Shown here: piece by piece, positions 1 through 64,000 of the stretch | Layout of the letters: the number at the start of each line of letters is the position of its first letter | Position numbering within the stretch: the first letter of the stretch is position 1 | The notes under the pieces: generated by a model | What the model was told of the DNA's origin: nothing | Databases searched by the model: none | The model's input: the letters and a program-made list of their open reading frames with translations, nothing else | Assembly: GCA_044866775.1 (NCBI GenBank) | Contig: JBIOUG010000095.1 | Location: forward strand, 4,415 to 68,414 | Length of the DNA: 64,000 nucleotides | Source of the DNA: Thermoanaerobaculia bacterium | GTDB taxonomy: Bacteria; Acidobacteriota; Thermoanaerobaculia; Multivoradales; UBA5704 | Direction: 5' to 3' | Made by a program: the position numbers and the translations under genes

Positions 1-1545
1 CGGTCACCGTGTTCTTCTTCCTCGGCGGGCTCTTCGCCCTGCTGGTGCGGCTCGAGCTCCTCACCCCGCCCGGCGACCTGGTGCAGCCGGACACCTACAA
101 CCGGCTCTTCACCATGCACGGCGTGGTGATGGTCTTCTTCTTCCTCATCCCGGCGATCCCGGCGGTGCTCGGGAACTTCCTGATCCCGATCATGATCGGC
201 GCCCGCGACCTCGCCTTCCCGCGCATCAACCTGGCGAGCTGGTACATCTACGTGCTGGGCGGCCTCTTCACCCTCTGGTCGGTGATCCAGGGCGGCGTCG
301 ACACCGGCTGGACCTTCTACACCCCGTACTCGACGAGCTTCTCCAACACCTACGTCGTCTCGACGGCGCTCGGCATCTTCATCACCGGCTTCTCGTCGAT
401 CTTCACCGGCCTCAACTTCATCGTCACCATCCACCGCATGCGGGCGCCGGGGCTCACCTGGTTCCGGCTGCCGCTCTTCGTCTGGGCGCACTACGCGACG
501 AGCCTCATCTTCATCCTCGGCACGCCGGTCATCGCCGTCACCGTCCTGATGGTGGCGCTCGAGCGGGTCCTCCACCTCGGCATCTTCGATCCGGCGCTCG
601 GCGGCGACCCGGTCCTGTTCCAGCACCTCTTCTGGTTCTACTCCCACCCGGCGGTCTACATCATGATCCTGCCGGCCATGGGGGTGATCAGCGAGCTGGT
701 GGCGGCCTTCTCGCGCAAGCGCATCTTCGGCTACCGCTGGGTCGCCTACGCCTCGATCGGCCTCGCGGTGCTCGGCTTCCTGGTCTGGGGACACCACCTC
801 TTCGTCTCCGGCCAGTCGCTCTACGCCGCGACGATCTTCTCGGTGCTCTCGATGCTGGTGGCGATCCCCTCGGCGGTGAAGGTCTTCAACTGGACCGCCA
901 CCCTCTACGAGGCGTCGATCTCCTACGAGACGCCGATGCTCTACGCCCTGGGGTTCATCGGCCTCTTCACGATCGGCGGCCTGACCGGGGTGATGCTCGC
1001 CACCCTGGGCTTCGACGTCCACGTCCACGACACCTACTTCGTGGTGGCGCACTTCCACTACATCATGGTCGGCGGCACCATCATGGGGTACCTGGGCGGC
1101 CTCCATTACTGGTGGCCGAAGATCGCCGGGCGCCTCTACCCGATCTTCCTCTCGCGCCTCGCGGCGCTGCTCGTCTTCGTCGGCTTCAACTTGACGTTCT
1201 TCCCGCAGTTCGTCCTCGGCTATCTCGGCATGCCGCGCCGCTACTGGTCCTACCCCGACGAGTTCCAGGTGCTCAACGTGATGTCGACCGCCGGCGCCTC
1301 GATCCTCGGCGTCGGCTACGTCATCCCGATGGCCTACTTCCTCTGGTCGATGCGCTACGGCAAGGCGGCGACGGCCAACCCCTGGGGCGCCGTCGGGCTC
1401 GAGTGGGAGACCAGCTCGCCGCCGCCGACCGAGAACTTCCTGCTGCCGCCGGTCGTCGACCACGGGCCGTACGACTACGGCGTCGGCTACAAGGGAGACT
1501 CCGAGGAGAAGCCGCGGACGCCGCCGCAGGCGCAGGAGGCGCACG

Positions 1546-1553
<8 letters not shown>
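1..1553 (+). CDS. ctaD: cytochrome c oxidase subunit I (heme-copper oxidase catalytic subunit); N-terminus cut by window edge
   Basis: Translation of ORF 9..1553 is a polytopic heme-copper oxidase with [30 protein letters not shown] and [12 protein letters not shown] motifs. The frame is open to the window start. The 3' end overlaps the next gene by 8 nt. Confidence 0.95.
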
Positions 1554-2219
<666 letters not shown>

Positions 2220-2223
<4 letters not shown>

Positions 2224-2522
2224 GCGCCGACCACGCCCCCTCCCGCGGCGTCTACTTCGCGGTCTTCGGCGCCCTCATGGCGCTGACCGCGATCACCTAC
2301 GGGGTGGCGACCCTCGATCTCGGCCCGTTCAACGACGTCGTGGCGCTCACCGTGGCGGTGACCAAGGCGGTGCTGGTCATCCTCTTCTTCATGCACGTCC
2401 GCCACAGCACCCGCATGACGAAGCTGACCGTGGTCGCGGGGTTCTTCTTCCTCGGCATCATGCTGGCGCTGACGCTCGCGGACTACCTGACGCGGGGGGC
2501 GCAGGGGATCCTCGGGAAGTAG
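2220..2522 (+). CDS. cytochrome c oxidase subunit IV (prokaryotic small subunit, COX4_pro-like)
   Basis: 100-aa, 3-TM protein MSADHAPSRGVYFAVFGALMALTAITYG...KAVLVILFFMHVRH. It is the last 100 codons of track ORF 1650..2522. The ATG at 2220 overlaps the subunit III stop. Confidence 0.8.
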
Positions 2523-2560
2523 GCGGGCGGCGGCGCAGCGTGCGCGGACACTGACGGGCG

Positions 2561-3148
2561 ATGCGCGCCAACGAGACTCTCCTCGACCTCTTCCTCGAGC
2601 TCCAGCTCCTCGACCGCATCCCGCGCAGCGGCTTCGTGCTGCGCGGCGTCGCCTCCCCGGAGAGCGTCACCGAGCACTCCTGGCACGTGCTGTTCCTGGT
2701 CTGGGCGCTGGGCGCCGAGGTCCCGGAGGTGGACCTCCCGCGCGCGGTCGAGATCGCCCTGGTCCACGACCTCGCCGAGCTGCGCATCGGCGACCTGCCA
2801 CGCACCGCCGCGCGCTACTTCCCGGAAGGGGCCAAGAGAGGCGCCGAGACCGCCGCCATCGACGAGATCCTGGCCCCCCTCCCGGAGCGCGCCCGCAGCC
2901 TCTACCGCGACTACCTCGAGGGCAAGAGCCCCGAGGCCCGCCTGGTGAAGGCCTGCGACAAGCTCCAGCTCATGCTCAAGGTGGCGGTCTACGAGCGCTG
3001 GGGCACCGGCGCGCTCGCGGAGTTCTGGGACAACCCGGACAACTTCCCCGACCCGGCGTTCCCGCCGGTGCGCGCGCTCTTCGAGGAGCTCCTCCGCCGG
3101 CGCCGGCAGGAGCCGGAACGGCTGGATCCGCTGACGGAAGATCGGTAG
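2561..3148 (+). CDS. HD-domain phosphohydrolase (YfbR-like 5'-deoxynucleotidase family)
   Basis: SVTEHSWHVLFLVWAL followed by ALVHDLAELRIGDLP gives the H...HD...D metal-binding pattern of HD hydrolases. Length (195 aa) fits the YfbR family. Confidence 0.8.
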   Translation: MRANETLLDLFLELQLLDRIPRSGFVLRGVASPESVTEHSWHVLFLVWALGAEVPEVDLPRAVEIALVHDLAELRIGDLPRTAARYFPEGAKRGAETAAIDEILAPLPERARSLYRDYLEGKSPEARLVKACDKLQLMLKVAVYERWGTGALAEFWDNPDNFPDPAFPPVRALFEELLRRRRQEPERLDPLTEDR

Positions 3149-3246
3149 AACGACTCGCTCGCGCCGGGCGCCGCCGGCCTTAGCGGCTCACGCGCACCGT
3201 CCGGCCGTTGAGCGGCTGCACCGCGCGGGCGCGGCCCGACTGCCAG

Positions 3247-3506
3247 TTAGGCGAGCGGCGCGATCTTGCCCGGGACCTCGTGGTGCCGAGCTCGCTGCCA
3301 GCACAAGCGGAGCTCGCCGCGATGGAGAGACGCCCACTCGATGACTAGGCCAGGGCGCGCCCGGGGAGATCGCCTTGCAAAAGCGCCAGGTTCTCGATTC
3401 CCACGACCGCCCGGTGCTCGGCGTACTCGACGTGGAAGTGCGGCGGCTCGTGCTCCCGGTAGAACATGCGGATCACGAGGCCGTAGAAGCGCGCGATCTC
3501 AGGCAC
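3247..3506 (-). pseudogene. DUF4160-family gene interrupted by a 1-nt frameshift
   Basis: A GTG at 3506 opens VPEIARFYGLVIRMFYREHEPPHFHVEYAEHRAVVG..LPGRALA and reaches a stop at 3345. The expected C-terminus (GLVIEWASLHRGELRLCWQRARHHEVPGKIAPLA, stop at 3247-3249) continues in the adjacent frame. Confidence 0.6.
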
Positions 3507-3783
3507 GCGCGTTTGCGGTCGCCAGGCCCGGCCAGAGGTCCTCGGGCCGCTGCCCGGTGATCTCGAGGTACAGGCTGTCGGGGCAGAGCTCGATGTCTTC
3601 GCTCCAGGCGATCGAGTCTCCCGGGCCGATGGTGACGGCCTCGAAGGTCCCCGGCTGCTCCCAGGCCGCGAAGACTCCCTTGCCGGCGAGGTCCGAGAGG
3701 TCAATCTCCCCCTCGACCCCGTCGTCATAGCGCAGCCAGATGCGGTAGTTGGGAAGCGGACGGACGGCGACAGGGCGTGGCAT
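3499..3783 (-). CDS. DUF2442 domain protein
   Basis: This is the last 94 codons of track ORF 3499..4437: MPRPVAVRPLPNYRIWLRYDDGVEGEIDLSDLAGKGVFAAWEQPGTFEAVTIGPGDSIAWSEDIELCPDSLY. An alternative ATG lies at 3807. It overlaps the DUF4160 start by 8 nt. Confidence 0.7.
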   Translation of the reverse strand: MPRPVAVRPLPNYRIWLRYDDGVEGEIDLSDLAGKGVFAAWEQPGTFEAVTIGPGDSIAWSEDIELCPDSLYLEITGQRPEDLWPGLATANARA

Positions 3784-3860
3784 GTGAGTCGCTCCAGCTA
3801 GGATCATAGCCTGCTCCGCGTCCAGCGAGCCTCCCCACCGGTGACTGAGAAGACGCTCAA

Positions 3861-4982
3861 TCACCCGACAGCCCTGAGGGTCGGCGGCGTCGTGTCGGCC
3901 ACCTCGGCCACGGCGAAGGCGCCGCCCGCGAAGCCGCAGCCGTCGGCGGCGGTGACGTCGAAGCGCACGGTGGCCGGGCCGCCGGCCAGGTTCGCGACCA
4001 GGGCGCTCCCCTCGATCTCGACCGTCCGGCCGTCCACCTGCTGGGCGACGAAGGCGAGGTTCGACAGGTCGGCGCGGCCGTCCACGATGGCGGCCGCGAC
4101 CTCGACGTCTCCGGCGGCGACCGAGCAGTCGTCGGTGACGGTCGCGGTGAAGGTCACCGCGAGCTGGTATGCCGCGTCGACCTCGCCGCCCTCTGCGCTC
4201 GCCGCGACCTCGGGCGCGCCGGCGACGACGAGGAAGTCGGCGTTCGAGATGTCGAAGAAGATGTTGTCCACGGCCGAGACGCGGATCCGCGCCGCGGCGG
4301 TCTCCTCGCAGGGCAGGACGACCGCGTGCGGCCCGTCGTTGGCCACGCCAGGCGCCAGCGGGTCGTAGGTGAACCCGCCGTCGCTGGAGAGCGCGATGTC
4401 GACCAGGTCCGCGATCGCGCCGCCGCCGACCTCCCACCTGACCTCCTCCGTGCAGCCCGCCCCGAGCTCGACGAAGCTGTTGGGGCTGGTGACGCGGAAG
4501 GGATCGCCCTCGACGGCGATCTCGACCGTGTCGTAATCGACGCCGCCGCCGTCCTGCCGCTGGTCGCGCGCGGTCAGGCGGAAGGTGAGGGGATCGCCGA
4601 CGCGGTCGACCTGCGGCAGCAGATCGCCCAGCGTCGTGGTGTTGCCGATGATGTCGCTGAGCTGCGGGAAGGTGCGCGCCGGGCTCGCCGCCGGCGGGAA
4701 CGAGCCGAACAGCGCGCCGCAGCCGGGATCAGTGCCGGGCAGGAACTGGCCGGGCGCCAGGTCGAACTGCTCCCAGGCGTAGGTCAGGGTGTCGGCCTCG
4801 GGATCGTCGGCCGAGCCGGTGAGGACGAAGGGCGTGTCGCGCGGGATCGTGGAGTCGGCCCCGGCGTCGACCTCGGGCGCGGAGTTGCCGGTCGCGCCGG
4901 CGACGGCGCAGGCGTTGCCGCCGCCGCTCGTGACGTAGGCGACGATCTGGTCGAAGCTGCGGGTGTGGAAGTAGGTGTCCAT
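3861..4982 (-). CDS. C-terminal region of a reprolysin-like (M12B-type) secreted zinc metalloprotease; catalytic domain absent, probably a gene remnant
   Basis: The in-frame sequence upstream of the first Met reads SGTCGAANNIQTTTMDTYFHTRSFDQI, which matches the end of the protease domain in this family. It is followed by PEVDAG..IPRDTPFVLTGSADDPEADTLTYAWEQFD and FRLTARDQRQDGGGVDYD modules. No HExxH motif is present. See finding. Confidence 0.5.
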   Translation of the reverse strand: MDTYFHTRSFDQIVAYVTSGGGNACAVAGATGNSAPEVDAGADSTIPRDTPFVLTGSADDPEADTLTYAWEQFDLAPGQFLPGTDPGCGALFGSFPPAASPARTFPQLSDIIGNTTTLGDLLPQVDRVGDPLTFRLTARDQRQDGGGVDYDTVEIAVEGDPFRVTSPNSFVELGAGCTEEVRWEVGGGAIADLVDIALSSDGGFTYDPLAPGVANDGPHAVVLPCEETAAARIRVSAVDNIFFDISNADFLVVAGAPEVAASAEGGEVDAAYQLAVTFTATVTDDCSVAAGDVEVAAAIVDGRADLSNLAFVAQQVDGRTVEIEGSALVANLAGGPATVRFDVTAADGCGFAGGAFAVAEVADTTPPTLRAVG

Positions 4983-5236
4983 CGTCGTGGTCTGGATGTT
5001 GTTGGCGGCACCGCAGGTGCCCGAGCGGCGACATCAGGGCGAGGAGCGGGAGCAGGTGCGAGAGCGAGGGCATGGGTTCCTCCTTGAGGGTGGCGGGTGC
5101 CGAGGCTGGCCTGGGTGGCCTCGGCCGACACTCAGGAGGTAAGTCGGAAGGCAGAGCCTCGACCCGCCAACCGGCACTCATGCTCGTGAGACGGGCGGGA
5201 GCGTCTTCGCTTACAGCGTGCGCAGCTTCAAGACTC

Positions 5237-7918
5237 TCAGGTAGGCGTTCCTGTCGCGGCGATGCGGGCGCGGAGGGCCGCTATGTGAGCGGCGCGCGGC
5301 TCGGCGGCCGGGTGGTCGATGGACCGCTCGTAGTCAACGCAAACTTGCATGAGGTCGGCGGCGCGGGCCAGGTCGCTTTCCTGCTCGTAGAGGAGGCCGA
5401 GGTTCCAGCAGGCGTTCGCCTCCCCCCGCCGGTCGCCGATCTGCCGCGCGACCACGAGGCGCTGCTCGTAATACTCGATCGCCTGCCGCGGCTCCCCAAG
5501 CGCCGCATAGGCGTTAGCCACGTTGCCCAGGGCGTATCCCTCACCCCGCCGATCGCCGATCTCCCGCGAGATCACGAGGCGCTCCTCGTAATATTCGATC
5601 GCCCGCCGCGGCTCCCTAAGCGCCGCGTAGGCAAGGCCCAGGTTTCCCAGGACCTGACCCTCTCCTCGGCGATCGCCGATCTCCCGCGCGATCACGAGGT
5701 GCTGCTCGTAGTACTCGATCGCCCGCCGCGGCTCCCCAAGCGCCGCGTAGGCAAGGCCCAGGTTGCTCAGGACCTGACCCTCTCCTCGGCGATCGCCGAT
5801 CTCCCGCGCGATCACGAGGTGCTCCTCGTAATATTCGATCGCCCGCCGCGGCTCCCCAAGCACCGCGTAGGCGTTGCCCAGATTGCCGAGGGCGTTCCCT
5901 TCGCCCCGTCGATCGCCGATCTCCCGCGCGATCACGAGGTGCTGCTCGTAGTACTCGATCGCACGCCGCGGCTCCCCAAGCTCCGCGTAGGCAAAGCCCA
6001 AGTTGCCGAGGGCGTTCCCCTCTCCCTGCCGGTCGCCGATCTTCCGCGCGATGACGAGCACCTGCTCGTGGTGCTCGATCGCACGCCGGGGCTCCCCAAG
6101 GTCCGCGTAAGCGTTGCCCAGGTTGCCGAGGTGTGCTCCTTCCGCAGCCCGGTTGTTCATGCGCCGCGCGGCCACGACCGCCGATTGCAGCCAGCCCACC
6201 CGTTGCCGCGGATGGAGGCGGAGGTGAAGACAGTAGGCCCCGACGTTGGGGTAGTCGCTGCACAGCGCGGCGGCCCGCTCGTCGTCCGCGGCGCGCGCCG
6301 CGGACCAGGCCTGGCCGGCCTCGACGTTCCTCCGCTCGGCGTCGAAGAGCGCCAGCCCGGCCAGCAAGGAAGCGCCACCCTTCAGGTACAGCACGTTCGC
6401 CGACCGCAGCACCCCTGCGTAGTGGGCCGCGTGGCGCCGCTCGCTCTGGTCGCGCTCGGCCTCGGCGAGTTGCGCGCCGGCGAAGTCGCGGGCCAGGTCG
6501 TGGAGGCGATAGCGGCCGTCCTCCCACTCGACGAGGCTGGCGTTGACCAGCTCGCCCAGAGTGTCGCGGGCGGGAGCAACCTCCACCTCCCATACCGCGG
6601 CGGCGCCGGCAGCGTCGAAGGTGCCGGGGAAGACGGCGAGTGTTCGCCAGTGGGCGCGGAGCTCTTCGGCAAGCAGTTCGTAGCTGGTGGCGAGCGCGCC
6701 CTCGATCAGGCCGAGGCGCTCCTTGGCGTCGGCGAGCTTGCGGGCGTACTCCTCGGGCGTGAGCCATGGCTTCTCGGCGAGCGCGCTGCCGGCGAGGCGG
6801 AGAGCGAAGGGGAGGCGGCCGCAGCGGCGGGCGATCTCGGCGGCCTGGTTCCCGATGCGGGGTGCGATGCGCAGCAGCAGCGTCTGGGCGTCGGCCCCGG
6901 GCAGTTCGTCGAGGTCCTTGGCGACAAGACCGGGCAGGGTGAAATGAAAGCGTGAAGTAACGAGGAGGAAGCACCCGGCAGGCGGAGTGAGCGGCTCCAC
7001 CTGCGCGCGGCCGGCGGCGTTGTCCATGAGCAGGAGGGCGCGCTGGCCGTGGAGGGAGGAACGGTAGAGCCCGTCCAGCTCGGCCGCGGAATCCGGTAGC
7101 TGCGCCGTCGGATGGTAAGCGCGGACAACGTGCGCCATCGCCAGGGCGGCGGTGAGCGGCTGCGGACTGACGCCCTTGAGATCGAGGTAAAGCTGCGCGT
7201 CGGTGTAGAGGGGCGTCAGCTCCTGCGCGAGCTTGAGCGCCAGGGCGGTCTTGCCGATGCCACCGGCGCCGCGGACAACCAAGGTCGCAGCGCCGCCAAG
7301 CTCCAAGGCCGCCCGGAGCTCCGCCAGCTCCATTTCCCGGCCGGTGAAGTCAGCAGGCGGGGACGGGATCTGATGGAGAGCTTGGGGCAGGGTCGGTATG
7401 GGCTGCTGTCCGACCTCGGGACTATGCTGTAAATCGCTTCCTGGCTCCCGCGGCTGGCGCCCCCCGTCCAACAGCCTGCGCACCTCCTTCGCGATCTTTG
7501 CCAGCTCGGCGTTTCGCTGTTCCCCGCGGAAGCTAGCGAGAGCGCGGCCGCCGCGTGGCCGCACCTGCATCGCAGCCAGCCAGGGGACCTCGTCCCACGC
7601 GCAGGCGCTGACGATCACTGGCAGCACGTGGATGCCGTCGGCGGCGCGACGCTCGAGGAGGCGGTGCACCTCCTCGCGCAAGATGAACCTGGACGTCAGT
7701 GAGTGGGCTGAAACGAGGAGGACGGCAACCTCCGCCCGTTCCATCGCGGCGCTGATCTCGCCAAGCCAGTCGCCGCCGCCGGTAGTCCTATCGTCGTCCC
7801 AGGTCTCGAGAAGCCCCTGCTGTTCCAGGACACCGAGATGGGAGACGAGCTGGTCCTTCCAGCGGCTGTCTTTGTGGCTGTAGCTGACGAAGACCGTCCG
7901 CGAGGGCACTCCCACCAT
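5237..7918 (-). CDS. TIR - NB-ARC (STAND P-loop NTPase) - TPR repeat protein (bacterial NLR-like, presumed antiphage or signalling)
   Basis: N-terminal TIR_2-like segment VFVSYSHKDSRWKDQLVSHL...AVLLVSAHSLTSRFILREEV. Walker A is VVRGAGGIGKTALALKLA and Walker B-like is RALLLMDNA. The C-terminus carries 6 near-identical plus 1 divergent 40-aa TPR units (GEPRRAIEYYEQHLVIAREIGDRRGEGNALGNLGNAYAAL). Start is placed at MVGVPSRTVFVSY (7918); an alternative ATG lies at 8032. Confidence 0.85.
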   Translation of the reverse strand: MVGVPSRTVFVSYSHKDSRWKDQLVSHLGVLEQQGLLETWDDDRTTGGGDWLGEISAAMERAEVAVLLVSAHSLTSRFILREEVHRLLERRAADGIHVLPVIVSACAWDEVPWLAAMQVRPRGGRALASFRGEQRNAELAKIAKEVRRLLDGGRQPREPGSDLQHSPEVGQQPIPTLPQALHQIPSPPADFTGREMELAELRAALELGGAATLVVRGAGGIGKTALALKLAQELTPLYTDAQLYLDLKGVSPQPLTAALAMAHVVRAYHPTAQLPDSAAELDGLYRSSLHGQRALLLMDNAAGRAQVEPLTPPAGCFLLVTSRFHFTLPGLVAKDLDELPGADAQTLLLRIAPRIGNQAAEIARRCGRLPFALRLAGSALAEKPWLTPEEYARKLADAKERLGLIEGALATSYELLAEELRAHWRTLAVFPGTFDAAGAAAVWEVEVAPARDTLGELVNASLVEWEDGRYRLHDLARDFAGAQLAEAERDQSERRHAAHYAGVLRSANVLYLKGGASLLAGLALFDAERRNVEAGQAWSAARAADDERAAALCSDYPNVGAYCLHLRLHPRQRVGWLQSAVVAARRMNNRAAEGAHLGNLGNAYADLGEPRRAIEHHEQVLVIARKIGDRQGEGNALGNLGFAYAELGEPRRAIEYYEQHLVIAREIGDRRGEGNALGNLGNAYAVLGEPRRAIEYYEEHLVIAREIGDRRGEGQVLSNLGLAYAALGEPRRAIEYYEQHLVIAREIGDRRGEGQVLGNLGLAYAALREPRRAIEYYEERLVISREIGDRRGEGYALGNVANAYAALGEPRQAIEYYEQRLVVARQIGDRRGEANACWNLGLLYEQESDLARAADLMQVCVDYERSIDHPAAEPRAAHIAALRARIAATGTPT
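5395..6135. repeat. six tandem 120-bp repeats (coding the TPR units of the STAND protein)
   Basis: The sequence lines 5401-6130 are in exact 120-bp register, for example the recurring cgccgatctcccgcgcgatcacgaggtgctgctcgtagtactcgatcgcccgccgcggctccccaagcgccgcgtaggc. Confidence 0.9.
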
Positions 7919-8040
7919 TTTAGCGGCAGTGAGATCGTGGGCGGCAGGCGCCGCGCTCCCCCACCCGGATCCTTCGCTGCGCGCTCCGGGACCGCGTCGG
8001 ACGTCCGCCTCCGCGCCAGGGCGCGCGATCACGATGGCGC

Positions 8041-8481
8041 GCGCTCGACCACCGTCACGAGCGCTCCATCCCCGGAATGGGAGCTCAGTTAGGCGGCCGG
8101 ACGCTCCGTCGCCGTTCCGGTGGCCCGATTACCATTCTCGGCGCTCGAATACTTGTTCCGAGCGCGCAATTACCCCTCCGGGCGCGCAAGTTCCGACTTC
8201 GGCGCTCAAGTTCCGTTCCGGGCACTCGATCACCATTTCAGGCGCTCGAGTTCCGATCTGGGCGCGAAACTATCGTTCTCGGCACTCAAGCACCAATCCG
8301 GGCGCTCAAGTTCCAATTTCGGCGCTCGAGTTCCGTTCCGGGCGCTCGATAACCGCTTTCGGCGCGCGATCATCATTCAGGACACGCAAATCACCAGTCC
8401 GGGCACTCGATCACCGCCTCGGCCCGCCAAGGTCCGTCTCCGGCGCTTGGGTTCGCTGATCGGCGCTCCACCGCCGTCTGT
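8041..8481. repeat. tandem array of about 22 units of 20 bp (consensus about GGCGCTCRAGTTCCGNTYYS, with a GGCACTCGATCACC variant)
   Basis: 18 units lie in perfect 20-bp phase from 8041 to 8400, for example ggcgctcaagttccgttccg, ggcactcgatcaccatttca, ggcgctcgagttccgatctg. A 1-nt slip and 4 more units follow. The array is intergenic, between divergent genes starting at 7918 (-) and 8539 (+). Confidence 0.9.
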
Positions 8482-8498
8482 GGTCGGTCCGCACTGCA

Positions 8499-8538
8499 TT
8501 TTGACCACGGCACGGTCAAATTGCTAGGATCTTTGACC
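8499..8538. promoter_or_regulatory. operator-like TTTGACC inverted repeat plus a third half-site abutting the ATPase start codon
   Basis: ttttgaccacggcacggtcaaa (7-bp arms, 7-nt spacer) lies at 8499-8520. A further tttgacc at 8532-8538 sits immediately before the ATG at 8539. Confidence 0.3.
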
Positions 8539-9792
8539 ATGCTCGCCCGGATGGTCGGTGCGCGTCTCCCTTCCCCGACCGGGCCTCGGCGGCTCGTGGT
8601 GCTGACGGGGGCGCGTCAGGTGGGGAAGACGACGCTGGCTCGCGCGCTCTACGGCAAGAAGCTCCGCTACCTGAACCTCGACTCGCCGGGAGAGCGCGAG
8701 CGACTCCGGGGAGTGCCCGCCGAGGGATGGGCGCGGGTGGTCGGGCCGGCGGTGCTCGACGAGGTGCAAAAAGCTCCCGGGCTCCTCGACAAGATCAAGT
8801 GGGCGTACGACGAAGGGGAGCTGCGGTTCTCGGTGCTGCTCGGCTCCTCGCGCATCCTGCTGCTCGAGCAGGTGCGGGAGACGCTCGCGGGGCGGGTGTT
8901 CCTCTACGAGCTGTGGCCGCTCACCGTTGGCGAGCTCGCCGCTCACTTTGGAGGGACCGCTCCGGCCGAGCCGCTGATCGCCACGCTGGCGGCCGATCCC
9001 GCCGGCGCCGCCGCGCGGCTGCGCCCGCTGCTCGACGGCGTCGTCGGCCCGCAGGCGGGCGTCGCCCAGGCGGCGGTCCAGCACAGCCTGGAGTGGGGCG
9101 GTCTCCCCGCCCTCCTCCAGTACCCTGTCGAGGAGCGGCGGCAGTGGCTCGACGGGTACCACGCGACCTATCTCGAACGGGACCTGGCCGATCTCGCCCA
9201 GCTCCGCGACCTCGAGGCATTCACTCTCTGTCATCGCCTGGCGTCGCTGCGCGCGGGAAGGATCCTCTCCTATTCCGAGCTCGCCCGCGATGCCGCCCTC
9301 CCCATCACCACGGTGCGGCGCTACCTGCGGTACCTCGAGCTCTCCTACCAGATCTTCCACTTGCCGGCCTGGGCGGGCAATCCCAGCCTGCGCCTGATCA
9401 AGGCCCCGAAGCTCATCTGGTTCGACAGCGGCGTGCAGCGCGCCCTCTCGGGCGAGGTCGGCGGACTGCGCGGCGAGCAGTACGAGAGCACCCTGATCGC
9501 GCAGATCCTGATGACCCTGTGGAATCTCGGCGTGCGTGCCGAGGCGTCCTACCTGCGCACGGCCGGCGGTCTCGAAGTCGACCTCGTGATCGAGCGGCAG
9601 GAGGGGCTCCTGGCCTTCGAGATCAAGGCGCGCTCGCGCGTCGAGACGCGCGACGCGGGCCGGATCGAGAGGGCGCGGCGGGCCCTGGGAGAGCGCTACC
9701 GCGGCGGGATCGTCGTCTATCGCGGCCAGCAGGTCGTGCAGCTCACGGAGACGGTCTTCGCGGTCCCCGACTGGCTGCTGCTGGGGTACTGA
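8539..9792 (+). CDS. AAA+ ATPase with DUF4143 C-terminal domain (AAA_14/DUF4143 family)
   Basis: Walker A is LVVLTGARQVGKTTLARALY. The family-typical C-terminal half includes LDGYHATYLERDL and SELARDAALPITTVRRYLRYLELSY. The first ATG is at 8539; the track ORF starts at a TTG at 8521. Confidence 0.8.
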   Translation: MLARMVGARLPSPTGPRRLVVLTGARQVGKTTLARALYGKKLRYLNLDSPGERERLRGVPAEGWARVVGPAVLDEVQKAPGLLDKIKWAYDEGELRFSVLLGSSRILLLEQVRETLAGRVFLYELWPLTVGELAAHFGGTAPAEPLIATLAADPAGAAARLRPLLDGVVGPQAGVAQAAVQHSLEWGGLPALLQYPVEERRQWLDGYHATYLERDLADLAQLRDLEAFTLCHRLASLRAGRILSYSELARDAALPITTVRRYLRYLELSYQIFHLPAWAGNPSLRLIKAPKLIWFDSGVQRALSGEVGGLRGEQYESTLIAQILMTLWNLGVRAEASYLRTAGGLEVDLVIERQEGLLAFEIKARSRVETRDAGRIERARRALGERYRGGIVVYRGQQVVQLTETVFAVPDWLLLGY

Positions 9793-12431
9793 GCTCTATC
9801 CTTCGCCTCGTACCAGCTCCGCCCCCACCCGGCGTCGACCACGAGAGGCACCGCCAGCGCCGCCACGCCCTCCATCTCCTGCTTGACCTTCGCCGCCACC
9901 GTCTCGACCTCGGCCTCCGGCACCTCGAAGACCAGCTCGTCGTGGACGGTCAGGAGCAGGCGCGCCTCGGGGTGCTCGTCTCGCAACCGGCAATCGACCG
10001 CGATCATCGCCTTCTTCAGGAGGTCCGCCGCGGTGCCCTGGATCCTGGCGTTGATCGCCATGCGGCGGGCGTTCTCGCGCAGCGCCCGGTTCTTGCTCTG
10101 GATCTCGGGGAGCCAGCGGACGCGGCCGTAGAGGGTCTCGACGCGGCCTTCCTTCTCGGCGCTCGCCAGCGTCTCGTCGAGGTAGCGCCGCACGCCCGGG
10201 TACTGCGCCAGGTAGTCGCGGATGAAGCGGTCGGCTTCCTTCTGCGGGATGCCGAGGTTCTGCGCCAGGCCGAAGGCGCTCATGCCGTAGAGGATGCCGA
10301 AGTTGATGGTCTTGGCGGCGCGGCGCTGCTCGGGGGTGACCAGGGCCGCCGAGATGCCGAAGACGGTGGCGGCGGTGGCGCGGTGGATGTCGGTGCCGTC
10401 GGCGAAGGCCTTGACCAGCGCCTCCTCCTCGGCGATGTGGGCGAGGATGCGCAGCTCGATCTGGCTGTAGTCCGCCACCAGGAGCTGGCTGCCCGGACCG
10501 GCGATGAAGGCCTTCCTGATGCGCTGCCCGAGCTCGGTGCGGATCGGGATGTTCTGCAGGTTCGGGTTGGCCGACGACAGCCGGCCGGTCGCCGCCACCG
10601 CCTGGTAGTAGCGGGTGTGGAGGCGGCGGTCGCCGTCGACCAGGCCGGGGAAGGCGTCGATGTAGGTGCTCTTGAGCTTCGACAGCTCGCGGTAGCGCAG
10701 CAGCACCTCCGGCAGCGGATAGCCGCGCGCCGCCAGCTCCTCGAGCGTCTCGGCGCCGGTCGAGTAGCTGCGGGTCTTCTGCGTGCGCTTGAGCACCGGG
10801 TAGCCGAGCTTCTCGAACAGGATGACGCCGAGCTGCTGCGGCGAGTTGAGGTTGAAGCGCTCGCCGGCGATGTCGTAGGCCTGCCCCTCGAGCGCCAGCA
10901 GCTCCTTGCCGAGCTCGCTCGCCATGTCGGCGAGGAGGTCGATGTCGAGCAGGATGCCGCGCTCCTCCATCCCCAGGAGCACCGGCAGCAGCGGCGCCTC
11001 GATGTCGCGGTAGATGCGCTCGAGCGCCGGGCTCGCTGCCAGCTCCTCGCGCATCGGCGGCACGAGCTGCCGCGCGAGGTCGATGCGCTCGCCGGCGTAG
11101 GCGGCGAGGCGCGAGTCGCCGAGCGGCGGCTCCTGTGCCTTGTCCCAGCCGGCGTCCTTGGCGGAGAGCGGCTTGCGATTGAGCCGCTCGAGCGCCAGCT
11201 CCTCGAGCGCATGGCCGTGCACCGAGGGCTTCAGGAGATAGGAGGCCAGCATGGCGTCGAAGAGCGGCGCCCGGCAGAAGCGGCCGGCGGCGCAGAGGCG
11301 CAGGACCTCCTTCAGGTTGTGGCCGACGAGCGTGGTCGCCGGGTCCTCCGCCCAGCGCGCCAGGGTCTCGACGGCGGCCTCGCGCATCCCGGGCCGCCGC
11401 AGGTCGGCCATCCAGACCGCGCCTTCGGCGCTCCCGGCCGCCAGCCCGAGCGGGTGCTCCTCCCCGAGCACGGCGATGTAGAGGTCGCCCGCGAGCGCCG
11501 CCGCCAGCCGCCGCCACTCCTCGGGAGACTCGACCTCGGTCGCCGGCGCCGCGGCCTCCCCGGCCACCGCCGCCGTCGGCGCCAGCTCCTCGGCGAGCGA
11601 GAAGAACTCGAGGTCGGTGAAGAGGCGGCGCAGCGCCACCGGGTCCGGGGCCTCGCGGCGGAGCTTCTCGGGCTCGAAGGGGATCGGCAGGTCACAGTGC
11701 AGGGTCGTCAACTGCTTCGAGAGCTTGAGCTGCTCGGCGTGCGCGCGCAGAGTCTCCCGCTGCTTCGGCGGCGCCTCCTCGAGCCGCGACAGCAGCTCCT
11801 CGATCGAGCCGAACTGCTGGATCAGCTTCTTGGCGCCGACCCGTCCGATCCCCGGAACGCCGGGGATGTTGTCGATGGTGTCGCCGATCAAGGCCAGGAA
11901 GTCCGGAACCTGCGCGGGGAGGACCCCATAGTCCTCCTCGACGTCCGGCGGGCCGTAGACCTTCTCCTTGATCAGGTGGAGGAACGACACTCCGGGCCGC
12001 ACGAGCTGCATCAGGTCCTTGTCGGCGGAGACGAGCACGACGTCGTACCCCGCCTCGGCTCCCTTGCAGGCGAGCGTGCCGAGCACGTCGTCGGCTTCGT
12101 AGCGCGGCTCTTCGACGATCGGGATCCGATAGGCGTCGATGATCTGGCGGATCCAGGGGAGCTGGTTGATGAGGTCGGCCGGCATCGGCGCGCGGTTCGC
12201 CTTGTACTGCTCGTAGAGATCGCTGCGGGCGCTCGGCGCGCCGACGTCGAGCGCCATGGCCATGAACTCGGGCTGCTGCTCGCGCAGGAGCTTGCGCAGG
12301 GTCTGCACGACGATGTAGACGGCGTTCGTCGGCTGCCCGCGGGAGGTCGAGAGCCGCGTCGGGGCGAAGAACGAGCGGTAGATGAGGTAGTAGCCGTCGA
12401 TCAGGAACAGCCGCGGGCGGGGCTCGGTCAT
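9717..12431 (-). CDS. polA: DNA polymerase I
   Basis: The 5'-nuclease N-terminus is RLFLIDGYYLIYRSFFA. Polymerase motif A is LVADYSQIELRILAH, motif B is RRAAKTINFGILYGMSAFGL and motif C is LLLTVHDELVFEV. Length is 904 aa. Confidence 0.95.
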   Translation of the reverse strand: MTEPRPRLFLIDGYYLIYRSFFAPTRLSTSRGQPTNAVYIVVQTLRKLLREQQPEFMAMALDVGAPSARSDLYEQYKANRAPMPADLINQLPWIRQIIDAYRIPIVEEPRYEADDVLGTLACKGAEAGYDVVLVSADKDLMQLVRPGVSFLHLIKEKVYGPPDVEEDYGVLPAQVPDFLALIGDTIDNIPGVPGIGRVGAKKLIQQFGSIEELLSRLEEAPPKQRETLRAHAEQLKLSKQLTTLHCDLPIPFEPEKLRREAPDPVALRRLFTDLEFFSLAEELAPTAAVAGEAAAPATEVESPEEWRRLAAALAGDLYIAVLGEEHPLGLAAGSAEGAVWMADLRRPGMREAAVETLARWAEDPATTLVGHNLKEVLRLCAAGRFCRAPLFDAMLASYLLKPSVHGHALEELALERLNRKPLSAKDAGWDKAQEPPLGDSRLAAYAGERIDLARQLVPPMREELAASPALERIYRDIEAPLLPVLLGMEERGILLDIDLLADMASELGKELLALEGQAYDIAGERFNLNSPQQLGVILFEKLGYPVLKRTQKTRSYSTGAETLEELAARGYPLPEVLLRYRELSKLKSTYIDAFPGLVDGDRRLHTRYYQAVAATGRLSSANPNLQNIPIRTELGQRIRKAFIAGPGSQLLVADYSQIELRILAHIAEEEALVKAFADGTDIHRATAATVFGISAALVTPEQRRAAKTINFGILYGMSAFGLAQNLGIPQKEADRFIRDYLAQYPGVRRYLDETLASAEKEGRVETLYGRVRWLPEIQSKNRALRENARRMAINARIQGTAADLLKKAMIAVDCRLRDEHPEARLLLTVHDELVFEVPEAEVETVAAKVKQEMEGVAALAVPLVVDAGWGRSWYEAKDRAQYPSSSQSGTAKTVSVSCTTCWPR

Positions 12432-12593
12432 AGGGCGGTCATTGTGTCAGGTCCGGGCGAGGGCATGGCACGGGTCTAGCATTTTGCCAGCGCGTCTGAA
12501 CAGGCACGCCTGGAGAGGTTCGCACAGGCGGGGCGGCAGGGACGAGGCCGGGGCCCGCACGGGCGGGCCGCCGTTGCGAAAGGAGGCAGTCAC

Positions 12594-12863
12594 GTGGAAG
12601 CGGGCATGGGACTCATCTCGTGGATCGTGTTCGGCCTGATTGCGGGTCTGATCGCCAAGATGATCATGCCGGGCAGGGACCCGGGCGGCTGCATCATCAC
12701 GGTCATCATCGGGGTCGTGGGGGCGCTGCTCGGCGGCTTCATCGCCACGGCACTGGGCTTCGGGGGGATCAGCGGGTTCGACTGGCGGAGCCTGCTGATC
12801 GCGATCCTCGGATCGCTCGTGCTGCTGTTCATCTGGAGGGCCATCTCCGGCAGGAGGGCGTAG
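12594..12863 (+). CDS. GlsB/YeaQ/YmgE family (transglycosylase-associated) stress membrane protein
   Basis: GLISWIVFGLIAGLIAKMIMPGRDPGGCIITVIIGVVGALLGGF is the family signature. An AGGAGG lies 7 nt upstream of the GTG at 12594; an alternative ATG lies at 12606. Confidence 0.85.
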   Translation: MEAGMGLISWIVFGLIAGLIAKMIMPGRDPGGCIITVIIGVVGALLGGFIATALGFGGISGFDWRSLLIAILGSLVLLFIWRAISGRRA

Positions 12864-12888
12864 GCCGGGCGCCCGCGGGTTTCGTCGC

Positions 12889-13398
12889 TCAGGCGCGGCG
12901 GGCTTGGGCGACGAGGTGCGCGGCCTCGGGGAGGATGAGCTCCTCCATGGCGAGGGCCACGGCCTTGGGCGAGCCGGGGAGGGCGAACAGGGCGCGGCCG
13001 GCGATGACGCCGGCGGCGGCGCGGGAGAGCATGGCGGCGGCGCCGACCTGCCGGTAGGAGAGCATCCGGAAGAGCTCGCCGAAGCCCTCGACCGGCCGCT
13101 CGAGGAGCGGAGCGACGGCTTCGAGCGTCAGGTCGCGGGGCGAGAGGCCGGTGCCGCCGGTCGTCACCACCACGTCCACCTCCGGCAGAGCCAGCAGCTC
13201 GCGCAGGGCGGCGCGGATCTCCGGCACCGCGTCGCGCACGATCCGCGCCTCGATCACCCGGTGCCCCGCCCGCTCCGCGGCCTCGCGGATCGCCCGCCCG
13301 CCGGCATCGTCCTCCGGCGTCCTGCTGTCGCTCACCGTCAGAGCGGCGAACCCGAGGCTCCGCGGCGCCTGGGCGCGGTGCTGCGCGGGGACGTCCAT
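12889..13398 (-). CDS. moaB: molybdenum cofactor biosynthesis protein B (MoaB/MogA fold)
   Basis: LTVSDSRTPEDDAGG...VVVTTGGTGLSPRDLT...ALPGSPKAV. Length is 169 aa. Confidence 0.8.
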   Translation of the reverse strand: MDVPAQHRAQAPRSLGFAALTVSDSRTPEDDAGGRAIREAAERAGHRVIEARIVRDAVPEIRAALRELLALPEVDVVVTTGGTGLSPRDLTLEAVAPLLERPVEGFGELFRMLSYRQVGAAAMLSRAAAGVIAGRALFALPGSPKAVALAMEELILPEAAHLVAQARRA

Positions 13399-13445
13399 CG
13401 GCGGGGCAGGCTAGCACGCGGCCGGGCAGCTAGAATCGCCGCCTC

Positions 13446-16400
13446 ATGCGCTTCCGGCCCGTGCTCGCCACTGCAGCTCTGCTTCTCGCCGCCCTTCCTT
13501 GCCTGAATTCTCTTTCTGCGAATGGTCAACCGCCCGCCTTGCCGCCGCGGGCGCTCGAGCTGCGGACGCTGGGGATCGCGCAGCTCGAGAACGAGCAGCC
13601 GGCGGAGGCGGCGGCGACCTTCGCGGAGGTGGCGCGGCTGGTGCCGGGGGATCCGCTGGGCGACGCCAACCTGGCGGTCGCGCTGCTGCGCCAGCAGAAG
13701 AGCGACGAGGCGCTGGCGGCGATCGGGCGGGCGCTCGGGAAGACGCCGGGGCGGCCCGACCTGCTGGCGATCCAGGCGGAGGCGCTGCAGTGGGCCGGCG
13801 AGCCCGAGAAGGCGCTCGCGGCGCTCGAGCAGGCGATGGCCGCGGCGCCCGAGGATCTCGAGATCCTGTTCGCGGCGCAGCGCCTCGCCGTTACGCTCGA
13901 AGGCGAGGCGGCGGAGCGGGTGGGGGCGGCGGCGCTCGAGCGGCTGGCGCGGCTGCGGCCGGAGAACGTGGTGGTCCTGACGCAGCTCGGCAGCCGCGCG
14001 GTCCAGGCCGGCGACCGCACGGCGGCGACCGGCGCCTATCTGCGCCTGAAGGAGCTGCTCTGGCAGGCGCCGCAGGCGGAGGCGCTCCTGGGCCAGCTCC
14101 TGACGGCGCTCGAGGCGGGCGACCCGGCGGCGGTGCGGGTGCCGGCGCTGCGGCTCGAGAACGTCCTCAAGGTGACGCCGATGTACCAGCAGGGGCTGCG
14201 CGAGCTGACCGCCGGGATCCAGGGGGTGCCGGTCACGCGCTTCGCCGGCGAGCCGCCGCCGGCGGCGTTCGGCGAGCCGGTGCCGGTCGAGCTGCGGGGC
14301 ACGGCAATCGACGGCACGGCGACCGCCGGTTCGGGCCTCGCGGTGGGAGATTTCGACAACGACCAGAAGCCGGACCTGGCGCGGCTCGTCGCAGGTGAGG
14401 CGCCGGGCCTGGAAGTGCGTCTCGCAGCCGCCGGGTGGCAGGCGCACGGCTCGCCCGCCCACGAGGTCCGTGGGTTCACCGGCCTCGCCGCTCTCGACCT
14501 CGACAACGATGGGAAGCTCGATCTCCTGGGCTACGGCCCGGAGCGGACCGCGATGTTTCTGGGTAAGGGGGACGGGGCATTTGCCGCCGCACCCGAGCTT
14601 CTCGCCGCCGCGCGCGGCGCAACCGCCGCCACGGCCCTCGATTACGACATCGAAGGCGACCTGGACCTCGCGCTTGCCGGGGGCCCGGCAGGCGCGCCGG
14701 CGCCCGCCCAGCTCCTGCGGAATACCCTCGAAGGACCAGCGACGCCGCTGACGGCCGTCGGCGAGAAGACCTTCCCTTCCCTTCCCTGGAACGCAGTCCA
14801 CCAGGCCCTCGCCACCGATCTCGATCGCGACGGCGACCTCGACCTCCTCCTCGCCCACGCCGGCGGCCTCGCCTGGCTCGACAACCTGCGCCAGGGGCGC
14901 TTCGCCGACCGCACCGCCGCCGCCGGCCTCGCCGCCGCGGGCAGCCCCGGGGAGGTCCTGACCGTCGCCAGCGCCGACCTCGACCAGGACGGCCTCCCCG
15001 ACCTGATCGCGGCGCCGGCCGCCGGCGGGCTCCGCTTCCTCCGCAACGAGGGCGGGAAGTTCACGGCCTGGGACCTCGCGTCGGGCCTGGCGGGCGCCCC
15101 GCCGCCGGTCGTCCGCGCCCTCGCCACGCCCGACCTCGACAACGACGGCCGCGTCGACCTCGCCGTCGCCGGCGACTCCGGCGTGGCCGCGCTCTCGCGC
15201 CGCGGATCGGGCTTTGAGGCGATCCCCTTGACCGGCGGCCCGCCCCGCGCCACCGCCCTCGAGGCGGCCGACCTCGACGGCGACGGCGACCTCGACCTCC
15301 TCGCCGCCGGCCCGTCCGGCCTCCACCGCCTCGACAACCAGGGCGGCAACACGAACCACTGGCTGGCGGTGCGGCTCCAGGGGCTGGCCAAGGGGAACAG
15401 CAAGAACAACCTCTTCGGCGTCGGCTCGGTCGTCGAGGTGCGCGCCGGAGCGGCGTACCAGCTCCGCGAGGCGATGGGGCAGGTCGTGCACTTCGGCCTC
15501 GGGAGCCTCGCCAAGGCCGACCTGCTGCGCGTCGTCTGGCCGAACGGCGTGCCGCAGAACCGGCTCCAGCCGCGGCTCGACCAGCGCATCGTCGAGGAGC
15601 AGCTCTTGAAGGGGAGCTGCCCGTTCCTCTACGCCTGGGACGGGACCCGCATGGCGTTCGTCACCGATCTCCTCTGGGGGGCGCCGATCGGCCTGCCGGT
15701 CGCCGAGGGGGTGTGGGCCGGCGCCGATCCCGACGAGCTGGTGCGGGTGGACGGCGCGCGCGCGGACGGCGGCAGCTACCGTCTGGCGGTGACCGAGGAG
15801 CTGTGGGAAGCGGCCTTCATCGACCGCCTGCGGCTCTGGGTCGTCGACGCCCCGGCCGAGGTCGAGGTGGCGAGCAGCCTGAAGATCCTCCCCGGGCGGG
15901 TCCTGCCGGAAGCGGTCGTGGGCAGCCGCGGCCTGCGGCCGGTCGCGGCGGCCTGGGACGGCGCGGACCGGGACGTCACGGCGCGGGTCGCGGCGCGCGA
16001 CGAGGTCTACGCCTCGGGGTACGAAGAGGGGCGCTACCAGGGAGTCGCGGCGCGCCCGTGGAGCTTCACCTTCGATCTCGGCGCGGCGCCCGGCGGTCCC
16101 GTGCGCCTCCACCTCGACGGCTGGATCTTTCCCGCCGACGCGAGCTTGAACCTCGCCGTCGCCCAGCGCGCCGTTCCCGGCCTCGTGCCGCCGCGCCTCG
16201 AGGTCGAGACCGCCGGCGGCTGGCGCGCGCTGCTGCCGGAGATGGGCTTCCCGGCCGGCAAGACGAAGACCATGGTCGTCGACACGCCGCCGCTGCCGCC
16301 CGGGGCGCGGCGCCTGCGCATCACGACCTCGCTCTGGCTCGCCTGGGACCGCGTCGCCTGGACGACCTCTCCGGCCGATACCGCGCCGCGCATCGTGGCC

Positions 16401-16871
16401 CGCCTCGCGCCGGCGCGCGCCGAGCTGCGCTTCCGCGGCTTCTCGCGCCTGGTGCGCAGCGCGCCCAACGCGCCGCACCGCTTCCTCTATGAGGAGACGT
16501 CGACCGCCTCCCCCTGGCTCCCCTTCCCCGGGCGCTATACGCGCTTCGGCGACGTGCGCGAGCTGCTGGGCGAGGCCGACGACCGCGCCGTCGTCATGGC
16601 CCCCGGCGACGAGATCGCCCTCGCCTTCGACGCCGGCGCTCTGTCCCCGCCCCCCGCCGGCTTCCGCCGCACCGTCTTCCTCGAGAGCTCCGGCTGGGAC
16701 AAGGACGCCGACCGCAACACCTATGCGGCGGCCGCGGTCGAGCCGCTCCCCTTCCGCGCCATGAGCGGCTACCCGTACGGGCCGGGCGAGCGCTTCCCCG
16801 ACACGCCGCTCCACCGCGAGTACCTGGCGACCTGGCTCACCCGGGAGGTGCCGCCGGCAGGCTTCGACTGA
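13446..16871 (+). CDS. secreted TPR + FG-GAP/VCBS repeat + ASPIC/UnbV domain protein (CRTAC1 family)
   Basis: Has a signal peptide, N-terminal TPR-like helices and repeated Ca-loop motifs (DLDNDGKLDLL, DLDRDGDLDLL, DLDQDGLPDLI, DLDNDGRVDLAV, DLDGDGDLDLL). These are followed by NHWLAVRLQG...FGVGSVVEV...VVWPNG. Confidence 0.8.
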   Translation: MRFRPVLATAALLLAALPCLNSLSANGQPPALPPRALELRTLGIAQLENEQPAEAAATFAEVARLVPGDPLGDANLAVALLRQQKSDEALAAIGRALGKTPGRPDLLAIQAEALQWAGEPEKALAALEQAMAAAPEDLEILFAAQRLAVTLEGEAAERVGAAALERLARLRPENVVVLTQLGSRAVQAGDRTAATGAYLRLKELLWQAPQAEALLGQLLTALEAGDPAAVRVPALRLENVLKVTPMYQQGLRELTAGIQGVPVTRFAGEPPPAAFGEPVPVELRGTAIDGTATAGSGLAVGDFDNDQKPDLARLVAGEAPGLEVRLAAAGWQAHGSPAHEVRGFTGLAALDLDNDGKLDLLGYGPERTAMFLGKGDGAFAAAPELLAAARGATAATALDYDIEGDLDLALAGGPAGAPAPAQLLRNTLEGPATPLTAVGEKTFPSLPWNAVHQALATDLDRDGDLDLLLAHAGGLAWLDNLRQGRFADRTAAAGLAAAGSPGEVLTVASADLDQDGLPDLIAAPAAGGLRFLRNEGGKFTAWDLASGLAGAPPPVVRALATPDLDNDGRVDLAVAGDSGVAALSRRGSGFEAIPLTGGPPRATALEAADLDGDGDLDLLAAGPSGLHRLDNQGGNTNHWLAVRLQGLAKGNSKNNLFGVGSVVEVRAGAAYQLREAMGQVVHFGLGSLAKADLLRVVWPNGVPQNRLQPRLDQRIVEEQLLKGSCPFLYAWDGTRMAFVTDLLWGAPIGLPVAEGVWAGADPDELVRVDGARADGGSYRLAVTEELWEAAFIDRLRLWVVDAPAEVEVASSLKILPGRVLPEAVVGSRGLRPVAAAWDGADRDVTARVAARDEVYASGYEEGRYQGVAARPWSFTFDLGAAPGGPVRLHLDGWIFPADASLNLAVAQRAVPGLVPPRLEVETAGGWRALLPEMGFPAGKTKTMVVDTPPLPPGARRLRITTSLWLAWDRVAWTTSPADTAPRIVARLAPARAELRFRGFSRLVRSAPNAPHRFLYEETSTASPWLPFPGRYTRFGDVRELLGEADDRAVVMAPGDEIALAFDAGALSPPPAGFRRTVFLESSGWDKDADRNTYAAAAVEPLPFRAMSGYPYGPGERFPDTPLHREYLATWLTREVPPAGFD

Positions 16872-16926
16872 GCGCCTGAAACCTGCCCGTCCCATTCCCG
16901 TAGAAGGGGGGCACCGAAGAGTTGTC

Positions 16927-18180
16927 ATGGACATCCCTCGCGCCGATCGTGCCCGCAGCCTCCGCCGCCGCCGCGTTGCCATCGCCGGCACCGCCGTGGC
17001 AGCCCTGGCGGCCATCACCTATGCCTCGACCCAGTTGAAGCCGGCGGCGCCCTCGGTGGACGGCGCCGGCCTCTGGATCGACACCGTCAAGCGCGGCCCG
17101 ATGCTGCGCCAGGTCCGCGGCCCCGGCACGCTGGTGCCGGTCGAGGTGCGCTGGATCTCCGCCCCGGTCGAGGGGCGCATCGAGCGCATCCCGGCGCTCG
17201 CCGGCGCCGAGCTCGGCCCCGACACCGTCCTGATGGAGCTCTCGAACCCCGAGCTCGAGCAGCAGGCGTTCCAGGCCGAGTCGGACCTGCGCGCCGCCCA
17301 GGCCGACCTCGAGGACCTGCGCGCCCAGCTCGAGAGCCAGGTGCTGGCGCAGCAGGCGACGGCGACGCGCGTCCTCTCCGAGAGCCGTGAGGCGGCCCTC
17401 GAGGCGGAGGCCAACGAGGCGCTGTCCAAGGACGGTCTGATCCCGGAGATCACCTTGAAGCGCTCGCGGCTGCGCGCCGAGCAGCTCGACCGCCAGGCCC
17501 AGATCGAGCAGCAGCGGGTCGAGAAGGCCAGGAGCTCGGCGGCCGCCCAGCTCGCGGCGCAGCAGGCGCGGGCGCAGCAGTTCCGCGACCTCTCGGCGCT
17601 GCGCCGCCGGCAGGTGGACTCGCTGCGCGTCCGCGCCGCCATCTCCGGCGTCCTCCAGGAGCTGCCGGTGCAGGTCGGGCAGCGGGTCGCGCCCGGCACG
17701 ACGCTGGCGCGCGTCGCCCGCCCCGAGACGCTCAAGGCCGAGCTGCGCGTCCCCGAGACTCAGGCCAAGGACGTGGCCCTCGGGCAGGTGGCGGCGATCG
17801 ACACCCGAAACGGCGTCGTGCCCGGCCGCGTCGCCCGCATCGACCCGGCGGCGCGCGAAGGCACGGTGACGGTCGACGTGACCCTGACCGGGCCGCTGCC
17901 GCAGGGCGCGCGCCCCGACCTCTCGGTCGACGGCACGATCGAGATCGAGCGCCTCGCCGACGTCGTCTACATGGGGCGGCCGACCCACGGCCAGCCGCAC
18001 AGCACGATCGAGATCTTCAAGCTGGTCAAGGACGGGCGCGAGGCGGAGCGGGTGACCGTGCGGCTGGGCCGCAGCTCGGTCTCCACCGTCGAGGTCCTCT
18101 CCGGCGTCAAGCCCGGCGACCAGGTCATCCTTTCCGACGTACCGGCCGCGGACGGTCAGGACCGCCTGCGCCTGGACTGA
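16927..18180 (+). CDS. HlyD/MacA-family periplasmic adaptor (membrane fusion protein)
   Basis: Has an N-terminal TM helix, a long coiled-coil region (LEQQAFQAESDLRAAQADLEDLRAQLES...) and a beta-barrel C-terminus. It sits directly upstream of ABC ATPase genes. Confidence 0.8.
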   Translation: MDIPRADRARSLRRRRVAIAGTAVAALAAITYASTQLKPAAPSVDGAGLWIDTVKRGPMLRQVRGPGTLVPVEVRWISAPVEGRIERIPALAGAELGPDTVLMELSNPELEQQAFQAESDLRAAQADLEDLRAQLESQVLAQQATATRVLSESREAALEAEANEALSKDGLIPEITLKRSRLRAEQLDRQAQIEQQRVEKARSSAAAQLAAQQARAQQFRDLSALRRRQVDSLRVRAAISGVLQELPVQVGQRVAPGTTLARVARPETLKAELRVPETQAKDVALGQVAAIDTRNGVVPGRVARIDPAAREGTVTVDVTLTGPLPQGARPDLSVDGTIEIERLADVVYMGRPTHGQPHSTIEIFKLVKDGREAERVTVRLGRSSVSTVEVLSGVKPGDQVILSDVPAADGQDRLRLD

Positions 18181-18204
18181 TCCATCCAATCCACGGAGGC
18201 TCAC

Positions 18205-18954
18205 ATGGCTTCTTCCGACCGCCCGCTGATCCACCTCGATGGCGTCACCAAGGTCTTCCTGACCGACGAGGTCGAGACCCACGCGCTTTCGGGCATCCAC
18301 CTCGAGATCCGCAACGGCGAGTACGTCGCCATCGCCGGCCCGTCCGGCTGCGGCAAGACCACCCTGCTCTCGATCCTCGGCCTGCTCGACACGCCGAGCG
18401 ACGGGCAGTACTGGCTCAACGGCAAGCAGGTGGCCGACCTCTCCTTCTCCGAGCGGGCCAGGATCCGCAACCGCGAGATCGGCTTCATTTTCCAGGCCTT
18501 CAACCTGATCGGCGACCTGACGGTCTACGAGAACGTCGAGCTGCCGCTCACCTACCGCGGCATGGCGGCGAAGGAGCGCAAGGAGCGGGTGCAGGCGGCG
18601 CTCGAGCGCGTCGCCATGGCGCACCGCGCCAAGCACTATCCATCGCAGCTCTCGGGCGGCCAGCAGCAGCGCGTCGCGGTGGCGCGCGCGGTCGTCGGCA
18701 AGCCCTCGATCCTCCTCGCCGACGAGCCCACCGGCAACCTCGACTCGCGCAACAGCGAGCAGGTCATGGAGCTGCTCGACGAGCTGCACCGCGAGGGGGC
18801 GACCATCTGCATGGTCACCCACGACCCGCGCTACGCGCGCTACGCCAGCCGCTCGATCCACCTCTTCGACGGCAAGGTGGTCGAGGAGCAGGAGGGCGTC
18901 GAGCGCGCGATGGAGGAGCGCGAGCTCGCCCAGCGCGGCTTCGAGCTGAACTAG
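18205..18954 (+). CDS. ABC transporter ATP-binding protein (MacB/LolD-type NBD, no fused permease)
   Basis: Walker A is GPSGCGKTT, the signature is LSGGQQQRVAVARA and Walker B is ILLADEPTG. A GGAGG lies 6 nt upstream of the ATG. Confidence 0.9.
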   Translation: MASSDRPLIHLDGVTKVFLTDEVETHALSGIHLEIRNGEYVAIAGPSGCGKTTLLSILGLLDTPSDGQYWLNGKQVADLSFSERARIRNREIGFIFQAFNLIGDLTVYENVELPLTYRGMAAKERKERVQAALERVAMAHRAKHYPSQLSGGQQQRVAVARAVVGKPSILLADEPTGNLDSRNSEQVMELLDELHREGATICMVTHDPRYARYASRSIHLFDGKVVEEQEGVERAMEERELAQRGFELN

Positions 18955-19002
18955 GCCGGCGAGGCGGGCCGTGACCCGGCGGGCGGAGTCAGGAGCGCGC
19001 GC

Positions 19003-19671
19003 GTGATTCGTCTGCACAACGTCGAGAAGAGCTACGTCGCCGGGCCGCTCACCACCTGGGTGCTGCGGCGGATCGACCTCGACGTCGACGAGGGGGAGTT
19101 CGTCACCATCATGGGCCCGTCGGGCTCGGGCAAGACGACCCTGCTCTCGATCCTCGGCATGCTCGACGCCGCCTGGAGCGGCGAGTACCACCTCCTCGAC
19201 CAGCCGGTGCACGCGCTCAAGCAGAAGCAGCGGGCGCTGCTCGCCAAGCAGCACATCGGCTTCGTCTTCCAGAGCTACCACCTGCTCGACAGCCTGACGG
19301 TGGCCGAGAACCTCGACCTGCCGCTCTCCTACCGCGACGTGCCGCGCGGCCAGCGCCAGGCGCTGGTGGCCGACGCCCTCGACCGCTTCAACATCGTCGG
19401 CAAGAAGGACCTCTTCCCGACCCAGCTCTCGGGCGGGCAGCAGCAGCTCGTCGGCGTGGCGCGGGCGGTCATCGGCGCGCCGCGGCTGCTGCTCGCCGAC
19501 GAGCCGACCGGCAACCTCCACTCGAGCCAGGCCGACGAGATCATGCGGCTCTTCAAGCGCCTCAACGACGAGGGCACGACCATCATCCAGGTCACCCACT
19601 CCGAGCGCAACGCCGCCTACGGCAACCGCGTCGTCAACCTCCTCGACGGCTGGATCACGCCGGCGGACTAG
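19003..19671 (+). CDS. ABC transporter ATP-binding protein (second MacB/LolD-type NBD)
   Basis: Walker A is GPSGSGKTT, the signature is LSGGQQQLVGVARA and Walker B is LLLADEPTG. It uses a GTG start with an AGGAG upstream. Confidence 0.9.
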   Translation: MIRLHNVEKSYVAGPLTTWVLRRIDLDVDEGEFVTIMGPSGSGKTTLLSILGMLDAAWSGEYHLLDQPVHALKQKQRALLAKQHIGFVFQSYHLLDSLTVAENLDLPLSYRDVPRGQRQALVADALDRFNIVGKKDLFPTQLSGGQQQLVGVARAVIGAPRLLLADEPTGNLHSSQADEIMRLFKRLNDEGTTIIQVTHSERNAAYGNRVVNLLDGWITPAD

Positions 19672-19683
19672 CCGCCCCGCGGC

Positions 19684-20313
19684 CTACTTGCGCCCGCGCT
19701 CGAGGTCGATGCCGCGCTTGCCGAGGACCTTCTTCAAGCGCCCGTAGAGGTTCTCGCCGAGCAGCGAGTTGGCGGTGACGGTGAGGTCGTGCAGCACCGT
19801 GTGCAGCTCCTCCGAGCCGCTCCAGTGGCGGTGGGCGTGGCGCTCGAGGTCGCCGCCGAAGACCTGGGAGAGGACGGCGGCGGCGAGCACCAGGTCGTCG
19901 AGGTAGCCGGCGCCGCCGATGATCGCCTCCGGCAGGAGGTCCATCGGCAGGATGAAGTAGGCGAGGGCGCCGCCGATGAGCGCCCGCGTCGGCCCGGGGA
20001 CGTCCTTGTCGAGCGTCAGCCGGACCAGCAGCATGAAGATGTCGGGCACGAGGAGGAGCGCCTTGACGGCGCCGCTCGAGAGCTTCCCGCCCTTGCGCTC
20101 GACGGTCTGCACCACCCGCTCGCGCAGGCGGTCGTAGAAGGAGAGCAGACCGCTGTGCGGCAGCCCGGGATCGGCCGCAGCGAGCGCCGTCACCGAGCGC
20201 TCCTCGGCGGCGCGCATCTCCGGCGGCTCGAGGTACTCGGCGACTCCCGTCGCCGCCTCGCCGCCCGTCGGCCCGCCCGCCGGCACGTCCTGAGGCTCTT
20301 TCCGCTCGGCCAT
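19684..20313 (-). CDS. DUF1232 (YkvA-like) membrane protein
   Basis: The DUF1232 core is LLVPDIFMLLVRLTLDKDVPGPTRALIGGALAYFILPMDLLPEAIIGGAGYLDDLVLAAAVL. Confidence 0.75.
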   Translation of the reverse strand: MAERKEPQDVPAGGPTGGEAATGVAEYLEPPEMRAAEERSVTALAAADPGLPHSGLLSFYDRLRERVVQTVERKGGKLSSGAVKALLLVPDIFMLLVRLTLDKDVPGPTRALIGGALAYFILPMDLLPEAIIGGAGYLDDLVLAAAVLSQVFGGDLERHAHRHWSGSEELHTVLHDLTVTANSLLGENLYGRLKKVLGKRGIDLERGRK

Positions 20314-20399
20314 CGCGATCTCCCCGCCCTCCCCGAGCCATGTTAGCAGCAGCTAGCGGTTCAAGGGACGTGCCACGCCGGCGCTCGGCGTCGCGACGA

Positions 20400-21389
20400 T
20401 CAGAAGACGTACGCGAGCGCGAAGCCGACCTGGGCGGCCATCATCATCAAGTACATGTGGCGCCAGGAGGGGTGGTTCTCGGTGGCGGTCAGGGAGGCGG
20501 GGTCGCGCAGCAGGAGGTAGACCGTGTAGCAGCCCCAGAGGGTGAGCGCGACGCCCAACGCCAGCAGCAGCGCCGGGTTGCCGGTCAGGATCGGCAGCTC
20601 GGGGTTGCGCGGGTCGCGCAGCACGATGCCGAGCGGCAGCAGCAGCCAGGGAAAGACGAAGAACGGGGCGATGATCCAGGCCGCCTTCTTGACGCCGTAG
20701 ACGATCGGCAGCGTGCGACAGCCGCCGGCGCGGTCGCCCTCGATGTCGGCGAAGTCCTTGGTCGACAGCGACCCCAGCAGGAAGAGGCCGAAGACCGCGC
20801 CGATGTACCAGGGCTCCGCGAACCAGACCGGCGCCACCATGCCCCAGCCGGCGACCTTCAGGAGCACGCCGCGCGGAATGGCGATCGTCCAGTTGGCGAG
20901 CCAGCCGCGGGTCTTGGTGCGGCCGAGCGCCGGCGCCGAGTAGATGAAGGTGAAGAGGAGGCCGGCGAGGTAGATGAAGAAGCAGACGCGCAGGGCGAGC
21001 GGCGCCGCGAGCTTCTCGGCCAGGGTGTCGTAGGGGTAGGGGACGACGATCCACACCGGGATGAGGGCCAGGGCGTAGAACAGCCAGGTGAATTTCCAAG
21101 CCTGGCGCGGCGACAGCTCGCCGGTCACCAGCGGCCGGCCCGGCTTGTTGAGGCGGTCGATCTCCAGGTCGTAGATCTGATTGATGGCGTTCGAGGCGGC
21201 GTTCATGAAGCTGGCGCAGAGCGAGCCGAGGGCGACCGTCAGCACGACCGAGAGCGTCAGCCGCGCTTGCGGGTCCGGGTTGTGCGCCGAGCCGAAGGCG
21301 CAGACGGCACCGGAGACGATGCCGAGGAGGGGCGGCAGGAGGGTGAATGGGCGAGCTAATTTCAGGTAGCGGGAAAGGCGCTCGCGCAT
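20400..21389 (-). CDS. UbiA-superfamily prenyltransferase (ChlG/HPT-like motifs)
   Basis: This is the last 329 codons of track ORF 20400..22379. The first Asp-rich motif is NQIYDLEIDRLNKPGRP and the second is KDFADIEGDRAGGCRTLP. About 8-9 TM helices. The ATG at 21389 overlaps the upstream stop (ATGA). Confidence 0.85.
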   Translation of the reverse strand: MRERLSRYLKLARPFTLLPPLLGIVSGAVCAFGSAHNPDPQARLTLSVVLTVALGSLCASFMNAASNAINQIYDLEIDRLNKPGRPLVTGELSPRQAWKFTWLFYALALIPVWIVVPYPYDTLAEKLAAPLALRVCFFIYLAGLLFTFIYSAPALGRTKTRGWLANWTIAIPRGVLLKVAGWGMVAPVWFAEPWYIGAVFGLFLLGSLSTKDFADIEGDRAGGCRTLPIVYGVKKAAWIIAPFFVFPWLLLPLGIVLRDPRNPELPILTGNPALLLALGVALTLWGCYTVYLLLRDPASLTATENHPSWRHMYLMMMAAQVGFALAYVF

Positions 21390-22798
21390 CAGCTCACCAG
21401 CGGCGCCAGCGCCATCGCCGCCAGCGCGCCCACCAGGGTGTTCAGGAAGTTGACCGCCTCGTTGTCGAGCCAGCCGCGGCGCTCGATCGTGGCGCCGACG
21501 ACGCTCTCCAAGGTGGTGCCGGCGAAGGCGGCGACGACGACCGGCACGACGCCCACCGGCGGGTAGAGCCCGACCGCGGCCCCGAGCGCCGCGATCGCGA
21601 GCGACGCCGCGACGCCGGCGAGCGTCCCTTCGACCGACACCGCTCCCTGAGTGCCGCGCGGCACCGGGCGGAGCGTCGTGATCAGGAAGGTGCGCCGGCC
21701 GAGGAGCTGGCCGATCTCCGACGAGGCGGTGTCGGAGGCGGCGGTGGCGAAGGCGCCGGCGAAAGCCAGGGCGAAGAGCACCGGGTGCGGCGTCACCGCG
21801 GCGAAGAGGGCGCAGACCGCCGCCACCGTGACGTTGGCGAGGGCGTGGCGCGCGCCGCGCCGGCCGCCTTCCTCCTGCGCCAGCTTCGCCGCCGCCTTGC
21901 GCCGGTAGCCGAGCTTGGTGGCCGCGCTGCCGATCACGAAGAAGGCGCCCAGGAGCAGGAATCCCCGCCAGTCGAGGAAGGTGTAGATCGCGGTCCCCAG
22001 CACCCACCCCGCGACCACCCCCGAACGGTTGACCGAGCGCGCCGCGTAGGCCGCCCCGGCGAGGGCGGCGTTGATCGCCGCGCCGATCAGGAAGCGGCTC
22101 CCGACGCCCCCCGCCGCCAGCCAGCGCTCCCACCCGCCCTGCGTCAAGAGCAGCCCGAAGAGGAAGAGGCCGGAGAGGAGCGGCACCCCGAGGTTGTCGT
22201 CCAGTCCCTGCGGCAGCGACTCGAGCACGGCGGCGAAGACGGCCGCCGCCGCCCCGGCCGCCACGGCGAAGCTCCAGTCGTAGCGCCCCGGCGCCGTCCA
22301 GGCCAGGAGCCCCGCCGCCGCCACCGTGCCGAAGAGCGCGTAGGCGCCGCTCCCGGCCCAGCTCTTCTCGGGGTTCCACGGCAGCTTGCGCCGGCCGAGC
22401 GTCATGCCGACGACCGAGGCCATGCCGTCGCCGAAGGCGAGGATGCCCCAGGTCGCCGCCGCCACCTCGAGCCGCCGCCAGAAGAGGAGGACGAGCAGGA
22501 GCACGGAGAGCGGGTAGAGGACGATCCCGGCCGAGCCGCCGGCGGCCAGCTCGGCGTCGCGCCAGAGCCGCCGGCCGCCGACCCGCGGCAGCAGGAAGAG
22601 GTTCATCAGCAGCGCCGCGAGCGCGCAGACCGCCGACCAGAAGGGCCCGAGGAAGCGCAGCAGGAGGGCGATCGACCCCGTGCCCATGTGGACCGTCTTG
22701 CGCAGCAGCTCGCGGCGCAGGGCGGCGGCGGCCGCCTGCCGATCGTCCCGATCGACGCCGGCTGACCCGGCCGGCGGCGCCGCCGGCGCGGGCGTCAC
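21389..22798 (-). CDS. fusion of a CdsA/dolichol(phytol)-kinase-like domain and a DUF92 (TMEM19/VTE6-like) domain
   Basis: The N-terminal half has ELLRKTVHMGTG...GDGMASVVG...KSWAGSGAYALFG (CTP-dependent prenol kinase family pattern). The C-terminal half has DTASSEIGQL...GAVSVEGTLAG (DUF92 pattern). The GTG at 22798 overlaps the upstream stop (GTGA). Confidence 0.7.
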   Translation of the reverse strand: MTPAPAAPPAGSAGVDRDDRQAAAAALRRELLRKTVHMGTGSIALLLRFLGPFWSAVCALAALLMNLFLLPRVGGRRLWRDAELAAGGSAGIVLYPLSVLLLVLLFWRRLEVAAATWGILAFGDGMASVVGMTLGRRKLPWNPEKSWAGSGAYALFGTVAAAGLLAWTAPGRYDWSFAVAAGAAAAVFAAVLESLPQGLDDNLGVPLLSGLFLFGLLLTQGGWERWLAAGGVGSRFLIGAAINAALAGAAYAARSVNRSGVVAGWVLGTAIYTFLDWRGFLLLGAFFVIGSAATKLGYRRKAAAKLAQEEGGRRGARHALANVTVAAVCALFAAVTPHPVLFALAFAGAFATAASDTASSEIGQLLGRRTFLITTLRPVPRGTQGAVSVEGTLAGVAASLAIAALGAAVGLYPPVGVVPVVVAAFAGTTLESVVGATIERRGWLDNEAVNFLNTLVGALAAMALAPLVS

Positions 22799-23814
22799 CG
22801 CTTCCACTGGCCCGTCTCCTCGAGCCAGGCGAGCGTCGCCCCGAGCCCCTCCGCGAACGGCCGGCAGCGGTAGCCGAGGTCCGCTTCGGCGCGCGCCGAG
22901 CTGTAGGCCCAGTCGTGGCGGTAGATCTCGACCAGGTCGGGGGTGAGCTGGGGCGTGCCGCCGGTCAGCCTCGCCCAGCCCTTCTGCAGCGCCCCGGCCG
23001 CCTTCGCCAGGCCGTCCGGCATGCGCCGGCGCGGCACCGGCACGCCGGAGAGCCGCTCGACGGTCGCGTAGAACTCGCCGAGCGTCACGTTGGGGCCGCC
23101 GAGCACCCAGCGCCCGCCGGGCGCGCCACGCTCGAGCGCCGCCGCCACGCCGCGCGCCACGTCCTCGACGTAGGCGTAGCTCCAGCGCCGCTCGGGGCGG
23201 CCGATGAGCGCCGGCAGCCGGCGGTGCAGGAGATCGAGCACGTGGCGCACGACGATGTTGCCCTCGGTCATCTCCCCCGGGCCGTAGATCACGCCGGGGT
23301 AGACGATGGAGAGCGGCGCGCCCTCGTCGATCGCGTTGCGCGCCAGCGCGTCGGCCATCGCCTTCGTGCGCTCGTAGTGGTTGATCCAGGCGCGCGGCGG
23401 ACCGCCGCCGCCGGCACCGGCCGCGGGCGCCGACTCGTCGAGCACCCCGCCCGGCCCGCCCTCGCTCGGCCCGAGGGCGATGAAGCTCGAGACGTAGACG
23501 ATCCGCTCGACGCCGGCCATCTGCGCCGCCGCGAGCACGCAGTGGATGCTGCCGACGTTGATGCGGTCGAACTCCGCCGCCGGCGCCAGGATCTTGACCA
23601 GCGCCGCGGCGTGCAGGATGGCGTCGCACCCCGCCGCGGCGCGCGCCAGACTGTCCACCTCGGTGACGTCGCCGGCCGCGAACTCGACCCCTTCGGGAAA
23701 GCGGGCGCGCGACGCCGACGGCCGCACCAGCAGCCGCACGGCGTGGCGCGGCGCGAGCTCGGCCACGACGCGGCGGCCGAGGAACCCCGTCCCTCCGGTG
23801 ACCAGGATCCTCAT
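22795..23814 (-). CDS. NAD(P)-dependent epimerase/dehydratase family SDR
   Basis: Rossmann motif ILVTGGTGFLG and catalytic YERTKAMAD (YxxxK). It is the first gene of the three-gene overlapping operon. Confidence 0.85.
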   Translation of the reverse strand: MRILVTGGTGFLGRRVVAELAPRHAVRLLVRPSASRARFPEGVEFAAGDVTEVDSLARAAAGCDAILHAAALVKILAPAAEFDRINVGSIHCVLAAAQMAGVERIVYVSSFIALGPSEGGPGGVLDESAPAAGAGGGGPPRAWINHYERTKAMADALARNAIDEGAPLSIVYPGVIYGPGEMTEGNIVVRHVLDLLHRRLPALIGRPERRWSYAYVEDVARGVAAALERGAPGGRWVLGGPNVTLGEFYATVERLSGVPVPRRRMPDGLAKAAGALQKGWARLTGGTPQLTPDLVEIYRHDWAYSSARAEADLGYRCRPFAEGLGATLAWLEETGQWKR

Positions 23815-23845
23815 GCCGCCGCGCGAGCGATCCGCACCGCGCCGC

Positions 23846-25135
23846 TCAGCGGGTGACGCGCACCTTCAGGTTCGAGAACTTCCAGCCGATCGGCGGGAAG
23901 TAGGCGTTGTCGGCCACCCCGGGCAGACCGAAGCTGAGCCGCACCGGGTTGCCGCGGTCGGCGAGGTCGAGGTTGAAGGCCGCGCCGGTGACGTCGGCGA
24001 CCACCGCGTCGTTGCGCGTCACCAGCATGCGCACCGTGGCGCTCTCGGTGTCGTAGACCAGCGTCACGTGGTGGGTAGCCCCTTCCTTCCAGCCGGTGCC
24101 GAACTTGAGCGCGGGCTCGACCACGGCGCTGCCCTGATCGACCATGGTCCGGGAGCGCTTGCCGCGGACGAAGCTGCCGAAGTAGAGGGTCTTGTTGAAG
24201 CGCGCGCCGCCGGTGTGGAACATGCCGACGAGGCCGGTGAAGAGGGGCGTGAAGCTGCCGATGCGGACGTCGAAGTCGATCGTCGCCGCGCGGTAGCCGC
24301 GGCCGGGCACCAGCGGCAGCGTCAGGTCGAGCGCCGAGCGGGCCGGCGTGGGGGCGAAGAAGACGCCCGGCCGGTCGAGGCTCACCGTCTCGACGGGCGC
24401 CACCGGCGGGCCGTCCAGCGGATAGAGCATGCGGAAGGCGCGCGCGTCGGCGCCGACGAAGGTGCCGTAGGCGTAGAAGGGCTGGTTGCAGGTGACCTGG
24501 GCGCGCAGACCGCCGGCCGCCGGCGCCGAGAGGACGCCGTTGAAGGGGTCCTCGACGATGCGGTGCGACACCGGCAGCAGCGCCACGGTCTCGGCGGGCG
24601 CGAGCGGCGAGCCCTTGGGGCGCAGCAGCGTGAGGTGGCAGACGGCCGCCGCCGGCGCGAAGTTCATGATCTCGATGTTGGCGTGGCCGGAAGCGCTGCG
24701 CGAGAGGTTCTGGAGGAAGGCGGTCTCGCCGGGCTGGTACCAGTTCGCATCGGAGAGGACCGGCATCGCCCAGGTCAGGGTGTCGTCGCCGCGCTCCAAG
24801 AACAGGACGCCCGTCCGCACCTCGATGCCGCCGTCGCCGTCCAGCCGCAGCATGCCGGTGCCGTCGATGAACGGCGCGACGTTGAAGACGTTCGGCTTCT
24901 CGTCGTTGTCCACGTTCACCGGGTCGCCGTCCAAACCGGTCCCGGGGTGCCCGGTCTCGATGAAGACCGGGGCGAGCCGGCGCGGGCCGGTCTTCGAGAC
25001 CTCGAGCTTCGTCGTCGGCCGGCCGGAGCCGCCGAGCTCGGGGTTGGGCACGTAGAAGGTCGCGGCGTGGGCGGCGGGAACGAGCAGGGCCGCCAGGGCC
25101 AGGGCCAGGGGGATCGCCAGGTACTTCTGCCTCAT
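23846..25135 (-). CDS. secreted hypothetical protein
   Basis: Signal peptide MRQKYLAIPLALALAALLVPAAHA. High third-position GC throughout. The beta-rich C-terminus may be a jelly-roll (guess). No motif recognised. Confidence 0.6.
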   Translation of the reverse strand: MRQKYLAIPLALALAALLVPAAHAATFYVPNPELGGSGRPTTKLEVSKTGPRRLAPVFIETGHPGTGLDGDPVNVDNDEKPNVFNVAPFIDGTGMLRLDGDGGIEVRTGVLFLERGDDTLTWAMPVLSDANWYQPGETAFLQNLSRSASGHANIEIMNFAPAAAVCHLTLLRPKGSPLAPAETVALLPVSHRIVEDPFNGVLSAPAAGGLRAQVTCNQPFYAYGTFVGADARAFRMLYPLDGPPVAPVETVSLDRPGVFFAPTPARSALDLTLPLVPGRGYRAATIDFDVRIGSFTPLFTGLVGMFHTGGARFNKTLYFGSFVRGKRSRTMVDQGSAVVEPALKFGTGWKEGATHHVTLVYDTESATVRMLVTRNDAVVADVTGAAFNLDLADRGNPVRLSFGLPGVADNAYFPPIGWKFSNLKVRVTR

Positions 25136-25186
25136 GAGTCGCTTCTCTCCTCGTCTGATGTCGGACCGTCGGAGCGGGAAATCGAG

Positions 25187-26107
25187 CTATTGTAATGCAT
25201 TCCGCCCGGCGGGCGCCTCTGCGGCGGCCGCCCAGAGGTCGGCGAGGGCCTCGTCGAGGGTGCGCCGCGGCGTCCAGCCGAGGGCGCACAGGCGTCGCGC
25301 GTCGCCCATCAGGAGCGGCAGGTCGACCGGCCGCATGCGGGCCGGGTCCGCCACCACCTCCGCCGCGACGCCGGCGATCGCCATCAACCGCTCGAGCGCG
25401 GCGCCGATCGAGGTGGCGCGGCCGGAGGCGACGTTGTAGACCCCTCCCGGCCGCCCGCGCTCGGCGAGGATCGCGACCGCCGCGGCGCCGTCGTCGACGT
25501 GGACGAAGTCGCGGCGCGCCGAGAGGTTCCCCACCCGCAGCGTCGGCTCCTGCTCGCCGCGGGCGATGGCGGCGAGCTGGGCGGCGAAGGCCGGCAGCGC
25601 GAAGGCCGGCGACTGGCCGGGGCCGACCAGGTTGAACGAGCGCATCACCACCGCGCCGTGGGCGGCGGCGAGCCGCTCGGTCCCCAGCTTGGTGAGCGCG
25701 TACGGCGTGCGGGGGTCGGCTAGGCGCTCCTCGCCGAGCGGCTGCTCGGCCTCGGGCACCGGGCCGTAGACCTCGGCGCTCGAGGCGACCACCACCCGGC
25801 GGCCGGCGGCGGCGACCAGGAGGTTGGCCGTCCCGCCGACGTTGACCTCCACGTACTCGGGCATGCGGTGCCACGACTCGCCGACGTGCGAGAGGCCGGC
25901 GAGGTGGACGATCGCCTCCGGGTCCGCCGCCGCGACCGCCTGCGCCAGGGCCTCGCGGTCGAGGAGGTCCGCCTCGTAGAGATCGACGCCGGGCAGCTCG
26001 GGGCGCTCGATGAGATAGGTGCCCGCGACCGCGTCGCCGCGGGCGACGAGGAGCTGGGCGAGGCGGACGCCGACGAAGCCGGAGACGCCGGTGATGAGGA
26101 CGCGCAA
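25187..26107 (-). CDS. NAD-dependent epimerase/dehydratase (GDP-4-keto-6-deoxy-hexose reductase, Rmd-like)
   Basis: VLITGVSGFVG, YALTKLGTE (YxxxK), and RVGNLSARRDFVHVDD, typical of the Gmd/Rmd subfamily. Confidence 0.7.
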   Translation of the reverse strand: MRVLITGVSGFVGVRLAQLLVARGDAVAGTYLIERPELPGVDLYEADLLDREALAQAVAAADPEAIVHLAGLSHVGESWHRMPEYVEVNVGGTANLLVAAAGRRVVVASSAEVYGPVPEAEQPLGEERLADPRTPYALTKLGTERLAAAHGAVVMRSFNLVGPGQSPAFALPAFAAQLAAIARGEQEPTLRVGNLSARRDFVHVDDGAAAVAILAERGRPGGVYNVASGRATSIGAALERLMAIAGVAAEVVADPARMRPVDLPLLMGDARRLCALGWTPRRTLDEALADLWAAAAEAPAGRNALQ

Positions 26108-26121
26108 GCGGCCCCTGGCGC

Positions 26122-27108
26122 CTAGCGCGCGACCTCTGCCGGGCGGCGGCGCCGGGCCATGGTCTCGCGCCAGTAGTCGAGCAGGTCGCGCACGGTCTGG
26201 TCGAAGGGGATGCGCGGCTCCCAGCCGGTGTCGGCGCGGAACTTCGAGCTGTCGCCGATCAGGATCTCGACGTCGGAGGGGCGCAGCCGCTCGGGGTCCA
26301 CCTCCACCCGCACGTCCACCTTGGCCATGGCGACGATCTTCTGCAGCAGCTCGCGGATCGAGATCCCGCGGCCGCTGGCGATGTTGTAGACCTCGCCCGG
26401 CCGGCCCCTCTCGACCGCCAGCCAGTAGGCGCGCACCATGTCGCGCACGTCGGTGAAGTCGCGGATGGCGTCGAGGTTGCCGACCTTGATGACCGGCTCC
26501 TGGAGCTCGAGCTCGATCGCCGCCACCTGGCGGCAGAAGTTGGAGGTCACGAACGGGTGCCCGCGGCGCGGCCCGGTGTGGTTGAAGCCGCGGGTGCGGA
26601 CGACCTTCAAGCCGTAGCTCTGGAAGTACTGGTAGCCGAGGAAGTCCTGCGCCACCTTGGAGACGGCGTAGGGCGAGAGCGGCCGCAGCGGGTTGGTCTC
26701 CTTGATCGGCACCTCGTCCGGCAGCACCAGGCCGTACTGCTCCGACGAGCAGGCGATCTGCACCACCGGATCGAGGCGCAGGGCGCGGATGGCCTCGAAG
26801 AGGTTGACCTGTCCCTGGACGTTGGTGGTGATGGTCTCGTTCGGGCCGGTCCAGCTCGCCGGGACGAAGCTCTGGGCCGCGAGGTGGAAGACGGCGTCGG
26901 GGCGCGAGCGTTCGAGCGCCTGGTGGATCGAGCTGTAGTCGCGGAGGTCGGCCTCGAGGAGCTGCACGCCCTCGAGGTGCTCGACGTTGTCCATGCGGCT
27001 GCGCCAGCGGTGGGTGCCGAAGACCTCCACCTCCGGGTGCTCGGCGAGCAGGAGCTCGGCGAGGTGCGAGCCGGCGAAGCCGGTGATGCCGGTGATGAGA
27101 ACACGCAT
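26122..27108 (-). CDS. GDP-mannose 4,6-dehydratase-like SDR
   Basis: VLITGITGFAGSHL, YAVSKVAQD, GFNHTGPRRG and KVGNLDAIRDFTDVRD. Length is 328 aa. Confidence 0.7.
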   Translation of the reverse strand: MRVLITGITGFAGSHLAELLLAEHPEVEVFGTHRWRSRMDNVEHLEGVQLLEADLRDYSSIHQALERSRPDAVFHLAAQSFVPASWTGPNETITTNVQGQVNLFEAIRALRLDPVVQIACSSEQYGLVLPDEVPIKETNPLRPLSPYAVSKVAQDFLGYQYFQSYGLKVVRTRGFNHTGPRRGHPFVTSNFCRQVAAIELELQEPVIKVGNLDAIRDFTDVRDMVRAYWLAVERGRPGEVYNIASGRGISIRELLQKIVAMAKVDVRVEVDPERLRPSDVEILIGDSSKFRADTGWEPRIPFDQTVRDLLDYWRETMARRRRPAEVAR

Positions 27109-27251
27109 TGCGAATCTCCTAGCAAACTATCCAACGATCGCGTCCCGTAGCGCCCGGGCCACTTCCCGGGCGTTCTCGGCCCGATTCGCCCGCACCCGCC
27201 CAAAACGCCCGGCACGTAGGCCGGGCGCTACGTCCCTCCGGCCGACCTTCG

Positions 27252-28106
27252 TCATCCTCTCCCCGCCCGGATGGCCGCCAGGTATTCGACGAGGCCCCAG
27301 CCCCAGGGCTCGACGCGGCGACCGAGCGCCGCTTCGCAGCGTGCGACGTCCAGCACCGAGTAGGCGGGACGGGGGGCGGGACGGGGGACCTCGCGGGTGG
27401 AGACGGGCACCACCTCGACGCGGCTCGCCCAGAGGCGGGCGATCTCGTCGGCGAAAGCGTACCAGGAGACCGGCTCGCGGTTGCGATAGTGGACCACCCC
27501 GTCCATCGGGAGCCGCGCCAGGTCGAGGATGGCGCGGGCGAGGAACGGCGTGTAGGTGGGGCACCCGACCTGGTCCTCCACCACCCTCAGCCGCCGCTCG
27601 CCGCGCCCGATCATGCCGACGATGGTGGCCACGAAGTTGGGGCCGCCGGGACCGAAGAGCCAGCTCGTCCGCACCACCAGCGTCCGCGGCAGCGCCAGCG
27701 CCCGCGCCTCCCCTGCGAGCTTGCTCTTGCCGTAGACCGAGAGCGGCGCCGTCGGGTCCTCCTCGCGGTAGGGCGCGCTCCCCCGGCCGTCGAAGACGTA
27801 GTCGGTCGAGAGCTGGATCAGCCGCGCGCCGGCGCGCTCGGCGGCCGCCGCCACGTGCTCGACCGCCCGGCCGTTGACCTCGAAGGCGTGCTCCGGCTCG
27901 GCCTCGCAGCGGTCCACCTTGGTGAAGGCGGCGCAGTTGACGACCAGCTCGGGGCGGAAGGTGTCGGCCCAGTAGAGCAGGCGGTCGCGGTCGCGCACGT
28001 CGGCCTGGCCGCGCGGCAGCGCCAGGGCGGCCCAGCCCCGCGACCGCGCCTCGGCGACCAGCGCCCGGCCGAGCATGCCCGAACCGCCAAAAATCACCGT
28101 GCGCAA
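27252..28106 (-). CDS. rfbD: dTDP-4-dehydrorhamnose reductase
   Basis: VIFGGSGMLG, QLSTDYVFDG, YGKSKLAGE and RTSWLFG. The start is a TTG at 28106 or a GTG at 28097, just after the upstream stop. The longer track ORF (to 28526) is out-of-frame overlap. Confidence 0.85.
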   Translation of the reverse strand: MRTVIFGGSGMLGRALVAEARSRGWAALALPRGQADVRDRDRLLYWADTFRPELVVNCAAFTKVDRCEAEPEHAFEVNGRAVEHVAAAAERAGARLIQLSTDYVFDGRGSAPYREEDPTAPLSVYGKSKLAGEARALALPRTLVVRTSWLFGPGGPNFVATIVGMIGRGERRLRVVEDQVGCPTYTPFLARAILDLARLPMDGVVHYRNREPVSWYAFADEIARLWASRVEVVPVSTREVPRPAPRPAYSVLDVARCEAALGRRVEPWGWGLVEYLAAIRAGRG

Positions 28107-28108
28107 CG

Positions 28109-29176
28109 CTAAGTGATCCCCACCTCGGAGTTGTCGCCGACCATGAAGCGGTAGGCCTTGGGCTTGTAGTCGGTCTTGACGATCCGCACGTTGCGGCCGA
28201 CGAGCGAGCCGTCGATGCGCAGCGGGATGTCGCGGATCTCGGAGTCGGAGAGGACGATCGAGTTCTCGATCTCGCAGCGCACCAGCGTGCAGCGCTCGCC
28301 GATCGAGGTGTAGGGGCCGACGAAGGCGTGCTCGAGGCGGGTGCCGTCGCCGATCACCACCGGGCCCCGGATCAGCGAGTCGACGATCTCGACGCCCTCG
28401 CCGAGCTTCACCCGCCCCTCGATGGCGCTGCCGCGGCCGACCTCCCCCGAGCGCTGCGCTTCCAAGGTCTCGAGCACGATGCGGTTGGCCTCCAGCATGT
28501 CGTCGAGCTTGCCGGTGTCCTTCCACCAGCCCTGGACGATGTGCGGGTGGACGTCGAGGCCGCGGTCGATGAGGTCCTGGATCGCGTCGGTGATCTCGAG
28601 CTCGCCGCGCCGCGAGGGCTTGATGCGGCGCACCGAGTCGAAGATGTTGCGGTCGAACATGTAGACGCCGACGAGAGCGAGGTCGCTCTTGGGCTCCTTC
28701 GGCTTCTCGATCAGGCGCTTGACCTTCCCCTCAGCGGTCAGCTCGGCGACCCCGAACTGCTCGGGGTTGTTGACCTGGGCGAGCAGGATCTCGGCGTTGC
28801 AGCCGAGGGCGCGGAACTCCTCGACCAGGCTGGTGATCCCGCCGGCGATCAGGTTGTCGCCGAGGTACATGACGAACGGCTCGTCGCCCAGGAACTCCTC
28901 GGCGATCATCACCGCGTGCGCCAGACCGCGCGGCGCGTCCTGCTCGATGTAGGTGACGCGGGCGCCGAAGCGGGCGCCGTCGCCGACCGCGGCGCGGATC
29001 TCGTCGCGCGTCTCCCCCACCACGATGCCGATCTCCTCGATGCCCGCCGCGACGATCGACTCGATGGCGAAGAACAGCACCGGCTTGTTGGCCACCGGCA
29101 CGAGCTGCTTGGCCGAGGTATAGGTGAGCGGGCGCAGGCGGGTGCCCTTGCCGCCGGAAAGAATGAGTCCCTTCAT
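28109..29176 (-). CDS. glucose-1-phosphate thymidylyltransferase-type sugar nucleotidyltransferase (long form with C-terminal left-handed beta-helix)
   Basis: MKGLILSGGKGTRLRPLTYTSAKQLVPVANKP. Length is 355 aa with a hexapeptide-repeat-like tail. Confidence 0.85.
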   Translation of the reverse strand: MKGLILSGGKGTRLRPLTYTSAKQLVPVANKPVLFFAIESIVAAGIEEIGIVVGETRDEIRAAVGDGARFGARVTYIEQDAPRGLAHAVMIAEEFLGDEPFVMYLGDNLIAGGITSLVEEFRALGCNAEILLAQVNNPEQFGVAELTAEGKVKRLIEKPKEPKSDLALVGVYMFDRNIFDSVRRIKPSRRGELEITDAIQDLIDRGLDVHPHIVQGWWKDTGKLDDMLEANRIVLETLEAQRSGEVGRGSAIEGRVKLGEGVEIVDSLIRGPVVIGDGTRLEHAFVGPYTSIGERCTLVRCEIENSIVLSDSEIRDIPLRIDGSLVGRNVRIVKTDYKPKAYRFMVGDNSEVGIT

Positions 29177-29277
29177 CGGTTTGCGGACTGTAACAGCTCC
29201 ATCAGATTGGACACCAGCCGCGGCGATGTCCTATCCTGCGGCTCGGCGTTCCCCAGGGTCCCCTCACGTCACCACTG

Positions 29278-31293
29278 TTGATGCCATCCGCCGGCTCCAT
29301 CACAACGGGCCTGTCGCTGCTCGTCGCGGCGGCCGCCCTCCTCCTCGCCAGCGGCGTCCCGGGACTCTTCATGAGCCGGCGGTCGGTCTGGGGGCCCAGG
29401 CTGGCGGCGGCTCTGGTGGTCGCGGGCTCGACGCTGGGTCTCGCCGGCGCGGCGCTCGCGCTGGTAGGGGCGGGCGGCGGCTCGCTCGCCTATCCGTTGC
29501 CGGTGCCGGAAGGGCGCGGCGAGCTGGCCGTCGACGCCCTCGGCGCGTTCTTCGCCGTTCCCGTGCTCGTCGTCGGCGCGCTCGGGTCGCTCTACGGCAT
29601 GGCCTACTGGCCACCCGCGAGGCACCCGCGCAACGGCCGCCGCCTGCGCCTCAGCTACGGCATCCTCCTCGGCAGCATGATTCTGGTGACGCTCGCCCGG
29701 GACGGGGTGTCCTTCCTCGTCGCCTGGGAGGCGATGGCCCTGTCGACGTTCTTCCTGATCACCACCGAGGAGGTCAAGGCTCCCACCCGCCGGGCGGGCT
29801 GGATCTATCTGCTCTTCAGTCACGGCAGCGTCCTCTGCCTCCTCGCCATGTTCCTCCTCTTCGCCCGCCTCGCCGGCGGCTTCGCCCTGCGGCCGCTGGC
29901 GGCGGCGCCGGCGCCGCTCGCCTGGGCGGTGTTCGTCCTCGCGGTGGCCGGGTTCGGGGTCAAGGCGGGGATGATGCCGCTGCACACCTGGCTGCCGGGG
30001 GCGCACGCCGCCGCGCCCAGCCACGTCTCCGCGCTCATGTCCGGCGTGGTGATCAAGATGGGCGTCTACGGGCTGGTGCGGGTGTGCGGCCTGCTGCCCT
30101 CCCCGCCGCCGGGCTGGGGGGCCGTCCTGCTCGCGCTGGGCGCCGTCAGCGCCTTCTTCGGCGTCGTCTTCGCCCTCGCCCAGCACGACATCAAGCGGCT
30201 CCTCGCCTACCACAGCATCGAGAACGTCGGCATCATCGTCCTCGGCCTCGGCCTCGCCATGGTGGGCCGCTCCCTGGGTCGGGCGGACTGGGTGCTCCTC
30301 GGCCTCGGCGGCTGCCTGCTGCACGTGTGGAACCACGCCCTCTTCAAGCCGCTGCTCTTCTTCGGCGCCGGCTCGGTGGCCCACGCGGTGCGCAGTCGCG
30401 AGATGGAGCGGATGGGCGGGCTGGCCAAGCGCATGCCCGTCACGGCGGCCTGCTTTCTCCTCGGCGCGGTCGCGATCTCCGGCCTGCCGCCGCTCAACGG
30501 GTTCGCCAGCGAGCTGCTCGTCTACCTGGGTCTCGTGCGCACCGCGGCGGGCGGCGGCGCCTCGTGGCTCCCGGCCGCCCTGGCGGTGCCCGTGCTGGCG
30601 GCGGTGGGCGCGCTGGCGGTGGCCTGCTTCGTCAAGGTCTACGGCATCGTCTTCCTCGGCGTGCCGCGGACCCCGGCGGCGGCGAAGGCGCACGAGTCCG
30701 GCCGCCTGATGCTGGCGCCGATGGCGCTGCTGGCCGCCGCCTGCACGGTGATCGGCGTGCTGCCGTGGGCCGCCGCTGCGGCCCTCGAGCGGGCCGCCAT
30801 GACCTGGGCGCCGCAGCAGCTCGCCGCGGCGCCCGGGCTCGCGGAGCTCGCGCCCCTGTACGAGATCACGGCGGTCGCGCTGCTCCTCGCCGTCCTCCTC
30901 GCCGCCCTCTCGGCCCTCGTCCTGCCGGCGGTGCGCCGGAGCCGGCGCCGCGACCCGGCCCTCCCCACCTGGGACTGCGGCTATGCCACCGCCTCGGCCC
31001 GCGTGCAGTACACCGCCTCGTCCTTCGCCGACCTCATCACCTCCCATTTCGCCTGGGTGCTGCGGCCGCACGTCGAGCGGCCGGACCTGCTGGCGCTGTT
31101 CCCGGCCGCGGCGCGCTTCGCGACCCACGTCGAGGACCCCGTCATGCAGCGGCTCCTCCAGCCGGCGACGCGCCTCGCGCTGCGGCTGAGCGGTCACTTC
31201 CGCGCCGCGCACCAGGGCCAACTGCAGCGCTACCTCCTCTACGTCCTGCTGGCCATCGTCACCGTCCTCGTGTGGAGCATGCTGGCCGGGTGA
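29278..31293 (+). CDS. HyfB/NuoL-like antiporter-type membrane subunit of a hydrogenase-related (Ehr-type) complex
   Basis: 671-aa polytopic protein with the proton-conducting membrane transporter pattern (WLPGAHAAAPSHVSALMSGVVIKMGVYG, HSIENVGII). Confidence 0.85.
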   Translation: MMPSAGSITTGLSLLVAAAALLLASGVPGLFMSRRSVWGPRLAAALVVAGSTLGLAGAALALVGAGGGSLAYPLPVPEGRGELAVDALGAFFAVPVLVVGALGSLYGMAYWPPARHPRNGRRLRLSYGILLGSMILVTLARDGVSFLVAWEAMALSTFFLITTEEVKAPTRRAGWIYLLFSHGSVLCLLAMFLLFARLAGGFALRPLAAAPAPLAWAVFVLAVAGFGVKAGMMPLHTWLPGAHAAAPSHVSALMSGVVIKMGVYGLVRVCGLLPSPPPGWGAVLLALGAVSAFFGVVFALAQHDIKRLLAYHSIENVGIIVLGLGLAMVGRSLGRADWVLLGLGGCLLHVWNHALFKPLLFFGAGSVAHAVRSREMERMGGLAKRMPVTAACFLLGAVAISGLPPLNGFASELLVYLGLVRTAAGGGASWLPAALAVPVLAAVGALAVACFVKVYGIVFLGVPRTPAAAKAHESGRLMLAPMALLAAACTVIGVLPWAAAAALERAAMTWAPQQLAAAPGLAELAPLYEITAVALLLAVLLAALSALVLPAVRRSRRRDPALPTWDCGYATASARVQYTASSFADLITSHFAWVLRPHVERPDLLALFPAAARFATHVEDPVMQRLLQPATRLALRLSGHFRAAHQGQLQRYLLYVLLAIVTVLVWSMLAG

Positions 31294-32198
31294 CGACCAC
31301 GCTGGCGCAGATCGTCGTCCTGACCGTGTTGCCGCCCCTGCTCCTGGGGGTCGTCAACCGGACCAAGGCCGTCTTCGCCGGGCGCCGGGGAGCGAGCGTC
31401 TGGCAGCCGTACTTCGATCTCGCGAAGCTCCTGCGCAAGGAGACGGCCCTGAGCGCGACCACCACCTGGCTGTTCGCCGCGGCGCCGCTGGTGGTGGTGA
31501 GCGTGACGGTGGTCGCGGGGCTCATGGTGCCGCTGGGACCGTTCGCGGCCCCGATCGCCTTTCCGGGGGACTTCGTGCTCTTCGCCTATCTCCTGGCGCT
31601 CGGCCGCTTCGTCACCGCCGCGGCCGCCCTCGACACCGGCTCGCCTTTCGCAGGCATGGGGGCGGCGCGCGAGGTCGGCTTCGCCTGGATGACGGAGCCG
31701 GCTCTCTTCTTCGCCTTCCTCGCGCTGGCCCGGCTCGGCGGTTCCCTGAGCCTCGACGGCATGCTGCGGGCGACCGAGCGGGGCGCCTGGGCGGTGCGTA
31801 CCGCGCCGCTGCTGCTGATGGCGGCGGGGCTCTTCATCCTTCTGCTCAGCGAATGCAGCCGCATCCCGATCGACGACCCCAACACCCACCTCGAGCTGAC
31901 CATGATCCACGAGGTCATGGTCCTCGATCACGGCGGCCCCCTGCTCGGCCTCGTCGAGTACGGCGCGGCGATGAAGCTCCTGGTGCTCGCGGCCGTGCTC
32001 CTCCACGTCGTCGCTCCGGCCGCGAGCGTCCCGGGATGGGCGGGCCTGGCGCTCTTCGCTCTCGGGCTGCTGGTGATCGCGATCGGGATCGGGGTCCTCG
32101 AGTCGACGATGGCGCGGCTGCGGCTCCTCCACGTGCCGATGCTCCTGGCCGCGGCCTTCCTCTCCTGCGGCTTCGCCCTCCTGCTGCTCACCCGGTGA
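31290..32198 (+). CDS. HycD/HyfC/NuoH-like membrane subunit
   Basis: This is the last 302 codons of track ORF 29124..32198 (VTTTLAQIVVL...SECSRIPIDDPNTHLELTMIHEVM). The GTG at 31290 overlaps the upstream stop (GTGA). Confidence 0.85.
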   Translation: MTTTLAQIVVLTVLPPLLLGVVNRTKAVFAGRRGASVWQPYFDLAKLLRKETALSATTTWLFAAAPLVVVSVTVVAGLMVPLGPFAAPIAFPGDFVLFAYLLALGRFVTAAAALDTGSPFAGMGAAREVGFAWMTEPALFFAFLALARLGGSLSLDGMLRATERGAWAVRTAPLLLMAAGLFILLLSECSRIPIDDPNTHLELTMIHEVMVLDHGGPLLGLVEYGAAMKLLVLAAVLLHVVAPAASVPGWAGLALFALGLLVIAIGIGVLESTMARLRLLHVPMLLAAAFLSCGFALLLLTR

Positions 32199-32845
32199 TC
32201 GCGATGGAATCCCTGCTCAGCCCGCTCGTCGTCTCTCTCCTCCTCGTCAACCTGGTGGCGCTCGGCAGCGGCCGCATCGGCGTCGTGGTGCGCGCGGTGG
32301 CGCTGCAGGGGCTGCTCCTCGGCGTCCTGGCGCTGGTGGCGCACCGGCGGGTGGATCAGGCCGCGATCGTCCTGGCGACCGCGGGCGTCGTCCTCAAGGG
32401 CTGGCTCATCCCGGCCATCCTCTTCCGCGCCCTGCGACAGGTGGCGATCAAGCGCGAGGAGGAGCCCTCGATCGGCTTGCTCCCCTCCCTCCTCCTGGGC
32501 GCTCTCGCGACGGCGCTGGCGCTCGTCCTCGGCGGCCGGGTGCCGCTGGCCGACGACCGCCTCTCGCCGCTGCTCGTCCCCACCGCGCTGGCGACGATGG
32601 TCACCGGCCTCATCCTGCTGACCACGCGGCGCAAGGCGATCAGCCAGGTCCTGGGCTACCTGGTGCTCGAGAACGGGATCTTCATCTTCGGGCTGCTCCT
32701 CGTTCAGGCGATGCCGTTCCTGGTCGAGGTCGGGGTGCTGCTGGACCTCTTCGTGGGCATCTTCGTGCTCAGCATCATCATCCATCACATCAACCGGGAG
32801 TTCGCCTCCCTCGATACGCGCCGGCTGTCGCTGCTCAAGGAATAG
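32195..32845 (+). CDS. HyfE/NuoK-like membrane subunit
   Basis: Small polytopic protein ...ISQVLGYLVLENGIFIFGLLL.... The GTG at 32195 overlaps the upstream stop; an alternative ATG lies at 32204. Confidence 0.8.
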   Translation: MIAMESLLSPLVVSLLLVNLVALGSGRIGVVVRAVALQGLLLGVLALVAHRRVDQAAIVLATAGVVLKGWLIPAILFRALRQVAIKREEEPSIGLLPSLLLGALATALALVLGGRVPLADDRLSPLLVPTALATMVTGLILLTTRRKAISQVLGYLVLENGIFIFGLLLVQAMPFLVEVGVLLDLFVGIFVLSIIIHHINREFASLDTRRLSLLKE

Positions 32846-32850
32846 GCCCG

Positions 32851-34280
<1,430 letters not shown>

Positions 34281-34284
<4 letters not shown>

Positions 34285-35810
34285 GCGGCCTGGCACGACT
34301 CGCTCGCCTCGCCGCCGGCGGCGCGGTGCCGCTGGGCGCCGTCCCCGACCTCGCCTGGAACGACTTCGCCGCGGCGGTCGCCCTGGCGGTGGAGCGCGGG
34401 CTGCGCGTGGTGGCTTACTTCGGCACTCCCGCCGAGGGCGGCGGCGTCGCGCTCCACGCCGTCCTGGCGGACGATCGGGCCGGCAACGTCGCGCTGGCCG
34501 GCACGCTGATCGCGGGCGAGGCCTTCCCTTCGCTGACCTCCGATCTGCCGCAGGTCCACCTCTTCGAGCGCGAGATCGCGGAGCAGACCGGGCTGCGGCC
34601 CGAGGGTCACCCGTGGCTCGAGCCGGTGCGCTTCCACCACTCCTACCGCGCCGGCCGGGACGCCTGGGGCCGGACGCCGGGCGAGCCGATCGTGCCGGGA
34701 GCCGTCGGGCCCCACCGCGTCGCCGGGGAGGAGGTGCACGAAGTCGCGGTCGGCCCCGTCCACGCCGGCGTCATCGAGCCCGGCCACTTTCGCTTCGAGT
34801 GCCACGGCGAGGAGGTCTTCCATCTCGAGATCGCCTTGGGCTACCAGCACCGCGGCGCCGAGCGCGCTCTCGCCGGCGGGCCCGACAAGCGCTCGATCCA
34901 CTACCTCGAGACCGTCGCCGGCGACACGACGGCCGGACACGCCACGGCCTACTGCGAGGTGCTGGAGGCGCTGAGCGGGTGCGCCGTCCCGGCGCGCGGC
35001 CAGGCGCTGCGCGCGATCGCGCTCGAGCTCGAGCGGGTGGCGAGCCACGTCGGCGATCTCGGGGCGCTCGCGGGCGACGTCGGCTTCCTCCCTACCGCCG
35101 CGTTCTGCGGCCGCATCCGCGGCGATTTCCTCAACCTGACGGCGGAGATCTGCGGCAGCCGCTTCGGGCGTGGGCTCCTGCGGCCGGGCGGCGTCGGGTT
35201 CGATCTCGAGGCGGGAGAGCTCGCCCGGCTGCGCGAGCGCCTCGAGCGCGCCGCGACCGACGCCCGGGTCGCCATCGAGCTGCTCTGGGCGACCCCGTCG
35301 GTCATGGCCCGCTTCGAAGCCACCGGCGCACTGCCCGGCGTCGTGGCGCAGCTCCTCGGCCTCAAGGGGCCCGCCGCGCGCGCCTGCGGCCTCGACCTCG
35401 ACGCCCGCCGCGACCATCCCACGGGCCGCTACCGGTCGCGCCACATCCCGGTCGCGCTGGCGGAGTCCGGCGACGTCTACGCCCGCGCCTGGGTGCGCTG
35501 GCTCGAGATCCAGCACTCCTTGGCCTTCCTGCGGGAGGAGCTGGAAGCGCTGCCTGAAGGGCCGGTGCGGGCGGCGACGAACGGCCTCGCCCCCCGCCAT
35601 CTGGCCGTCTCACTGGTCGAAGGGTGGCGGGGCGAGATCTGCCATGTCGCGATCACCGACGCGCGCGGGGCATTCTCGCGCTACAAGATCGTCGACCCGT
35701 CGTTCCACAACTGGAGCGGTCTCGCCTACGCTCTGCGCGGCCAGCAGATCTCGGACTTCCCGCTGTGCAACAAGAGCTTCAACCTCTCCTACTGCGGGCA
35801 CGACCTGTGA
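34281..35810 (+). CDS. NuoC+NuoD / HycE-like large subunit lacking NiFe-ligand cysteines
   Basis: This is the last 509 codons of track ORF 33012..35810. GPVHAGVIEPGHFRF and LEIALGYQHRG are large-subunit hallmarks. The L1 position reads VAGDTTAGH instead of CGxCxxxH. The C-terminus reads FPLCNKSFNLSYCGHDL instead of DPCxxCxxR. The GTG at 34281 overlaps the upstream stop. Confidence 0.85.
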
Positions 35811-35841
35811 CGCCGCCGGCGCGCCCTGGCACGGGATACGG

Positions 35842-36612
35842 ATGATCAAGATTCTGCGCGCACGCTGGCAGCAGGGCCACCGCACGGTCGCTTTCCCCGA
35901 CGGCCCCCCGCCGCCGCTTCCCGAGCGTTTCCGGGGGGCGCCCGCGATCGACGCCACGCGCTGCGTCGACGGCTGCCGCCGCTGCGCCGAGGCCTGCCCG
36001 ACCGGCGCCATCTCTCTCGCCCCGACCCCGGCCGTCGACCTGGGCAAGTGCCTCTTCTGCACGGATTGCCTGGAGGCCTGCCCGGAGGGCGCGCTGGCCT
36101 ACGGCCGGGACTACCGGCTGGCGGCGCGCCGGCGGGAGGACCTCCGCGTCGACTCCCGGCGCGGCGTCGAGCTCGCCGCGGCGCTCGACGCGGCGACGCG
36201 CCAGCTCTTCGGCCGCTCCCTGAAGCTCCGCGAGGTGAGCGCCGGGGGCTGCAACGGCTGTGAATCGGAGGTCAACGCGCTCTCGACCGTGGTCTGGGAC
36301 CTCGGCCGCTTCGGCATCCAGTTCGTGGCCTCGCCGCGCCATGCCGACGGCCTGCTGATCACCGGGCCGGTGACCGAGACCATGCGCTTGGCGCTCGCCA
36401 AGACCCACGCCGCCGTCCCGCCGCCCAAGCTGGTGATCGCGGTGGGCGCCTGCGCCATCTCCGGCGGGCCCTACATCGACCATCCCGAGGTGCACAACGG
36501 CGCCGACGCGGTCGTGCCGGTGGACCTCTACGTCCCCGGCTGTCCGCCCCACCCGCTGACGATCCTCGACGGGCTGCTGCGCCTGCTGGGCCGCATCCCG
36601 ACCCCCGCCTGA
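35842..36612 (+). CDS. fused 2x[4Fe-4S] ferredoxin (HycF/NuoI-like) and NuoB/HycG-like small subunit
   Basis: CVDGCRRCAEACP and CLFCTDCLEACP form the ferredoxin part. GGCNGCESE, VGACAISGG and PGCPPHP are the NuoB-type cluster ligands. This is the last 256 codons of track ORF 35170..36612. Confidence 0.8.
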   Translation: MIKILRARWQQGHRTVAFPDGPPPPLPERFRGAPAIDATRCVDGCRRCAEACPTGAISLAPTPAVDLGKCLFCTDCLEACPEGALAYGRDYRLAARRREDLRVDSRRGVELAAALDAATRQLFGRSLKLREVSAGGCNGCESEVNALSTVVWDLGRFGIQFVASPRHADGLLITGPVTETMRLALAKTHAAVPPPKLVIAVGACAISGGPYIDHPEVHNGADAVVPVDLYVPGCPPHPLTILDGLLRLLGRIPTPA

Positions 36613-36624
36613 GCGGCAGAGCCC

Positions 36625-36643
36625 GGCGCGAAGCCTTCGCGCC
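36625..36643. terminator. GC-rich hairpin between convergent genes
   Basis: ggcgcgaag-c-cttcgcgcc (9-bp arms) lies between the stop of the small-subunit gene (36612) and the lptD stop (36643). There is no T-tract, so terminator function is inferred only. Confidence 0.35.
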
Positions 36644-38937
36644 TAGTTCTCGGTCGGCACCGAGCTGCGCCCGGAGAGGTCGAGGAAAGTGCCGACGTTC
36701 TTCAGGGTGAGCGAGAACCGGTACTCCCGGTTGCGCACCGCCTGCGCCTGGAACGAGACGAACTCGAAGCGGAAGCCGTAGCACTGCGACAGGTAGTTGG
36801 CGATCCAGCGCTGCTGCTGCAGCTCGGCGCTGTCGAAGTCGTAGGAGACCCGGCCCTCGAGGCGCAGCCGCTGCGGGAAGACGGAGAGGGCGCCGAAGAC
36901 CTGGACCTGGGTGCCGAGCTCCGCCGGGTCGCCGGCTTGCGGCCGGCGGTAGAGGGTGAGCCCGAGGCTGTTGCCGGTCCCCCAGCCGTAGGCGCCGGAG
37001 AGCGAGCTCGACGCGATGCGGCTGTCCAGCGTGTCGTAGGAGAGGCGCGTCTCGAAGCTCGTCTTCTCGCTCGGGTTGATGCGCAGCAGGCTCTCGAGCG
37101 GCCCGGCGGTGTCGGTCTCGAGGCCGTCGATCGAGCGCTGCAGCGGCTGCTCGTCGTCGTAGGAGAGGTCGCGCGCCACCTCGAAGAGGAAGACCTCGCG
37201 CGCCGCGCCCGACTGTCCACCCCCGGTCCCCGCGGCCGGCTTGGCGAGGATGCGGTTGACGAGCGCGAAGCGGGAGCGGTTGGTGGCGAAGGCGGTGTCG
37301 ATCTCGTCGAAGCGCGGGATGAGCGTCGGCTGCTCGTCGACCTCGCCCGAGTAGTTGTAGGTGACGCGCGGCGAGACCACGTGCTTGAAGCGCCCGAAGC
37401 CGCCGAGCTTGCGGTCGTAGATGCGCGAGAACGACGGCCCCACCAGCTCGGCGCGGCCGAACGGGAAGTCGCGGGTGATCGACTCGCCGGTGAACTGGAA
37501 GGTGGTGCGCGACTGGCTGTCGCCGTACCAGGTGTAGCGCTCGCCGGCGACCAGCCGCAGCGACAGCCAGGGCAGCGTCGAGAGCGGCAGCGACAGCTCC
37601 GGGCCCAAGTCGAAGCGGCCGTAGCTGCCCTCGATGCCGAGCTGGTTGTCGAGGCTCAGGTAGTCGGCCGAGCCCTGGAAGGCGAGGTAGAACGGCGTCC
37701 GGCCGAGGCGCGTCGAGCGCAGCCGGTACTCGAGCTCCGGCAGCTTGCGCTGGACCAGCGTCACCCCCGGCTGATCGAGGGTCTGGACCTCGTTGAGCAG
37801 GAGGTTGACGAGGTGCGGCCCCGCGTTGCGGGCCACGAAGGCGCGGCTGTTGACCCGCCGTGTCGTGTTGCGGTCGATGTCGCGCTCGAAGTCGCGGAAG
37901 AACTCGAAGTCCGAGAAGTCCTCGTAGGCGATGACCCCGCGCATCCCCCACGGCAGGTCATTGGTGACGTGGTCGAGGTTGAGCTTCCAGCGCCATTCGT
38001 CGCGGTCCGGGTCGCTCACCGCGTAGCCGGTGAAGCTGCCGCGCGTCCCTTCGCTCGGGGCGTAGCGGAACTCGTTGCCCAGGCCGAGGAAGCCCTTGCT
38101 GTAGGTGTCGACGTGGAAGGTCGTGTCGTAGCTCCGCCCGAGCGTCTGGAAGTAGGCCAGCGAGAGCGCGCCGCCGCGGCGGTCGGAGTAGCCGATGTTG
38201 GGAATCAGGAGGCCCGAGCTGCGCTCGCTCTTGACCGGCCAGACGAGGTACGGCGTGTAGAGGACGGGCACGCGCTTGACCCGCATCGCGGCGCTCCGCA
38301 CGTGGGCATAGCCCTCGACCTCCACCGTCGCCTTGCCCAGGCGGAAGCTCCAGTCGGGGCTCTCGCCGGCGCAGGAGGTGAAGGTGCCGTCGGTGACGGT
38401 GTAGGTGTCCTCGCCGATCTTCGCCACCTCGCTGCCGCTGAAGAAGTAGTCCTGCGCGACATGGGCGGTCGACTCGGTCAGCGTGCCGGTCTTGGTCTCG
38501 AGGTTGAAGGTGGCGGTGGCGCCGGTGATGCGGCGCGGCCCCTGGTCGATGATCACGTTGCCGGTGGCGGTGACGACCTTGGTCTCGATGTCCAGCTCGG
38601 CGCGGTCGGCCTTGAGCTCGATGTCCTGGTACTTGAGCTGCACGGCACCCGCGAGCACCGCATAGTCCTCGCGCCGGTACTCGAGGCTCTCGGCGCTGCC
38701 CGAGGCCGTGCCGCCGCCGCGCTCGGGGGGGAAGTTCAGGTTGAAGTCGATGCGGTCGGCGGCGGGGGTCGGAGGGGCTGCCGGCGCCGGAGGCGCCGGT
38801 GGGGGCGTCTGCCCGGCAGCGGGAGGAGAAGCGGGCTGGGTAGGGGGGACCTCCTCGGTGGGCTGCGGCTCCTGGGCCGCCAGGGGCAGAGCCAGGCAGA
38901 CTGCAAGCAGGAGAGCGGCGGGCACGCGGGCCATCAC
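36643..38937 (-). CDS. lptD: LPS-assembly outer-membrane protein LptD (OstA family)
   Basis: Has a signal peptide (MMARVPAALLLAVCLALPLAAQ) and an OstA-like N-domain (ADRAELDIETKVVTATGNVIIDQGPRRITGATATFNLETKTG). The large beta-barrel ends in an aromatic-rich C-terminus. Confidence 0.85.
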   Translation of the reverse strand: MMARVPAALLLAVCLALPLAAQEPQPTEEVPPTQPASPPAAGQTPPPAPPAPAAPPTPAADRIDFNLNFPPERGGGTASGSAESLEYRREDYAVLAGAVQLKYQDIELKADRAELDIETKVVTATGNVIIDQGPRRITGATATFNLETKTGTLTESTAHVAQDYFFSGSEVAKIGEDTYTVTDGTFTSCAGESPDWSFRLGKATVEVEGYAHVRSAAMRVKRVPVLYTPYLVWPVKSERSSGLLIPNIGYSDRRGGALSLAYFQTLGRSYDTTFHVDTYSKGFLGLGNEFRYAPSEGTRGSFTGYAVSDPDRDEWRWKLNLDHVTNDLPWGMRGVIAYEDFSDFEFFRDFERDIDRNTTRRVNSRAFVARNAGPHLVNLLLNEVQTLDQPGVTLVQRKLPELEYRLRSTRLGRTPFYLAFQGSADYLSLDNQLGIEGSYGRFDLGPELSLPLSTLPWLSLRLVAGERYTWYGDSQSRTTFQFTGESITRDFPFGRAELVGPSFSRIYDRKLGGFGRFKHVVSPRVTYNYSGEVDEQPTLIPRFDEIDTAFATNRSRFALVNRILAKPAAGTGGGQSGAAREVFLFEVARDLSYDDEQPLQRSIDGLETDTAGPLESLLRINPSEKTSFETRLSYDTLDSRIASSSLSGAYGWGTGNSLGLTLYRRPQAGDPAELGTQVQVFGALSVFPQRLRLEGRVSYDFDSAELQQQRWIANYLSQCYGFRFEFVSFQAQAVRNREYRFSLTLKNVGTFLDLSGRSSVPTEN

Positions 38938-38980
38938 GTCGTATCGCGGCGCGAAGACAGGTCTCGTCGCGGCGGAGCCG

Positions 38981-40162
38981 CTAGTCTACCCGCTCGACGA
39001 TCATGGCGGTGGCCTCGCCGCCGCCGATGCAGATGGCGGCGCAGCCGGTGCGCGCGCCGCGCTCGCGCATGGCGTGGAGCAGGGTGACCAGGATCCGCGC
39101 CCCCGAGGCGCCGATCGGGTGCCCGAGCGCCACCGCGCCGCCGCGCACGTTGACCCGCGCATGATCGAGGCCGAGGTCGCGGAGGAAGGCGATGGCGACG
39201 ACGGCGAAGGCCTCGTTGACCTCCCAGAGGTCGATGTCGGCGGCCTTCATCCCGGCGCGGTCGAGCACCACCTTGACCGCGCCCGCCGGCGCGGTCGTGA
39301 ACCACTCCGGCTTCTGGGCGAGCGAGGCGTGCGCCACGATGCGCGCCAGCGGCTGCTTGCCCAGCGCCGCGGCGTGCGCCGCCGTCGTCAGCACCAGCGC
39401 CGCGGCGCCGTCGTTGAGCTTGCTCGCGTTGCCGGCGGTCACCGTGCCGTCCTTCTGGAACGAGGGGCGGAGCGAGCCCATGCGCGCGAGATCGACGCGG
39501 AACGGCTCCTCGTCGCGCTCGACGAGCGTCGTCTCCCCCTTGCGGCCGGGCACCGGGACCGGCGCGATCTCCTCGCCGGCGCGGCCGCTCTCGGTCGCCT
39601 CGCGCGCCCGCCGGTAGCTCTCGAGGGCGTAGGCGTCCTGCTCCTCGCGCGTCACCGCGTACTCGGCGACGCAGAGCTCGGCGCAGCTCCCCATGTGGAC
39701 GTCGCTGTAGGGGTCCCAGAGGCCGTCGTGGATGTTGGAGTCGATCAGCCTGCCGTGCCCCAGGCGCAGGCCCTCGCGCACGCCGGGGGCGAGGAACGGG
39801 GCCTGGCTCATGCTCTCCATGCCGCCGGCGGCGACCAGGGTGAAGTCGCCGCAGCGCAGGTCGTTGGCCGCCATCATCACCGCGCGCATCGCCGAGCCGC
39901 AGACCTTGTTGAGGGTCACCGCGCCGGTCGCCACCGGCATCCCGGCGCCGAGCGCCGCCTGCCGCGCCGGCGCCTGCCCCAGTCCGGCGGTCAGGACGCA
40001 CCCCATGTTGACCTGCTGCACGTCTTCCGGCGCGACGCCCGCCCGCGCGATGGCGGCGGCCAGGGCGCGGCTCCCGAGCGCCGGCGCCGTCACGCCGGCG
40101 AGGGTCCCCTGGAAGGCGCCGATCGGCGTACGCACGGCGCTCAGGATGACGACGTCGTCCAT
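38981..40162 (-). CDS. acetyl-CoA C-acetyltransferase (thiolase II)
   Basis: [19 protein letters not shown], active-site [31 protein letters not shown] and [13 protein letters not shown]. The start is placed at the second Met of the track ORF. Confidence 0.9.
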
Positions 40163-40394
40163 GGACAGGGCTCCTGTGGTCGGCTTAGAGGCGCGAACGC
40201 TTTCGCGCCGGGCTCCGATCAATCCTGGGAGCGCCTTCCGTCGCGCGACCAGCGCGACGGGCTCCTAGGCGGTACGGCCACCGGGGGGCGGAGGCCAGGC
40301 CGGACCAGCCCGGCGATCGTAGCACAGCGCTTCGGCGACGCCGGTCCCGCGCAGGCGCGGCATAGAATCACTGGACGCGCCCGCGCCTGCGACC

Positions 40395-40814
40395 ATGCGC
40401 ACCCTCGGCATCGACTTCGGCACCAAGCGGATCGGCATCGCGATCTCGGACCCTGCCGGGAGCGTGGCCGTCCCGCTGACGACGCTGCCGCGCACCAGCG
40501 ACGCCGCGGCGGCCACCGAGATCGTCGAGATCGCCCGCCGCGAGGGCGTCGAGCGCCTCGTCGTGGGCGAGCCGGTCAACCTCGACGGCAGCCGCGGCGC
40601 CGCCGCAGTACGGGCGCGGCGCTTCGCCGAGCGCCTGGGCGAGGCGAGCGGCCTCCCCTGCGAGCTGGTCGGCGAGGCGCTGACCAGCGTCGAGGCCGAG
40701 GCGCGGCTGCGGGCGGCCGGGGTCGACCCGCGGCGGCAGCCGGAGCGGGTCGACGCCGTGGCGGCGCAGATCCTCCTCCAGGAGGCGCTCGACCGGGCGC
40801 CGCGCGGCGCATGA
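40395..40814 (+). CDS. ruvX: Holliday junction resolvase-like RuvX (YqgF)
   Basis: MRTLGIDFGTKRIGIAISD...LVVGEPVNLDGS.... Confidence 0.9.
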   Translation: MRTLGIDFGTKRIGIAISDPAGSVAVPLTTLPRTSDAAAATEIVEIARREGVERLVVGEPVNLDGSRGAAAVRARRFAERLGEASGLPCELVGEALTSVEAEARLRAAGVDPRRQPERVDAVAAQILLQEALDRAPRGA

Positions 40815-41977
40815 GCCCGGCGCGGCGCGGTGGCGGCGGCTCACGGCCGCGGCGGGCGAGCCGGCGCGAGGCTGCGCCGAAGCCCAAGGCGAAGCCGCAA
40901 CGTACAAGGAAGGGCATGCGACCGCGGTTCGCGCTCGGACTGGGGCTCCTGGTGCTGCTCCTCGCCGTTCCCGCCGGCATGGCGGCGTGGTCCTGGTGGC
41001 GGCTCAACCAGCCCTACAAGGGATTCGCCGGTGCCGAGCGGACGGTCACCGTCGAGCCCGGCATGGGGGCGGCCCAGATCCTCGACCTCCTGGCGCGCCA
41101 GGGCGTGATCGCCGACCCGCGGCTCGCCCGCACCTACCTCGTCTACGTGCTGCGCGACCCGCCGATGCAGGCCGGCGAGTACCTCTTCACCGGCCCGGCC
41201 TCGACGCCCGAGGTGCTGGGCAAGCTGGTCCGCGGCGAGGTGGTCTCGGTGCGCGTCACCCTGGTCGAAGGGCTGACCCTCGAGGAGAGCGCCCGCTCGC
41301 TCGCCGACCAGGGGCTCGCGACCTACGACGCGCTCGAGTCGGCCATGCGCGACCCGGCGCCCATCTCCGATCTCGATCCGGGGGCGCAGGACCTCGAGGG
41401 CTACCTCTTCCCGGAGACCTACAGCTTCGCCAAGCGCAGCCCGCCGGAGAAGGTCGTGCGGACGCTCGTCGACACCTTCCGCGCCCGCTGGCAGGAGCAG
41501 GTGGCCCCCCGCCGCGGCAAGGCCGACGCCCGCACGCTGCGCGAGCTGGTCACCCTGGCCTCGATCGTCGAGAAGGAGGCCAAGGTGCCGAGCGAGCGGC
41601 CGACGATCGCCGCCGTCTACCGCAACCGCCTGGAGCGCGGCATCGGCCTCTTCGCCGACCCGACCGTGATCTACGTCTTGAAGCGCGAGGGCCGCTGGGA
41701 CGGCAACCTCCGCCGCCGCGACCTCGAGCTGGACTCCCCCTACAACACCTACCGCTACGCTGGCCTGCCGCCGGGCCCGATCTGCTCGCCAGGGTTAGCG
41801 AGCCTGGAGGCGGCGGCCCGGCCGGCGGACGTCGATTACCTGTACTTCGTAGGACGCAACGACGGCACGCACGTCTTCGCCGAGACGATGGCGGAGCACA
41901 ACGCGAACGTGGAGCGGTGGCAGCGGAGATTTTGGAGGGAACGGCGGGCGGCGGAACGGCGGGGGACGCCGAGGTAA
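40811..41977 (+). CDS. mltG: endolytic murein transglycosylase MltG (YceG family)
   Basis: The ATG at 40811 overlaps the ruvX stop (ATGA). Has an N-terminal TM helix, LVTLASIVEKEA and YNTYRYAGLPPGPICSPG. It is the C-terminal part of track ORF 38708..41977. Confidence 0.9.
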   Translation: MSPARRGGGGSRPRRASRREAAPKPKAKPQRTRKGMRPRFALGLGLLVLLLAVPAGMAAWSWWRLNQPYKGFAGAERTVTVEPGMGAAQILDLLARQGVIADPRLARTYLVYVLRDPPMQAGEYLFTGPASTPEVLGKLVRGEVVSVRVTLVEGLTLEESARSLADQGLATYDALESAMRDPAPISDLDPGAQDLEGYLFPETYSFAKRSPPEKVVRTLVDTFRARWQEQVAPRRGKADARTLRELVTLASIVEKEAKVPSERPTIAAVYRNRLERGIGLFADPTVIYVLKREGRWDGNLRRRDLELDSPYNTYRYAGLPPGPICSPGLASLEAAARPADVDYLYFVGRNDGTHVFAETMAEHNANVERWQRRFWRERRAAERRGTPR

Positions 41978-42101
41978 TCCGAGGCTACCGAAGAGTTCCG
42001 GAAAGCCGTCCATACAGCGTCCTCCCGCCGGCGATCGCTCATGCGACGGTACGTGAAAGTCGAAGGCGGCGGGTCCCAGCTGATTCCTCACGGTTCCAGC
42101 G

Positions 42102-42473
42102 CTACGAGATCGAGAATTCATAGGCTTCGCGCAGGTACGGCTTCATGGCTTCGAGCTCCTCCATATCTCGAAGCTTGACCACGTGCGAGACGTGCTTTCG
42201 ATCGGCGGCAACTTTCATGAACAGCTTGTTCTCCGCCTTCCGCCCCAGGTGGATCACGAGCCGCAAAGCATCAGACATGACCGTCAAGTCCGCGAAGATG
42301 CGGTTGCTCCGAAGCAACACGTATCGCTCGCGTGTCACGAACTCCACGGGACCGAGCGAATTCGCGAACGACTCCAACGCGGCATAGAGCTCGATGAGCT
42401 CTGGCGATCTGTTCCGCAACACCTCGGTTCGGTTGCCGGTACCGCAAGCGTGGCGGGCTCCGACTCTCTCCAT
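42102..42473 (-). CDS. DUF5655-like protein (possibly N-terminally damaged)
   Basis: PELIELYAALESFANSLGPVEFVTRERYVLLRSNRIFADLTVMSDALRLVIHLG...HVVKLRDMEELEAMKPYLREAY resembles DUF5655. The first about 20 codons overlap the upstream small ORF out of frame. Confidence 0.5.
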   Translation of the reverse strand: MERVGARHACGTGNRTEVLRNRSPELIELYAALESFANSLGPVEFVTRERYVLLRSNRIFADLTVMSDALRLVIHLGRKAENKLFMKVAADRKHVSHVVKLRDMEELEAMKPYLREAYEFSIS

Positions 42474-42583
42474 TCTTTGAGGCGGTAGAGATCATCCGCA
42501 GTGATCTTTCTTTCGCGAAGGCGCTCGAAGAGGTGGTCGCGGAGGGCGGGAGGCAGGTTGGCCCACTGGATCTTCGGCATCAT
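42335..42583 (-). CDS. small hypothetical protein, probably truncated or fused remnant
   Basis: The N-terminus MPKIQWANLPPALRDHLFERLRERKITADDLYRLKEWRESEP looks like a real conserved small protein. The remainder is low-complexity and overlaps the DUF5655 ORF. The ATG overlaps the upstream RHH stop. Confidence 0.35.
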   Translation of the reverse strand: MMPKIQWANLPPALRDHLFERLRERKITADDLYRLKEWRESEPATLAVPATEPRCCGTDRQSSSSSMPRWSRSRIRSVPWSS

Positions 42584-42855
42584 TCACCGAACGTCATCCG
42601 GGCCAGTTCCTCCTTTAGGCTGCTCTGCTCCTCAGGATCCGTGGAACGCGCGAGACGGTCGGCGAGATCGAAGAAGCGCCTACGCTCCTTCTCCCGTGCC
42701 TCAAGTCCGGACTCGATCAGTTCGATGAGGATGCGATTGGCGCTCGTGCGGCTCGATTTGGCAAGCGACTTGACGCGGCGTGCGACTCGCGGCGGGAGGC
42801 TGACACTCTGGCGGACGGGTCTCTCGGCTGGCGGCATGACGAGAGAGTACACCAA
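42580..42855 (-). CDS. ribbon-helix-helix (CopG-like) protein, antitoxin-like
   Basis: RQSVSLPPRVARRVKSLAKSSRTSANRILIELIESGLE fits a beta-strand plus two helices RHH pattern. Length is 91 aa. Confidence 0.55.
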   Translation of the reverse strand: MVYSLVMPPAERPVRQSVSLPPRVARRVKSLAKSSRTSANRILIELIESGLEAREKERRRFFDLADRLARSTDPEEQSSLKEELARMTFGE

Positions 42856-42914
42856 ACTGCACCAGAGAGCACCAAGATACCCAGGACACCGGCCTGAAGG
42901 GATGGAATCGGCTC

Positions 42915-43151
42915 GTGCCCGAGCGCTCGCTGCCGCCGCTTCCCGGAGTCGACCCGGACTCGGCGCCGTTGCCCGACGACCCCGCCTATCAGCAGTGGCG
43001 GGAGGAGACGATCTTCTCGCCCGAAGGCGTCGACCGCGCCCTCATCTGGGAGCACCTCCACCGATCACCGGACGAGCGCCTGGCCATCCTCGAGCGCGCA
43101 GTCAACGACATCCTGGAGCTGCGCGGTGGACGGTGGCCGGAGGACAGCTGA
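42915..43151 (+). CDS. hypothetical protein
   Basis: 78-aa ORF with a GTG start and moderately high third-position GC. No motif recognised. Confidence 0.25.
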   Translation: MPERSLPPLPGVDPDSAPLPDDPAYQQWREETIFSPEGVDRALIWEHLHRSPDERLAILERAVNDILELRGGRWPEDS

Positions 43152-43548
43152 TCCACTCCAGCGCCGTCGGGGAATGTACCGTCTGTCACGGTACCTCGGC
43201 ATCTATGGCTAAGTGCCGAGAGGTCGTGGCTGAGCGCACACCGCATCGGGCGCGAGGAGCCCGCGACGGGCTCCGCTGCCTCGCGTGTTGCGTATTTCAA
43301 TCATTGACGCTCGGCGAACCGAGCCGATAGTCTGACGGCAGGTAGTCAAAGCGACCAACGGGAGATCGTGATCGACGACGCGTGAAGCCGGCTCGGCGGG
43401 TCCGAGCCGAGACCTCTAAAGCGGGCACGGCAGAGGGCGCAACCTCTGCCGGCCCTGGCCCACACACGAGGAGGGACCTCATGTGCAGACGTAGTCGGAA
43501 GTGTAACCCCCTGCCGGATCCACCGGCGCCCAAGACGACAAGGACACG

Positions 43549-43920
43549 TTGGAGCAGGACCCCGCCGTGGCGCGCGCCCAGGCGCTCGCGGAGAGCGGGA
43601 GGGCCGTGGCGCGCGGGCGCCGCCACGCCGCCGGTGGCGAGTCGAGCGAGTCCGAAGAGCAACAGTCCGCGGCAGCCCTGCGCCGGATCGTCGGCGACTT
43701 TCTCGAGCGGGAGGCGCGGCGGCGGCGGCGGGACGCGCGGGCGCGGGCGGCGCGTGCCAATGGCCGCCGGTTCGCGACGATCTGCGGCCGTTTCCAGGGC
43801 CACGGCAGGGTGCCGGACCTGCGGCTGTCAGGAAAGTGGCTCGCGGACGCGGGCTTCGATCTCGGGCAGCAGTACGAGGTGGAGGTCGAGGCGGGGAGGC
43901 TGACGATTCGGGCGGTCTGA
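43549..43920 (+). CDS. SymE-family (AbrB-fold) toxin-like protein
   Basis: The C-terminal PDLRLSGKWLADAGFDLGQQYEVEVEAGRLTIRAV matches the SymE/SpoVT-AbrB-like signature. The N-terminal Arg-rich extension and the TTG start are uncertain. Confidence 0.55.
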   Translation: MEQDPAVARAQALAESGRAVARGRRHAAGGESSESEEQQSAAALRRIVGDFLEREARRRRRDARARAARANGRRFATICGRFQGHGRVPDLRLSGKWLADAGFDLGQQYEVEVEAGRLTIRAV

Positions 43921-44000
43921 GCCGCAGCCGGCTCACGCTGCCGCCACCATCGACTGAAGCGCTCGGCGAGCCGATATAGCGACGCGGCCGTGGCCGCGAA

Positions 44001-44030
44001 ACCTTCCGGGCGGGTACCCGCCCGGAAGGT
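44001..44030. terminator. perfect 30-bp palindrome between the SymE-like gene and the res gene
   Basis: accttccgggcgggt/acccgcccggaaggt has 15-bp perfect arms. No T-tract follows. Confidence 0.35.
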
Positions 44031-44121
44031 TGAAGCCATTCCCACTTCCGAGTACGCTCGATGGGACTCTGCCCGAAGAAAGACATGACTTTCCTGCGGA
44101 GTTGAGGGCACTAGGCTCAGC

Positions 44122-47100
44122 ATGACCGATCTGTTCTTCCAGCGACCGATCCTCAACTCGCCGTACGAGTACCCGAGCCGGCACTGGGAGCTCGATTCGA
44201 CGGGCCAGCCCACGGGAAAGATCCTCGAGAAGCGCCGTGAAGCAGCGTACATCACGCCGATCCCGAAGCCGAAGAAGCGCAGGACGGGCCAGAGGGAGTT
44301 CGTCTTCGACGAGGGTAAGGGGCTCTCGACGGAGGAGCAGCAGTACGATCCGACGCCGGTCATCAACGCCTTGCGCGCCAAGGTGGACGCCTGGCGGGCG
44401 CTGCCCAATCCGAACGACTGGCTGGTGACGCCGGAGACGGCGCGCCTCCTCCAGCACTGGCGCCACCACGAGTTCAGCGGAGAGCGGCCGTTCTTCTGCC
44501 AGGTCGAGGCGGTCGAGACGCTCATCTGGCTGACCGAGGTCGCACCGAAGCTCGGCAAGGAGGGACAGCGGTTCATCGACCACTTGGACCGGGCCAACGA
44601 ACAGTCGAACCCCGGCCTGCGGCGCCTCGCGCTCAAGCTCGCCACGGGCTCCGGCAAGACGATCGTGATGGCGATGGTAGTCGCCTGGCAAACGATCAAC
44701 GCCGTGCGGCGGCCGAATAGCAGATCGTACACACGGGGGTTCCTGGTCGTGACTCCCGGTCTGACGGTCAAGGACCGGCTGCGCGTCCTCCAGCCCCACG
44801 ATCCGGACTCCTACTACCAAAGCCGCGAGCTCGTGCCGAACGACATGCTCCGCGACCTCGAACGCGCGAAGATCGTCATAACGAACTTCCAGGCGCTCAG
44901 GCTCCGCGAAACCCTCGAGGTCTCAAAAGGCGGGCGCGCCCTGCTCCAGGGACGACATGGCGAGCCGATCGACACCAAGGAGACGGAAGGCCAGATGCTC
45001 CAGCGCGTCCTGCCCGAGCTGATGGGGTTGCGCAACATCCTGGCGATCAATGACGAGGCCCACCACTGCTACCGCGAAAAGCCGACGGAGGCCGACGAGG
45101 AGGAGGCCGAGCTCAAGGGGGAGGAGCGCGATGAGGCCAAAAAGAACCGCGAAGCAGCGCGACTCTGGATCTCCGGGCTCGAAGCGCTCCAGCGCAAGCT
45201 AGGCTTGATGCGCATCATCGACCTCTCGGCGACCCCCTTCTTTCTCCGCGGCTCCGGCTATCGGGAAGGGGTGCTCTTCCACTGGACGATGAGCGACTTC
45301 TCGCTCATGGATGCCATCGAGTGCGGCATCGTCAAGCTCCCCCGCGTGCCGGTCGCCGACAACATCCCCGGCGGCGAGATGCCGAGGTTCCGCAATCTCT
45401 GGGAGCACATTCGCAACCGGATGCCGAAGAAGGGGCGCGGGAAGGCTGGCACGAGCTACGACCCGCTCAAGCTCCCTGTCGAGCTCCAGACCGCGCTCGA
45501 AGCGCTCTATGGCCACTACGACAAGACCTTCGAGCTATGGCGCAAGGCAGGTGTCGAGGTCCCCCCCTGCTTCATCGTCGTCTGCAACAACACCTCGGCA
45601 TCGAAGCTGGTCTACGACTACATTTCCGGCTTCTTCCGCGAGGCAGAAGAGGGCACAAGCACGTTCGAGAACGGTCGTCTACCCCTCTTCCGCAACTTCG
45701 ACGAGCACGGCAACCCGCTCCCCCGGCCTCGGACGCTGCTCATCGACTCCGAGCAGCTCGAGTCCGGGGAGTCGCTAAGCGACGACTTCCGAGCGGCGGC
45801 GGCCGACGAGCTCGAGCGCTTCCGGCGCGAGATCGTCGAACGGACAGGGGATCGCACCAGGGCTGAGAACCTCTCGGATCAGGAAATCCTTCGGGAAGTC
45901 ATGAACACCGTCGGCAAGAAAGGGCGCCTCGGCGAGGGGACACGGTGCGTGGTCTCGGTTTCGATGCTGACCGAGGGATGGGACGCGAACACCGTCACGC
46001 ACGTACTCGGCGTCCGGGCCTTCGGCACCCAGCTCCTCTGCGAGCAGGTCATCGGTCGCGCGCTGCGGCGGCAATCCTATGACCTGAATGAAGAAAAGCG
46101 CTTCAACGTCGAGTACGCCGACGTACTCGGGATTCCCTTCGATTTCACGGCGAAGCCGGTCATCGCGCCGCCGCAGCCACCGCGCGAGACGATCCTGGTC
46201 AGGGCGATCACCCCGGAGCGAGACGCCTGCGAGATCTGCTTCCCTCGCGTGGAGGGATACCGCGTAGAGCTCCCGGAGGAGCGGCTGGCGGCGACCTTCA
46301 CCGAAGATTCAACCCTCCTGCTCACTCCGGCCCTGGTCGGGCCATCGGTGACCCGCAACGAAGGGATCCTCGGCGAGGGGGTCGACCTGACGCTCGTCCA
46401 CACCGGGGAGCTCCGCCAGTCGACGCTCCTCTTCCACTTGACGCAGCGTCTCCTCTACACCAAGTGGCGTGACCCAGGCGGTGAGCCCAAGCTCTACCTC
46501 TTCGGCCAGTTGAAGCGCATCACCCGCGAGTGGCTGGAGAGCCATCTCGCCTGCAAGGGCGGCACCTATCCGGCGCAGCTCATGTACCTGAGCCTCGCCG
46601 ACCTGGCTTGCGAGCGGATCACAGCGGCGATAACCCGCCACTACTCGGCGGAACGCCCGATCCGGGCGATCCTCGACCCCTACAACCCGACGGGATCCAC
46701 CCGCTTCGTCCACTTCACGACCTCGAAGAAGCTCCGCTGGCAGACGGCCCCGAATCTCTGCCATGTCAACTGGGTGATCCTGGACAGCAACTGGGAGGCC
46801 GAGCTCTGCCGGGCCGTCGAGAGCCACTCGCACGTGCTTGCCTATGTGAAGAACCACAACCTCGGTTTCGAGGTCCCCTACAGGATGGGCTCGGAGTCGC
46901 GCCGCTACCGCCCGGACTTTATCGTCCTGGTCGACGACGGGCACGGCTTGGAGGACCCGCTTCACCTAGTGGTCGAGATCAAGGGCTACCGGGGGGAGGA
47001 CGCAAAGGAGAAGAAGTCGACCATGGAGACGTACTGGGTGCCTGGGGTGAACAACCTGGCCGCTTACGGGCGCTGGGACTTTGTCGAGCTGAAGGACATC

Positions 47101-47184
47101 TGGGAGATCGAATCGGATTTCCGGGCGACAATCGACACTGCCATCGCCGAGATGATGAAAGAGAAAACCGGAGCGGCGGTCTGA
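44122..47184 (+). CDS. type III-like restriction enzyme Res subunit (SF2 DEAH helicase + C-terminal PD-(D/E)xK nuclease)
   Basis: The N-terminus is FFQRPILNSPYEYPSRHWELD. Helicase motif I is LATGSGKT, motif II is INDEAHHCY and motif VI is QVIGRALRR. The nuclease motif is YRPDFIVLV...LVVEIKGY. Confidence 0.9.
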   Translation: MTDLFFQRPILNSPYEYPSRHWELDSTGQPTGKILEKRREAAYITPIPKPKKRRTGQREFVFDEGKGLSTEEQQYDPTPVINALRAKVDAWRALPNPNDWLVTPETARLLQHWRHHEFSGERPFFCQVEAVETLIWLTEVAPKLGKEGQRFIDHLDRANEQSNPGLRRLALKLATGSGKTIVMAMVVAWQTINAVRRPNSRSYTRGFLVVTPGLTVKDRLRVLQPHDPDSYYQSRELVPNDMLRDLERAKIVITNFQALRLRETLEVSKGGRALLQGRHGEPIDTKETEGQMLQRVLPELMGLRNILAINDEAHHCYREKPTEADEEEAELKGEERDEAKKNREAARLWISGLEALQRKLGLMRIIDLSATPFFLRGSGYREGVLFHWTMSDFSLMDAIECGIVKLPRVPVADNIPGGEMPRFRNLWEHIRNRMPKKGRGKAGTSYDPLKLPVELQTALEALYGHYDKTFELWRKAGVEVPPCFIVVCNNTSASKLVYDYISGFFREAEEGTSTFENGRLPLFRNFDEHGNPLPRPRTLLIDSEQLESGESLSDDFRAAAADELERFRREIVERTGDRTRAENLSDQEILREVMNTVGKKGRLGEGTRCVVSVSMLTEGWDANTVTHVLGVRAFGTQLLCEQVIGRALRRQSYDLNEEKRFNVEYADVLGIPFDFTAKPVIAPPQPPRETILVRAITPERDACEICFPRVEGYRVELPEERLAATFTEDSTLLLTPALVGPSVTRNEGILGEGVDLTLVHTGELRQSTLLFHLTQRLLYTKWRDPGGEPKLYLFGQLKRITREWLESHLACKGGTYPAQLMYLSLADLACERITAAITRHYSAERPIRAILDPYNPTGSTRFVHFTTSKKLRWQTAPNLCHVNWVILDSNWEAELCRAVESHSHVLAYVKNHNLGFEVPYRMGSESRRYRPDFIVLVDDGHGLEDPLHLVVEIKGYRGEDAKEKKSTMETYWVPGVNNLAAYGRWDFVELKDIWEIESDFRATIDTAIAEMMKEKTGAAV

Positions 47185-50057
47185 TGCCGACGACGAAGAA
47201 GCCGAAGCCCAAGAAGCAAGTGGAGGCGCTCCGCCACGACGAGGCGTCCCGGAAGTACATCCCGACGGCCGAGTACCAGTCGCTGCTCGCATCCAGCGAA
47301 CAGGAAACCGTGGAGGTCCGCTATCCGCGCAACACCTCTGGCCTCGGGGAGGAGACGGCGTCGCGGAACCGGGATCTCGACCCACAGGTCGTCTGGCGCG
47401 GCAAAGACGAGAAGGACTGGTCCGACCTCGTGGTCCCGGCGCCTCCCCTCTTCATTCAGGAGAAGATCCATCCCAAGGTCCTGATCGACGACCTGATGCG
47501 CCGGAGCGCGGCGGCCGCGGCGGAGAAGTCGGCTTCAGAGCCGGGCCATCAGCCCGATCTATTCGCGGACTTCAATGGGATCGCAGATCCGAGCCTGAAG
47601 ACCGAGTTCTACCAGCACGACGCCAACTGGGCGAACCGGATGATCCTGGGCGACAGCCTACAGGTGATGGCCTCTCTCGCCGAGCGCGAGGGCCTCCGCG
47701 GGCAGGTGCAGTGCATCTACATGGACCCGCCCTACGGCATTAAGTTCAACTCCAACTTCCAGTGGTCCACGACGAGCCGTGACGTCAAAGACGGCAACCT
47801 CAACCACATCACCCGCGAGCCTGAGCAAGTCAGAGCCTTTCGCGACACCTGGCGCGACGGCATCCACAGCTACCTGACCTACCTCCGCGACCGCTTCAGC
47901 GTGGCCCGCGACCTTCTTGCTGACTCTGGCTCGATCTTCGTCCAGATCGGGGACGAGAACGTGCATCGTGTTCGCGGAGTGATGGATGAGGTGTTCGGAA
48001 GCGACAACTTCGTCTCGTTGATCACCATCGTGAAGACAACCGGCGCCGGGAGTCCAGCGATTGGAACGAACGTCCTCGCTTCGGTGAACGACTACATCCT
48101 CTGGTACGCGAAGAAACTTCCGAGTATCAAGTATCGTCAGGTCTACGAGCAGAGACAACTCGGCAAAGAAGGGGCTACTCAATACGGCCTCCTAGAGTCG
48201 CCAGACGGGCTGTATGTGCGAGGAATGTCTGAAGAAGAAAAGGCGCAACCCGAATTGATCCCTTCTGGTTGGAAGATCATTGCGCATGACAATCTGACAT
48301 CTCAGACTGGCGCTGAGACAACGCAGGTTCCAATCTCGTGGCAAGGCCGGAGCTACAAGGCCAACAAGGGCGGCTGGAAGACGAATGTAGAAGGCGCGGA
48401 TCGTCTAGCCAAAGCAACGAGGCTTCTTCCGATCGGACACACGCTTCGCTACCGGCGTCGTTTTGCAGACTTCGGCAACATTCCTATCAACAACTTCTGG
48501 TCGGCGTTCAGGATTAGTGGTTTCTCGGATCCAAAGATCTACGTTGTGCAAACGAATCCAGGAATTGTCGATCGCTGTCTCTTGATGGCGTCTGATCCGG
48601 GGGACCTCGTCCTAGATCCCACGTGCGGTTCAGGCACGACCGCATTCGTGGCGGAGCTAGAGGGTAGGCGGTGGATCACGATCGATACATCGCGCGTAGC
48701 ATTGGCGCTAGCGCGGGCTCGCATCATGGGGGCGCGGTATCCGTTCTATCTGCTCGCCGACAGCGAGGAAGGGCAGCGGAAGGAGGCCGAGATCGCGCAC
48801 TCGGAGCCATCGGCGGCGCCAAGGCGGGGCGACCTGCGGCAGGGCTTTGTCTACGAGCGGGTGCCGCACATTACCCTCAAGTCAATCGCCAACAACGTCG
48901 AGATCGACGTCATCTGGGAGCGATTCCAGGCGGCTCTCGAGCCATTGCGCGCGGAGTTGAACGCCGCCCTCGGCCAAGCGTGGGAGGAGTGGGAGATTCC
49001 TCGTGAAGCCGATGTGCGGTGGACTGCGAAGGCGAAGGAGCTGCACTCGAGGTGGTGGGAGCAGCGGATCGCGCGACAGCGGGAGATCGACGCCTCGATC
49101 GCGGCTAAGGCGGTGTACGAGTACCTCTACGACAAGCCGTATGACGATCCGAAGAAGGTCAGAGTCGCCGGTCCGTTCACGGTGGAGAGCCTATCGCCGC
49201 ACCGGGTGCTCGGCGTCAACGAGAACGACCAGCTGATCGACAGTGTCGCCGAGCAGAAGCTCGGGTACACCGTGCAGCGAGACTTCCCGTCAATGATCCT
49301 CGAGAGCCTGAGGGCGGCGGGTGTTCAGCAGGCTCACAAGGAAGACCGGATCGCCTTCTCCTCGTTGACCCCCTGGCCGGGCGATCTCGTTTGTGCTGAA
49401 GGTCGCTACTTCGAGGGTTCCGACAGCAAAGGTCAGGAGAGGCGCGCCGCGATCTTCATCGGTCCCGAGTTCGGCACCGTCTCACGGCCGGACCTGGTCG
49501 CCGCAGCTCGGGAGGCGGCCGACGCCGGCTTCGATGTCCTAATCGCCTGCGCCTTCAACTTCGACGCCCATTCGACCGACTTCTCGAAGCTCGGCCGGGT
49601 CCCCGTTCTCAAGGCTCGGATGAACGCCGACCTCCACATGGCCGAAGACCTTAAGAGCACCGGCAAGGGCAACCTCTTCGTCATCTTCGGCGAGCCGGAC
49701 ATCGAGATCCTGCCGGCGGAGAGCGACCAGATCCGAGTACGCGTCAAAGGCGTCGACGTCTTCCACCCCCAGACCGGCGAGATCCGCAGCGACGGCCCCG
49801 AGGGCATCGCCTGCTGGTTCATCGACACCGACTACAACAAAGAGAGCTTCTTCGTCCGCCATGCCTACTTCCTTGGCGCCAACGACCCCTATAAGGCTCT
49901 CAAGACCACCCTCAAGGCCGAAATCGACGAGGATGCCTGGGCGACTCTCCACAGCGACACCTCGCGGCCGTTCGAGAAGCCGAAGTCGCGACGGATCGCG
50001 GTCAAAGTCATCAACCATCTCGGCGACGAGGTGATGAAGGTCTTCCGCGTAGAGTAG
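47184..50057 (+). CDS. site-specific DNA methyltransferase (Mod subunit; beta-class N6A/N4C MTase)
   Basis: The ATG at 47184 overlaps the res stop. Motif IV is IYMDPPYGIKF and precedes motif I, LVLDPTCGSGTTAFVA. It is the C-terminal 957 codons of track ORF 46530..50057. Confidence 0.9.
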   Translation: MPTTKKPKPKKQVEALRHDEASRKYIPTAEYQSLLASSEQETVEVRYPRNTSGLGEETASRNRDLDPQVVWRGKDEKDWSDLVVPAPPLFIQEKIHPKVLIDDLMRRSAAAAAEKSASEPGHQPDLFADFNGIADPSLKTEFYQHDANWANRMILGDSLQVMASLAEREGLRGQVQCIYMDPPYGIKFNSNFQWSTTSRDVKDGNLNHITREPEQVRAFRDTWRDGIHSYLTYLRDRFSVARDLLADSGSIFVQIGDENVHRVRGVMDEVFGSDNFVSLITIVKTTGAGSPAIGTNVLASVNDYILWYAKKLPSIKYRQVYEQRQLGKEGATQYGLLESPDGLYVRGMSEEEKAQPELIPSGWKIIAHDNLTSQTGAETTQVPISWQGRSYKANKGGWKTNVEGADRLAKATRLLPIGHTLRYRRRFADFGNIPINNFWSAFRISGFSDPKIYVVQTNPGIVDRCLLMASDPGDLVLDPTCGSGTTAFVAELEGRRWITIDTSRVALALARARIMGARYPFYLLADSEEGQRKEAEIAHSEPSAAPRRGDLRQGFVYERVPHITLKSIANNVEIDVIWERFQAALEPLRAELNAALGQAWEEWEIPREADVRWTAKAKELHSRWWEQRIARQREIDASIAAKAVYEYLYDKPYDDPKKVRVAGPFTVESLSPHRVLGVNENDQLIDSVAEQKLGYTVQRDFPSMILESLRAAGVQQAHKEDRIAFSSLTPWPGDLVCAEGRYFEGSDSKGQERRAAIFIGPEFGTVSRPDLVAAAREAADAGFDVLIACAFNFDAHSTDFSKLGRVPVLKARMNADLHMAEDLKSTGKGNLFVIFGEPDIEILPAESDQIRVRVKGVDVFHPQTGEIRSDGPEGIACWFIDTDYNKESFFVRHAYFLGANDPYKALKTTLKAEIDEDAWATLHSDTSRPFEKPKSRRIAVKVINHLGDEVMKVFRVE

Positions 50058-50242
50058 CGAGTTGACTACCCTTTGCCGCCCCGACCTGCTTGATCCTGCC
50101 GGCCTGGTCCTAGGGTACAACAAGCCCCACAGGGCTTGCGCCCGAGGAAGATAGCCTCTATGCTGCGCGAGCACTCATATCTCATGTCGTGATCCCGTTG
50201 GCGCTGGAGCGTCGAGCCCTGGCCGGTGAAGGAGGGACCCGC

Positions 50243-51193
50243 ATGGCAACAACTGCGCCCAGAGAACCGAAGAAACGCACTCTGACCTATCGTCGAGCTG
50301 TCTGGCATGTAGCCGAGGACCACGACCTTCAATACTACGTCCGTCGAATCCATCAGCGACTGACCACCACTCGCGCGCGAACCTTTCAATACACGGGCGG
50401 TACCGTGCTCACCGGCATGTGCTTTGAGAGCCGGCACGGCTCCGCACTCGGTCATTTAGCTCAGTTCGTGCCACATGACCACGCCTCTACAATTCCTGTT
50501 CCCTCGGTGGAACTTGCAGACTCAGATGCGGCCGAGCTCCCGCCCCCCCGCGGCCGTGAATTCCTGACAGGAGATCTCTTCTTCTTGGTGCATGGCAACA
50601 ATGTTCTCCTCTGCCCTAGCGGCGCGCGCGAAAGTGCACTAAAAGCTTATCTTGATAGGGCTGGCGAGGCAACCGGCGAGCGCGGTTTGATGAGCAGATG
50701 CGGCATTGAGCCTGTGGCTAACGTGGCTAAATTGGCTCTCATACGCGAAGAAGGAGTCAAGAGTATTCAATTGGACGCGACGCTCTTCTCGGCGTCGCTG
50801 ATGGACGAGCAAGTCCCTACTGTTCGCCGTCACGTGCTGAGTCGGGTCGGCGATAGCCTGCTTGACCTGTTCGGAGACGACCCCGATCTGGCTCAGGCGG
50901 CCGAAGACGAGAATATAACTGTTTATTTGGAAGTAGTTTTCGACAAACGAAGGAAGGGCGGAGTGATTGGTCAGAGGAGGATGCAGGGGTTGGCCAGCCA
51001 GCTAGTGAAGGAGCATGAGCCTGGATTTCGTATCGTCACTGGGAGTGGCGGCGTGATTGAATCCGACGAACTCAAGATACAACAACCTGTGCCATTGAGG
51101 CCACGTGGAAGCAGCGTTGAAAGAGAGCATGCTTGGGAAGCTCTTCTCGGATTCCTTGAAGACCTGCGCCGAAGCGGAGCGCTAGAGACATGA
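50243..51193 (+). CDS. hypothetical soluble protein (316 aa), first gene of low-GC two-gene cassette
   Basis: A GGAGGG lies 6 nt upstream of the ATG at 50243; the track ORF starts at a GTG at 50189. No TM segments and no motif recognised. The stop overlaps the next start (ATGA). Confidence 0.6.
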   Translation: MATTAPREPKKRTLTYRRAVWHVAEDHDLQYYVRRIHQRLTTTRARTFQYTGGTVLTGMCFESRHGSALGHLAQFVPHDHASTIPVPSVELADSDAAELPPPRGREFLTGDLFFLVHGNNVLLCPSGARESALKAYLDRAGEATGERGLMSRCGIEPVANVAKLALIREEGVKSIQLDATLFSASLMDEQVPTVRRHVLSRVGDSLLDLFGDDPDLAQAAEDENITVYLEVVFDKRRKGGVIGQRRMQGLASQLVKEHEPGFRIVTGSGGVIESDELKIQQPVPLRPRGSSVEREHAWEALLGFLEDLRRSGALET

Positions 51194-51720
51194 AGCCCCA
51201 AATAAGCAAGGCGGAGGTTGCGTTTTTCGTCTTGACCCTTGTTGCTAGCTGCGTAGCCGCTCGCTATGTTCAGCCGCTGATTCATGGAGATAAGGAAGCG
51301 ATCGGGCTCATCGCTACTGTATTTTCTATCTTGGCCGGACTCTTGGTGGGAATCATAACCCTTGTTGCGGATACGTCGAGCCTGCCAGGCAAGACGTGGC
51401 GGGGCGTTGCACTCGCGCGGCCGATTCTTAGGCGGCGCTTGTATCGTCATCGCGTACTGTTCCTCGTCTATCTCGTCACGCTTCTGCTAATACTGGCGGC
51501 ATTAATTGTAGATGATGGATCGGGAGGCAAGATTGTAAAGTGGTTGGAAAGGGTATATATTTTTTTCGCCGCCGTAGGATTCGCTTACTCATTGCGTCTA
51601 CCCTGGACGCTGGCTCGCATGCAAGAAGAGCGACTAAATGCGGCCATCGAGGAACGGCGCCAGCAAGCCGGCGCAGCGGCAAGCGGCGTAACGGAAGCGA
51701 AGGAAGGCCGGATCGAGTAG
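51190..51720 (+). CDS. hypothetical four-TM membrane protein (176 aa) with charged C-terminal tail
   Basis: Hydrophobic segments lie at about residues 8-27, 37-60, 88-107 and 122-141. The tail is MQEERLNAAIEERRQQAG. The gene is translationally coupled to the upstream gene. Confidence 0.65.
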   Translation: MKPQISKAEVAFFVLTLVASCVAARYVQPLIHGDKEAIGLIATVFSILAGLLVGIITLVADTSSLPGKTWRGVALARPILRRRLYRHRVLFLVYLVTLLLILAALIVDDGSGGKIVKWLERVYIFFAAVGFAYSLRLPWTLARMQEERLNAAIEERRQQAGAAASGVTEAKEGRIE

Positions 51721-51811
51721 CCCGCTCGCTGACACGTTTACCTGACCAGCCGCCGCACCACTCCATCAGTTCCTCATCCCGCACCGACAGCCGCGCTAAC
51801 TCGGCCGCGAG

Positions 51812-51965
51812 CGCCCTTGAGCCGAACACCAGACGGCCGTAGAGCTCGGACGTCCGTTGCTCGGCAATCGTCCGTTGGCGACGGGGGCGAACTAGGGACC
51901 TTGGGGATCAGGTCGAGGAGGCGGTCGAGGTAGCGTGTCGCACAGGGGGACGCACAAGATGGCAC
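51812..51965 (-). pseudogene. fragments paralogous to the genes at 54217-54750 and 52823-53566
   Basis: 51812-51881 is about 80% identical to 54399-54468 (RQRTIAEQRTSELYGRLVF versus RQRGIAEQRTTELYGRMVF). 51895-51935 resembles 52905-52935 (YLDRLLDLIPKV versus HLDRLLEIILKV). Neither fragment has an intact ORF. Confidence 0.45.
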
Positions 51966-52161
51966 TACGGCGAGACCATCGGGTTCGAGCCGGGCGCCTC
52001 TCGACGAAGGCGCCTCGCCTCACTTCCAGCTGCGCGTATCGGCGGTCTGCTCTACGAACGCGAGAGCTTCTCTCTCCGATCGGCGACGGCTGACGAGGAG
52101 CGATTGACGGCGAGCCTCCTGCTCCGTGTCGAGCCGCCGCTGCGCGCCGAGGCGGCAGGCT

Positions 52162-52509
52162 TCACCCGGGCGGAACGCCGAGGGCGATCATCAGGGCCCG
52201 ATCGACTCGGCGCATCACAGCGGCAGGGAGGGTTGCGGCGGGGCCCTGGAGCTGCTCCTTCCAGAGAGTGTAGATCTCGGCGCACTTGACGACGCTGGCT
52301 CGCTGGAGGCCGGCCGTTCCCTTCGGCAAGCTGACCTCCCAGTCGAAGTCGCGTCCCAAGCGGCCGACGGAAGTCAAGTGCACGACCAGCACTTTCAGGT
52401 AGCGCTCGTTGGCGTTGAAGGCGTCGTCCGAGACCACGAGCATCGGCCGGCGCTTCTCTGCTGCGCCACGCATCGGCACTTTTGCCCACCAGATCTCGCC
52501 ACGCCGCAT
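52162..52509 (-). CDS. type II toxin, PemK/MazF family
   Basis: MRRGEIWWAKVP....RRPMLVVSDDAFN...LKVLVVHLTS...SVVKCAEIYTL is the MazF pattern. The start is placed at the internal Met; the track ORF extends to 52569 and overlaps the antitoxin gene out of frame. Confidence 0.8.
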   Translation of the reverse strand: MRRGEIWWAKVPMRGAAEKRRPMLVVSDDAFNANERYLKVLVVHLTSVGRLGRDFDWEVSLPKGTAGLQRASVVKCAEIYTLWKEQLQGPAATLPAAVMRRVDRALMIALGVPPG

Positions 52510-52513
52510 TGCC

Positions 52514-52759
52514 TTACTCTTCGCGGTCGAAGGCTTGGACGTCGATGAGCCCTTCGTCTTCGTCGCCATACCCGCGGTCGCAATAGGTCGCCACCTGCTC
52601 TGCCAAGAGATCCCGCCGCACTCGCTCGAGCTTCTCGTCGATGGCCTCGCGGATGAGCTCCGAGCTGGTGCGGTAGCGGCCGGTCTCCACGATCTCTCGG
52701 ATGCGCTCCAACTGGGCCGGCTCGGCGGTGAACACGGTCTTGCGCTTGGAAGCTGCCAT
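52514..52759 (-). CDS. ribbon-helix-helix antitoxin (CopG/ParD-like)
   Basis: RKTVFTAEPAQLERIREIVETGRYRTSSELIREAIDEKLE. Has an acidic C-terminus and lies 4 nt upstream of the MazF-like gene. Confidence 0.75.
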   Translation of the reverse strand: MAASKRKTVFTAEPAQLERIREIVETGRYRTSSELIREAIDEKLERVRRDLLAEQVATYCDRGYGDEDEGLIDVQAFDREE

Positions 52760-52822
52760 GATCCAGTAGACTAACTTGGTCGACGGTTTCGGTCAACCAA
52801 GCCTGGGGACCCCCAACCTCCC

Positions 52823-53566
52823 TCACGCCCCGAGCAGCCTCGGCAGGTACTCCGCCAACGCCGGCAGGTACACATGCGCCTTCGCCAGCAGCGCCTCGAC
52901 CTTGAGGATGATCTCGAGCAGGCGGTCGAGGTGATCCAGGTTCAGCGCCCCGCCCTGCTTCTTCACCCGCAGGTAGTGGACGGTGAGCTTGCCGACGGCG
53001 CGCTCGACGGCCTCCTCGAGGCCGCGGGCGCCGTGGATGCGGTAGTCGGCGACGGCGGCGCGGAGGGACTGGAGGATGTCGAGGGAGACCGAGCGGAGGG
53101 CGGGGTCGAGCTCGGCGCGGGCGGAGAAGGCGAAGAGGGAGTTGAGGCGGGCCTCGAGCTCGGCCAGGTCGTCGGGCGGCAGGATTAGCTCGGGGAGCTC
53201 CTCGGCGATGCGCAGGCCGCAGAACTCGACGGACTGGAGGACGATGTCGGAGAGGCCCTCCTGGAACGGGGGGTAGCGGCGGGAGTCCTGGTCGAGGCGG
53301 GCGGAGAGGAGGCCCTTCCTGGCCGCCGGGAAGTGGCGGAGGTAGCGCGGGGGGTCGAGGCCGGGGATCGCGGCGATCGCGGCCTGGGACTGGGCGAAGA
53401 GGTCGTCGAGGAGGACGAGCTTGCGGCGGATCGCGAGGTCGTCGGCGGGGTCGAGGTCGAAGACCTCGCCCAGGGCGTCGCGGATGGGGCGGCCCTCGCG
53501 GCAAGCGGCGCGCAGGGCGAGCAGGAGGCGGTGGAGGCGGAGGGCGGAGTTGGTCATGCGGTCCAT
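52823..53566 (-). CDS. hypothetical alpha-helical protein (247 aa)
   Basis: High third-position GC. The N-terminus MDRMTNSALRLHR is shared with the upstream pseudogene. No motif recognised. Confidence 0.6.
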   Translation of the reverse strand: MDRMTNSALRLHRLLLALRAACREGRPIRDALGEVFDLDPADDLAIRRKLVLLDDLFAQSQAAIAAIPGLDPPRYLRHFPAARKGLLSARLDQDSRRYPPFQEGLSDIVLQSVEFCGLRIAEELPELILPPDDLAELEARLNSLFAFSARAELDPALRSVSLDILQSLRAAVADYRIHGARGLEEAVERAVGKLTVHYLRVKKQGGALNLDHLDRLLEIILKVEALLAKAHVYLPALAEYLPRLLGA

Positions 53567-53575
53567 GGGGAGGCC

Positions 53576-54127
53576 TCAGTCCTCTCCGATCGTCTGCGCC
53601 TCGCCCTCGACGTCGGGCGCGGGGGTCCGCCAGTCGCGGCCGACATGCACCTCGTGCTTGCCGGGCGCGCCCCAGCGGACGAGGACCAAGTCGACGGGAT
53701 CGCGCCAGCCGTTGCGGGGCGGCTGGGCCGGCCGCTCGAGGCTGGCGAGGAGGCCGCCGTCGAAGCGGCAGGCCGAGCACCATGCGCAGGAGGGCCGCGG
53801 CGGCCTGGTTGCGCGGGACCTCCGTGTTGGTGCGCAGGCCCGGCGCGAAGGGCTCGCCGTCCGGCGAGGCGAGCGCGTGGTAGAGGCGGAGGGCGCGGCC
53901 GAGCCAGTCGAGGGCCAGGGCGCGGAGCTTCGGGGCGCCGGGCCGCCGGCGAGACCGAGGATGCGGCGGTAGTAGGGCACCTCGCGCGGGTCGGAGACGA
54001 TCTTGCCGGCGAGGCAGTCGGCGAGGCGGGCTTGGAGGGCGACGTGGGCGCGTTGCGCAGGGCGCATCGGGAACCTCCATGAGTCGGGGCGGTGGAGGCG
54101 GGGGGCGGAGTTGGTGGTACGTTGCAT
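53576..54127 (-). pseudogene. hypothetical gene with two compensating frameshifts
   Basis: The ends are in one frame (MQRTTNSAPRLHR...PREVPYYRRILGLAGG and FDGGLLASLERPAQPPRNGWRDPVDLVLVRWGAPGKHEVHVG). The middle codes convincingly only in another frame, with nearly 100% GC3 (PKLRALALDWLGRALRLYHALASPDGEPFAPGLRTNTEVPRNQAAAALLRMVLGLP). Confidence 0.5.
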
Positions 54128-54216
54128 GGGCTCTCGTTCGACGCGGGCGCGTTGAGGGAGGGCGGTGCGCCGCCGGCGGAGGTCAGATCTCCGCCGGCGG
54201 CCGTTGGTTTTGCCCG

Positions 54217-54663
54217 TCAGGGCTTGCGGGTCGGCTCCTCCTGAGCCGGGGCCGGAGCCGGGCCGGGCGGTTGCGGTGGCGGGACGGCGCCAGGCGCCGG
54301 CGGGGTCGTCTCCTCCTCCTCCTCCTTCTTTGCGGGTCCAGGGAAGGCGTTGGGCCGGAGGCCGAGCTCGTGGAGGACGTTGGCGCGCTTGCCGTAGGTG
54401 CCCTTGAGGACGAACACCATGCGGCCGTAGAGCTCGGTAGTGCGTTGCTCGGCGATGCCCCGTTGGCGGTTTGCCTCGCGGAGGCGGCCTTCGTGGACAT
54501 CGGCCTGGGTGAGGAGGGCGTCGATCTGCTGGACGAGGGCGGTCAGCTCCGCGTGGTCCTCCCTGAGGAAGGAGACCTCCTCGATGCGGGGCTTGAGACC
54601 CTCCGCGAGCACTCTCCAGTCCTGGAGCTTGTCTGCTAGCGATCCGTCGGGCACGGCGGTCAT
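54217..54663 (-). CDS. hypothetical coiled-coil protein with Pro/Glu-rich tail
   Basis: MTAVPDGSLADKLQDWRVLAEGLKPRIEEV.... The ATG at 54663 overlaps the stop of the upstream repeat ORF (ATGA). The track ORF extends to 54750, into the 21-bp array. Confidence 0.5.
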   Translation of the reverse strand: MTAVPDGSLADKLQDWRVLAEGLKPRIEEVSFLREDHAELTALVQQIDALLTQADVHEGRLREANRQRGIAEQRTTELYGRMVFVLKGTYGKRANVLHELGLRPNAFPGPAKKEEEEETTPPAPGAVPPPQPPGPAPAPAQEEPTRKP

Positions 54664-55016
54664 CTCCTTTCGTTGCTCAAGACGAGCGAGGAAGCGCTCC
54701 GGATAGAGCTCCGGGCGCTGGGGATACATCTCCGAGCGCTGGGGATACATCCCCGGTCGTTGGTGATGTATCTCCGGTTGTCGGTGATGTATCTCCCGTC
54801 ATTGGTGATGTATCTCCGGCCGTTGGAGATAGATCCCCAGGCGCTGGGGATGAATCTCCGGGCGCTGGGGATACATCCCCCAGGCGCTGGGGATAGATCC
54901 CCAGGCGTCGGGGATAGATCCCCGGGCGTGGGGGACACATCTCCGGCGGCTGCTACGACAACTTCCAGGGCCCGGATCGTCACCCCGCCCTCTGGCGCGG
55001 TTCCGCCGTCCGTCAC
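54660..55016 (-). CDS. possible heptad-repeat ORF spanning the 21-bp array (coding status unresolved)
   Basis: 118-codon ORF bounded by a GTGA overlap with the upstream gene (55013-55016) and an ATGA overlap with the downstream gene (54660-54663). It reads GDVSPTP GDLSPTP GDLSPAP then RRFIPSA RRYITND... Third-position GC is only moderate, and other frames are also open. Confidence 0.3.
   Translation of the reverse strand: MTDGGTAPEGGVTIRALEVVVAAAGDVSPTPGDLSPTPGDLSPAPGGCIPSARRFIPSAWGSISNGRRYITNDGRYITDNRRYITNDRGCIPSARRCIPSARSSIRSASSLVLSNERR
54694..54946. repeat. tandem array of about 13 units of 21 bp with a palindromic core (GGGGAT-AC-ATCCCC)
   Basis: Examples are gcgctggggatacatctccga (54715), gcgctggggatacatccccgg (54736), tcgttggtgatgtatctccgg (54757) and gcgctggggatagatccccag (54884). 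One unit has 22 bp (54862-54883). Confidence 0.9.
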
Positions 55017-55321
55017 GCCCCGAACTCCAGCGCCTCGGCCACCAGGAAGTCCCGCTCGGTGACGCCGTCGACCGCCGCCGTCGAGAGGTTGACGACGACG
55101 GTGCCCGGCGTCAGGGTCATCGTCGCTTCGCCCTCGTGGTAGTCGATGACGGAGGCGAGGGCGCTCGCGAAGGAGCTGCCGACGTAAAGGCTGGGGACGC
55201 TCCAGGTGCGGCGGATGGCCCTGCCGTCGCGCCGGAGCTCCCAGGTGGGGAGCCGCTCGAGGAGCGCTTGGATGCGCTCGGCCTTGAGCTGCTCGGTGAT
55301 GGGTCTGCGGCTCTCGTTCAT
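55013..55321 (-). CDS. pterin-4a-carbinolamine dehydratase (PCD/DCoH)-fold protein, catalytic His motif not conserved
   Basis: MNESRRPITEQLKAERIQALLERLPTWELRRDGRAIRRTW.....FASALASVIDYHEGEATMTLTPGTVVVNLSTAAVDGVTERDFLVAEAL parallels the PCD pattern, but YHEGEA replaces the HHP motif. A GGAGG lies 9 nt upstream of the ATG at 55321. Confidence 0.5.
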   Translation of the reverse strand: MNESRRPITEQLKAERIQALLERLPTWELRRDGRAIRRTWSVPSLYVGSSFASALASVIDYHEGEATMTLTPGTVVVNLSTAAVDGVTERDFLVAEALEFGA

Positions 55322-55385
55322 CTCAGGTTCCTCCAGGACTTCAGGGGCGCCGGGAGGCTCCAGTGCCTCCGGCGGGACAGCGGTC

Positions 55386-55447
55386 TTGCTACTCCAACCA
55401 AGCCCCCGCCGCTTCGCGGCCCACCCTGACCGGCTTCGCCGGTCAGC
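55386..55447. repeat. 62-bp element, copy 1 (inverted relative to copy 2)
   Basis: ttgctactccaaccaagcccccgccgcttcgcggcccaccctgaccggcttcgccggtcagc. It contains two hairpins, gccgc-ttc-gcggc and ctgaccggc-ttc-gccggtcag. It is intergenic, just 3' of the 55450..56940 gene. Confidence 0.9.
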
Positions 55448-55449
55448 GG

Positions 55450-56940
55450 TCATCGCGCCGCTCCTCCGCCGCGGCGGCGCGCGCCGGCGGCGGTGAAGGG
55501 AAGGAGGTTCGACTGCGGAGGACGGCGGCGCAGCGGCTCGGTCAGCGCCGGATCGAAGAGGACGCCGAGCCCGCGCAGCGGCCCCGGGCCTCCCGGCACG
55601 CGCTGCCCGAAGCGGCGCTGGAGGCCGGCGATGCGCTCGGCCTCGGCGCTCCCGCCGCGGAGCAGCCCGCGCAGCTCGCGCAGGAGGGCGCGCAGCTCGC
55701 TCGGCAGCGTCTCGGGGGCGAAGAGCGGCTCGATCTCGTCGGCCAGGGCGGCGAGACGCCCGCGCCGCTGCTCATCGGCAAACAGGACGGCGAGGTGGAA
55801 GGCCGCCGCGGCCGCCTCGCCCCAAGCGCTCGCCCCCTTGGCGGCGGCGAGCGCCTCGCGGAGCAGGCGCTCGGTCGCCTCGCGGTCGCCCGCCTCGGCG
55901 GTGAGCCAGGCCCGCGTCAGGAGGGCCAGGGCGGGAGTCCCCGCTCCCGCGGCCGTCGCCTGCCGCTCGGCCTCGGCGAGGGCCTCCTGCGCCGCCCATG
56001 GGTGACCGACCGCGGCGTGCATGAAGGCGAGGAGGAGCCGCTCGCGGAGCGCTTCGGCCGGCGCCAGCCACGCCTCGCGCAGCGCGAGCGACCGCCCGGA
56101 GAGCGCGAGCGCCCGCTCGGTGTCTCCCTCGCGGGCGTAGATCGCCGCCTGGTCGGCGACGGCGAGGGACTCCTCCACCGTCTCGCCCCTGCGGTGGAAG
56201 AGACTCTCCGCCCGCTCGAGCAGTGCCAGCGCCTCGTGGATCCGCCGCTGGCGGTCGCGGACGCCGGCGAGGAGGCGACAGAAGACCGCCGCCTCGACGT
56301 CCTCTGGATCGGCGATGTGGCTCTCCGCGACCCGGAAGGCCAGCTCGCCCGGGTCCTGGGGCAGCCGCTCGATGAGCTCGGTGTAGCCGCACAGCATGTG
56401 GACGCGCGCCTTCAAGTCGGCGAGGAGCGCCGGCGGCAGGCCGGCTTTCTCGACGGCGCAGCTCAGGTGGAAGGCGGCCTCGGCGAGCGCGTGGCCGCGG
56501 CTCGGGAAGGGGTAGCTCTCCTCGTAGGCGCGGTCGAGGACCCGCAGCAGGATGGCGACCGCCTGCGGCGCCGGCTTCTGCCGGAGCTCGCGCTCCATCT
56601 TCCTGACCGGCAGCGCGAGGAGCCCCTCGATCGCGGCGTCGGCCTCCGCGGCCGCCATGGCGACCGCCGTCGACGACGCGCTCGGCTCCGCAGCGAGGCG
56701 CGTGAAGACGCTCTCGTAGAGCTGACCGGCGAAGCCGGTCAGGGTGGGCCGCGAAGCGGCGGGGGCTTGGTCGGAGTAGCAAACCCGCGCCGCCCCGGCC
56801 TCGGGCGCGAGCTCCGGCAGCAGCCGGCGCACGCGGCGGCGGCAGAGGCGGCAGGCGAGGAGGTGATGGAGGTGCTGGAGCTGCGGGGCGGCGAGGCCGT
56901 CGGCCAGGCGGGCGAGATCGTCGAAGGGGACGTGCGCCAC
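55450..56940 (-). CDS. hypothetical regulator-like protein: N-terminal HxxxCxxC zinc-finger (zf-HC2-like) + alpha-helical/TPR-like body
   Basis: LQHLHHLLACRLCRRRV lies near the N-terminus. The body is long, Ala/Leu/Glu-rich and helical. The gene has a GTG start and is divergent from an XRE-type HTH gene. Confidence 0.55.
   Translation of the reverse strand: MAHVPFDDLARLADGLAAPQLQHLHHLLACRLCRRRVRRLLPELAPEAGAARVCYSDQAPAASRPTLTGFAGQLYESVFTRLAAEPSASSTAVAMAAAEADAAIEGLLALPVRKMERELRQKPAPQAVAILLRVLDRAYEESYPFPSRGHALAEAAFHLSCAVEKAGLPPALLADLKARVHMLCGYTELIERLPQDPGELAFRVAESHIADPEDVEAAVFCRLLAGVRDRQRRIHEALALLERAESLFHRRGETVEESLAVADQAAIYAREGDTERALALSGRSLALREAWLAPAEALRERLLLAFMHAAVGHPWAAQEALAEAERQATAAGAGTPALALLTRAWLTAEAGDREATERLLREALAAAKGASAWGEAAAAAFHLAVLFADEQRRGRLAALADEIEPLFAPETLPSELRALLRELRGLLRGGSAEAERIAGLQRRFGQRVPGGPGPLRGLGVLFDPALTEPLRRRPPQSNLLPFTAAGARRRGGGAAR
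56721..56782. repeat. 62-bp element, copy 2 (inside the 5' part of the 55450..56940 CDS, in frame)
   Basis: Its reverse complement matches copy 1 at 61 of 62 positions. It encodes CYSDQAPAASRPTLTGFAGQ within the protein. Confidence 0.9.
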
Positions 56941-57121
56941 CGATCGTTCCTCAGCCGCGCGGGAGGCGGGCGGGCGCTGGCGCCCAAGGGGTGCAGGAGA
57001 CGCGATAGCAGGTGTGATCGCCGGTCATTGCGGTTGATCAGACCAGCAACAGGTGGAGTTGTCAAGCCCCGTCCCCGCTGACAGGTGCAATGCACCGGCT
57101 GCACCGGTATAGACTCCCTTC

Positions 57122-57538
57122 GTGGAACCCCGCCCGCCGGGACGGCTCGACACGGAGACCATGCGGGAGGCGCTCAGGCGCCGCATTCGCCGTGAGGGGC
57201 TGACCCTGCGTCAGGTCGAGGAGCGGCTGGGGCGGAAGGGCGACTACCTGCGGCAGGTGCTGGCCGGGAAGATCGACCTGCGGTGGGACCACGTGGCCGG
57301 CATCCTCGCCGCCCTCGGCGTCCACCCCGTCGAGTTCTTCGAGGAGGTCTACGGCCCGGCGCCGAGCCGCGCCGCGCCGGCCGGCTCCGCGGCCACCCCG
57401 TACGCGACGAGCAGTCAGCTCGTCCGCTGGTCGAGCCTCCGCGTCCTCATCTGGGAGTTCAAGGAGAAGGGCATCTTCACGGCCGAGGAGGCCGAACGGT
57501 TGCTGGCGAAGCTCGAGAGCGAGCCGCCGCCGGTGTAG
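57122..57538 (+). CDS. XRE-family helix-turn-helix transcriptional regulator
   Basis: LTLRQVEERLGRKGDYLRQVLAGKIDLRWDHVAGILAALGVHPVEFF. The start is uncertain: a GTG at 57122 or an internal ATG. Confidence 0.7.
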   Translation: MEPRPPGRLDTETMREALRRRIRREGLTLRQVEERLGRKGDYLRQVLAGKIDLRWDHVAGILAALGVHPVEFFEEVYGPAPSRAAPAGSAATPYATSSQLVRWSSLRVLIWEFKEKGIFTAEEAERLLAKLESEPPPV

Positions 57539-57634
57539 GCCGCGTGCGGCGGTCCTACCCGCTGGCGGTCGCATAGTGCCGCACGGCCTGTCGACCGGGG
57601 CGAGCCGCGGGAACGGCGGTTGATTACGGCGGTG

Positions 57635-58003
57635 TTAGAGCAAACTGCCGATGAGCACGGCCGCGATCACGAGAGTGCCCAGTAGACCCATGACGATGCC
57701 GAAGATTGCCCGTCCCATGCCGTGTCGCTGGGGGTGACGCTTGATGTCGATCACCGCCAGGATTCCCGTGACCAGGGCGAACGGCGCCGGCAGGATCAAG
57801 AGCGAGAAGAGGCCCAGGTAGCCGGCGGCGATTGCCCAACCTGATCGACCGACGGGCAAGATCATTCGCATCATCGGGTCCTGGCCCGCCGGTTGCGAGG
57901 CTGGCGACGGTTGGCTGCGGGGGCGAGGCTTCCCGCATTGTGGGCAGGCGAGGGCGGTGTCAGAGACCTGCGCCCCACACTCCGGACAGGCTACGAGCGC
58001 CAT
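57635..58003 (-). CDS. zinc-ribbon + DUF4190 membrane protein
   Basis: CPECGAQVSDTALACPQCG is followed by two TM helices (GWAIAAGYLGLFSLLILPAPFALVTGILAVIDI...GIVMGLLGTLVIAAVLIG). A GAGGAGGGA RBS is present. Confidence 0.75.
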   Translation of the reverse strand: MALVACPECGAQVSDTALACPQCGKPRPRSQPSPASQPAGQDPMMRMILPVGRSGWAIAAGYLGLFSLLILPAPFALVTGILAVIDIKRHPQRHGMGRAIFGIVMGLLGTLVIAAVLIGSLL

Positions 58004-58017
58004 CGTTCATTCCCTCC

Positions 58018-58425
58018 TCAGCGTCCTGCGAGCCAGGACCGGATGGCGTCCATGTACTCGAGGACGGGCATCATGTTGAGGTCCTCGCCCGTATACCCCG
58101 CGTCGAGACGCTGATCGTAGAAGCGGAAGCGAACTCCGTGAACCTGTACCACAGCAGCGACGGAGCCGGCGCGTTCTTCACGCCCACCGTTTCGACGAAC
58201 CAGTCCCGCACGGCGCGAACCATCCTCTCGGGCTCGTTGGCTCTTGATGTCGACTCCCGAGAGGTCCGACAGGGCCTTCCTGAACTCGTGCTCAGCGGGG
58301 CGTCGAGCGGGCAGTTGACGAAGACGCTGTCGTCGAAGGCGGCCGTAGGCTGGTGGCGGTCGCGCGGCGGCAAGGGGGCGGAAGCGTACCAGAGGTCCGA
58401 GCGCGCGCTCGCCAACGCCCGCAAA
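58018..58425 (-). pseudogene. heavily frameshifted unknown gene
   Basis: High-GC3 coding signal switches frame at least three times: AFDDSVFVNCPLDAP / EFRKALSDLSGVDIKS / NEPERMVRAVRDWFVETVGVKNAPAPSLLWYRFTE / RFRFYDQRLDAGYTGEDLNMMPVLEYMDAIRSWLAGR-stop. Confidence 0.3.
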
Positions 58426-58992
58426 CTACTGCTTGAGCATGATCTGCCCGCCGCGGGCGCGGGCGTCGCCGATCGGCTGGAAGTCGAACTCCAGCTCTTG
58501 GCGTCCATCCTTGGGCTCGTTGACCGTGAGCGTGACCTTGCCGAAAGCCTCGATGTCGACCAAGTAGACCTGCGCTGCGCCGCGTTGCTCGACGTCGAGC
58601 GTGAAATCGTGGGGCTTGCCGTCGATCAAAACGCTACCTCCCGCCTCGATGGTGTCGCGCTGCACCCGGACCGGCATGGTGTACCAGCGCCAGAACCAGG
58701 TGAAGACGCGCTCGACGCCCGGGTGGATCGCCGTTCCAAGCCGTTCCGTGGAGAAAGGAATGAGGGGGTGAAGCGGCTCCGGGCCGGCTGGCTCGGGAGC
58801 TTCCAGGCTTGCACCACGTGGAAGGCAGCGCGTGCCGCCGCAGGCGTTGCAGTCGAGAGAGCAGTCGTCGTACTTGGCGCCCCCGATGCAGTTGTAGCAG
58901 TCCTGGGTGTAAACGCACTTGAGGGAGCTCGCGAAGAGCGCCGGCGTGCCGGCCACCAGGAGGGAAGCTGTCAAGGCCAAGCGCCGAATCAT
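58426..58992 (-). CDS. secreted Cys-rich hypothetical protein
   Basis: A GAAGGAGG lies 7 nt upstream of the ATG at 58992. The signal peptide is MIRRLALTASLLVAGTPALFA, followed by CVYTQDCYNCIGGAKYDDCSLDCNACGGTRC. The track ORF extends further upstream. Confidence 0.6.
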   Translation of the reverse strand: MIRRLALTASLLVAGTPALFASSLKCVYTQDCYNCIGGAKYDDCSLDCNACGGTRCLPRGASLEAPEPAGPEPLHPLIPFSTERLGTAIHPGVERVFTWFWRWYTMPVRVQRDTIEAGGSVLIDGKPHDFTLDVEQRGAAQVYLVDIEAFGKVTLTVNEPKDGRQELEFDFQPIGDARARGGQIMLKQ

Positions 58993-59315
58993 CGGGCCGC
59001 CTCCTTCATCATCGGCGAAGAGACTACCACCCCGAGTGACTCCCAGCGGGGCCGGTGGGTCCGGCGCGGCGGGCGCCGGCGGCCAGGCGGTTCGGCGCCT
59101 GCGACAGCGCCGAGCCGGCCACGGACTTCGCGGTGGGCCGGCCGTTTCGGGAGCGCCGCCGCCGCGATGGCCTGTCACTTGGCGCCAACTCTCGTTGACA
59201 CCAGCGGTTAAGCTGGTGTATCTAGTCGCTAAATCCGTAACACCCCGCCGTGCCCCGGAAGCCGTCCCCTGAGTAGGCCGACGCCGGCAAGGCAGCGGCC
59301 CTGAAGGAGACGTAC

Positions 59316-61259
59316 ATGCAGATCCCGGAAGAGTTCGGCAACTACCTGCTCCTCAAGAAGCTCGCCGAGGACCCCCTGGGAGAGACCTTCCGCGCCGGCA
59401 AGGTCGGCCGCGAGGGGCTCGAGCAGGTCGTGCTGCTGCGTGTCTTCAACGGCCGCGGCCTCGAAGGCGAGCGCTTGTGGCAGACGCTCTCCGGGCGCGC
59501 CGCCGTGCAGCAGGCGCTGCGCAGCCCCAACATCGGCACCGGCGCCGACCTCGGGCGGGTGCGCAACTACAGCTACGTCGCCTACGACTACATCTCGGGC
59601 AAGACCCTGGCGGCCCTGGCCGCCCAGGCGGCCCGCGCCCACATGCCGATCCCGCCGGACCACGCTCTGCTCATCGTCGAGCGGCTGGCGCTCGCGGTGG
59701 CGGTGGCCTACGAGAGCCGGGTGCAGGACGAGCGGGTGGTGCACGGCTTCGTCGTGCCGCACCTGGTGATGGTCTCGAACGAGGGCGAGACGCGCCTGCT
59801 CGGCTTCGAGGCCGCTCCGGGGCTGCGCGACGCCGCGGCCGCCGGGGCCCTCCCGCCCGAGGTCACCCGCTACCTGGCGCCCGAAGCGCTCGGCTCGGCG
59901 GCGGTGGCCAAGAACGACGACGTCTGGTCGCTCGCCGCGATCCTCTTCGAGCTGCTGACCGGCGAGCCGCTGCCGGAGGCGCCCGAGGAGGGCTACGGGG
60001 CGGTCGTCGACCAGGCCACGCTGGCCCACGAGGGGACGCCGCTGGCGCCGCCGCTCGCCGCCCTGCTCAAGAAGAGCCTGGTGCCGCGCGCCGAGCGGGT
60101 GGCCGACGCCGTCACCTGGCACAAGACGCTCTCGAAGCTGATGATCGAAGGGCAGTACAGCCCCACCACCTTCAACCTCGCCTTCTTCATGCACAACCTC
60201 TTCCGCGACGAGATCGAGCGGGAGAACCAGGAGATCCAGGCCGAGAAGAAGCTCGACCTCACCGAGCGCGTGCGCAGCGCCCCGCCGCCCCCGCCCACCG
60301 CGCCGGCCCACGACATGCGCGACTCGACCGGGGTGCGCGAGGCGCCGGTGCGCGAGTCAACCGGCGTCTACTTCGGCGCCCAGGCGGCGGTGCAGAAGCG
60401 CTCGAAGGCGCCGCTCTTCATCGCTCTCGCCGCCGTCGTGGCGGCGGCCCTCGGCGTCGGCGGCTGGATGCTCTACGGCCGGCAGGCCGCAAAGCCCGCG
60501 CCGCAGCAGGCGGCGGCGCCGCGCCCCACCCGCCCCACGGCCACCCAGCCCGCCGCGCCGGCCATGACGCAGGCGCAGATCGACGCCCAGATCAAGGCGC
60601 TCATCGAGCAGCGGAGCCAGCAGCTCGAGGACGCCTACCGCAAGCAGACCGACGAGCAGATCCGGGCCCTCCAGAAGCAGCTCGAGGAGAGCCGCAAGGC
60701 CACTGCCGCGGCGGCGAGCCGTGACGAGGAGCGGACCGCCGCGGTCCCACCGCCGGCGAGCCAGCCGGCGGGCGCCGACGCCCGCTCCGCCACGCGCCCC
60801 GCGCCGGATGCCGCGGATCCGGCCGCGACGCAGGCCGCCACGCAGCCGGGCCAGACCGCGCCCGTCCCGACACAGGCCGTCGAGCGCCAGGACACCGCGA
60901 CCGCGGCCGCCGTTCCCGCCGCCGCGGTGCCGGATCCCGCCCCGGCCGCGCCCCAGACCAAGGTCGGCGACCTGGTCTCCGCCGGCCCCGGGGTGACCGC
61001 GCCGCAGCGCGCGAGCGAGCTGCGCGCCATGTATCCGCGCGCCGCCGAGCAGCTCCGCCGGTCGGCCAGCGTCGACGTCCGGGTGCTGGTGGACGAGAAC
61101 GGCAAGGTGCTCCAGGCCGAGCGGGTCGGGCAGAAGGTCGGCTTCGGCTTCGACGAGGCGGCGCTCGACGCCGCCCGCCGTGTCAACTTTCGGCCAGCCA
61201 CCAAGGACGGCGTGCGGGTGAAAATGTGGACCACCCTGCGCGTGATGTTCAAGCCGTAG
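59316..61259 (+). CDS. protein-kinase-like (apparently catalytically dead) domain - TM - Pro/Ala-rich linker - TonB C-terminal domain
   Basis: Has a kinase-fold N-terminus (YLAPEALG...[17 protein letters not shown]), but [10 protein letters not shown] sits where HRDxKxxN is expected. A TM helix ([20 protein letters not shown]) follows. The C-terminus [19 protein letters not shown]...[27 protein letters not shown] is TonB_C-like. Confidence 0.75.
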
Positions 61260-61296
61260 CGCGGCGCGGACGCTCCGTGCCGAAGGAGGCGAGCTG

Positions 61297-62472
61297 GTGC
61301 GCGAAGCCCTGATCCTCGCGGCGCTGTCGGCGGCCGTCGCCGGCCTGATCACCAACCTGCTGGTGCCGCTGGTCGCCAAGGTCGCGGTGGCGATCCGCGC
61401 CGTCGACTACCCCGGCGAGCGCAAGCTCCAGCGCTGGGCGGTGCCGCGGCTCGGGGGCCTCGCCATCGTCCTCGGGCTGGGGCTCTCGGCGGGGAGCCTG
61501 CTGCTCTCGCGCTGGGCCGAGTGGGGAGGGCAGATCGGCCGCTCGGAGATCCTCGCCCTGGCCGTCGCCACCGCGATGGTCTTCCTGGTCGGCCTGGTCG
61601 ACGACGTCCTCGGCGTCTCCTCGGCCAAGAAGTTCCTGGTGCAGCTCGCCGCCGCCGGGTTGATGGTGCGGGTCGGCTGGTCGTTCGAGGTGCTGCGGGT
61701 GCCGGGGCTCGGGGACGTGGACCTCGGCGTCATGGGCGCCGTCGTCTCGCTCCTCTGGATCGTCGGCGTCACCAACGCCATCAACCTGATCGACGGCCTC
61801 GACGGCCTGGCGGGCGGCGTCGTCGCCATCATCTCGGGAAGCCTCCTCATCTACTCGGTCATCCTCGGCAACCCGCACACGGTGATCCTGATGGGCGCGA
61901 TGGCCGGCGCCTGCCTCGGGTTCCTGCGCTACAACCGGGCGCCGGCGCGCATCTTCATGGGGGACTCGGGCTCGCTCACCCTCGGGTTCCTGCTCGCGGT
62001 GATGAGCGTCCACTCGGCGCTCAAGGCGCCGGCGGCAGTGGCGATCCTGGTGCCCATCCTGGCGCTCGGCGTGCCGGTCATCGACACGCTGCTGGTGATG
62101 GCGGTGCGGTTCCTGGACCGCCCGAAGAGCCCGCCCGCGGAGCGCTTCCTGCGCATGTTCCGCGCCGACCGCTACCACCTCCACCACCTGCTCGAGCACC
62201 TGCGCCGCAGCCGCACGGGGGTGGTGGCGACGATCTACTCGGTGGTCGTGGTCTCCTGCCTCGCGGCGCTGCTGGTGGCGGTGCGCCGCGACGCGCTGCT
62301 CGGCCTGGTGCTGCTCGGCGTCGAGTTCATCGTGCTCCTCGGCATCCGCCGCCTGGGGATGGCGCGGTCCGCCGCCGCCATCGTCCGCCGGCAGCGCGAG
62401 GACGTCGCCCGCGAGCTGGCGGCGGAGGCGCCGGACGAGGTGCCGGCCGTCGTCCTGCCGTTCGGGCGCTAG
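61297..62472 (+). CDS. MraY/WecA-family polyprenyl-phosphate N-acetylhexosamine-1-phosphate transferase (glycosyltransferase family 4)
   Basis: [24 protein letters not shown] and [21 protein letters not shown] lies 7 nt upstream of the GTG at 61297. Confidence 0.85.
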
Positions 62473-62559
62473 AAAACCGTCCGCCGTTCCCCACGGGCTC
62501 TTGCAGGCGCGTCGCCGCGGTCCCGGCATCCTTTAGGATTACGGCCGGAGAGTCGCCGT

Positions 62560-64000
62560 ATGCCGCACGCCGGGAAGCTGGTCGCCTTCGCCTCCCTCTG
62601 GCTGGGGATCGTCGCCGGCACCGTCCCGGTCGAGCTGCTGGTGCCGCCGGACACCGCGCGCGTCGAGGTCCTCCTCGACGGGCGGCCCGCCGGCGTGCTC
62701 ACCGCTCCCCCCTGGTCGCTCCCGATCGACCTCGGCGCCGAGATCGCGCCGCATGAGCTGACCGCCGTGGCGACCGATGCCATGGGCAGCGAGCTCGGGC
62801 GCGCGCGGCAGTGGCTCAACCTGCCGCGGCCGCCGGCGGTCCTCGAGCTGACCGTCGACGCCACCCCCGAGACCGGCGGCGTGGCGCGGATCGCCTGGGC
62901 CGCGGTGGCGGGTGCGGCGCCGCTCGCGGTGCGCGCCAGCTTCGACGAGCGGCCGCTCCCGGTCCCCGATCCCGCCGCCGTGCCGGTCCCGCCGTATGAC
63001 CCGGAGGTCCCCCACCTGCTGCGGATCGAGGCCGACTTCCCCGGGGGCATCGCGGCCAGCCGCGAGCTGGTGCTGGGCGGCGCGCTCGCCGAGGAGATGA
63101 GCTCCGAGCTGACCGCCGTGCCGGTGCTCCTGGCGGGGCGCCGCGCGCGCGGCGAGGAGATCGAGGTCCACGCCGGCGACCGCCCGCTGCCGCCGCTCGC
63201 GGTCGAGAAGGGGCCGATCGATCTCGTCGTGGTCGTCGATCCCGGGGCCCGCCCGCAGCTCGTGGCGATGACGCGCGAGCTGCGGCGGATGGCGACGGTT
63301 CCCGGCGGCGCCCGCGCCATCCCCGCGCGGATCGACGGCCGCTTCGTCGCGCCGCTCGCCGCCGGCGTACGCCTGCGGGTGCTCTGGCCGCGCGAAAGCC
63401 TTCGCGCCTTCGACACACCGGCGCGGCAGGACGTCCGCTTCGAGCTCTTCACGCCCGGCCGGGAGCTGCGCCCGCGCGACGGCGGCCTCCTCTGGCACCT
63501 GATGCGCGCCGAGGCGCCGGAGCCGGCGGCCGAGTCGCGGTTTGCCGATGCCGTCGCCGTGGCGGGGCTCGTGGCGGCGCAGGAGGCGCGGCGGCGCGGC
63601 GTGCTGCTCATCCTCGGGCCCGAGGCGCGCGACGCGAGCCACTACCCGCCGGCCGCAGTACGCCGCTACCTCGAGCGGCTGCGGGTGCCGCTCACGGTCT
63701 GGTACGCCGGCGGCAAGCGTCAGGGGGAGCCCTCCGCGGCGTGGGGAGAGGTCGAGCGGGTCGCCAACCTGGCGGGGCTCGAGTGGGCGACCAAGCGGCT
63801 GGGCGAGCTGCTGGAACGGCAGCGCATCGTCTGGGTCGCCGGCGCCCACCTGCCGCAGGCGCTCGCGGCATCGCCGGGGCTCGACGGCGGCGCCATGACG
63901 GAGGCGGCCCTCGCCGCGGCCGCGAGCGGCGGCGCCGACGACGAGGCGGACACGGACGACGTAGCCGATGGCGCCGCCGCGGCGGCGGCTCCGAGCGGGG
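62560..64000 (+). CDS. hypothetical exported/membrane-anchored protein, 3' end outside window
   Basis: Not in the ORF track because no stop occurs before the window end. My translation from the ATG at 62560 (MPHAGKLVAFASLWLGIVAGTVPVELLVPPDTARVEVLLDGRPAG...) has no stop codon and very high third-position GC. The competing minus-strand ORFs are Arg/Pro-rich artefacts. Confidence 0.6.
   Translation, partial: MPHAGKLVAFASLWLGIVAGTVPVELLVPPDTARVEVLLDGRPAGVLTAPPWSLPIDLGAEIAPHELTAVATDAMGSELGRARQWLNLPRPPAVLELTVDATPETGGVARIAWAAVAGAAPLAVRASFDERPLPVPDPAAVPVPPYDPEVPHLLRIEADFPGGIAASRELVLGGALAEEMSSELTAVPVLLAGRRARGEEIEVHAGDRPLPPLAVEKGPIDLVVVVDPGARPQLVAMTRELRRMATVPGGARAIPARIDGRFVAPLAAGVRLRVLWPRESLRAFDTPARQDVRFELFTPGRELRPRDGGLLWHLMRAEAPEPAAESRFADAVAVAGLVAAQEARRRGVLLILGPEARDASHYPPAAVRRYLERLRVPLTVWYAGGKRQGEPSAAWGEVERVANLAGLEWATKRLGELLERQRIVWVAGAHLPQALAASPGLDGGAMTEAALAAAASGGADDEADTDDVADGAAAAAAPSG

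Follow-up and report, generated by a model that had tools for sequence, protein, structure and literature searches.

Bacterial NLR-like proteins in which an AP-ATPase/NB-ARC module is joined to TPRs were reportedly described, by computation, in the STAND survey of Leipe, Koonin and Aravind. Proven antiphage analogues encoded by a single gene include bNACHT, E. coli TIR-II and Avs5. Computational descriptions of NB-ARC-TPR proteins of this kind are also given by Kaur et al. (eLife 2020, PMC7159879; 2021, PMC8195603) and Dyrka et al. (2020, 10.1101/2020.01.06.895854), with TIR-AP-ATPase fusions described as conflict systems in the first (PMC7159879), and 'all-in-one' bacterial NLRs with TIR, as well as TPRs conserved internally, in the last (10.1101/2020.01.06.895854). 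The bacterial TIR-NB-ARC-TPR classes are defined in silico in this way; the surveys examined are concerned with actinobacteria, cyanobacteria and deltaproteobacteria, and the word Acidobacteria is absent from the Dyrka preprint (10.1101/2020.01.06.895854), whereas the family described here is centred on Acidobacteriota. The likeness extends to the identical tripartite architecture, the swapping of N-terminal effectors, the preference of NB-ARC for TPRs, the high internal identity of the TPRs and enrichment in large-genome 'complex' bacteria. Avs (AVAST) and bNACHT proteins are single-gene phage sensors (10.1101/2022.07.19.500537; PMC11897194) in which one polypeptide likewise joins a STAND NTPase to an effector head and to a repeat-type or TPR-like sensor. 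E. coli TIR-II, a TIR+TPR protein, protects from phage and needs its TIR active site to do so (Wang et al. 2024, PMC11350192); an ATPase is additionally present in about 30% of its homologues (PMC11350192), although the tested protein is TIR+TPR, and we liken it to ours, as a single protein with TIR and TPRs, by description only.

The gene reported here occupies positions 5237-7918 on the minus strand of the window, the whole 64,000-nucleotide stretch of Thermoanaerobaculia DNA that was analysed. The ORF list and translation give exactly one uninterrupted ORF over this interval, a complete CDS of 893 aa with its stop at 5237-5239. Its stop-to-stop frame extends to 8128, and the chosen start, the ATG at 7918, agrees with the N-termini of 24 homologues (MPxPxVFISYSHKD), to which the protein aligns over its full length at 50-70% identity. 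The full-length AF2 model has a mean pLDDT of 90.7. The product is an intact, single-polypeptide NLR-like sensor composed of a TIR head, an AfsR/Apaf-1-type NB-ARC switch and a TPR solenoid. The initial annotation had read the order TIR, P-loop, NB-ARC and TPR from the translation, and all three domains are indeed present in that order, together with the motifs it named. The domain features described below all lie on the minus strand.

The TIR domain covers residues 8-150 (7469-7897) and is recovered by Pfam, PADLOC and Foldseek alike. Pfam TIR_2 (PF13676) scores 52.3 bits over residues 9-131 (cut-off 28), so that the TIR_2-like N-terminus first proposed holds at the level of the HMM, and the closest PADLOC TIR model is that of ThsB1, a ThsB-type TIR (2.8e-26). 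An AF2 model of residues 1-165 (pLDDT 89.7) adopts a flavodoxin-like TIR fold, and with this model Foldseek returned 47 PDB TIR chains at E<=1e-3. The best of these was the RUN1 TIR (E 2.7e-6, TM 0.62-0.64), and the matches include the TIRs of RPP1, L6, L7, SARM1, AbTir and SPARTA; as judged from the predicted structure, the best fold matches (RUN1, RPP1, SARM1, AbTir, SPARTA) are NADase-active TIRs. Glu83 (codon 7670-7672) is invariant in all 60 TIR-bearing homologues compared, lies within the helix formed by residues 77-94 of the AF2 model, and aligns by profile with the Glu of the W-C-x-[DE]-E-L motif of plant and CRISPR TIRs (RPV1, Cat1, AT1G72930, Roq1). From these alignments it is the putative catalytic residue of the TIR NADase site, in helix alpha-C. 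A disordered Pro/Gln-rich linker, residues 151-180 (7379-7468), follows; residues 154-179 fall below a pLDDT of 50, and the linker differs in both length and sequence between homologues.

The central switch, residues 181-485 (6464-7378), opens with a conserved LHQxPxPPxDFTGR arm. Pfam NB-ARC (PF00931) is below threshold for the 893-aa protein (16.6 against 23.5 bits), and a PF00931 search of the genome did not recover it, although a precomputed PF00931 match is present in many homologues of 55-60% identity. As PF00931 alone is sub-threshold, the NB-ARC call needs a family profile or a structure search. A family profile built on residues 180-500 and searched against the PDB matched AfsR (1.7e-65), a wheat NB-ARC protein (9.7e-15), ADR2 (7e-14), Roq1 (5e-13), Apaf-1 (6e-12) and RPP1 (5e-10), in each case across the whole NBD-HD1-WHD (about profile positions 4-314), which bears out the helical NB-ARC body that had been proposed. 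Consistent with this, phmmer matched the module to AfsR (8k60) at 2.7e-47, and Foldseek with the full-length model returned the STAND-TPR protein 6mfv (2.6e-15), RPP1 (2e-9), Apaf-1 (5e-9) and CED-4 (1e-6), with TIR and NB-ARC together aligning to the core of the tetrameric RPP1 resistosome over 535 columns.

The switch motifs are intact. Walker A, the GAGGIGKT P-loop named in the initial annotation, occupies residues 217-224 (7247-7270), with G217, G220, G222, K223 and T224 invariant in 25 homologues. Walker B, LLLMDN at residues 295-300 (7019-7036), aligns with VLVLLDNA of AfsR; D299 and N300 are invariant, and the motif carries Asp-Asn rather than Asp-Asp/Glu, as does that of AfsR (LLDNA). 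The sensor-1 arginine motif TSR (TxR, 321-323) and GRLP (GxP, 367-370) are invariant or conserved to 90% or more. In the winged-helix domain the motif equivalent to MHD reads LHD, residues 472-474 (6497-6505); H473 is invariant, L472 and D474 reach at least 90% conservation, and the motif aligns with FHD of AfsR and MHH of the wheat NLR. Alignment thus shows the Walker motifs and the catalytic Glu to be retained. By its sequence relationships we assign the NTPase to the AfsR-like NB-ARC (AP-ATPase) clade of STAND NTPases. AfsR itself, the Streptomyces SARP-NB-ARC-TPR global regulator (8k60/8jke), is the closest solved relative of the NB-ARC and first TPRs and shares the QLPxxxxDFTGR arm, Walker B LLDNA, GxLPLAL and the [FL]HD motif. 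Plant TIR-NLRs (RPP1, Roq1, RUN1/RPV1) share the order of TIR then NB-ARC and a catalytic Glu in the same helix, but identity is only 15-22%, and the C-terminus here is an all-helical TPR solenoid rather than the LRR and C-JID sensor of a plant-type TNL, an assignment that we therefore rejected; we know of no EDS1-type downstream pathway in bacteria.

The sensor begins with a spacer between the WHD and the regular TPRs, residues 486-590 (6149-6463), which is all alpha-helical and degenerate TPR-like in the AF2 model (helices 486-586 at pLDDT >90). Six near-identical 40-aa (120-bp) units follow at residues 592-831 (5426-6145), for which TRF reports a period of 120, 6.0 copies and 86% matches; pairwise identity between units is 72-92% in DNA and 68-92% in protein. 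Several Pfam TPR models match (best 7e-42), as do LGN/Pins TPRs to about 1e-60, so the TPR sensor of the earlier reading is seen in the protein and in the DNA period. Residues 832-893 (5240-5425) form a degenerate capping unit, 20-30% identical to the other units, and a conserved C-terminal helix; the C-terminal consensus of the family is WNLGL...MQVxVDYEREIGHPDAEK..AALRARIA. Variation among the units is concentrated at unit positions 4, 5, 11, 15 and 29. Across 111 homologues, which carry from 1 to 9 units per protein, entropy within proteins is highest at those same positions (in the order 4, 29, 5, 11, 15), and in the protein studied here 6 hypervariable codons carry 35 of the 73 non-synonymous and 0 of the 72 synonymous pairwise unit differences. 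The invariant Asn at position 8 and hypervariable positions 4, 11 and 15 fall on the same face of helix A. Non-self receptors typically show polymorphism in repeat number and hypervariability at groove positions (PMC4986451). Fungal NB-ARC-TPR NLRs (Dyrka et al. 2014, PMC4986451) resemble the protein in their near-identical repeats, repeat-number polymorphism and few variable positions on concave-face helices; they are eukaryotic and carry other effector heads, and positive selection was shown there on alleles, whereas the variability reported here is between repeats and between homologues.

The module belongs to a very large family, with 4,045 representative clusters (50% identity) matching at E<=1e-30, and in view of this number and the earlier computational descriptions (PMC7159879; 10.1101/2020.01.06.895854) its architecture is neither rare nor new. 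Among the best 150 of these clusters, about 130 match only from residue ~170 onwards, at varying offsets, and effector swapping is observed: homologous NB-ARC-TPR modules (45-63% identity) carry DUF4062 at four loci, HTH at four, CHAT at three, a metallophosphatase at three, TIR at two, Mrr_cat at one and bDLD1, a bacterial death-like domain, at one, and translations also show versions of this chassis with TM or short-motif N-termini. Acidobacteriota MAGs (Thermoanaerobaculia, Pyrinomonadaceae, Blastocatellia) form the centre of the family, which also has relatives in Chloroflexota and Methanothrix. Relatives carry the gene patchily and at unrelated loci; genus-mates have it at another locus, have it without the TIR, or have no copy. 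No conserved neighbour gene occurs near about 95 related loci, and three close homologues stand alone among housekeeping genes. A search of 50,697 phage records gave no homologue, and the homologues found in plasmids are no more than about 30% identical, which has no bearing on mobility.

These properties bear on the suggestion, also part of the initial annotation, of an Avs/bNACHT-like logic. An immune-type logic is indirectly backed by effector swapping, patchiness and the presence of a PADLOC candidate nearby; membership of Avs or bNACHT is not, as no model of either matched. At E<=0.01 the protein matched only the ThsB-TIR, generic TPR, C3a156 (an oxidoreductase-annotated candidate, in the TPR region) and SAVED_TIR models of PADLOC. 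Avs types 1-5 were rejected because none of the Avs models of PADLOC, nor any other of its STAND defence models, matched, with Avs3 a distant fold match in Foldseek, and bNACHT because no NACHT (PF05729) match was found at E<=0.01 and the NTPase is NB-ARC-type.

It is very probable that the protein is a TIR-armed NLR-like conflict or immune receptor. This reading is backed indirectly, by effector swapping, the patchy and non-syntenic distribution, the PADLOC candidate next door, a lower GC3 than in neighbouring genes, and TPR variation confined to few helix positions. We infer its ligand type, oligomerisation, NADase activity and phenotype as follows. At rest, the protein would be an autoinhibited monomer with ADP bound to the NB-ARC. 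A ligand, most likely a protein or peptide from a phage or other invader, would dock in the concave TPR groove and free the WHD/LHD lock, allowing nucleotide exchange and oligomerisation of the NB-ARC. The oligomer would gather the N-terminal TIRs into composite NADase sites around Glu83, and cleavage of NAD+ would lead to growth arrest or death before the invader could spread (abortive infection). To this whole chain, direct NAD+ depletion by the TIR included, we assign a rough probability of 0.6.

The same receptor might instead use its TIR to make a nucleotide signal, such as a cADPR isomer or ADPR conjugate, that switches on an effector encoded elsewhere, as ThsB and plant TNLs do; we consider this unlikely, if worth keeping in view. 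ThsB of Thoeris produces a signal and does not deplete NAD+, and since ThsB is the closest PADLOC TIR model (ThsB1, 2.8e-26), signalling fits that match equally well. Signal-producing plant TIRs (RUN1, RPP1, L7) are among the best structural matches, and the 20 TIR_2 ORFs of diverse architecture in the genome make a shared downstream pathway conceivable. However, no candidate receptor or effector gene adjoins either this gene or three close homologues, and the neighbours in the window do not recur near the about 95 related loci. Moreover, on homologous modules the TIR is swapped for directly destructive heads (the Mrr nuclease, the CHAT protease), which suggests that the head itself is the executioner. 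Thoeris as such was rejected: the TIR is ThsB-like but fused to STAND-TPR, and SIR2, SLOG and Macro genes are missing from among its neighbours.

A non-immune STAND role, in which an endogenous peptide or metabolite (a RiPP-like product, a stress or a developmental cue) is sensed and physiology or programmed death is steered, seems to us distinctly improbable. AfsR-type regulators control secondary metabolism, and the NB-ARC-TPR part is most similar to AfsR. HTH heads occur at four loci and AfsR is a transcription factor, so an immune function is not intrinsic to the chassis; homologues are found among housekeeping genes, and there are partial NCBIfam matches to HaaT, a RiPP-associated TPR protein, and to the FxSxx-COOH system TPR protein. 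Against this, the three NCBIfam scores fall far under their cut-offs (HaaT, 260 against 1125 bits; AfsR, 214 against 1430; FxSxx-COOH, 97 against 300), and RiPP, radical-SAM and peptide genes are absent nearby. Identity as an AfsR/SARP regulator was rejected, as the NF053617 match covers only AfsR positions 284-622 and the N-terminus is a TIR rather than a SARP (winged-helix and BTAD); AfsR acts on transcription through its SARP DNA-binding domain, while the protein here has a TIR with an intact catalytic Glu and no DNA-binding domain. Also rejected was the FxSxx-COOH system TPR protein (NF040586, 96.8 against 300 bits) or VMAP-linked TIR-AP-ATPase of Kaur et al. 2020, whose radical SAM and vWA-MoxR linkage is absent, the neighbours being cox, HD, polA and DUF4143 genes. 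The distribution is patchy even inside the genus, and the repeat-number polymorphism and hypervariable groove positions are traits of a non-self receptor (PMC4986451).

The gene lies outside any dense defence island, in the accessory patch with decayed genes and a DUF4143 ATPase that had been noted at the outset. The divergent ATPase (8539-9792, plus strand; Pfam AAA_14 1.2e-23, DUF4143 2e-28) matches PADLOC PDLC04790 PDC-S01, itself a candidate phage-defence gene in PADLOC, at 2.9e-79 over its full length (residues 3-412 aligned to positions 13-415 of the 422-position profile); as a conserved partner it fails, since about 95 related loci have no homologue of it nearby. On the minus strand at the patch's far edge (3345-3783) lie a DUF2442 gene (3499-3783; Pfam 3.4e-13) and a truncated DUF4160 gene (3345-3560; 2.5e-12, covering only profile positions 1-46 of 65), which make up a broken small toxin-antitoxin-like pair. 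A 373-aa ORF in the patch has a weak PKD match only, and the other neighbours are cox, HD and polA genes. GC3 of the gene is 0.85, against 0.94-0.99 (about 0.96) in neighbouring core genes, and its GC pattern by codon position is that of a translated gene. That it is a recently acquired passenger, no longer functional or silenced in its source genome, would agree with the truncated DUF4160 gene, the domain-poor 373-aa ORF and the failure to find a sigma-70-like promoter on its strand, but is very improbable given an intact 893-codon frame that keeps all family-invariant residues, an AF2 model confident throughout and the codon-position GC of a translated gene.

The divergent intergenic region upstream of the gene is filled by about 23 degenerate 20-bp tandem units (7960-8480; sequence and TRF) with the core GGCGCTCAAGTTCCG. 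This array is one of about 74 intergenic 20/21-bp arrays genome-wide, and its unit family recurs elsewhere in the genome. Phased 20/21-bp arrays lie <=800 bp upstream of 4 of the 20 TIR ORFs, compared with 1.2% of all called genes, and the same unit as lies upstream of this gene is also present at the 3' end of the TIR-CHAT-STAND gene. The 20 TIR_2 ORFs of this 5.8-Mb acidobacterial genome have very different architectures; in at least 8 the TIR is joined to a STAND NTPase module, a repeat sensor or both, the partners being NB-ARC-TPR, NB-ARC-WD40 (two), nSTAND1, NACHT-FGE-sulfatase, CHAT-AAA-TPR, MalT-like TPR and WD40. As a long shot, the gene might belong to a large receptor repertoire that is managed jointly, with the arrays serving as docking sites for proteins by which NLR-like genes are silenced, co-regulated or recombined. 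If true, this would be a repertoire-level control layer, which is not known to have been described for bacterial immunity.

Overall, a known architecture in a very large family, so far described by computation, amounts to solid annotation and will not surprise specialists. The main value of the finding lies in that annotation and in the choice of experimental targets. A very abundant family, labelled just 'tetratricopeptide repeat protein' in the records examined and missed by PADLOC v2, has the traits expected of a TIR-armed NLR-like receptor. The sensor is an attractive subject for mapping specificity, as its 40-residue TPR units are regular and vary in the groove at few positions, and the bacterial TIR-NB-ARC pair would be a tractable model for resistosome-style TIR activation. 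Testing a member would carry proven bacterial NLR-type immunity beyond the NACHT and Avs clades into the NB-ARC clade, which is common to Apaf-1 and plant resistance proteins.

The gene at 5237-7918 on the minus strand of the window is one uninterrupted frame of 893 codons and a stop, and the open reading of this frame extends up to 8128. Translation from the ATG at 7918 gives the N-terminus MVGVPSRTVFVSYSHKD, which aligns with the MPxPxVFISYSHKD start of 24 homologues; because of this match the coordinates in the initial annotation are exact, and a GTG at 8032 is ruled out as an alternative start. The window has a G+C content of ~70%, and the target gene displays a codon-position pattern as in a real gene (GC1/2/3 of 0.77/0.48/0.85), with a GC3 clearly below the 0.94-0.99 of the surrounding core genes. 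A promoter scan found no sigma-70-like site on its strand. Decay of the gene is unlikely, because all invariant residues are fully conserved.

An N-terminal TIR domain had been claimed, and is borne out by a Pfam TIR_2 match at residues 9-131 (52.3 bits against a cut-off of 28) and by the ThsB-type TIR model of PADLOC (2.8e-26). An AlphaFold2 model of residues 1-165, with 59 homologues as input, reached a pLDDT of 89.7, and every one of its 47 significant fold matches in the PDB is a TIR domain. Plant NADase TIRs stand at the top of this list (RUN1, E 2.7e-6, TM 0.62), which also holds the RUN1 E100A-NAD entry 7s2z, SARM1, AbTir and SPARTA TIR-APAZ. The catalytic glutamate is retained as Glu83, which is invariant in 60/60 TIR-bearing relatives. 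When the family profile is compared with PDB sequences, this residue pairs, across a one-residue gap, with the Glu of the W-C-x-[DE]-E-L motif in RPV1, Cat1, AT1G72930 and Roq1, the established catalytic residue of TIR NADases. A structure in the PDB (9m0n/9umd), named as an 824-aa ‘tetratricopeptide repeat protein’ and bearing a TIR at its N-terminus, matched the TIR profile weakly (E 0.012) and was not recovered by the full-length query, so it was not taken as a counterpart; it may represent another kind of TIR-TPR defence protein.

The central module was likewise annotated as NB-ARC. Here the Pfam NB-ARC model alone falls short (16.6 against 23.5 bits) and was dropped as a sole criterion in favour of profile-versus-PDB and fold searches, in which the assignment stands. 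AfsR (8k60) was matched at 2.7e-47 with phmmer, and a profile built from 11 family members over residues 180-500, searched against the PDB, matched NB-ARC proteins across the entire NBD-HD1-WHD: AfsR (1.7e-65), a wheat NB-ARC protein (9.7e-15), ADR2 (7e-14), Roq1 (5e-13), Apaf-1 (6e-12) and RPP1 (5e-10). The hallmark motifs are all kept and are conserved among homologues: the two Walker motifs, GAGGIGKT (217-224) and LLLMDN (295-300), together with TSR (321-323), GRLP (367-370) and LHD (472-474). Because an Asp-Asn Walker B and an LHQxPxPPxDFTGR arm are common to AfsR and the target, the protein is placed by its sequence in an AfsR-like NB-ARC clade.

The predicted TPR sensor consists of six 40-residue units (120 bp each) at residues 592-831, which TRF reports as 6.0 copies with 86% matches, with a degenerate cap behind them. 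These units resemble LGN/Pins TPRs (E about 1e-60) and share 72-92% DNA identity. A full-length model (pLDDT 90.7) has as its best fold match the archaeal STAND-TPR protein 6mfv, followed in order by LGN, the RPP1 resistosome core (TIR and NB-ARC, 535 aligned columns), Apaf-1, plant NRCs, Avs3 and CED-4. Individual proteins among 111 homologues contain between 1 and 9 full 40-residue units, most often 4. Entropy in this set peaks at unit positions 4, 29, 5, 11 and 15, both overall and within proteins, while positions 2, 6, 9, 10, 13, 16, 22 and 30 hardly vary. In helix A, positions 4, 8 (Asn in most units), 11 and 15 follow the spacing i, i+4, i+7, i+11, so they would share one face of the helix, which we infer to be a putative ligand groove. 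In repeats 2-6 of the target, the six hypervariable codons take 35/73 non-synonymous and 0/72 synonymous pairwise codon differences. This pattern is supportive, and is not new, because similar variability has been described in fungal NB-ARC-TPR receptors (PMC4986451) and internally conserved repeats have been noted in bacterial NLRs (Dyrka et al., 10.1101/2020.01.06.895854).

The family to which the protein belongs is large. A word-seeded search gave more than 1,794 matches among 8,000 candidates scored, the closest 55-68% identical, and the named homologues are labelled ‘tetratricopeptide (TPR) repeat protein’ or as ‘Thermoanaerobaculia bacterium’ MAG proteins. When residues 1-560 were compared exhaustively with 1.84 billion cluster representatives, 4,045 clusters matched at E<=1e-30 and 33,515 at E<=1e-10. 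Of the best 150 clusters, just ~15-18 have an alignment that starts in the TIR; in the remainder it begins at residue ~170, at an offset of 2-1161 in the matched protein, with the NB-ARC kept and a different N-terminus. A Pfam scan of the N-termini at 31 loci with 39-63% identical NB-ARC-TPR parts identified DUF4062 and XRE-type HTH heads (4 loci each), CHAT protease and calcineurin-like phosphoesterase heads (3 each, the latter in Methanothrix archaea), TIR_2 heads (2), and one each of an Mrr restriction nuclease and bacterial death-like domain 1. Inspection of translations by eye additionally revealed transmembrane N-termini in some homologues, and short N-termini of 55-90 residues at five loci (L023, L026, L027, L038 and L042) with SGG[VI]x[IVL]...V..GGD[VI]xGRD[IK] in common. 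These are reminiscent of bacterial amyloid signalling sequences, which have been described at the N-termini of NB-ARC NLRs. DUF4062 was reported as a TIR-like NADase in a 2026 preprint (10.64898/2026.05.01.722283). Bacterial NLR-like conflict systems are defined by swapped ‘executioner’ heads on a constant switch-plus-sensor (Kaur et al., PMC7159879, PMC8195603; Dyrka et al., 10.1101/2020.01.06.895854), and the combinatorial head exchange on a constant NB-ARC-TPR part, as read from these sequences, is that defining signature. Four loci in Methanothrix/Methanotrichaceae MAGs (L028, L037, L043 and L056) encode NB-ARC-TPR parts 46-50% identical to the target, fused to a calcineurin-like phosphoesterase in the first three. 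That methanogen genomes hold modules this similar suggests transfer of the NB-ARC-TPR chassis between archaea and bacteria.

The genomic setting agrees with the accessory patch originally described. On the plus strand lie coxI (3-1553), coxIII (1546-2223) and an HD-domain hydrolase (2561-3148), followed on the minus strand by DUF2442 plus a truncated DUF4160 (3345-3783), a 373-aa ORF with a weak PKD match only (3861-4982) and the target itself. Beyond it are ~520 bp of 20-bp repeats (~7960-8480), an AAA_14+DUF4143 ATPase on the plus strand (8539-9792) and polA on the minus strand (9717-12431). The ATPase matches the PADLOC phage-defence candidate PDC-S01 over its full length (2.9e-79), and its ATG is preceded by a TTGACC...GGTCAA palindrome and a sigma-70-like site (8501-8530). 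Synteny with three genus-mate genomes (G001, G003 and G004) holds on the polA-Tgly-MoCF-FG-GAP side and not on the opposite one, which rules out a conserved island site or orthologous position. The genes past the polA 3' end differ, and those that follow polA in the genus-mates sit on a separate contig of the source genome (C35); the accessory patch therefore lies at a synteny break. At three genus-mate loci (L020, L021 and L022) synteny stops at the polA 3' end, and the final 18-27 residues of the source genome's PolA, without a match in relatives, overlap the convergent ATPase gene (window 9717-9800).

A conserved partner gene was sought and rejected. In tblastn searches the DUF4143 ATPase, the 373-aa ORF, the HD gene and an ORF at 3266-3730 were found near none of ~95 related loci, and three close homologues have unrelated neighbours. 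The closest full-length relative, in G001 (70% identity), lies 63 kb from polA, and the ORF downstream of it is unrelated, without significant similarity. One genus-mate carries a 70%-identical NB-ARC-TPR without a TIR, and in another no close copy of the target was found. The three close homologues with unrelated neighbours are lone insertions amid housekeeping genes (the dnaK operon, nrdR and lon; icd and mdh; scpAB and recG). No homologues were found in 50,697 phage records, and plasmids gave just ~30% identity, in actinomycetes and cyanobacteria. The synteny break, patchy occurrence in genus-mates, solitary insertions and non-recurrence of the window's neighbours thus identify the target as a stand-alone, horizontally mobile, single-gene unit, as are Avs and bNACHT. 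At the locus of a 64%-identical homologue (L103:7700-7963), DUF2442 and ParE-like genes directly precede the TIR-STAND gene; the window's DUF2442/DUF4160 pair is 1.4 kb from the target, and the likeness may be coincidence. Elsewhere in the window, a SymE-toxin-like ORF (43507-43920, plus strand; 2e-12) precedes a 1,031-aa ResIII helicase with a C-terminal restriction-endonuclease-like domain (44089-47184, plus strand), weak PADLOC type III REase matches and a lower GC3 of 0.87. This region (43507-47184) may be a second accessory or defence spot.

TIR_2 passes the Pfam cut-off in 20 ORFs of the source genome (5.8 Mb, 92% complete), an unusually rich repertoire. The 19 other places include C185:3938-7645, C178:45803-50071, C26:14187-17114, C181:19066-22098 and C148:33068-36856. 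A domain scan of nine large ORFs revealed two TIR-NB-ARC-WD40 proteins, two TIRs with MalT-like TPR, and one each of TIR-nSTAND1, TIR-NACHT-FGE-sulfatase, TIR-CHAT-AAA_16-TPR, TIR-WD40 and a 949-aa protein with an internal TIR; the TIR-NB-ARC-TPR subtype is represented by the target only. The repeats upstream of the target (unit GGAACTTGAGCGCCCGGAAC; unit family GGAaCTTGAGcGCCCgrAa) are also part of a wider set. Whole-genome TRF gave 446 rows of period 21 and 71 of period 20, which merge into 101 arrays, 74 of them outside the calls of a crude gene caller. These ~74 intergenic arrays have periods of 20/21 or multiples, mostly with their own unit each and many with a short palindrome in the unit. 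The target's unit recurs in at least three other arrays, at C187:5367-5707, C8:37170-37353 and C148:32888-33014, the last of which is separated by 51 bp from the stop codon of the TIR-CHAT-STAND gene that it follows. Arrays of 20/21 bp lie within 800 bp upstream of 4/20 TIR domains (C43:26715-26907, C116:10926-11059, C116:68281-68489 and window 7960-8480) against 39/3,140 called genes (1.24%); this post hoc comparison, made with a rough gene caller, gives a binomial P of ~1e-4, and 0/5,000 random placements reach four. Further arrays fall below the filters (C178:45546-45912 and C181:18539-18608). In other genomes, interleaved 20/21/41/62-bp repeats lie in the 830-bp gap upstream of one homologue (P0009; L104:7475-7664), and 20/21-bp arrays occur within 1 kb of NB-ARC-TPR homologues, downstream at L031 (21 bp x 10), L024 and L047 and upstream at L055. 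The enrichment upstream of TIR genes is a lead, not a result.

We are now able to propose a mechanism for the target. In the best-supported reading, a ligand would trigger oligomerisation of the NB-ARC, the clustered TIRs would become an active NADase, and this activity would arrest or kill the cell. By analogy, the protein may work as do Avs and bNACHT proteins, E. coli TIR-II (PMC11350192) and plant TNLs. In the chief rival this receptor logic is kept, but the TIR would produce a signal that acts on an effector encoded elsewhere. A ThsB-like TIR fits such signal-making, but there is no linked receptor gene, and the TIR is swapped with nuclease and protease heads on the same chassis. A non-immune regulatory role, to which the AfsR kinship and the HTH-headed cousins would point, fits less well with the TIR head, the patchy distribution and the hypervariable groove. 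Assignment to a known system fails in each case tried: Avs (no HMM match), bNACHT (no NACHT), Thoeris (no ThsA), the FxSxx-COOH system (score and context both fail), SARP regulators (SARP domain absent) and plant TNLs (no LRR or C-JID).

No feature of the protein is at odds with expectation. The initial reading of a TIR-NB-ARC-TPR STAND protein is supported, its underlying observation confirmed, and the target belongs to the computationally defined TIR-AP-ATPase-TPR class. Our literature searches found no experimental work on its NB-ARC clade, which is not proof of absence. Overall, the protein would be well suited as the first TIR-armed bacterial NLR of the NB-ARC clade to be tested by experiment.

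Follow-up and report, generated by a model that had tools for sequence, protein, structure and literature searches.

The gap of ~560 bp between two back-to-back genes, one for a TIR-STAND protein and the other for a DUF4143 ATPase, is almost completely filled by a tandem array of short direct repeats. What kind of element is this array, how might it have arisen, and does it act on the genes that it separates? An earlier note on the sequence had drawn attention to the array and had suggested several regulatory roles for it. Here, the array was analyzed in its 64,000-nucleotide stretch of DNA (the 64-kb window), at related loci and in public sequence collections. Going by the source names attached to the closest homologues, this DNA of ~70% GC comes most probably from a bacterium of the Thermoanaerobaculia (Acidobacteriota).

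Anatomy of the tandem array

The array has the following parts, which differ in how well the repeat is kept.

8020..8481, plus strand: entire array, ~23 units of 20 bp (two of them 21 bp) arranged head to tail and all oriented alike
8161..8400, plus strand: best-kept core, 12 units in one phase, with three unit types alternating as 60-bp blocks and a duplication of a 120-bp block
8020..8160, plus strand: decayed left flank, seven units, the last of 21 nt, with little beyond GCGCTC kept in phase
8402..8481, plus strand: decayed right flank, four units following the second 1-nt slip

When printed in phase, the units start at 8020, 8040, 8060, 8080, 8100, 8120, 8140, 8161 and 8181, then every 20 bp to 8381, and finally at 8402, 8422, 8442 and 8462. 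The phase slips twice, each time by 1 nt, and the two 21-nt units responsible are those at 8140 and 8381. The earlier note had counted 22 units at 8041-8481, of which 18 were thought to be in perfect 20-bp phase and to be followed by a single 1-nt slip. The array is indeed found there, but the count has to be raised to 23 by an extra degenerate unit on the left (start 8020). The 18 units are really 6 + 12, since the unit at 8140 has 21 nt, and the slips number two.

Tandem Repeats Finder reported an array with a period of 20 (8155-8347, 9.6 copies, 65% matches) and one with a period of 60 (8181-8367, 3.1 copies, score 193), as well as an overlapping period-40 array, and a repeat-family search returned families spaced by 20 bp from 8016 to 8436. 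Self-match at a lag of 20 bp was 0.54 across 8020-8481 and 0.59 in the core, against maxima over all lags of 0.37 (whole array) and 0.41 (core) in 1000 shuffles. The array is therefore real and far above chance, and nothing elsewhere in the 64-kb window approached its lag-20 value. The GC content of the core is 59-61% compared with ~70% around it, and the lowest value (0.59 in 200-bp windows) lies within the array itself.

Neighboring units are only ~65-70% identical. The core matches itself better at lags of 80-120 bp (0.66-0.70, with 0.70 at a lag of 120), and the longest perfect internal repeats of the array are direct repeats of 14-15 bp, which are 80-120 bp apart. Together with the three alternating unit types, the matching at 80-120 bp indicates a higher-order structure of 60 and 120 bp, with a uniform center and decayed ends.

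Flanking genes and their promoters

Domain searches and promoter analysis assigned the following features on the two sides of the array.

5237..7918, minus strand: TIR-STAND gene (TIR_2, AAA_16/NB-ARC-type NTPase and TPR domains), from the domain search
7917..7922, minus strand: probable -10 box (TAAAAT) of the TIR-STAND gene, from alignment with homologues
8481..8538, plus strand: promoter/operator of the DUF4143 gene, from a promoter scan, inverted repeats and conservation in orthologues; not part of the array
8539..9792, plus strand: DUF4143 gene (AAA_14 and DUF4143 ATPase), from the domain search; PADLOC candidate PDC-S01 (E=2.9e-79)

The TIR domain of the TIR-STAND protein matches the ThsB-like TIR in PADLOC. 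PDC-S01 proteins are ATPases fused to a PD-(D/E)xK domain; they are very common, and their role in defense has not been validated experimentally (PMC12988326). A literature search for comparable arrays and for the function of DUF4143 proteins returned only this context on PDC-S01.

The sole promoter-like site between 7700 and 8800 is the sigma-70-like TTGACC-18-TAGGAT (8501-8530) in front of the DUF4143 gene. Its -35 element TTGACC (8501-8506) is placed within the inverted repeat TTTGACC-N7-GGTCAAA (8500-8520), and a third, upstream operator half-site, TGGTCGGTCC, is found at 8481-8490. The -10 element TAGGAT (8525-8530) ends 8 nt before the ATG, which implies that the DUF4143 mRNA would be leaderless. 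On the other side, alignment with homologues shows that the TIR-STAND gene probably starts at GTG 7909. The homologues at loci L058 and L059 have GCCGCTA(A/C)AAT 6-7 nt before the GTG start, and the window has GCCGCTAAAAT at the same place, which suggests a -10 box at 7922..7917 and a leaderless mRNA for the TIR-STAND gene as well. One gene caller extends this gene into the array, with the start at 8032.

Both flanking genes thus seem to be served by compact promoters of their own, with leaderless starts, that lie outside the array. With these predicted promoter positions, the array (8020-8481) would separate the two core promoters, its right end being 20 bp upstream of the -35 element of the DUF4143 gene and its left end ~100 bp from the likely TIR-STAND -10 box.

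Position of the array at the edge of an insertion

Alignment of the window with the syntenic locus L051 (MAG GCA_036277075.1) produced three blocks: 1-3101 (COX operon and HD gene), 8496-9792 (DUF4143 gene) and 19693-22435 (DUF1232 and UbiA genes). The distance from the HD gene to the DUF4143 gene is 64 bp in L051 and 5.4 kb in the window, and the synteny alignment delimits the additional DNA as follows.

3102..8495, no strand assigned: 5.4-kb segment absent from L051, containing a DUF2442 ORF, a 373-aa ORF, the TIR-STAND gene and, as its right edge, the array

The array thus marks the junction where a defense-gene segment was inserted beside the PDC-S01 gene, and it may be useful for mapping variable hot spots in Acidobacteriota.

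Since the array lies exactly at the right edge of the insertion, it could be a relic of a mobile element or replicon (origin iterons, a partition centromere or transposon-like terminal sites) that arrived with the 5.4-kb segment. We regard this as improbable. In L051, a second degenerate array, with 21-bp units, likewise forms the right edge of another insertion, and the 20-bp unit and its single orientation agree with plasmid iterons, which are direct repeats of ~17-22 bp. However, no integrase, transposase, rep or par gene and no tRNA was found in or beside the segment, and parA/parM and parB/parR domains were likewise absent from the flanking genes and the inserted DNA. The left edge carries no matching repeat, and a target-site or att duplication was rejected, the two ends sharing only one 12-mer, as expected by chance. 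In addition, the array offers no AT-rich unwinding region (minimum GC 59%), and 23 units far exceed typical iteron sets. With neither a rep or par gene nor an unwinding region, the comparison with iterons and centromeres made in the earlier note finds no support at this locus.

Coding capacity, RNA structure and DNA curvature

The array is non-coding, because the 20-bp period is not a multiple of 3 and the two 1-nt slips break every reading frame. The three plus-strand ORFs that cross it in the ORF list (7929..8459, 8077..8352 and 8120..8527) exist only because the repeat unit lacks stop codons. Their proposed status as artifacts was borne out when 1.84 billion protein representatives were searched exhaustively with HMMER: the translation of 8120-8524 found no real homologue, and its sole match (P0241) is itself the translation of an unrelated tandem array. 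A repetitive peptide or a structured RNA is very unlikely to be encoded by the array. Each plus-strand frame is open across it and the 60-bp super-period corresponds to 20 codons, but the unit length, the slips and the match to nothing more than another translated array speak against a protein product. RNA from either strand is predicted to fold no better than shuffled sequences (z-scores of -0.9 for the plus strand and -1.7 for the minus strand), and no Rfam match was found inside the array at E values up to 10. There is also no tRNA in the 64-kb window.

A CRISPR array had already been dismissed from the sequence, and rightly so. CRISPR repeats of 24-48 bp alternate with unique spacers of similar length. 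Here, the units abut without spacers, the same head recurs in each of the three 20-bp sub-units that make up the 60-bp super-period, no CRISPR direct-repeat match was obtained in the array, and no cas genes were present among the flanking genes and the few neighbors scanned.

A period of about two helical turns was said to place every unit on the same face of the DNA. This is correct as arithmetic, but a wedge model (Trifonov parameters) predicts no intrinsic curvature: the end-to-end ratio was 0.96 for the core, which is ordinary for the window, compared with 0.38 for a phased A-tract control.

Absence of the array from relatives and sequence collections

On the DUF4143 side, six orthologous proteins led to seven loci (L051-L055, L063 and L064), two of which, L051 and L052, are contigs that share one upstream sequence. 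Five distinct loci (L051, L053, L054, L055 and L064; 79-88% protein identity) have kept the promoter/operator and have no array. In L063, the 5' end of the DUF4143 gene has diverged, and the array is missing there too. BLAST homology to the loci that have kept the promoter/operator extends from window positions 8481-8514 to the stop codon. The conserved promoter/operator module is ~45-60 bp long, and the called upstream gaps at these five loci measure ~60-220 bp. On the opposite side, homologues of the TIR-STAND protein share at most 73% identity. The array is missing from all five distinct loci inspected (L057-L060 and L062), where the gap upstream of the gene measures ~36-72 bp. A link of the array to the DUF4143 gene (six orthologue loci) or to the TIR-STAND family (five homologue loci) was therefore rejected, and these absences count against the locus-specific regulatory role that had been proposed.

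The only other copy of the array was found in the Logan contig L001 (SRR30692710), which is identical to the window over 4147 bp; it may derive from the same population and is therefore uninformative on polymorphism of the array. A scan of 185,579 representative genomes for three heads spaced by 20 bp (GGCRCTCRA-N11, three times) returned 49 loci. These are short VNTRs with a period of 10 or 20 bp, most of them near-perfect, and they come from many phyla; their tails and contexts are unrelated. When both flanking proteins were compared with them by tblastn, none of the 49 loci was located by a TIR-STAND homologue and one (L036) gave a weak DUF4143-like match. The array was not found in JGI metagenomes, where a tail-specific pattern of two units gave one chance match. 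No second copy of the unit is present in the 64-kb window, and sequences preceding TIR-STAND or DUF4143 homologues show no enrichment of the head motif. A dispersed repeat family (REP, MIRU or MITE-like) was rejected, as no other copy occurred in the window, at the related loci or in the public collections. The check for a common dispersed repeat advised in the earlier note thus came out in favor of a unique element, with no relative in 185,579 genomes, the JGI metagenomes or 1.84 billion protein representatives. So far as the collections searched show, the array is an orphan.

These data also bear on the proposal that the array is a contingency (phase-variation) locus, in which gain or loss of units would switch the expression of the TIR-STAND or DUF4143 gene, for example through promoter spacing. 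The array is tandem, intergenic and adjacent to immune-type genes, and it contains the perfect 14-15-bp direct repeats. However, in contingency loci the units are near-identical, and the tract is part of a reading frame or of the spacer that separates the -35 from the -10 element. At ~65-70% identity, the units seen here are a poor substrate, so slippage should be rare, and the array is located outside the -35/-10 spacers of both promoters as predicted. The one additional copy, in L001, is identical throughout the shared 4147 bp, although it may stem from the same population. Such a switch, as suggested in the earlier note, is accordingly quite improbable.

Conservation of the unit head

The consensus of the unit consists of the head GGCRCKCRA, a variable part, CC at positions 13-14 and T at position 17. 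The tails belong to two families, GTTCC-type and (A/T)(C/T)ACC-type, so that the conserved head and the two tail types described before were both recovered. Among 14 core units, positions 3, 5 and 9 are invariant, and positions 1, 2, 7 and 14 each have a single change; overall, positions 1-3, 5, 7, 9 and 13-14 are 79-100% conserved, and the variable positions are 8, 10-12, 15-16 and 18-20.

To evaluate constraint on the head, the 14 core units were joined in a tree by average linkage, and changes at each position were counted by Fitch parsimony. Head positions 1-9 received 12 of the 55 inferred changes compared with 24.8 expected (P about 3e-4, with the head/tail split chosen post hoc), whereas over-dispersion of changes among all unit positions was marginal (P about 0.07). 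A deficit of this kind in the head would not be expected from purely neutral decay. The lower rate of change of the 9-bp head relative to the tail is suggestive of a putative recognition element.

The array may then be a set of direct-repeat binding sites. A putative protein would read the 9-bp head (perhaps also the CC at 13-14), load cooperatively every 20 bp, that is, about every two helical turns, and form a filament between the promoters; it would silence, insulate or co-regulate the defense genes, or be titrated by the array. We consider this the main alternative to the best explanation given below, and possible, though on balance doubtful. It is consistent with the position-specific conservation, the deficit of head changes, the single direction of all units, and the layout of a 9-bp element plus an 11-bp variable spacer, which resembles direct-repeat operators. 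Moreover, the 10-mer TCCGGGCGCT has four exact copies in 64 kb, all of them within the two arrays of the window (this one and that at 54694-54946). On the other hand, no candidate binding protein is encoded in or beside the 5.4-kb segment, the motif shows no enrichment upstream of homologues of either gene, and in relatives the same gene families sit behind compact promoters, with the array missing. The split into head and tail was tested post hoc, and in a genome of 70% GC a lower mutability of the GC-rich head may by itself account for the deficit. Dyad symmetry is weak and curvature is not predicted.

Two further ideas about the unit were rejected. A dyad-symmetric operator failed, as the best center (between unit positions 7 and 8) averages just 3.4 of 7 pairs. 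Derivation of the units from the conserved operator half-site was also considered: the half-site TGGTCGATCC and the sequence TCGATCACC within the C-type unit share TCGATC plus CC, a resemblance that is too weak and was noticed post hoc.

If the head is a real binding site, two immune genes would here be separated by a direct-repeat operator array of unusual length, through which the regulation or silencing of acquired defense genes could be approached in a phylum that has received little study.

Other arrays in the clade

Several further degenerate arrays were found in the window and at the related loci.

54694-54946 of the window: second non-coding array, 12 units of 21 bp with 79% matches, between the pterin-4a-carbinolamine dehydratase gene and an unknown gene
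8255-8560 of L051: ~14 degenerate units of 21 bp; compared with L053, they lie at the right edge of an insertion
7300-7831 of L054: 13 units of 41 bp

In L057 and L060, moreover, runs of two or three units (21 bp) occur downstream of the STAND gene. The unit sequences of these arrays are unrelated, and so are the genes adjoining them. Because their neighbor genes are unrelated, degenerate intergenic arrays look like a habit of these genomes and not like a device of this locus.

The periods of the non-coding arrays seen in the clade (20, 21, 21 and 41 bp) are near two or four helical turns, in a small sample of loci picked near variable genes, and this hints at a possible structural constraint. 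A bolder proposal would treat them as a Thermoanaerobaculia class of degenerate two- or four-turn intergenic arrays, each with its own unit and a short conserved core, and several at insertion edges. They would serve as loading platforms for an oligomerizing DNA-binding protein (a nucleoid or xenogeneic-silencing factor), which in the present case would coat the gap and either silence the newly acquired TIR-STAND module and the PDC-S01 gene already resident there or insulate one from the other. We consider this proposal unlikely.

A decaying minisatellite as the most likely explanation

The best explanation, to which we would give about an even chance, is that the array is an old, locus-specific and decaying non-coding minisatellite, which acts passively as a spacer between divergent promoters. 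Like other minisatellites, it consists of head-to-tail, non-coding, intergenic repeats with a unit in the range of ~10-100 bp. The statement that no feature class could be named for it was therefore too strong: its features agree with those of an intergenic minisatellite, and further arrays of this sort occur in the clade.

Unlike its anatomy, uniqueness, absence from relatives and place at an insertion edge, the mode of origin of the array is something we infer. A 20-bp seed may have been present in the junction DNA at the edge of the acquired segment. Slipped-strand mispairing or unequal recombination would have amplified single 20-bp units, later 60-bp and then 120-bp blocks, and with such stepwise growth the middle of the array would be the most uniform part and the ends the most decayed. 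The product would now be passive spacer DNA between two self-contained divergent promoters, and it is probably dispensable for the expression of either flanking gene, judging from the promoter and homologue comparisons. We count against the minisatellite explanation that a 460-bp array has persisted in a compact genome until its units diverged to ~65% identity. If the array is only a minisatellite, its relevance is mainly for annotation: three false ORFs and a TIR-STAND gene overextended by one caller.

Comparison with known repeat systems

The closest parallel is with bacterial intergenic minisatellites (VNTRs and the mycobacterial MIRUs). These share with the array head-to-tail non-coding units of tens of bp, an intergenic position, a probable formation by slippage or unequal recombination, a lineage-specific unit sequence and the lack of a dedicated gene. 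MIRUs differ in their size (40-100 bp) and in being a dispersed family at many loci, where they often overlap operon stop/start codons and are near-identical and polymorphic, whereas the present array is an orphan of 23 strongly degenerate units.

Plasmid iterons and incompatibility arrays (P1 incA, F incB/incC and RK2) are likewise direct repeats of 17-22 bp in one orientation with a period of about two helical turns, and the array might, by analogy, be able to titrate a protein as they do. It differs from them in having no rep gene, AT-rich unwinding element or DnaA-box context, in its far greater number of units, and in its chromosomal location between defense-type genes. Partition centromeres (R1 parC, F sopC and pSM19035 parS) comprise many tandem repeats in an intergenic region upstream of an operon, where they are bound cooperatively. 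The array is similar to them in layout, but not in unit length or sequence, and parA/parM and parB/parR genes are missing at this locus.

LytTR regulators such as AgrA and ComE bind operators made of a 9-bp element and a ~12-bp spacer, with two or three repeats next to the core promoter. The conserved 9-bp element of the array, its variable spacer, the repeat distance of ~20-21 bp and the single orientation would be analogous to this arrangement. In contrast to LytTR operators, the array comprises 23 units, the predicted core promoters are both external to it, and no regulator was found. As the defining partner genes are absent, a binding array at this locus would belong to neither the iteron nor the LytTR family.

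Finally, although it spans only 0.46 kb at a single locus of a prokaryotic genome, the array shares two properties with eukaryote-style satellite DNA: its monomers are organized in higher-order blocks (60 and 120 bp here), and its center is more homogeneous than its edges.

Promoter and operator of the DUF4143 gene

The AAA_14-DUF4143 gene (PADLOC candidate PDC-S01) has a conserved promoter/operator, which is kept upstream of its orthologues in five loci: L051 (from MAG GCA_036277075.1, syntenic with the window), L053, L054, L055 and L064.

Window 8481-8538: window copy of the promoter/operator
L051 4940-5000: L051 copy of this promoter/operator

The module comprises, in order, TGGTCGATCC, about N10, TTGACCA-N5-TGGTCA and the -10 element TAGGAT. 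TTGACCA-N5-TGGTCA is an inverted repeat overlapping the -35, and the start codon lies 7-8 nt past the -10 element, suggesting that the gene is leaderless and probably autoregulated. The module moves together with the gene, and the genomic contexts differ.

Start and repeats of the TIR-STAND gene

TIR-STAND homologues share GCCGCTA(A/C)AAT immediately 5' of a GTG start.

Window 7907-7925, minus strand: GCCGCTA(A/C)AAT region
L058 (homologue locus), about 5980-6003: same region
L059 (homologue locus), about 1305-1328: same region
Window 5411-6131: tandem array within the TIR-STAND gene, six repeats of 120 bp (86% matches)

The probable start of the window gene is GTG 7909, not ATG 7918, and the gene is likely to be leaderless. 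The start at GTG 8032 given by one gene caller stretches it into the 20-bp array. The 120-bp repeats code for 40-residue TPR units, and their copy number varies between homologues (about 4.7-6 in L057-L062).

Rearrangements flanking the DUF4143 gene

Degenerate intergenic arrays are also found in two of the orthologue loci, and a second block, between the DUF4143 and DUF1232 genes in the window, is missing from L051 and L053.

L051 8255-8560: about 14 units of 21 bp, unit CTGGATCTACTCGCTCCGGTC
L054 7300-7831: 13 units of 41 bp
Window 9793-19692: second block, DUF4143-DUF1232 interval
9717..12431, minus strand: polA, in this block
13446..16871, plus strand: large FG-GAP/TPR protein gene, in this block

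The L051 array is located at the right edge of a toxin-antitoxin-like gene insertion between the DUF4143 and DUF1232 genes, a position that parallels that of the 20-bp array in the window. With the second block missing from L051 and L053, rearrangement points thus lie on both sides of the DUF4143 gene in this lineage.

Other tandem arrays

The window contains a second, non-coding tandem array with a unit of about GGCGCTGGGGATACATCTCCG.

54694-54946: 12 units of 21 bp, 79% matches
55013..55453, minus strand: pterin-4a-carbinolamine dehydratase gene, one neighbour
54217..about 54660, minus strand: unknown gene, the other neighbour

Wherever two units meet, the sequence is nearly palindromic (GGGGAT-N2-ATCCCC). 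This array and the 20-bp array have in common the 10-mer TCCGGGCGCT, whose exact copies in the window (four) all lie within the two arrays.

The sole protein-library match to the translated 20-bp array, P0241 (1147 aa), shows one DNA motif in shifted reading frames, as EARARWLGE and as KRHERGGSAN. This "protein" is plainly the translation of a non-coding tandem array, and thus annotation of long arrays as proteins does happen.

Among representative genomes, two Firmicutes with 35% GC, Paraliobacillus salinarum (scaffold 2; L006, L031, L035) and Paraliobacillus sp. PM-2 (L009), have several separate loci with perfect 20-bp arrays, whose units (GGCGCTCAAGGAAATATATC and GGCGCTCAATCAAAAATATC, 5-11 copies) belong to a single family. 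A short inverted repeat, GATCATC...GATGATC, lies 5' of each array, and this set looks like a separate dispersed array family. In Abditibacteriota bacterium IAD-21 (AP024152.1), two loci with identical flanks, L004 and L022, carry a perfect 20-bp array of GGCGCTCGATGCGTGTACCC that differs in copy number (9 and 6); this is a duplicated element carrying a variable repeat tract.

Follow-up and report, generated by a model that had tools for sequence, protein, structure and literature searches.

A conserved gene pair of prophages and defence islands, soluble protein followed by four-helix membrane protein, as a candidate phage-exclusion module

The gene pair and its products

Between a restriction-modification (R-M) module and a toxin-antitoxin (TA) locus in the window (the whole 64,000-nucleotide stretch of DNA that was analysed) lie two overlapping genes, here called A and B. 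The features are:

44122..47184, + strand: BPTD_3080-family restriction subunit (Res), ResIII helicase and endonuclease (NCBIfam NF046055, 1334 bits; Pfam ResIII, RE_endonuc)
47184..50057, + strand: 957-aa Type III-like DNA methyltransferase (Mod), from the gene call (PADLOC PDLC03632, 1377 bits; Pfam N6_N4_Mtase)
50058..50242, + strand: 185-nt spacer from the Mod stop to the A start, from the sequence; possibly the pair's own promoter region
50230..50236, + strand: Shine-Dalgarno-like GGAGGG, 6 nt 5′ of the gene A ATG (50243), read from the sequence
50243..51193, + strand: gene A, open reading frame for a soluble 316-aa protein (34.9 kDa, pI 6.3)
51190..51193, + strand: ATGA overlap of the A stop and the B start, from the sequence; translational coupling
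51190..51720, + strand: gene B, open reading frame for a 176-aa basic (pI 10) predicted inner-membrane protein with four transmembrane (TM) helices
52162-52569, - strand: PemK/MazF toxin (Pfam PemK_toxin, E=6e-21)
52514-52759, - strand: RHH antitoxin (Pfam RHH_1, E=3e-6)

Res and Mod lie directly 5′ of the pair, and the PemK/MazF and RHH genes lie 440 nt 3′ of it on the opposite strand. Gene calling done independently on this DNA in a public assembly yields identical products of 316 and 176 aa. The N-termini of the A homologues align with the ATG at 50243 and not with the upstream GTG at 50189. Because each has hundreds of homologues of the same length, A and B are real genes and not chance open reading frames. 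A sigma-70 consensus scan of the spacer found no promoter, scanning for promoters and terminators around the cassette was uninformative, and a tRNA scan of the whole window found no tRNA. The original prediction had placed both reading frames at these coordinates, with the GGAGGG and the ATGA overlap where we find them, and had seen R-M and TA genes next to the pair; the sequence agrees with it, as do the Pfam, NCBIfam and PADLOC matches of the neighbours.

Protein A, predicted to have neither TM segment nor recognisable catalytic or nucleotide-binding motif, indeed lacks hydrophobic segments (its highest 19-residue Kyte-Doolittle score is 1.13) and matches nothing in Pfam (E<=1), NCBIfam or PADLOC. 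When 132 A homologues were compared with Pfam, none of the 25 families listed matched more than three members, and RexA, RdgC and DUF4868 were not among them. Conserved motifs in the alignment of the family are Y16-R-R18, P102, G110-D111, C124, G171, I264/T266, G289 and W298. The AF2 model of A (pLDDT 81.7) has antiparallel sheets with flanking helices, in an order of secondary-structure elements that is compatible with a split domain. Of the 50 Foldseek matches to the PDB listed for this model none is significant; the top three are to CENP-N (E 0.03-0.06, probability 0.4-0.7, TM about 0.25). Foldseek also gave tiny local matches (28-34 columns) to protein tyrosine phosphatases, which pointed to a Cys-X-Arg phosphate loop at C124-P-S-G-A-R129. 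We dropped this as a catalytic motif, as the spacing is CX4R and not CX5R; in the 132-sequence alignment S126, G127, R129 and E130 are less than 70% conserved and C124 is 88% conserved. Among phage protein families, A matches phrog_26543 over its full length at member level (E=3e-36) and phrog_3482 more weakly. Both are unannotated and of unknown function, phrog_26543 being essentially a protein of phage BR319a (see below), and a literature search for phrog_26543 found nothing.

Protein B was expected to consist of four hydrophobic helices and a charged helical tail, and this is what hydropathy and the AF2 model (pLDDT 88.7; helices 7-31, 35-60, 70-106 and 114-173) give. Hydropathy and loop charges predict an N-in/C-in topology, with a K/R-rich loop (61-88) in the cytoplasm and a charged C-terminal helix. 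The invariant residues of the B family are P29, W70, R83, E120, S134, P138, E147 and R148. Searches of Pfam and PADLOC at E<=1 gave nothing beyond noise, there was no NCBIfam match, and B is in no PHROG. The fold search with the B model returned generic helical-bundle matches only, and a PDB sequence search with the A and B profiles returned only noise.

The GC content of the pair is 56% (A 56.5%, B 54.8%), against 70.7% for the window, 72-73% for the far flanks, and 64.6% and 61.4% for the adjacent Res and Mod genes. The pair is therefore AT-richer than its flanks, as had been claimed, although the 43-55% given for individual 60-nt lines was somewhat too low, these lines ranging from 42 to 72% with a mean of 56.7%.

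The pair across genomes and phages

The A family comprises 997 clusters at 50% identity and the B family at least 611 homologous clusters at 90% identity; carriers of A-B are found in Proteobacteria, Planctomycetes, Verrucomicrobia, Cyanobacteria, Bacteroidota and Chrysiogenes. Wherever upstream sequence is available in the related loci, B is directly preceded by an A homologue in the same orientation. Of about 65 related loci, nearly all have the two genes either overlapping (-4/-1) or no more than about 5 nt apart. Pairwise distances of A and of B, compared across 57 loci, correlate strongly (Pearson 0.88, Mantel p=0.001). A-B is an obligate, co-evolving, translationally coupled two-gene unit, both genes of which are annotated as ‘hypothetical’ throughout.

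The pair is also less GC-rich than its flanks in every one of 49 related loci (mean difference -11.9 points), and no neighbouring family is common to more than 6 of 67 loci. Defence genes adjoin it elsewhere: a PIN TA system, AbiEi/AbiEii with RHS, and DruA (a Druantia gene). Nearest-neighbour genes also include methyltransferases, PLD, UvrD-like helicases, integrases and T4SS genes. Many copies, the window copy included, occur in non-phage islands: their neighbours are R-M, TA or Abi genes, and the vicinity has neither a repressor nor phage genes. Thus A-B is a horizontally mobile, low-GC cargo of prophages and defence islands. The original prediction, made from one locus, of a two-gene cassette beside defence genes extends to mobile or defence contexts in many phyla, with the pairing obligate and the junction conserved.

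Among phages, A-B is carried by the cultured P2-like P. aeruginosa phage vB_Pae_BR319a, by 11 IMG/VR contigs and by Mu-like prophages. The order CI-type repressor, one small gene, A, B is seen in BR319a and at locus L080, and at L079 too with a weak CI match, while at L029, L040 and L051 an S24 repressor ends 23-34 nt 5′ of A; the window copy, in its R-M/TA island, is without this CI repressor placement. One clade of Mu-like phages has the pair in the late head-gene module, flanked by gpG and protease I and outside the immunity region; at this position it may not be expressed in the lysogen. In four Mu-like prophages (4/67 loci) a GH108 endolysin gene starts 76-186 nt 3′ of B. Mu-like phages thus have three recurrent sites for this putative defence cargo: one beside the repressor, one ahead of the endolysin, and one in the head module between genes G and I.

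Proposed function and its alternatives

The RexA/RexB-like layout of A-B, and its obligate pairing in prophages and defence islands, suggest that it is probably an uncharacterised anti-phage module. We lean towards a self-contained, mobile, two-component phage-exclusion module of the abortive-infection type, which would be built like lambda RexA/RexB with no detectable sequence relation to them. In lysogens or island-bearing cells, A and B would be co-produced in a fixed ratio from one coupled transcript. A could then act as a cytosolic sensor or activator, probably oligomeric, recognising either a product of the phage or a complex of phage nucleic acid and protein; B would be an inner-membrane protein whose K/R-rich loop and long C-terminal helix point into the cytoplasm. 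Triggered by A, by way of a putative A-B contact, B would oligomerise or open as a membrane-permeabilising effector, dissipating membrane potential or integrity, and this loss would stop the growth both of the infected cell and of the phage.

The sensor and effector roles of A and B are not separable from sequence, and both Kiwa and phage Butters have them the other way round. In a Kiwa-like reading, B, embedded in the membrane, would sense phage attachment or injection, and A, as a DNA-binding dimer, would capture the phage DNA as it enters and block replication or late transcription, leaving the cell alive. The component sizes fit KwaA (4 TM) and KwaB (315 aa), many basic residues of A are conserved (R18, R46, K163, K173, R236), the weak fold matches of A are to DNA-binding kinetochore proteins, and the soluble Rex-like protein of phage Butters is the effector. 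We consider this reading unlikely nonetheless, as A is mildly acidic overall (pI 6.3), the gene order is opposite to kwaA-kwaB, Pfam and PADLOC gave no DUF4868/KwaB match for A (E<=1) and no KwaA match for B, DUF4868 is missing from the 25 families listed for the 132 homologues, and no Kiwa chain is among the 50 Foldseek PDB matches listed for A or for B (from a library that possibly holds no Kiwa entries). Tight coupling, obligate pairing, low GC and a mobile-element location beside other TA loci would also suit a selfish addiction module, in which A is a cytosolic protein that neutralises B, a membrane toxin, and the pair stabilises prophages and islands with no sensing of phage. The upstream partner is, however, twice the size of the putative toxin, Pfam finds no DNA-binding antitoxin domain in A, and the pair is often 3′ of a prophage repressor, a Rex-like position and not that of an autonomous autoregulated operon; TA and abortive-infection roles can, besides, coexist. 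We regard addiction as improbable, and rate slightly lower again the chance that A-B serves the phage by regulating the lysis-lysogeny decision or prophage induction, with any exclusion as a by-product. Such regulation would be in keeping with the CI-type repressor that adjoins the pair in several phages, and lambda RexA has a role of this kind, stabilising the lytic state independently of RexB (PMC11077077); but it fits poorly with the many copies in non-phage R-M, TA or Abi islands, or with the constant presence of B, which would be superfluous for a purely DNA-level regulator.

Two further readings start from neighbours of the pair, and to both we assign a very slight probability. Because an endolysin adjoins the pair at four loci, and as B is small and multi-TM, A-B could be a lysis-timing (holin/antiholin-like) pair of temperate phages with B as the holin. 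As a general explanation this is rejected: the endolysin is present at only those 4 of 67 loci, most loci are away from lysis genes and many are non-phage, and other Mu-like phages carry the pair in the head module. A soluble partner of 316 aa is also atypical for holin systems. The window itself suggests, in turn, that A-B could serve the adjacent Type III-like R-M system as an accessory coupled in function to Res/Mod, as 185 nt separate Mod from the co-directional pair; Mesorhizobium hunchu has another A-B pair with Res/Mod genes of 58% identity 2.3 kb away, a methyltransferase is the nearest neighbour at three other loci, and at one other locus Eco57I/ResIII is directly upstream. Codon composition and the lack of consistent linkage led us to reject this reading. 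GC3 is 0.57 for A and 0.58 for B against 0.87 for Res and 0.80 for both Mod and YceG, and because of this difference A-B and Res/Mod must differ in history; the orientation differs at L031, and at the great majority of loci no R-M gene is beside the pair. What had been described as docking to the R-M module is thus adjacency, with R-M genes as direct neighbours at only a few other loci, and not a unit.

Returning to phage exclusion, we suggest more tentatively, with the odds somewhat against so broad a claim, that A-B represents a large unrecognised family of two-component, membrane-acting anti-phage systems, independent of lambda RexAB and Kiwa or diverged from them beyond recognition, in which A has a sensor fold with no solved relative, B is a new kind of inducible pore, and spread has been mainly by Mu-like and P2-like temperate phages. 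If this is true, Rex-type exclusion is a common strategy and not a curiosity of lambda. The approximately 1000 diverse members, the confident models and the cultured carrier BR319a would make it possible to compare broadly how small membrane effectors are gated by soluble sensors, and A-B would add an unannotated system to the defence-finding tools.

Comparison with RexAB, Kiwa and other systems

RexAB was the first abortive-infection system to be discovered, 70 years ago, and to our knowledge its trigger and mechanism are still unresolved. Lambda RexAB and A-B have the same gene order, soluble then 4-TM protein, with 279 (RexA) and 144 aa (RexB) compared with 316 and 176 aa. More widely, RexAB-type systems (of lambda, mycobacteriophage Sbash and Gordonia phage CarolAnn) consist, as A-B does, of a soluble protein of ~280-370 aa and, after it, a small inner-membrane protein with four TM helices. 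Both kinds of system are carried by temperate phages and always have both genes together, the need for both in A-B being read from co-occurrence only. In lambda cI-rexA-rexB the Rex genes are 3′ of, and co-directional with, the CI repressor gene, as are A and B in several phages. There are also differences: rexA and rexB are separated by a 15-nt gap whereas A and B overlap, B is longer than RexB and has a conserved charged C-terminal helix, and members of the A-B family are frequent outside phages, too, and occur in the head modules of Mu-like phages.

This likeness of build is not accompanied by sequence homology to lambda RexA/RexB that we could detect. In hhalign, A alignments A1, A4 and A10 gave probabilities of 0.1-0.6% against RexA or a four-sequence RexA alignment, which is shallow, so that very remote homology is possible; alignment A3 gave 0.5-0.6% against RexB or a RexB alignment, and two A clades aligned against each other, as a positive control, gave 100%. 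RexA (phrog_12654) and RexB belong to different PHROGs from A, the Pfam scan of A gave no RexA match, and the RexA crystal structure 8TWQ is not among the 50 Foldseek matches listed for the A model. CENP-N, at the head of those non-significant matches, is assigned to the CHL4/IML3/RdgC/RexA scaffold: its yeast orthologue CHL4, and RdgC, are reported to share domain scaffolds with RexA (PMC11077077). [quoted passage not shown]

Only five RexAB-like systems are counted in a 2026 paper. In lambda, Sbash, CarolAnn and the P. putida system RexABpp, exclusion of this type works in the soluble-plus-membrane manner that we propose for A-B, and overexpression of the A-type protein of RexABpp leads to B-dependent membrane damage (PMC12894663). 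RexABpp (PP_5643/PP_5644 of P. putida prophage P1; Sci Rep 2026, PMC12894663) can be likened to A-B by its published description and primer-derived termini only. RexApp is 37.5 kDa with its tag, and RexBpp is a four-TM protein of 181 aa or more, where B proteins of the Pseudomonas-type clade have 176-187 aa; the AT-rich cassette lies 3′ of a CI-like repressor with small genes between, which matches the A-B context, and its authors' BLAST searches found hypothetical proteins only (PMC12894663). The primer-deduced N-terminus of RexApp (MHRTATFV...) weakly resembles the N-termini MGRTATKRIHYVRA and MSRRTAIKKIHYVRA from the divergent A clade. In contrast, the termini of RexBpp (MLIGQLANP... and ...LYYLGYKLQE) are unlike B, and RexApp matches lambda RexA in HHpred at 98% (PMC12894663) while A-family profiles carry no RexA signal. 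The primer-derived PP_5643/PP_5644 sequences had 0 matches in viral and metagenome contigs, and the RexABpp termini are in none of the proteins that we collected. The pair had been called undescribed and outside any named defence family; the latter holds for Pfam, NCBIfam and PADLOC, while the former is uncertain given the match of RexABpp in size and context.

Kiwa, also found in defence islands, resembles A-B in component sizes, but the membrane gene kwaA precedes the soluble kwaB, while in the window and in all related loci the soluble gene comes first. KwaB has a Rossmann-like N-domain, where the A model has its antiparallel sheets. On these HMM results, the reversed order and the listed fold matches, membership of Kiwa is rejected, in line with the remark in the original prediction that the order is the reverse of Kiwa and that neither protein could be placed in a named family. 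CBASS and Pycsar, in which an adjacent cyclase (CD-NTase or pyrimidine cyclase) makes the signal for the TM effector, are rejected likewise, as A has no nucleotidyltransferase or cyclase domain and the families listed for the nearest neighbours include none of this kind. The likening of the pair to Kiwa, CBASS and Pycsar has thus to be revised: by gene order, by protein sizes and by placement downstream of CI in several phages, the closest known system, one that the original prediction had left aside, is RexAB-type exclusion as found in lambda.

Genes of the cassette and its island

Genes A and B lie within an island of about 12 kb, bordered by a YceG/MltG gene and a pterin-4a-carbinolamine dehydratase gene; no tRNA gene was found in the 64-kb window.

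Members of the island (window coordinates and strand where given)
42102-42473, -, DUF5655 gene closely following the YceG/MltG gene and forming the left edge of the low-GC island
unknown ORF
44122-47184, +, BPTD_3080-family restriction subunit (Res)
47184-50057, +, 957-aa Type III-like methyltransferase (Mod)
50243-51193, +, gene A, ORF of 316 aa
51190-51720, +, gene B, ORF of 176 aa
PemK/MazF-RHH toxin-antitoxin pair
several further ORFs without family matches

The original prediction of two coupled, low-GC ORFs was upheld: both gene calls are identical in the public assembly of the same DNA, the ATG of A is preceded by GGAGGG at a distance of 6 nt, and the stop codon of A overlaps the start codon of B in an ATGA. 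Alignment with homologues favours the ATG at 50243 as the start of A over an upstream GTG at 50189. The GC content of the cassette is 56%, against 70.7% for the window, and its GC3, at 0.57-0.58, falls well short of the values for Res (0.87), Mod (0.80) and one core gene (0.80). The line-by-line GC count that had been proposed, 43-55%, is rather low as a summary; the lines range over 42-72%, with a mean of 57%.

Protein A is soluble, with a pI of 6.3 and no hydrophobic stretch. Protein B, with a pI of 10, is basic and contains four hydrophobic helices; its charged C-terminal helix and a K/R-rich loop (8 K/R in residues 61-88) lead to a predicted N-in/C-in topology. AlphaFold2 models of both are confident (A: pLDDT 81.7, pTM 0.77; B: pLDDT 88.7, with four long helices).

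Elsewhere in the window, a 21-bp unit (consensus GCGCTGGGGATACATCTCCGG) is present in 12 tandem copies at 54694-54946 with 79% matches, inside overlapping ORFs, and codes for a 7-residue peptide repeat. Two adjacent ORFs, 52823-53566 (-) and 53576-54127 (-), neither with a Pfam match, are alike only in a 13-residue N-terminus, MxRxTNSAxRLHR (10/13 identical); they may reflect duplication of a 5′ end, or be debris of genes.

Conservation, hosts and phage placements of the pair

Sequence searching found 19 homologues with A and 6 with B; by profile search both families are much larger. At E<=1e-3 and clustered at 50% identity, A has 997 representatives, 338 of them at E<=1e-30, with lengths all about 300-340 aa; for B, clustered at 90% identity, there are at least 611, each of roughly 160-190 aa. 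We sampled 60 genome loci via B, 11 viral contigs via A and a dozen contigs by exact look-up. The claim of a two-gene cassette was borne out: A and B are a strictly conserved pair, a homologue of A standing directly 5′ of B on the same strand in every locus with sequence upstream of B, and in almost all loci the two genes either overlap, by 4 nt or 1 nt, or are separated by no more than about 5 nt. The two proteins co-evolve, their divergence being correlated over 57 loci (Pearson 0.88, Mantel p=0.001), and the GC of the pair is below that of its flanks in 49/49 loci, by 11.9 points on average. Hosts are Alpha-, Beta-, Gamma- and Deltaproteobacteria, Planctomycetales, Synechococcaceae, Flavobacteriaceae, Verrucomicrobia and Chrysiogenes. 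The 464-kb conjugative Sinorhizobium fredii plasmid NZ_CP137018.1 encodes, at 198948-199871, a remote homologue of A (23.6% identity, E=2e-7).

No conserved neighbour was found, the commonest neighbour family occurring in 6/67 loci; recurrent neighbours are mobile or defensive genes. In bulk, the nearest are Type III MTases (3), PLD nucleases, UvrD-like helicases, integrases and T4SS genes. Single loci have a PIN TA, AbiEi/AbiEii with an RHS toxin, Fic, the Druantia gene DruA, or an Eco57I-type MTase and ResIII directly upstream of the pair. In Mesorhizobium hunchu (L031, 12733-18683), a counterpart of the window's Res/Mod (44122-50057; 57-58% identity) lies within 2.3 kb of A-B, in the opposite orientation to the window arrangement.

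Temperate phages are prominent among the carriers, with three recurrent placements. In the first, beside a repressor, the cultured P2-like Pseudomonas phage vB_Pae_BR319a has the order Phage_CI_repr, 125-aa ORF, A, B, this block being inverted between tail gene D and the Ogr region; in a Chrysiogenes Mu-like prophage (L080) a 152-aa ORF separates Phage_CI_repr from A and B, a Desulfobacter locus (L079) is laid out similarly but with a weak CI match, and in three loci (L029, L040, L051) A begins 23-34 nt after the end of an S24/HTH repressor. In the second, the pair precedes the endolysin, in four Mu-like prophages. In the third, seen in one Mu-like phage clade, the pair is within the head module, preceded by the gpG-like gene and followed by protease I, where accessory cargo is unusual: locus L087 (2507-10082) reads portal, Mu F, gpG-like, A, B, protease I, major head T, and insertion into this head-morphogenesis operon also occurs in L085, L088, L089, L090, L058 and L069. 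Separately, vB_Pae_BR319a has a lone opposite-strand hypothetical gene (17293-17820) between its tail-fibre and tail-sheath genes, where P2 carries its Z/fun accessory locus; this may be a second cargo site.

Thus A-B is a real, large, unnamed and obligate two-gene family of temperate phages and defence islands, more general than could be seen from the window alone.

Families, folds and proposed mechanism

Neither protein matched Pfam, NCBIfam or PADLOC (2023) at E<=1. Among PHROGs, B had no match; A matches phrog_26543, a family without annotated function that consists in essence of the BR319a protein, and has a weaker match to phrog_3482. Kiwa, one of the original leads, is ruled out by domain content (neither DUF4868 nor KwaA) and gene order, and no Kiwa chain is among the 50 PDB fold matches listed for A or for B.

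Fold searching of the PDB gave no significant match for A or B; the best three for A, below significance (E 0.03-0.06), are CENP-N. RexA, RdgC and the kinetochore proteins IML3/CHL4 (CENP-L/N orthologues) are reported to have the same domain scaffolds (PMC11077077), and the order of secondary structure in the A model would suit a globular domain split by an inserted alpha/beta domain; a RexA-type fold for A is a lead rather than a demonstrated match. In BFVD, four uncharacterised phage proteins of similar length (A0A8S5S8L2, A0A8S5QGP5, A0A8S5MSR5 and A0A6J5Q1Z2; 277-322 aa) share the predicted fold of A at 8-11% identity (E 7e-11 to 7e-8, Foldseek probability 1.0), and therefore the fold is wider in phages than the sequence family.

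The gene anatomy of A-B, its strict pairing and co-evolution, its mobility and its contexts are observed here, while its function and direction of signalling we infer; the best-supported reading is a RexAB-type two-component exclusion module. Protein A would be a cytosolic sensor/activator and B a membrane effector, membrane potential or integrity collapsing after activation, while translational coupling could hold the A:B ratio constant; stoichiometry is critical for lambda Rex and for RexABpp, the Pseudomonas putida prophage system (PMC12894663). Of the rival explanations, a Kiwa-like system with reversed roles carries the most weight, followed by an addiction module, then a lysogeny regulator, a holin and an R-M accessory.

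New defence systems are common. How a Rex-type sensor gates its partner in the membrane is an old problem, however, and it would become tractable with a widespread Rex-like family of which one carrier phage is in culture.

Comparison with lambda RexAB and RexABpp

The closest known system is lambda RexAB, in which soluble RexA (279 aa) is followed by four-TM RexB (144 aa), both transcribed with cI (PMC11077077); A-B likewise has a soluble protein and then a small four-TM protein. By hhalign, however, three A alignments against RexA or a four-sequence RexA alignment, and B against RexB, gave probabilities of at most 0.6%, whereas two A clades at 19% identity were joined, as a control, with 100% probability.

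A 2026 study showed that the P. putida prophage genes PP_5643/PP_5644 constitute a defence of RexAB type: DNA is bound by the A-type protein, whose overexpression causes B-dependent membrane damage, and two other genes separate the pair from a CI-like repressor upstream; by the authors' count, only five Rex-like systems have been described so far (PMC12894663). The primer-derived RexABpp termini had no match in viral/metagenome contig collections or among retrieved proteins. In favour of kinship, the RexApp N-terminus (MHRTATFV...) bears a weak resemblance to N-termini of a divergent 'IHYVRA' A clade (MGRTATKRIHYVRA, MSRRTAIKKIHYVRA), which includes Pseudomonas loci, and RexBpp, at >=181 aa, compares with 176-187 aa for B of that clade. 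Against it, the RexBpp termini look unlike B, and RexApp has 98% HHpred probability to RexA, where A profiles give no RexA signal. A-B is RexAB-like in architecture and, in several phages, in its placement near a repressor, but its sequences failed to match either RexAB or Kiwa.

Follow-up and report, generated by a model that had tools for sequence, protein, structure and literature searches.

What kind of genetic unit is formed by a run of minus-strand open reading frames in a 64,000-nucleotide stretch of a Thermoanaerobaculia genome (hereafter the window)? An earlier note, made from the sequence alone, read them as a possible multi-copy, island-borne operon of five genes, and the frames are indeed present, at 55013-55453 (a PCD-like protein), 54660-55016 (a repeat ORF), 54217-54750 or 54217-54663 (a coiled-coil protein), 53576-54127 and 52823-53566. 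We found in them a partly decayed member of a cassette type that is specific to the lineage and highly multiplied. It has not been described before and is limited to one family of Thermoanaerobaculia, with 4-48 copies per genome. The multi-copy and island-borne character was right, as the host genome contains 25 matches to the small helical protein that we call CC and six PCD-like copies, and the surroundings are a variable island; the single five-gene operon did not stand.

The core of the cassette has three parts: a non-coding tandem array, in which about 5-15 units of 20 or 21 bp each bear a palindrome peculiar to the locus, a strong Shine-Dalgarno sequence (SD) followed by the gene for CC (about 125-145 aa), and a GC-rich hairpin. 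A non-catalytic PCD/DCoH-like gene is often immediately adjacent upstream, XRE and TPR regulator genes are frequent further upstream, and downstream lie genus-specific cargo genes for proteins of 137, 314, 247 and 204 aa, which are frequently broken. The window has a complete 247-aa gene and a remnant of the 314-aa gene left by deletions, but it has lost the 137-aa gene that intact orthologous modules carry. CC was matched in 22 of the 24 genomes sampled from the host's family and in none of about 165 other Acidobacteriota, and cassette fragments and pseudogenes were common. The PCD-like gene, array and CC occur together in other genomes and genera. The 247-aa gene is also found alone. Phages and plasmids gave no tblastn match and there were no relatives on viral contigs; a literature search for such arrays in Thermoanaerobaculia or Acidobacteria found no paper.

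In the window the array occupies 54694-54946, 40 nt upstream of CC, as delimited by TRF, a repeat finder and a motif scan. It consists of 12 units of 21 bp, one of them 22 bp, and every unit bears the palindrome GGRGAT-NN-ATCYCC. The note had read it as a gene, but equivalents elsewhere have a period of 20, other cores and other frames, and because the unit contains no stop codon in any of its three sense frames, an open frame over the array is uninformative; open frames over it are listed in four frames. A CRISPR array was ruled out, since the units are contiguous and spacers are absent. The orthologous locus L063 has nine units with the same core, so that unit number differs between strains.

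Arrays of this kind accompany CC widely. In a complete genome of the same genus (G151), 15 of the 16 CC genes are preceded, at 20-200 nt, by a period-20/21 palindromic array; the corresponding figures are at least 15 of 25 CC matches in the host genome and 12 of 19 loci in other genera. Array period follows the phylogeny of CC, period-20 arrays belonging to one CC clade. The palindrome core differs between loci while palindromy is kept, with central gaps of 0-5 nt and several perfect cores, for example GGAAGCTTCC and GGCAATCGATTGCC. Arrays of at least seven copies occur at 6.5 per Mb in the host genome and number four in 400 kb of the CC-positive G151, and none was found in 720 kb of the CC-negative G172 of the same family or in 400 kb of G180 from another family. 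The host genome as a whole has only about 60 intergenic arrays. The roughly 45 arrays away from CC are not clearly biased to positions upstream of genes, nor did array orientation relative to genes reveal such a bias, with a GC3-based gene caller that misses small genes. Among the tandem repeats of these genomes, palindromic arrays of 20/21 bp predominate.

CC itself (54217-54654, minus strand) is a helical protein of 145 aa and the founding member of a lineage-specific family that has no name and comprises 1190 cluster representatives. It starts at a GTG (54654) with an SD, GGAG, at 54667-54664, 9 nt before it; orthologues begin MPD, and the 96%-identical orthologue at L063 also uses GTG. An AF2 model (pLDDT 81) places helices at residues 9-26 and 31-90. 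Across 144 representatives, R65, R76, R78, G88, L94, F97, G98 and P101 are conserved and followed in most members by an Arg/Lys-rich C-terminal tail, which is only weakly basic in the window's own clade. CC gave nothing significant in Pfam, NCBIfam, PADLOC or PHROGs, matched no PDB entry by profile sequence search or fold search, and has no recognisable DNA-binding fold. Orthologues of 70-80% identity have different array cores and the GAAGCTTC core is found in both deep CC clades, so that CC may not be the determinant of array specificity. K-mer clustering of the arrays gave no clear support for a regulon scheme with a single CC for each core family, some core groups lacking any CC-linked array.

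Fifteen nucleotides past the CC stop codon is a GC-rich hairpin with a 13-15-bp stem (54169-54201). The same hairpin follows eight CC genes, and hairpins with dG of -25 kcal/mol or below follow 20 of 26, making this element a likely terminator or cassette boundary. That CC ends at such a hairpin, and that the 247-aa gene also occurs by itself, speaks against one operon of five genes.

The PCD/DCoH-like protein (55013-55321, minus strand; 102 aa, starting MNESRRP) matches Pfam Pterin_4a (PF01329; E=4.2e-14, 52.9 bits against a cut-off of 26, 87 of 91 profile positions) and scores under every NCBIfam equivalog cut-off. When it is aligned to solved PCDs, the three catalytic histidine positions are G, E and A (in 2v6u and 2v6s, HHP aligns with G-E-A and STH with STA), which bears out the earlier observation that the catalytic motif is missing. 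The six PCD-like paralogues of the host genome share the pattern H(E/A)AT...LSTP, and all six lie upstream of CC, in front of the array. In other genomes a PCD-like gene precedes CC by 60-700 nt in the same orientation at nine or more loci (in G151, G154, G156, G161, G165 and G166) and is divergent from CC at two further loci, and L063 retains the order PCD-like gene, array, CC; overall, the gene is present at a minority of CC loci. One of four PDB sequence matches is a DCoH-HNF1-alpha entry. The Pterin_4a fold is common to the PCD-like protein and DCoH/PCD (PCBD1), the dimerisation cofactor of HNF1-alpha, and here too there is a helical partner, its gene linked to that of the PCD-like protein. 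DCoH, however, retains the three catalytic histidines that the bacterial protein has lost, and CC, whose interaction with the PCD-like protein is predicted from gene adjacency, is no homeodomain protein. A non-enzymatic role is plausible; a literature search for bacterial non-enzymatic DCoH-like proteins found no paper.

What might the array do? We tentatively favor, as a serious possibility that falls short of probable, a function as a helically phased platform of dimer-binding sites in double-stranded DNA, with CC as binder and the PCD-like protein as a possible assistant. Candidate sites are two helical turns apart and would thus all face the same side of the helix, where a cooperative nucleoprotein complex could assemble and control the promoter or leader of CC; a sigma-70 promoter scan found no promoter. 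The most likely binder would be CC itself, as a coiled-coil oligomer, and the PCD-like protein could be its oligomerisation cofactor, by analogy with DCoH and HNF1. Consistent with such a platform are the position of arrays upstream of CC against the low background of intergenic arrays, their co-distribution, the tracking of CC phylogeny by array period, the palindromic form, the conserved residues and tail of CC, the adjacency of the PCD-like gene, the exclusion of the XRE regulator as binder (below) and the hairpin after CC. Counting against it are the lack of a DNA-binding fold in CC, the weakly basic tail in the window's own clade, the roughly 45 arrays that adjoin no CC gene in the host genome, core variation among close CC relatives, the likely transcription of arrays and the presence of the PCD-like gene at only a minority of loci.

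Well-known arrays with a small cognate protein include the partition sites sopC/SopB of F (12 x 43 bp, with a palindrome in each), parC/ParR of R1 and the omega sites of pSM19035. The cassette resembles these centromeres and iterons in its helically phased tandem direct repeats with dimer-type palindromes, in a repeat sequence specific to each system and in an adjoining gene for a small oligomeric protein, oligomerisation and binding being predicted for CC. It differs in having no ParA, ParM or TubZ NTPase, in its 4-48 chromosomal copies per genome and in that CC has neither an RHH nor an HTH fold. ParA, ParM, TubZ and Rep initiators gave no Pfam match in the window module or in the proteins of an intact orthologous module (L011), and were not among the recurrent neighbor families of 30 CC loci.

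A broader proposal, which we consider speculative and rather unlikely, is that the CC-array pair is a new protein/nucleic-acid recognition system, in which a large family of small, fast-diversifying helical proteins would each be matched to a phased array of its own, with a DCoH-like assembly cofactor. Such pairs would act as nucleoprotein switches specific to their loci, or as mobile boundaries of cassettes, and would thereby organise the variable genes of a single Thermoanaerobaculia family. Should the array be a programmable platform for CC, nature would offer hundreds of protein/site pairs of varied specificity on one small scaffold, which would be useful for studying the evolution of recognition and might yield orthogonal regulatory parts. 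The PCD-like protein would then be the first bacterial DCoH-like protein working outside pterin metabolism beside a helical partner, an echo of DCoH/HNF1.

At several loci only 20-45 nt separate the end of the array from the start codon; such arrays are probably transcribed, which leaves room for a role as RNA. Under this alternative, which we hold to be unlikely, the transcribed array would be a leader with small hairpins in tandem (stems of 5-8 bp, loops of 3-4 nt) to which the Arg-rich tail of CC binds, and would control read-through of a GC-rich hairpin between array and SD, or translation or stability of the CC mRNA. Such a hairpin, followed by a T-containing stretch, does lie between array and SD in many loci. 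The conserved Arg-rich tail of most family members would suit RNA binding, but the window's own CC is without a strongly basic tail. Palindromy is kept while cores change, and arrays show a weak sense-strand GC-skew bias (19 of 27, p=0.05); yet non-Watson-Crick stem positions (42 GT/TG, 33 AC/CA, 89 other) reveal no sense-strand excess of G:U over A:C and are most commonly transversion mismatches, many cores are perfect palindromes with centres of 0-2 nt, and Rfam gave no credible match. Phage lambda N, which binds boxB through an arginine-rich motif in antitermination, offers a parallel: a small Arg-rich protein encoded beside hairpins in its own leader plus a terminator-like hairpin. The cassette, however, would have 5-15 hairpins in place of one, the Arg-rich motif of CC is C-terminal, phage context is absent and no RNA-specific covariation signal was seen.

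Equally doubtful in our estimation is that the arrays are selfish or structural repeats, REP/BIME-like palindromes that grow by slippage or recombination and hitch-hike with mobile or quickly shuffled gene cassettes, having no regulatory tie to CC or the PCD-like protein. The host genome contains 74 arrays, the majority away from CC. Arrays with the same core adjoin an integrase fragment, an IS3-like transposase and a group-II-intron-like ORF, with one same-core pair in inverted orientation on contig C11; the strain difference in unit number (12 versus 9) and the abundance of cassette fragments and pseudogenes would also suit mobile or unstable repeats. REP/BIME clusters consist of short intergenic palindromes of 20-40 bp, which may be repeated head to tail (PMC3733652, PMC3333891), and tandemly reiterated REPs are known (PMC3733652). 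The arrays share this form, but they have dozens of unrelated cores where REPs have one or a few families with genome-wide consensus sequences, their period is always 20 or 21 bp and is specific to CC clades, and they are tightly tied to one gene family, with very tight placement upstream of CC that is kept across genera. The REP/BIME-RAYT model in particular was rejected: the Y1 transposase family (PF01797) went unmatched in the 92%-complete genome, in which controls matched, and the cores are highly diverse.

The reading least able to survive is that of the earlier note, in which five genes form one operon and the first three ORFs, a repeat protein among them, are coupled in translation: the GTGA (55016-55013) and ATGA (54663-54660) overlaps exist, and a frame that begins at the corresponding GTG of L063 stays open through the array into CC, but open frames are unavoidable in a stop-free unit, the 22-bp unit alters the repeat peptide mid-array, related arrays have a period of 20, repeat peptides are not kept between loci, the true CC start with its proper SD spacing makes the ATGA coupling an artefact, and a hairpin follows CC, so that we give this model hardly any credence. 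In database entries of the CC family, translated arrays often appear as spurious N-terminal "repeat domains" (P0095, P0142), and even on the dullest reading of these loci the annotation of the family is corrected.

Past the hairpin, the cargo region is visibly decayed. What had been called a frameshifted gene is a pseudogene full of deletions: tblastn with the intact L011 orthologue recovered a remnant of the 314-aa gene at 53582-54052 (minus strand) in three pieces (residues 5-42, 128-183 and about 246-313, in frames -1, -3 and -1), the apparent frameshifts being two deleted internal blocks, and intact homologues of 304-324 aa exist. Fused to it is a duplicated 5' end of the 247-aa gene (54088-54130, minus strand; 86% identity to 53527-53569), a duplication that had been recognised before; in L063 the 247-aa gene directly follows CC. 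The intact 247-aa protein (52823-53566, minus strand) is an all-helical orphan (AF2 pLDDT 84) with 21 database clusters, all from Thermoanaerobaculia. Its gene is genus-restricted and often broken: a search of 40 relatives found it in three of the four further genomes of the host genus and in no other. It is single-copy in its own genome, accompanies CC and the 314-aa gene in orthologous loci, and stands alone at other loci. As the note had it, the downstream proteins belong to no recognised family: the 247-aa protein, the 183-aa ORF and the 137-, 314- and 204-aa proteins of L011 gave nothing significant in Pfam, NCBIfam, PADLOC or PHROGs. Profile sequence and fold searches of the PDB with the 247-aa protein found no significant match, and the viral structures yielded only one borderline, uninformative match (E=1.4e-3, TM 0.36), a Myoviridae protein that is itself uncharacterised. 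The degraded second copy that had been noticed is also real: a repeat finder and tblastn located a CC fragment (51823-51880, 84% identical to 54411-54468) and a fragment of the 3' part of the 247-aa gene (51897-51931, 86% identical to 52898-52932) on the minus strand at 51823-51931.

The flanks were confirmed as well: a minus-strand RHH antitoxin and PemK/MazF toxin pair lies downstream (52162-52759; RHH_1 E=3e-6, PemK_toxin E=6e-21), and a TPR protein and an XRE regulator lie upstream. The XRE-type HTH regulator (57122-57538, plus strand; 138 aa, Pfam HTH_31 E=1.2e-7) is divergent from the module, and its paralogues flank 14 of 30 CC loci examined. It was rejected as an array-specific binder, because the paralogue on C177 has an identical recognition helix although it sits beside an array with a different core. 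The 496-aa protein (55450-56940, minus strand) has an N-terminal H-x3-C-x2-C motif and TPR-like helical repeats with a weak TPR_12 match; paralogues occur at 13 of the 30 loci, and tblastn found them on C62 and C186. RRNPP peptide-signalling systems pair an HTH-bearing TPR receptor with an adjoining gene for a small secreted pro-peptide. In paralogous modules a small Cys protein with a signal peptide is encoded alongside a TPR protein, the XRE protein being separate; the window copy is without the peptide gene and there was no match to a family HMM. Between the TPR gene and the PCD-like gene lies a 68-nt element of two hairpins (55380-55447), which has an inverted copy, 96% complementary, at 56721-56788 and occurs four times in the genome.

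All minus-strand open reading frames (ORFs) listed in the earlier note were present, in a variable region of lower GC within a 5.8-Mb, 196-contig MAG of ~72% GC, placed in Thermoanaerobaculia (Acidobacteriota) by the names of its close database homologues. The corrected gene models, the decay of this copy and its place in a new, lineage-specific cassette family that combines a tandem array of palindromic units with a coiled-coil (CC) gene, with or without a Pterin_4a-fold (PCD-like) gene, are solid; no description of such a system was found in the literature searched. As had been proposed, the module is multi-copy, with 25 CC matches (tblastn and HMM) and six PCD-like copies in this genome. 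Among 1.84 billion representatives, a profile search found 1190 CC clusters at E ≤ 1e-3, nearly all of 110-165 aa. Within the host's family, CC matched 22 of 24 genomes (4-48 matches each); it matched none of 16 genomes belonging to other families in that order and none in a phylum-wide sample of 150 others. Collections of phages, plasmids and viral contigs yielded no relatives. No source names the CC protein or the 247- and 314-aa proteins.

The window array comprises 12 units of 21 bp (54694-54946; TRF), every one containing GGRGAT-NN-ATCYCC. In G151, a complete genome of the same genus, 15 of 16 CC genes are preceded by an array of period 20/21 (or 42) whose near end lies 20-200 nt from the start. 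Of the 25 CC matches in the host genome at least 15 have an array upstream, as do 12 of 19 CC loci from other genera; at 3 more of these 19 it lies downstream. A census of the host genome (period 19-22, at least 3.5 copies) yielded 74 arrays, about 60 of them intergenic, and periods 20 and 21 dominate all of its tandem repeats. CC was the only gene family recurring directly downstream of arrays behind a Shine-Dalgarno (SD) sequence (10 arrays under strict criteria); a 137-aa-like family took that position twice. Arrays of at least seven copies number 6.5 per Mb in the host genome, 4 in 400 kb of G151, 0 in 720 kb of a CC-negative genome of the same family (G172) and 0 in 400 kb of a genome from another family (G180), a co-distribution that is suggestive in this small sample of genomes. 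Even near-identical strains can differ in how many units they carry (12 versus 9). Only a single CC clade has period 20. Related CC proteins tend toward related cores, and quite different cores are possible between orthologues 70-80% identical: GGRGAT-NN-ATCYCC in the window, GGAAC-NNN-GTTCC in L011 and GGTATCAG-CGCTGATACC in L013, both orthologous loci. The XRE regulator was discarded as the setter of array specificity, because identical recognition helices stand beside different cores (contigs C95 versus C177; G151 loci L047 versus L050).

Gaps of 0-5 nt separate the two arms of the palindromes, many of which are perfect. Their non-Watson-Crick stem positions comprise 42 GT/TG, 33 AC/CA and 89 others, and there is therefore no sense-strand wobble signal. 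This form and pairing favour sites on double-stranded DNA at which a dimeric protein would bind. Only CC is constant as a neighbour, and our tentative proposal, with rather less than an even chance of being right, is that the array would serve as a platform of phased DNA sites to which CC binds, either by itself or together with the PCD-like protein. We think it unlikely that the array is instead an RNA hairpin leader: several arrays end 20-45 nt from a start codon and are thus probably part of the transcript, the interval from array to SD often contains a GC-rich hairpin, and sense-strand GC skew is weakly biased (19 of 27 arrays), but the pairing counts and the many perfect palindromes argue against it. 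Equally doubtful is a selfish or structural repeat; a Y1/RAYT transposase was not found in the host genome. Least credible by a wide margin is a coded repeat protein, since one 22-bp unit changes the encoded "repeat peptide" mid-array, no sense frame of the unit contains a stop codon and ORFs cross the array in four frames, which makes an open frame uninformative, and the corresponding arrays at paralogous and orthologous loci have other cores and, in a single CC clade, period 20, which is incompatible with a conserved coding repeat. What the earlier note called a repeat ORF is best read as a non-coding array, and the "N-terminal extensions" of two database proteins (P0095 and P0142) are translated arrays.

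Arrays also occur away from CC. A second window array (8155-8347; period 20, ~9.6 copies) has a GGAACTTGAGCGCC-type core, and 123 nt downstream of it lies a gene for a 792-aa TIR-like protein (5657-8032, minus strand); the host genome has four more arrays with this type of core, none beside a CC gene. The GGGGAT..ATCCCC core of the window recurs without CC at C11:13056-13145, C11:17581-17705, C48:1526-1648, C148:14793-14957 and C42:2451-2588. Two such arrays, inverted, bracket 4.4 kb with a 137-aa-like gene, an HTH and an RHH gene; others lie beside an integron-integrase-like C-terminal fragment, a group-II-intron-RT-like ORF and an IS3-like transposase, and some have conserved flanks in common.

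The first three ORFs had been linked through GTGA (55016-55013) and ATGA (54663-54660) overlaps. Both sequences are there, but the ATGA overlap is coincidental, because GGAG at 54667-54664 abuts this ATG but stands 9 nt before GTG 54654, and the MPD... start follows AAGGAG in all CC orthologues, of which that at L063 (96% identical) uses GTG. We accordingly model CC as a 145-aa gene at 54654-54217 (minus strand) with a GTG start. A hairpin with a 13-15-bp stem (54169-54201) lies 15 nt past its stop, and in 20 of 26 CC genes a hairpin of dG ≤ -25 kcal/mol is found no more than 45 nt beyond the stop (median dG -30, versus -18 in shuffled sequence); array, SD, ORF and hairpin thus seem to make CC a unit complete in itself. 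Eight CC genes (the window gene and G151 loci L047-L051, L055 and L058), members of divergent clades among them, are followed by one and the same 33-nt hairpin, GCCGCCGGCGGAGATCTGACCTCCGCCGGCGGC, which may be a shared cassette boundary. The AF2 model of CC (pLDDT 81) has a short helix, a 60-residue helix and a disordered tail, with no fold match found in the PDB. Across 144 representatives W13, L16, P28, R65, G72, R76, R78, G88, L94, F97, G98 and P101 are conserved and followed by an Arg/Lys-rich tail, weaker in the window's own clade, a pattern compatible with nucleic-acid binding.

The first ORF matches Pterin_4a (Pfam, E=4e-14), and its true start is ATG 55321 because paralogues begin MNEPQP... 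and MSESPK.... As the earlier note held, it seems to be a non-enzymatic PCD/DCoH-fold protein, since in alignment to solved PCDs the HHP motif reads G-E-A and the third catalytic His is Ala, and its score falls under all NCBIfam equivalog cut-offs. All six host copies lie just upstream of an array and CC. Coordinate comparison across genomes revealed nine loci with the PCD-like gene 60-700 nt upstream of CC on the same strand (G151 at 2.03 Mb; G154 C50; G156 C3; G161 C241 and C140; G165 C8; G166 C1 and two on C4), an arrangement also seen at L063, and two further loci where it is divergent (G151 at 0.33 Mb; G153 C323). Present in at least four genera, this is the best-conserved gene pair of the proposed chain. 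By analogy with DCoH and HNF1, the PCD-like protein might conceivably act as an oligomerisation cofactor.

Intact orthologous modules, one at L013 and one at L011 in a complete genome of 5.46 Mb, encode, in order, a small secreted Cys peptide, an H-x-C-x2-C/TPR protein (430 aa), XRE (opposite orientation), a TPR protein (254 aa), a PCD-like remnant (71 aa), the array, CC (140 aa) and the 137-, 314-, 247- and 204-aa genes. The 137-aa gene has no tblastn match in the window. The 314-aa protein matches in three pieces, residues 5-42 (frame -1), 128-183 (frame -3) and ~246-313 (frame -1), so that the supposed frameshifted gene is a 314-aa gene remnant lacking two internal blocks of ~85 and ~60 residues. 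The reported duplicated 5' end is real (53527-53569 versus 54088-54130, 86%), as is the degraded second copy, seen as two fragments at 51.8-51.9 kb. At L063 the 247-aa gene directly follows CC, and the order at L064 is CC, a 308-aa gene and the 247-aa gene; the duplicated start of the 247-aa gene (54088-54130) marks a recombination joint between variants of these types. The 247-aa protein forms 21 clusters. Within the host genus it was found in three of four other genomes, and the remaining relatives searched gave no match; its gene is also seen by itself or within toxin-antitoxin/restriction-modification islands. Frameshifts split several of its copies (G151:C1:3388962-3389703, G151:C1:3890886-3891622 and G154:C36:16983-17724), a sign that this cargo gene may decay rapidly. 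The 314-aa family has 14 clusters, and four copies of the 204-aa gene lie downstream of CC modules in G151. The L011 204-aa protein (10641-11255, after the 247-aa gene) has no Pfam match and shows an H...H...C pattern reminiscent of Amidase_2/T7-lysozyme-type zinc sites.

The flanking toxin-antitoxin pair of the earlier note is an RHH/PemK pair and lies downstream; a TPR gene and an XRE gene lie upstream. A 68-nt element with two GAA-loop hairpins forms a 96% inverted pair 1273 nt apart (55380-55447 and 56721-56788, the latter inside the 496-aa TPR ORF), with two more copies on C20 and C136. It may represent either a small element of the MITE/REP type or the two arms of a segment that can invert. 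Modules on C62, C143, C145, C177 and C186 and at L011:4479-6101 encode a small signal-peptide protein with the CxDPxGxPxPCP motif twice, a gene absent from the window copy. It is followed by a ~450-aa H-x3/4-C-x2-C and TPR protein and a divergent XRE, a layout similar to that of peptide-sensing RRNPP modules.
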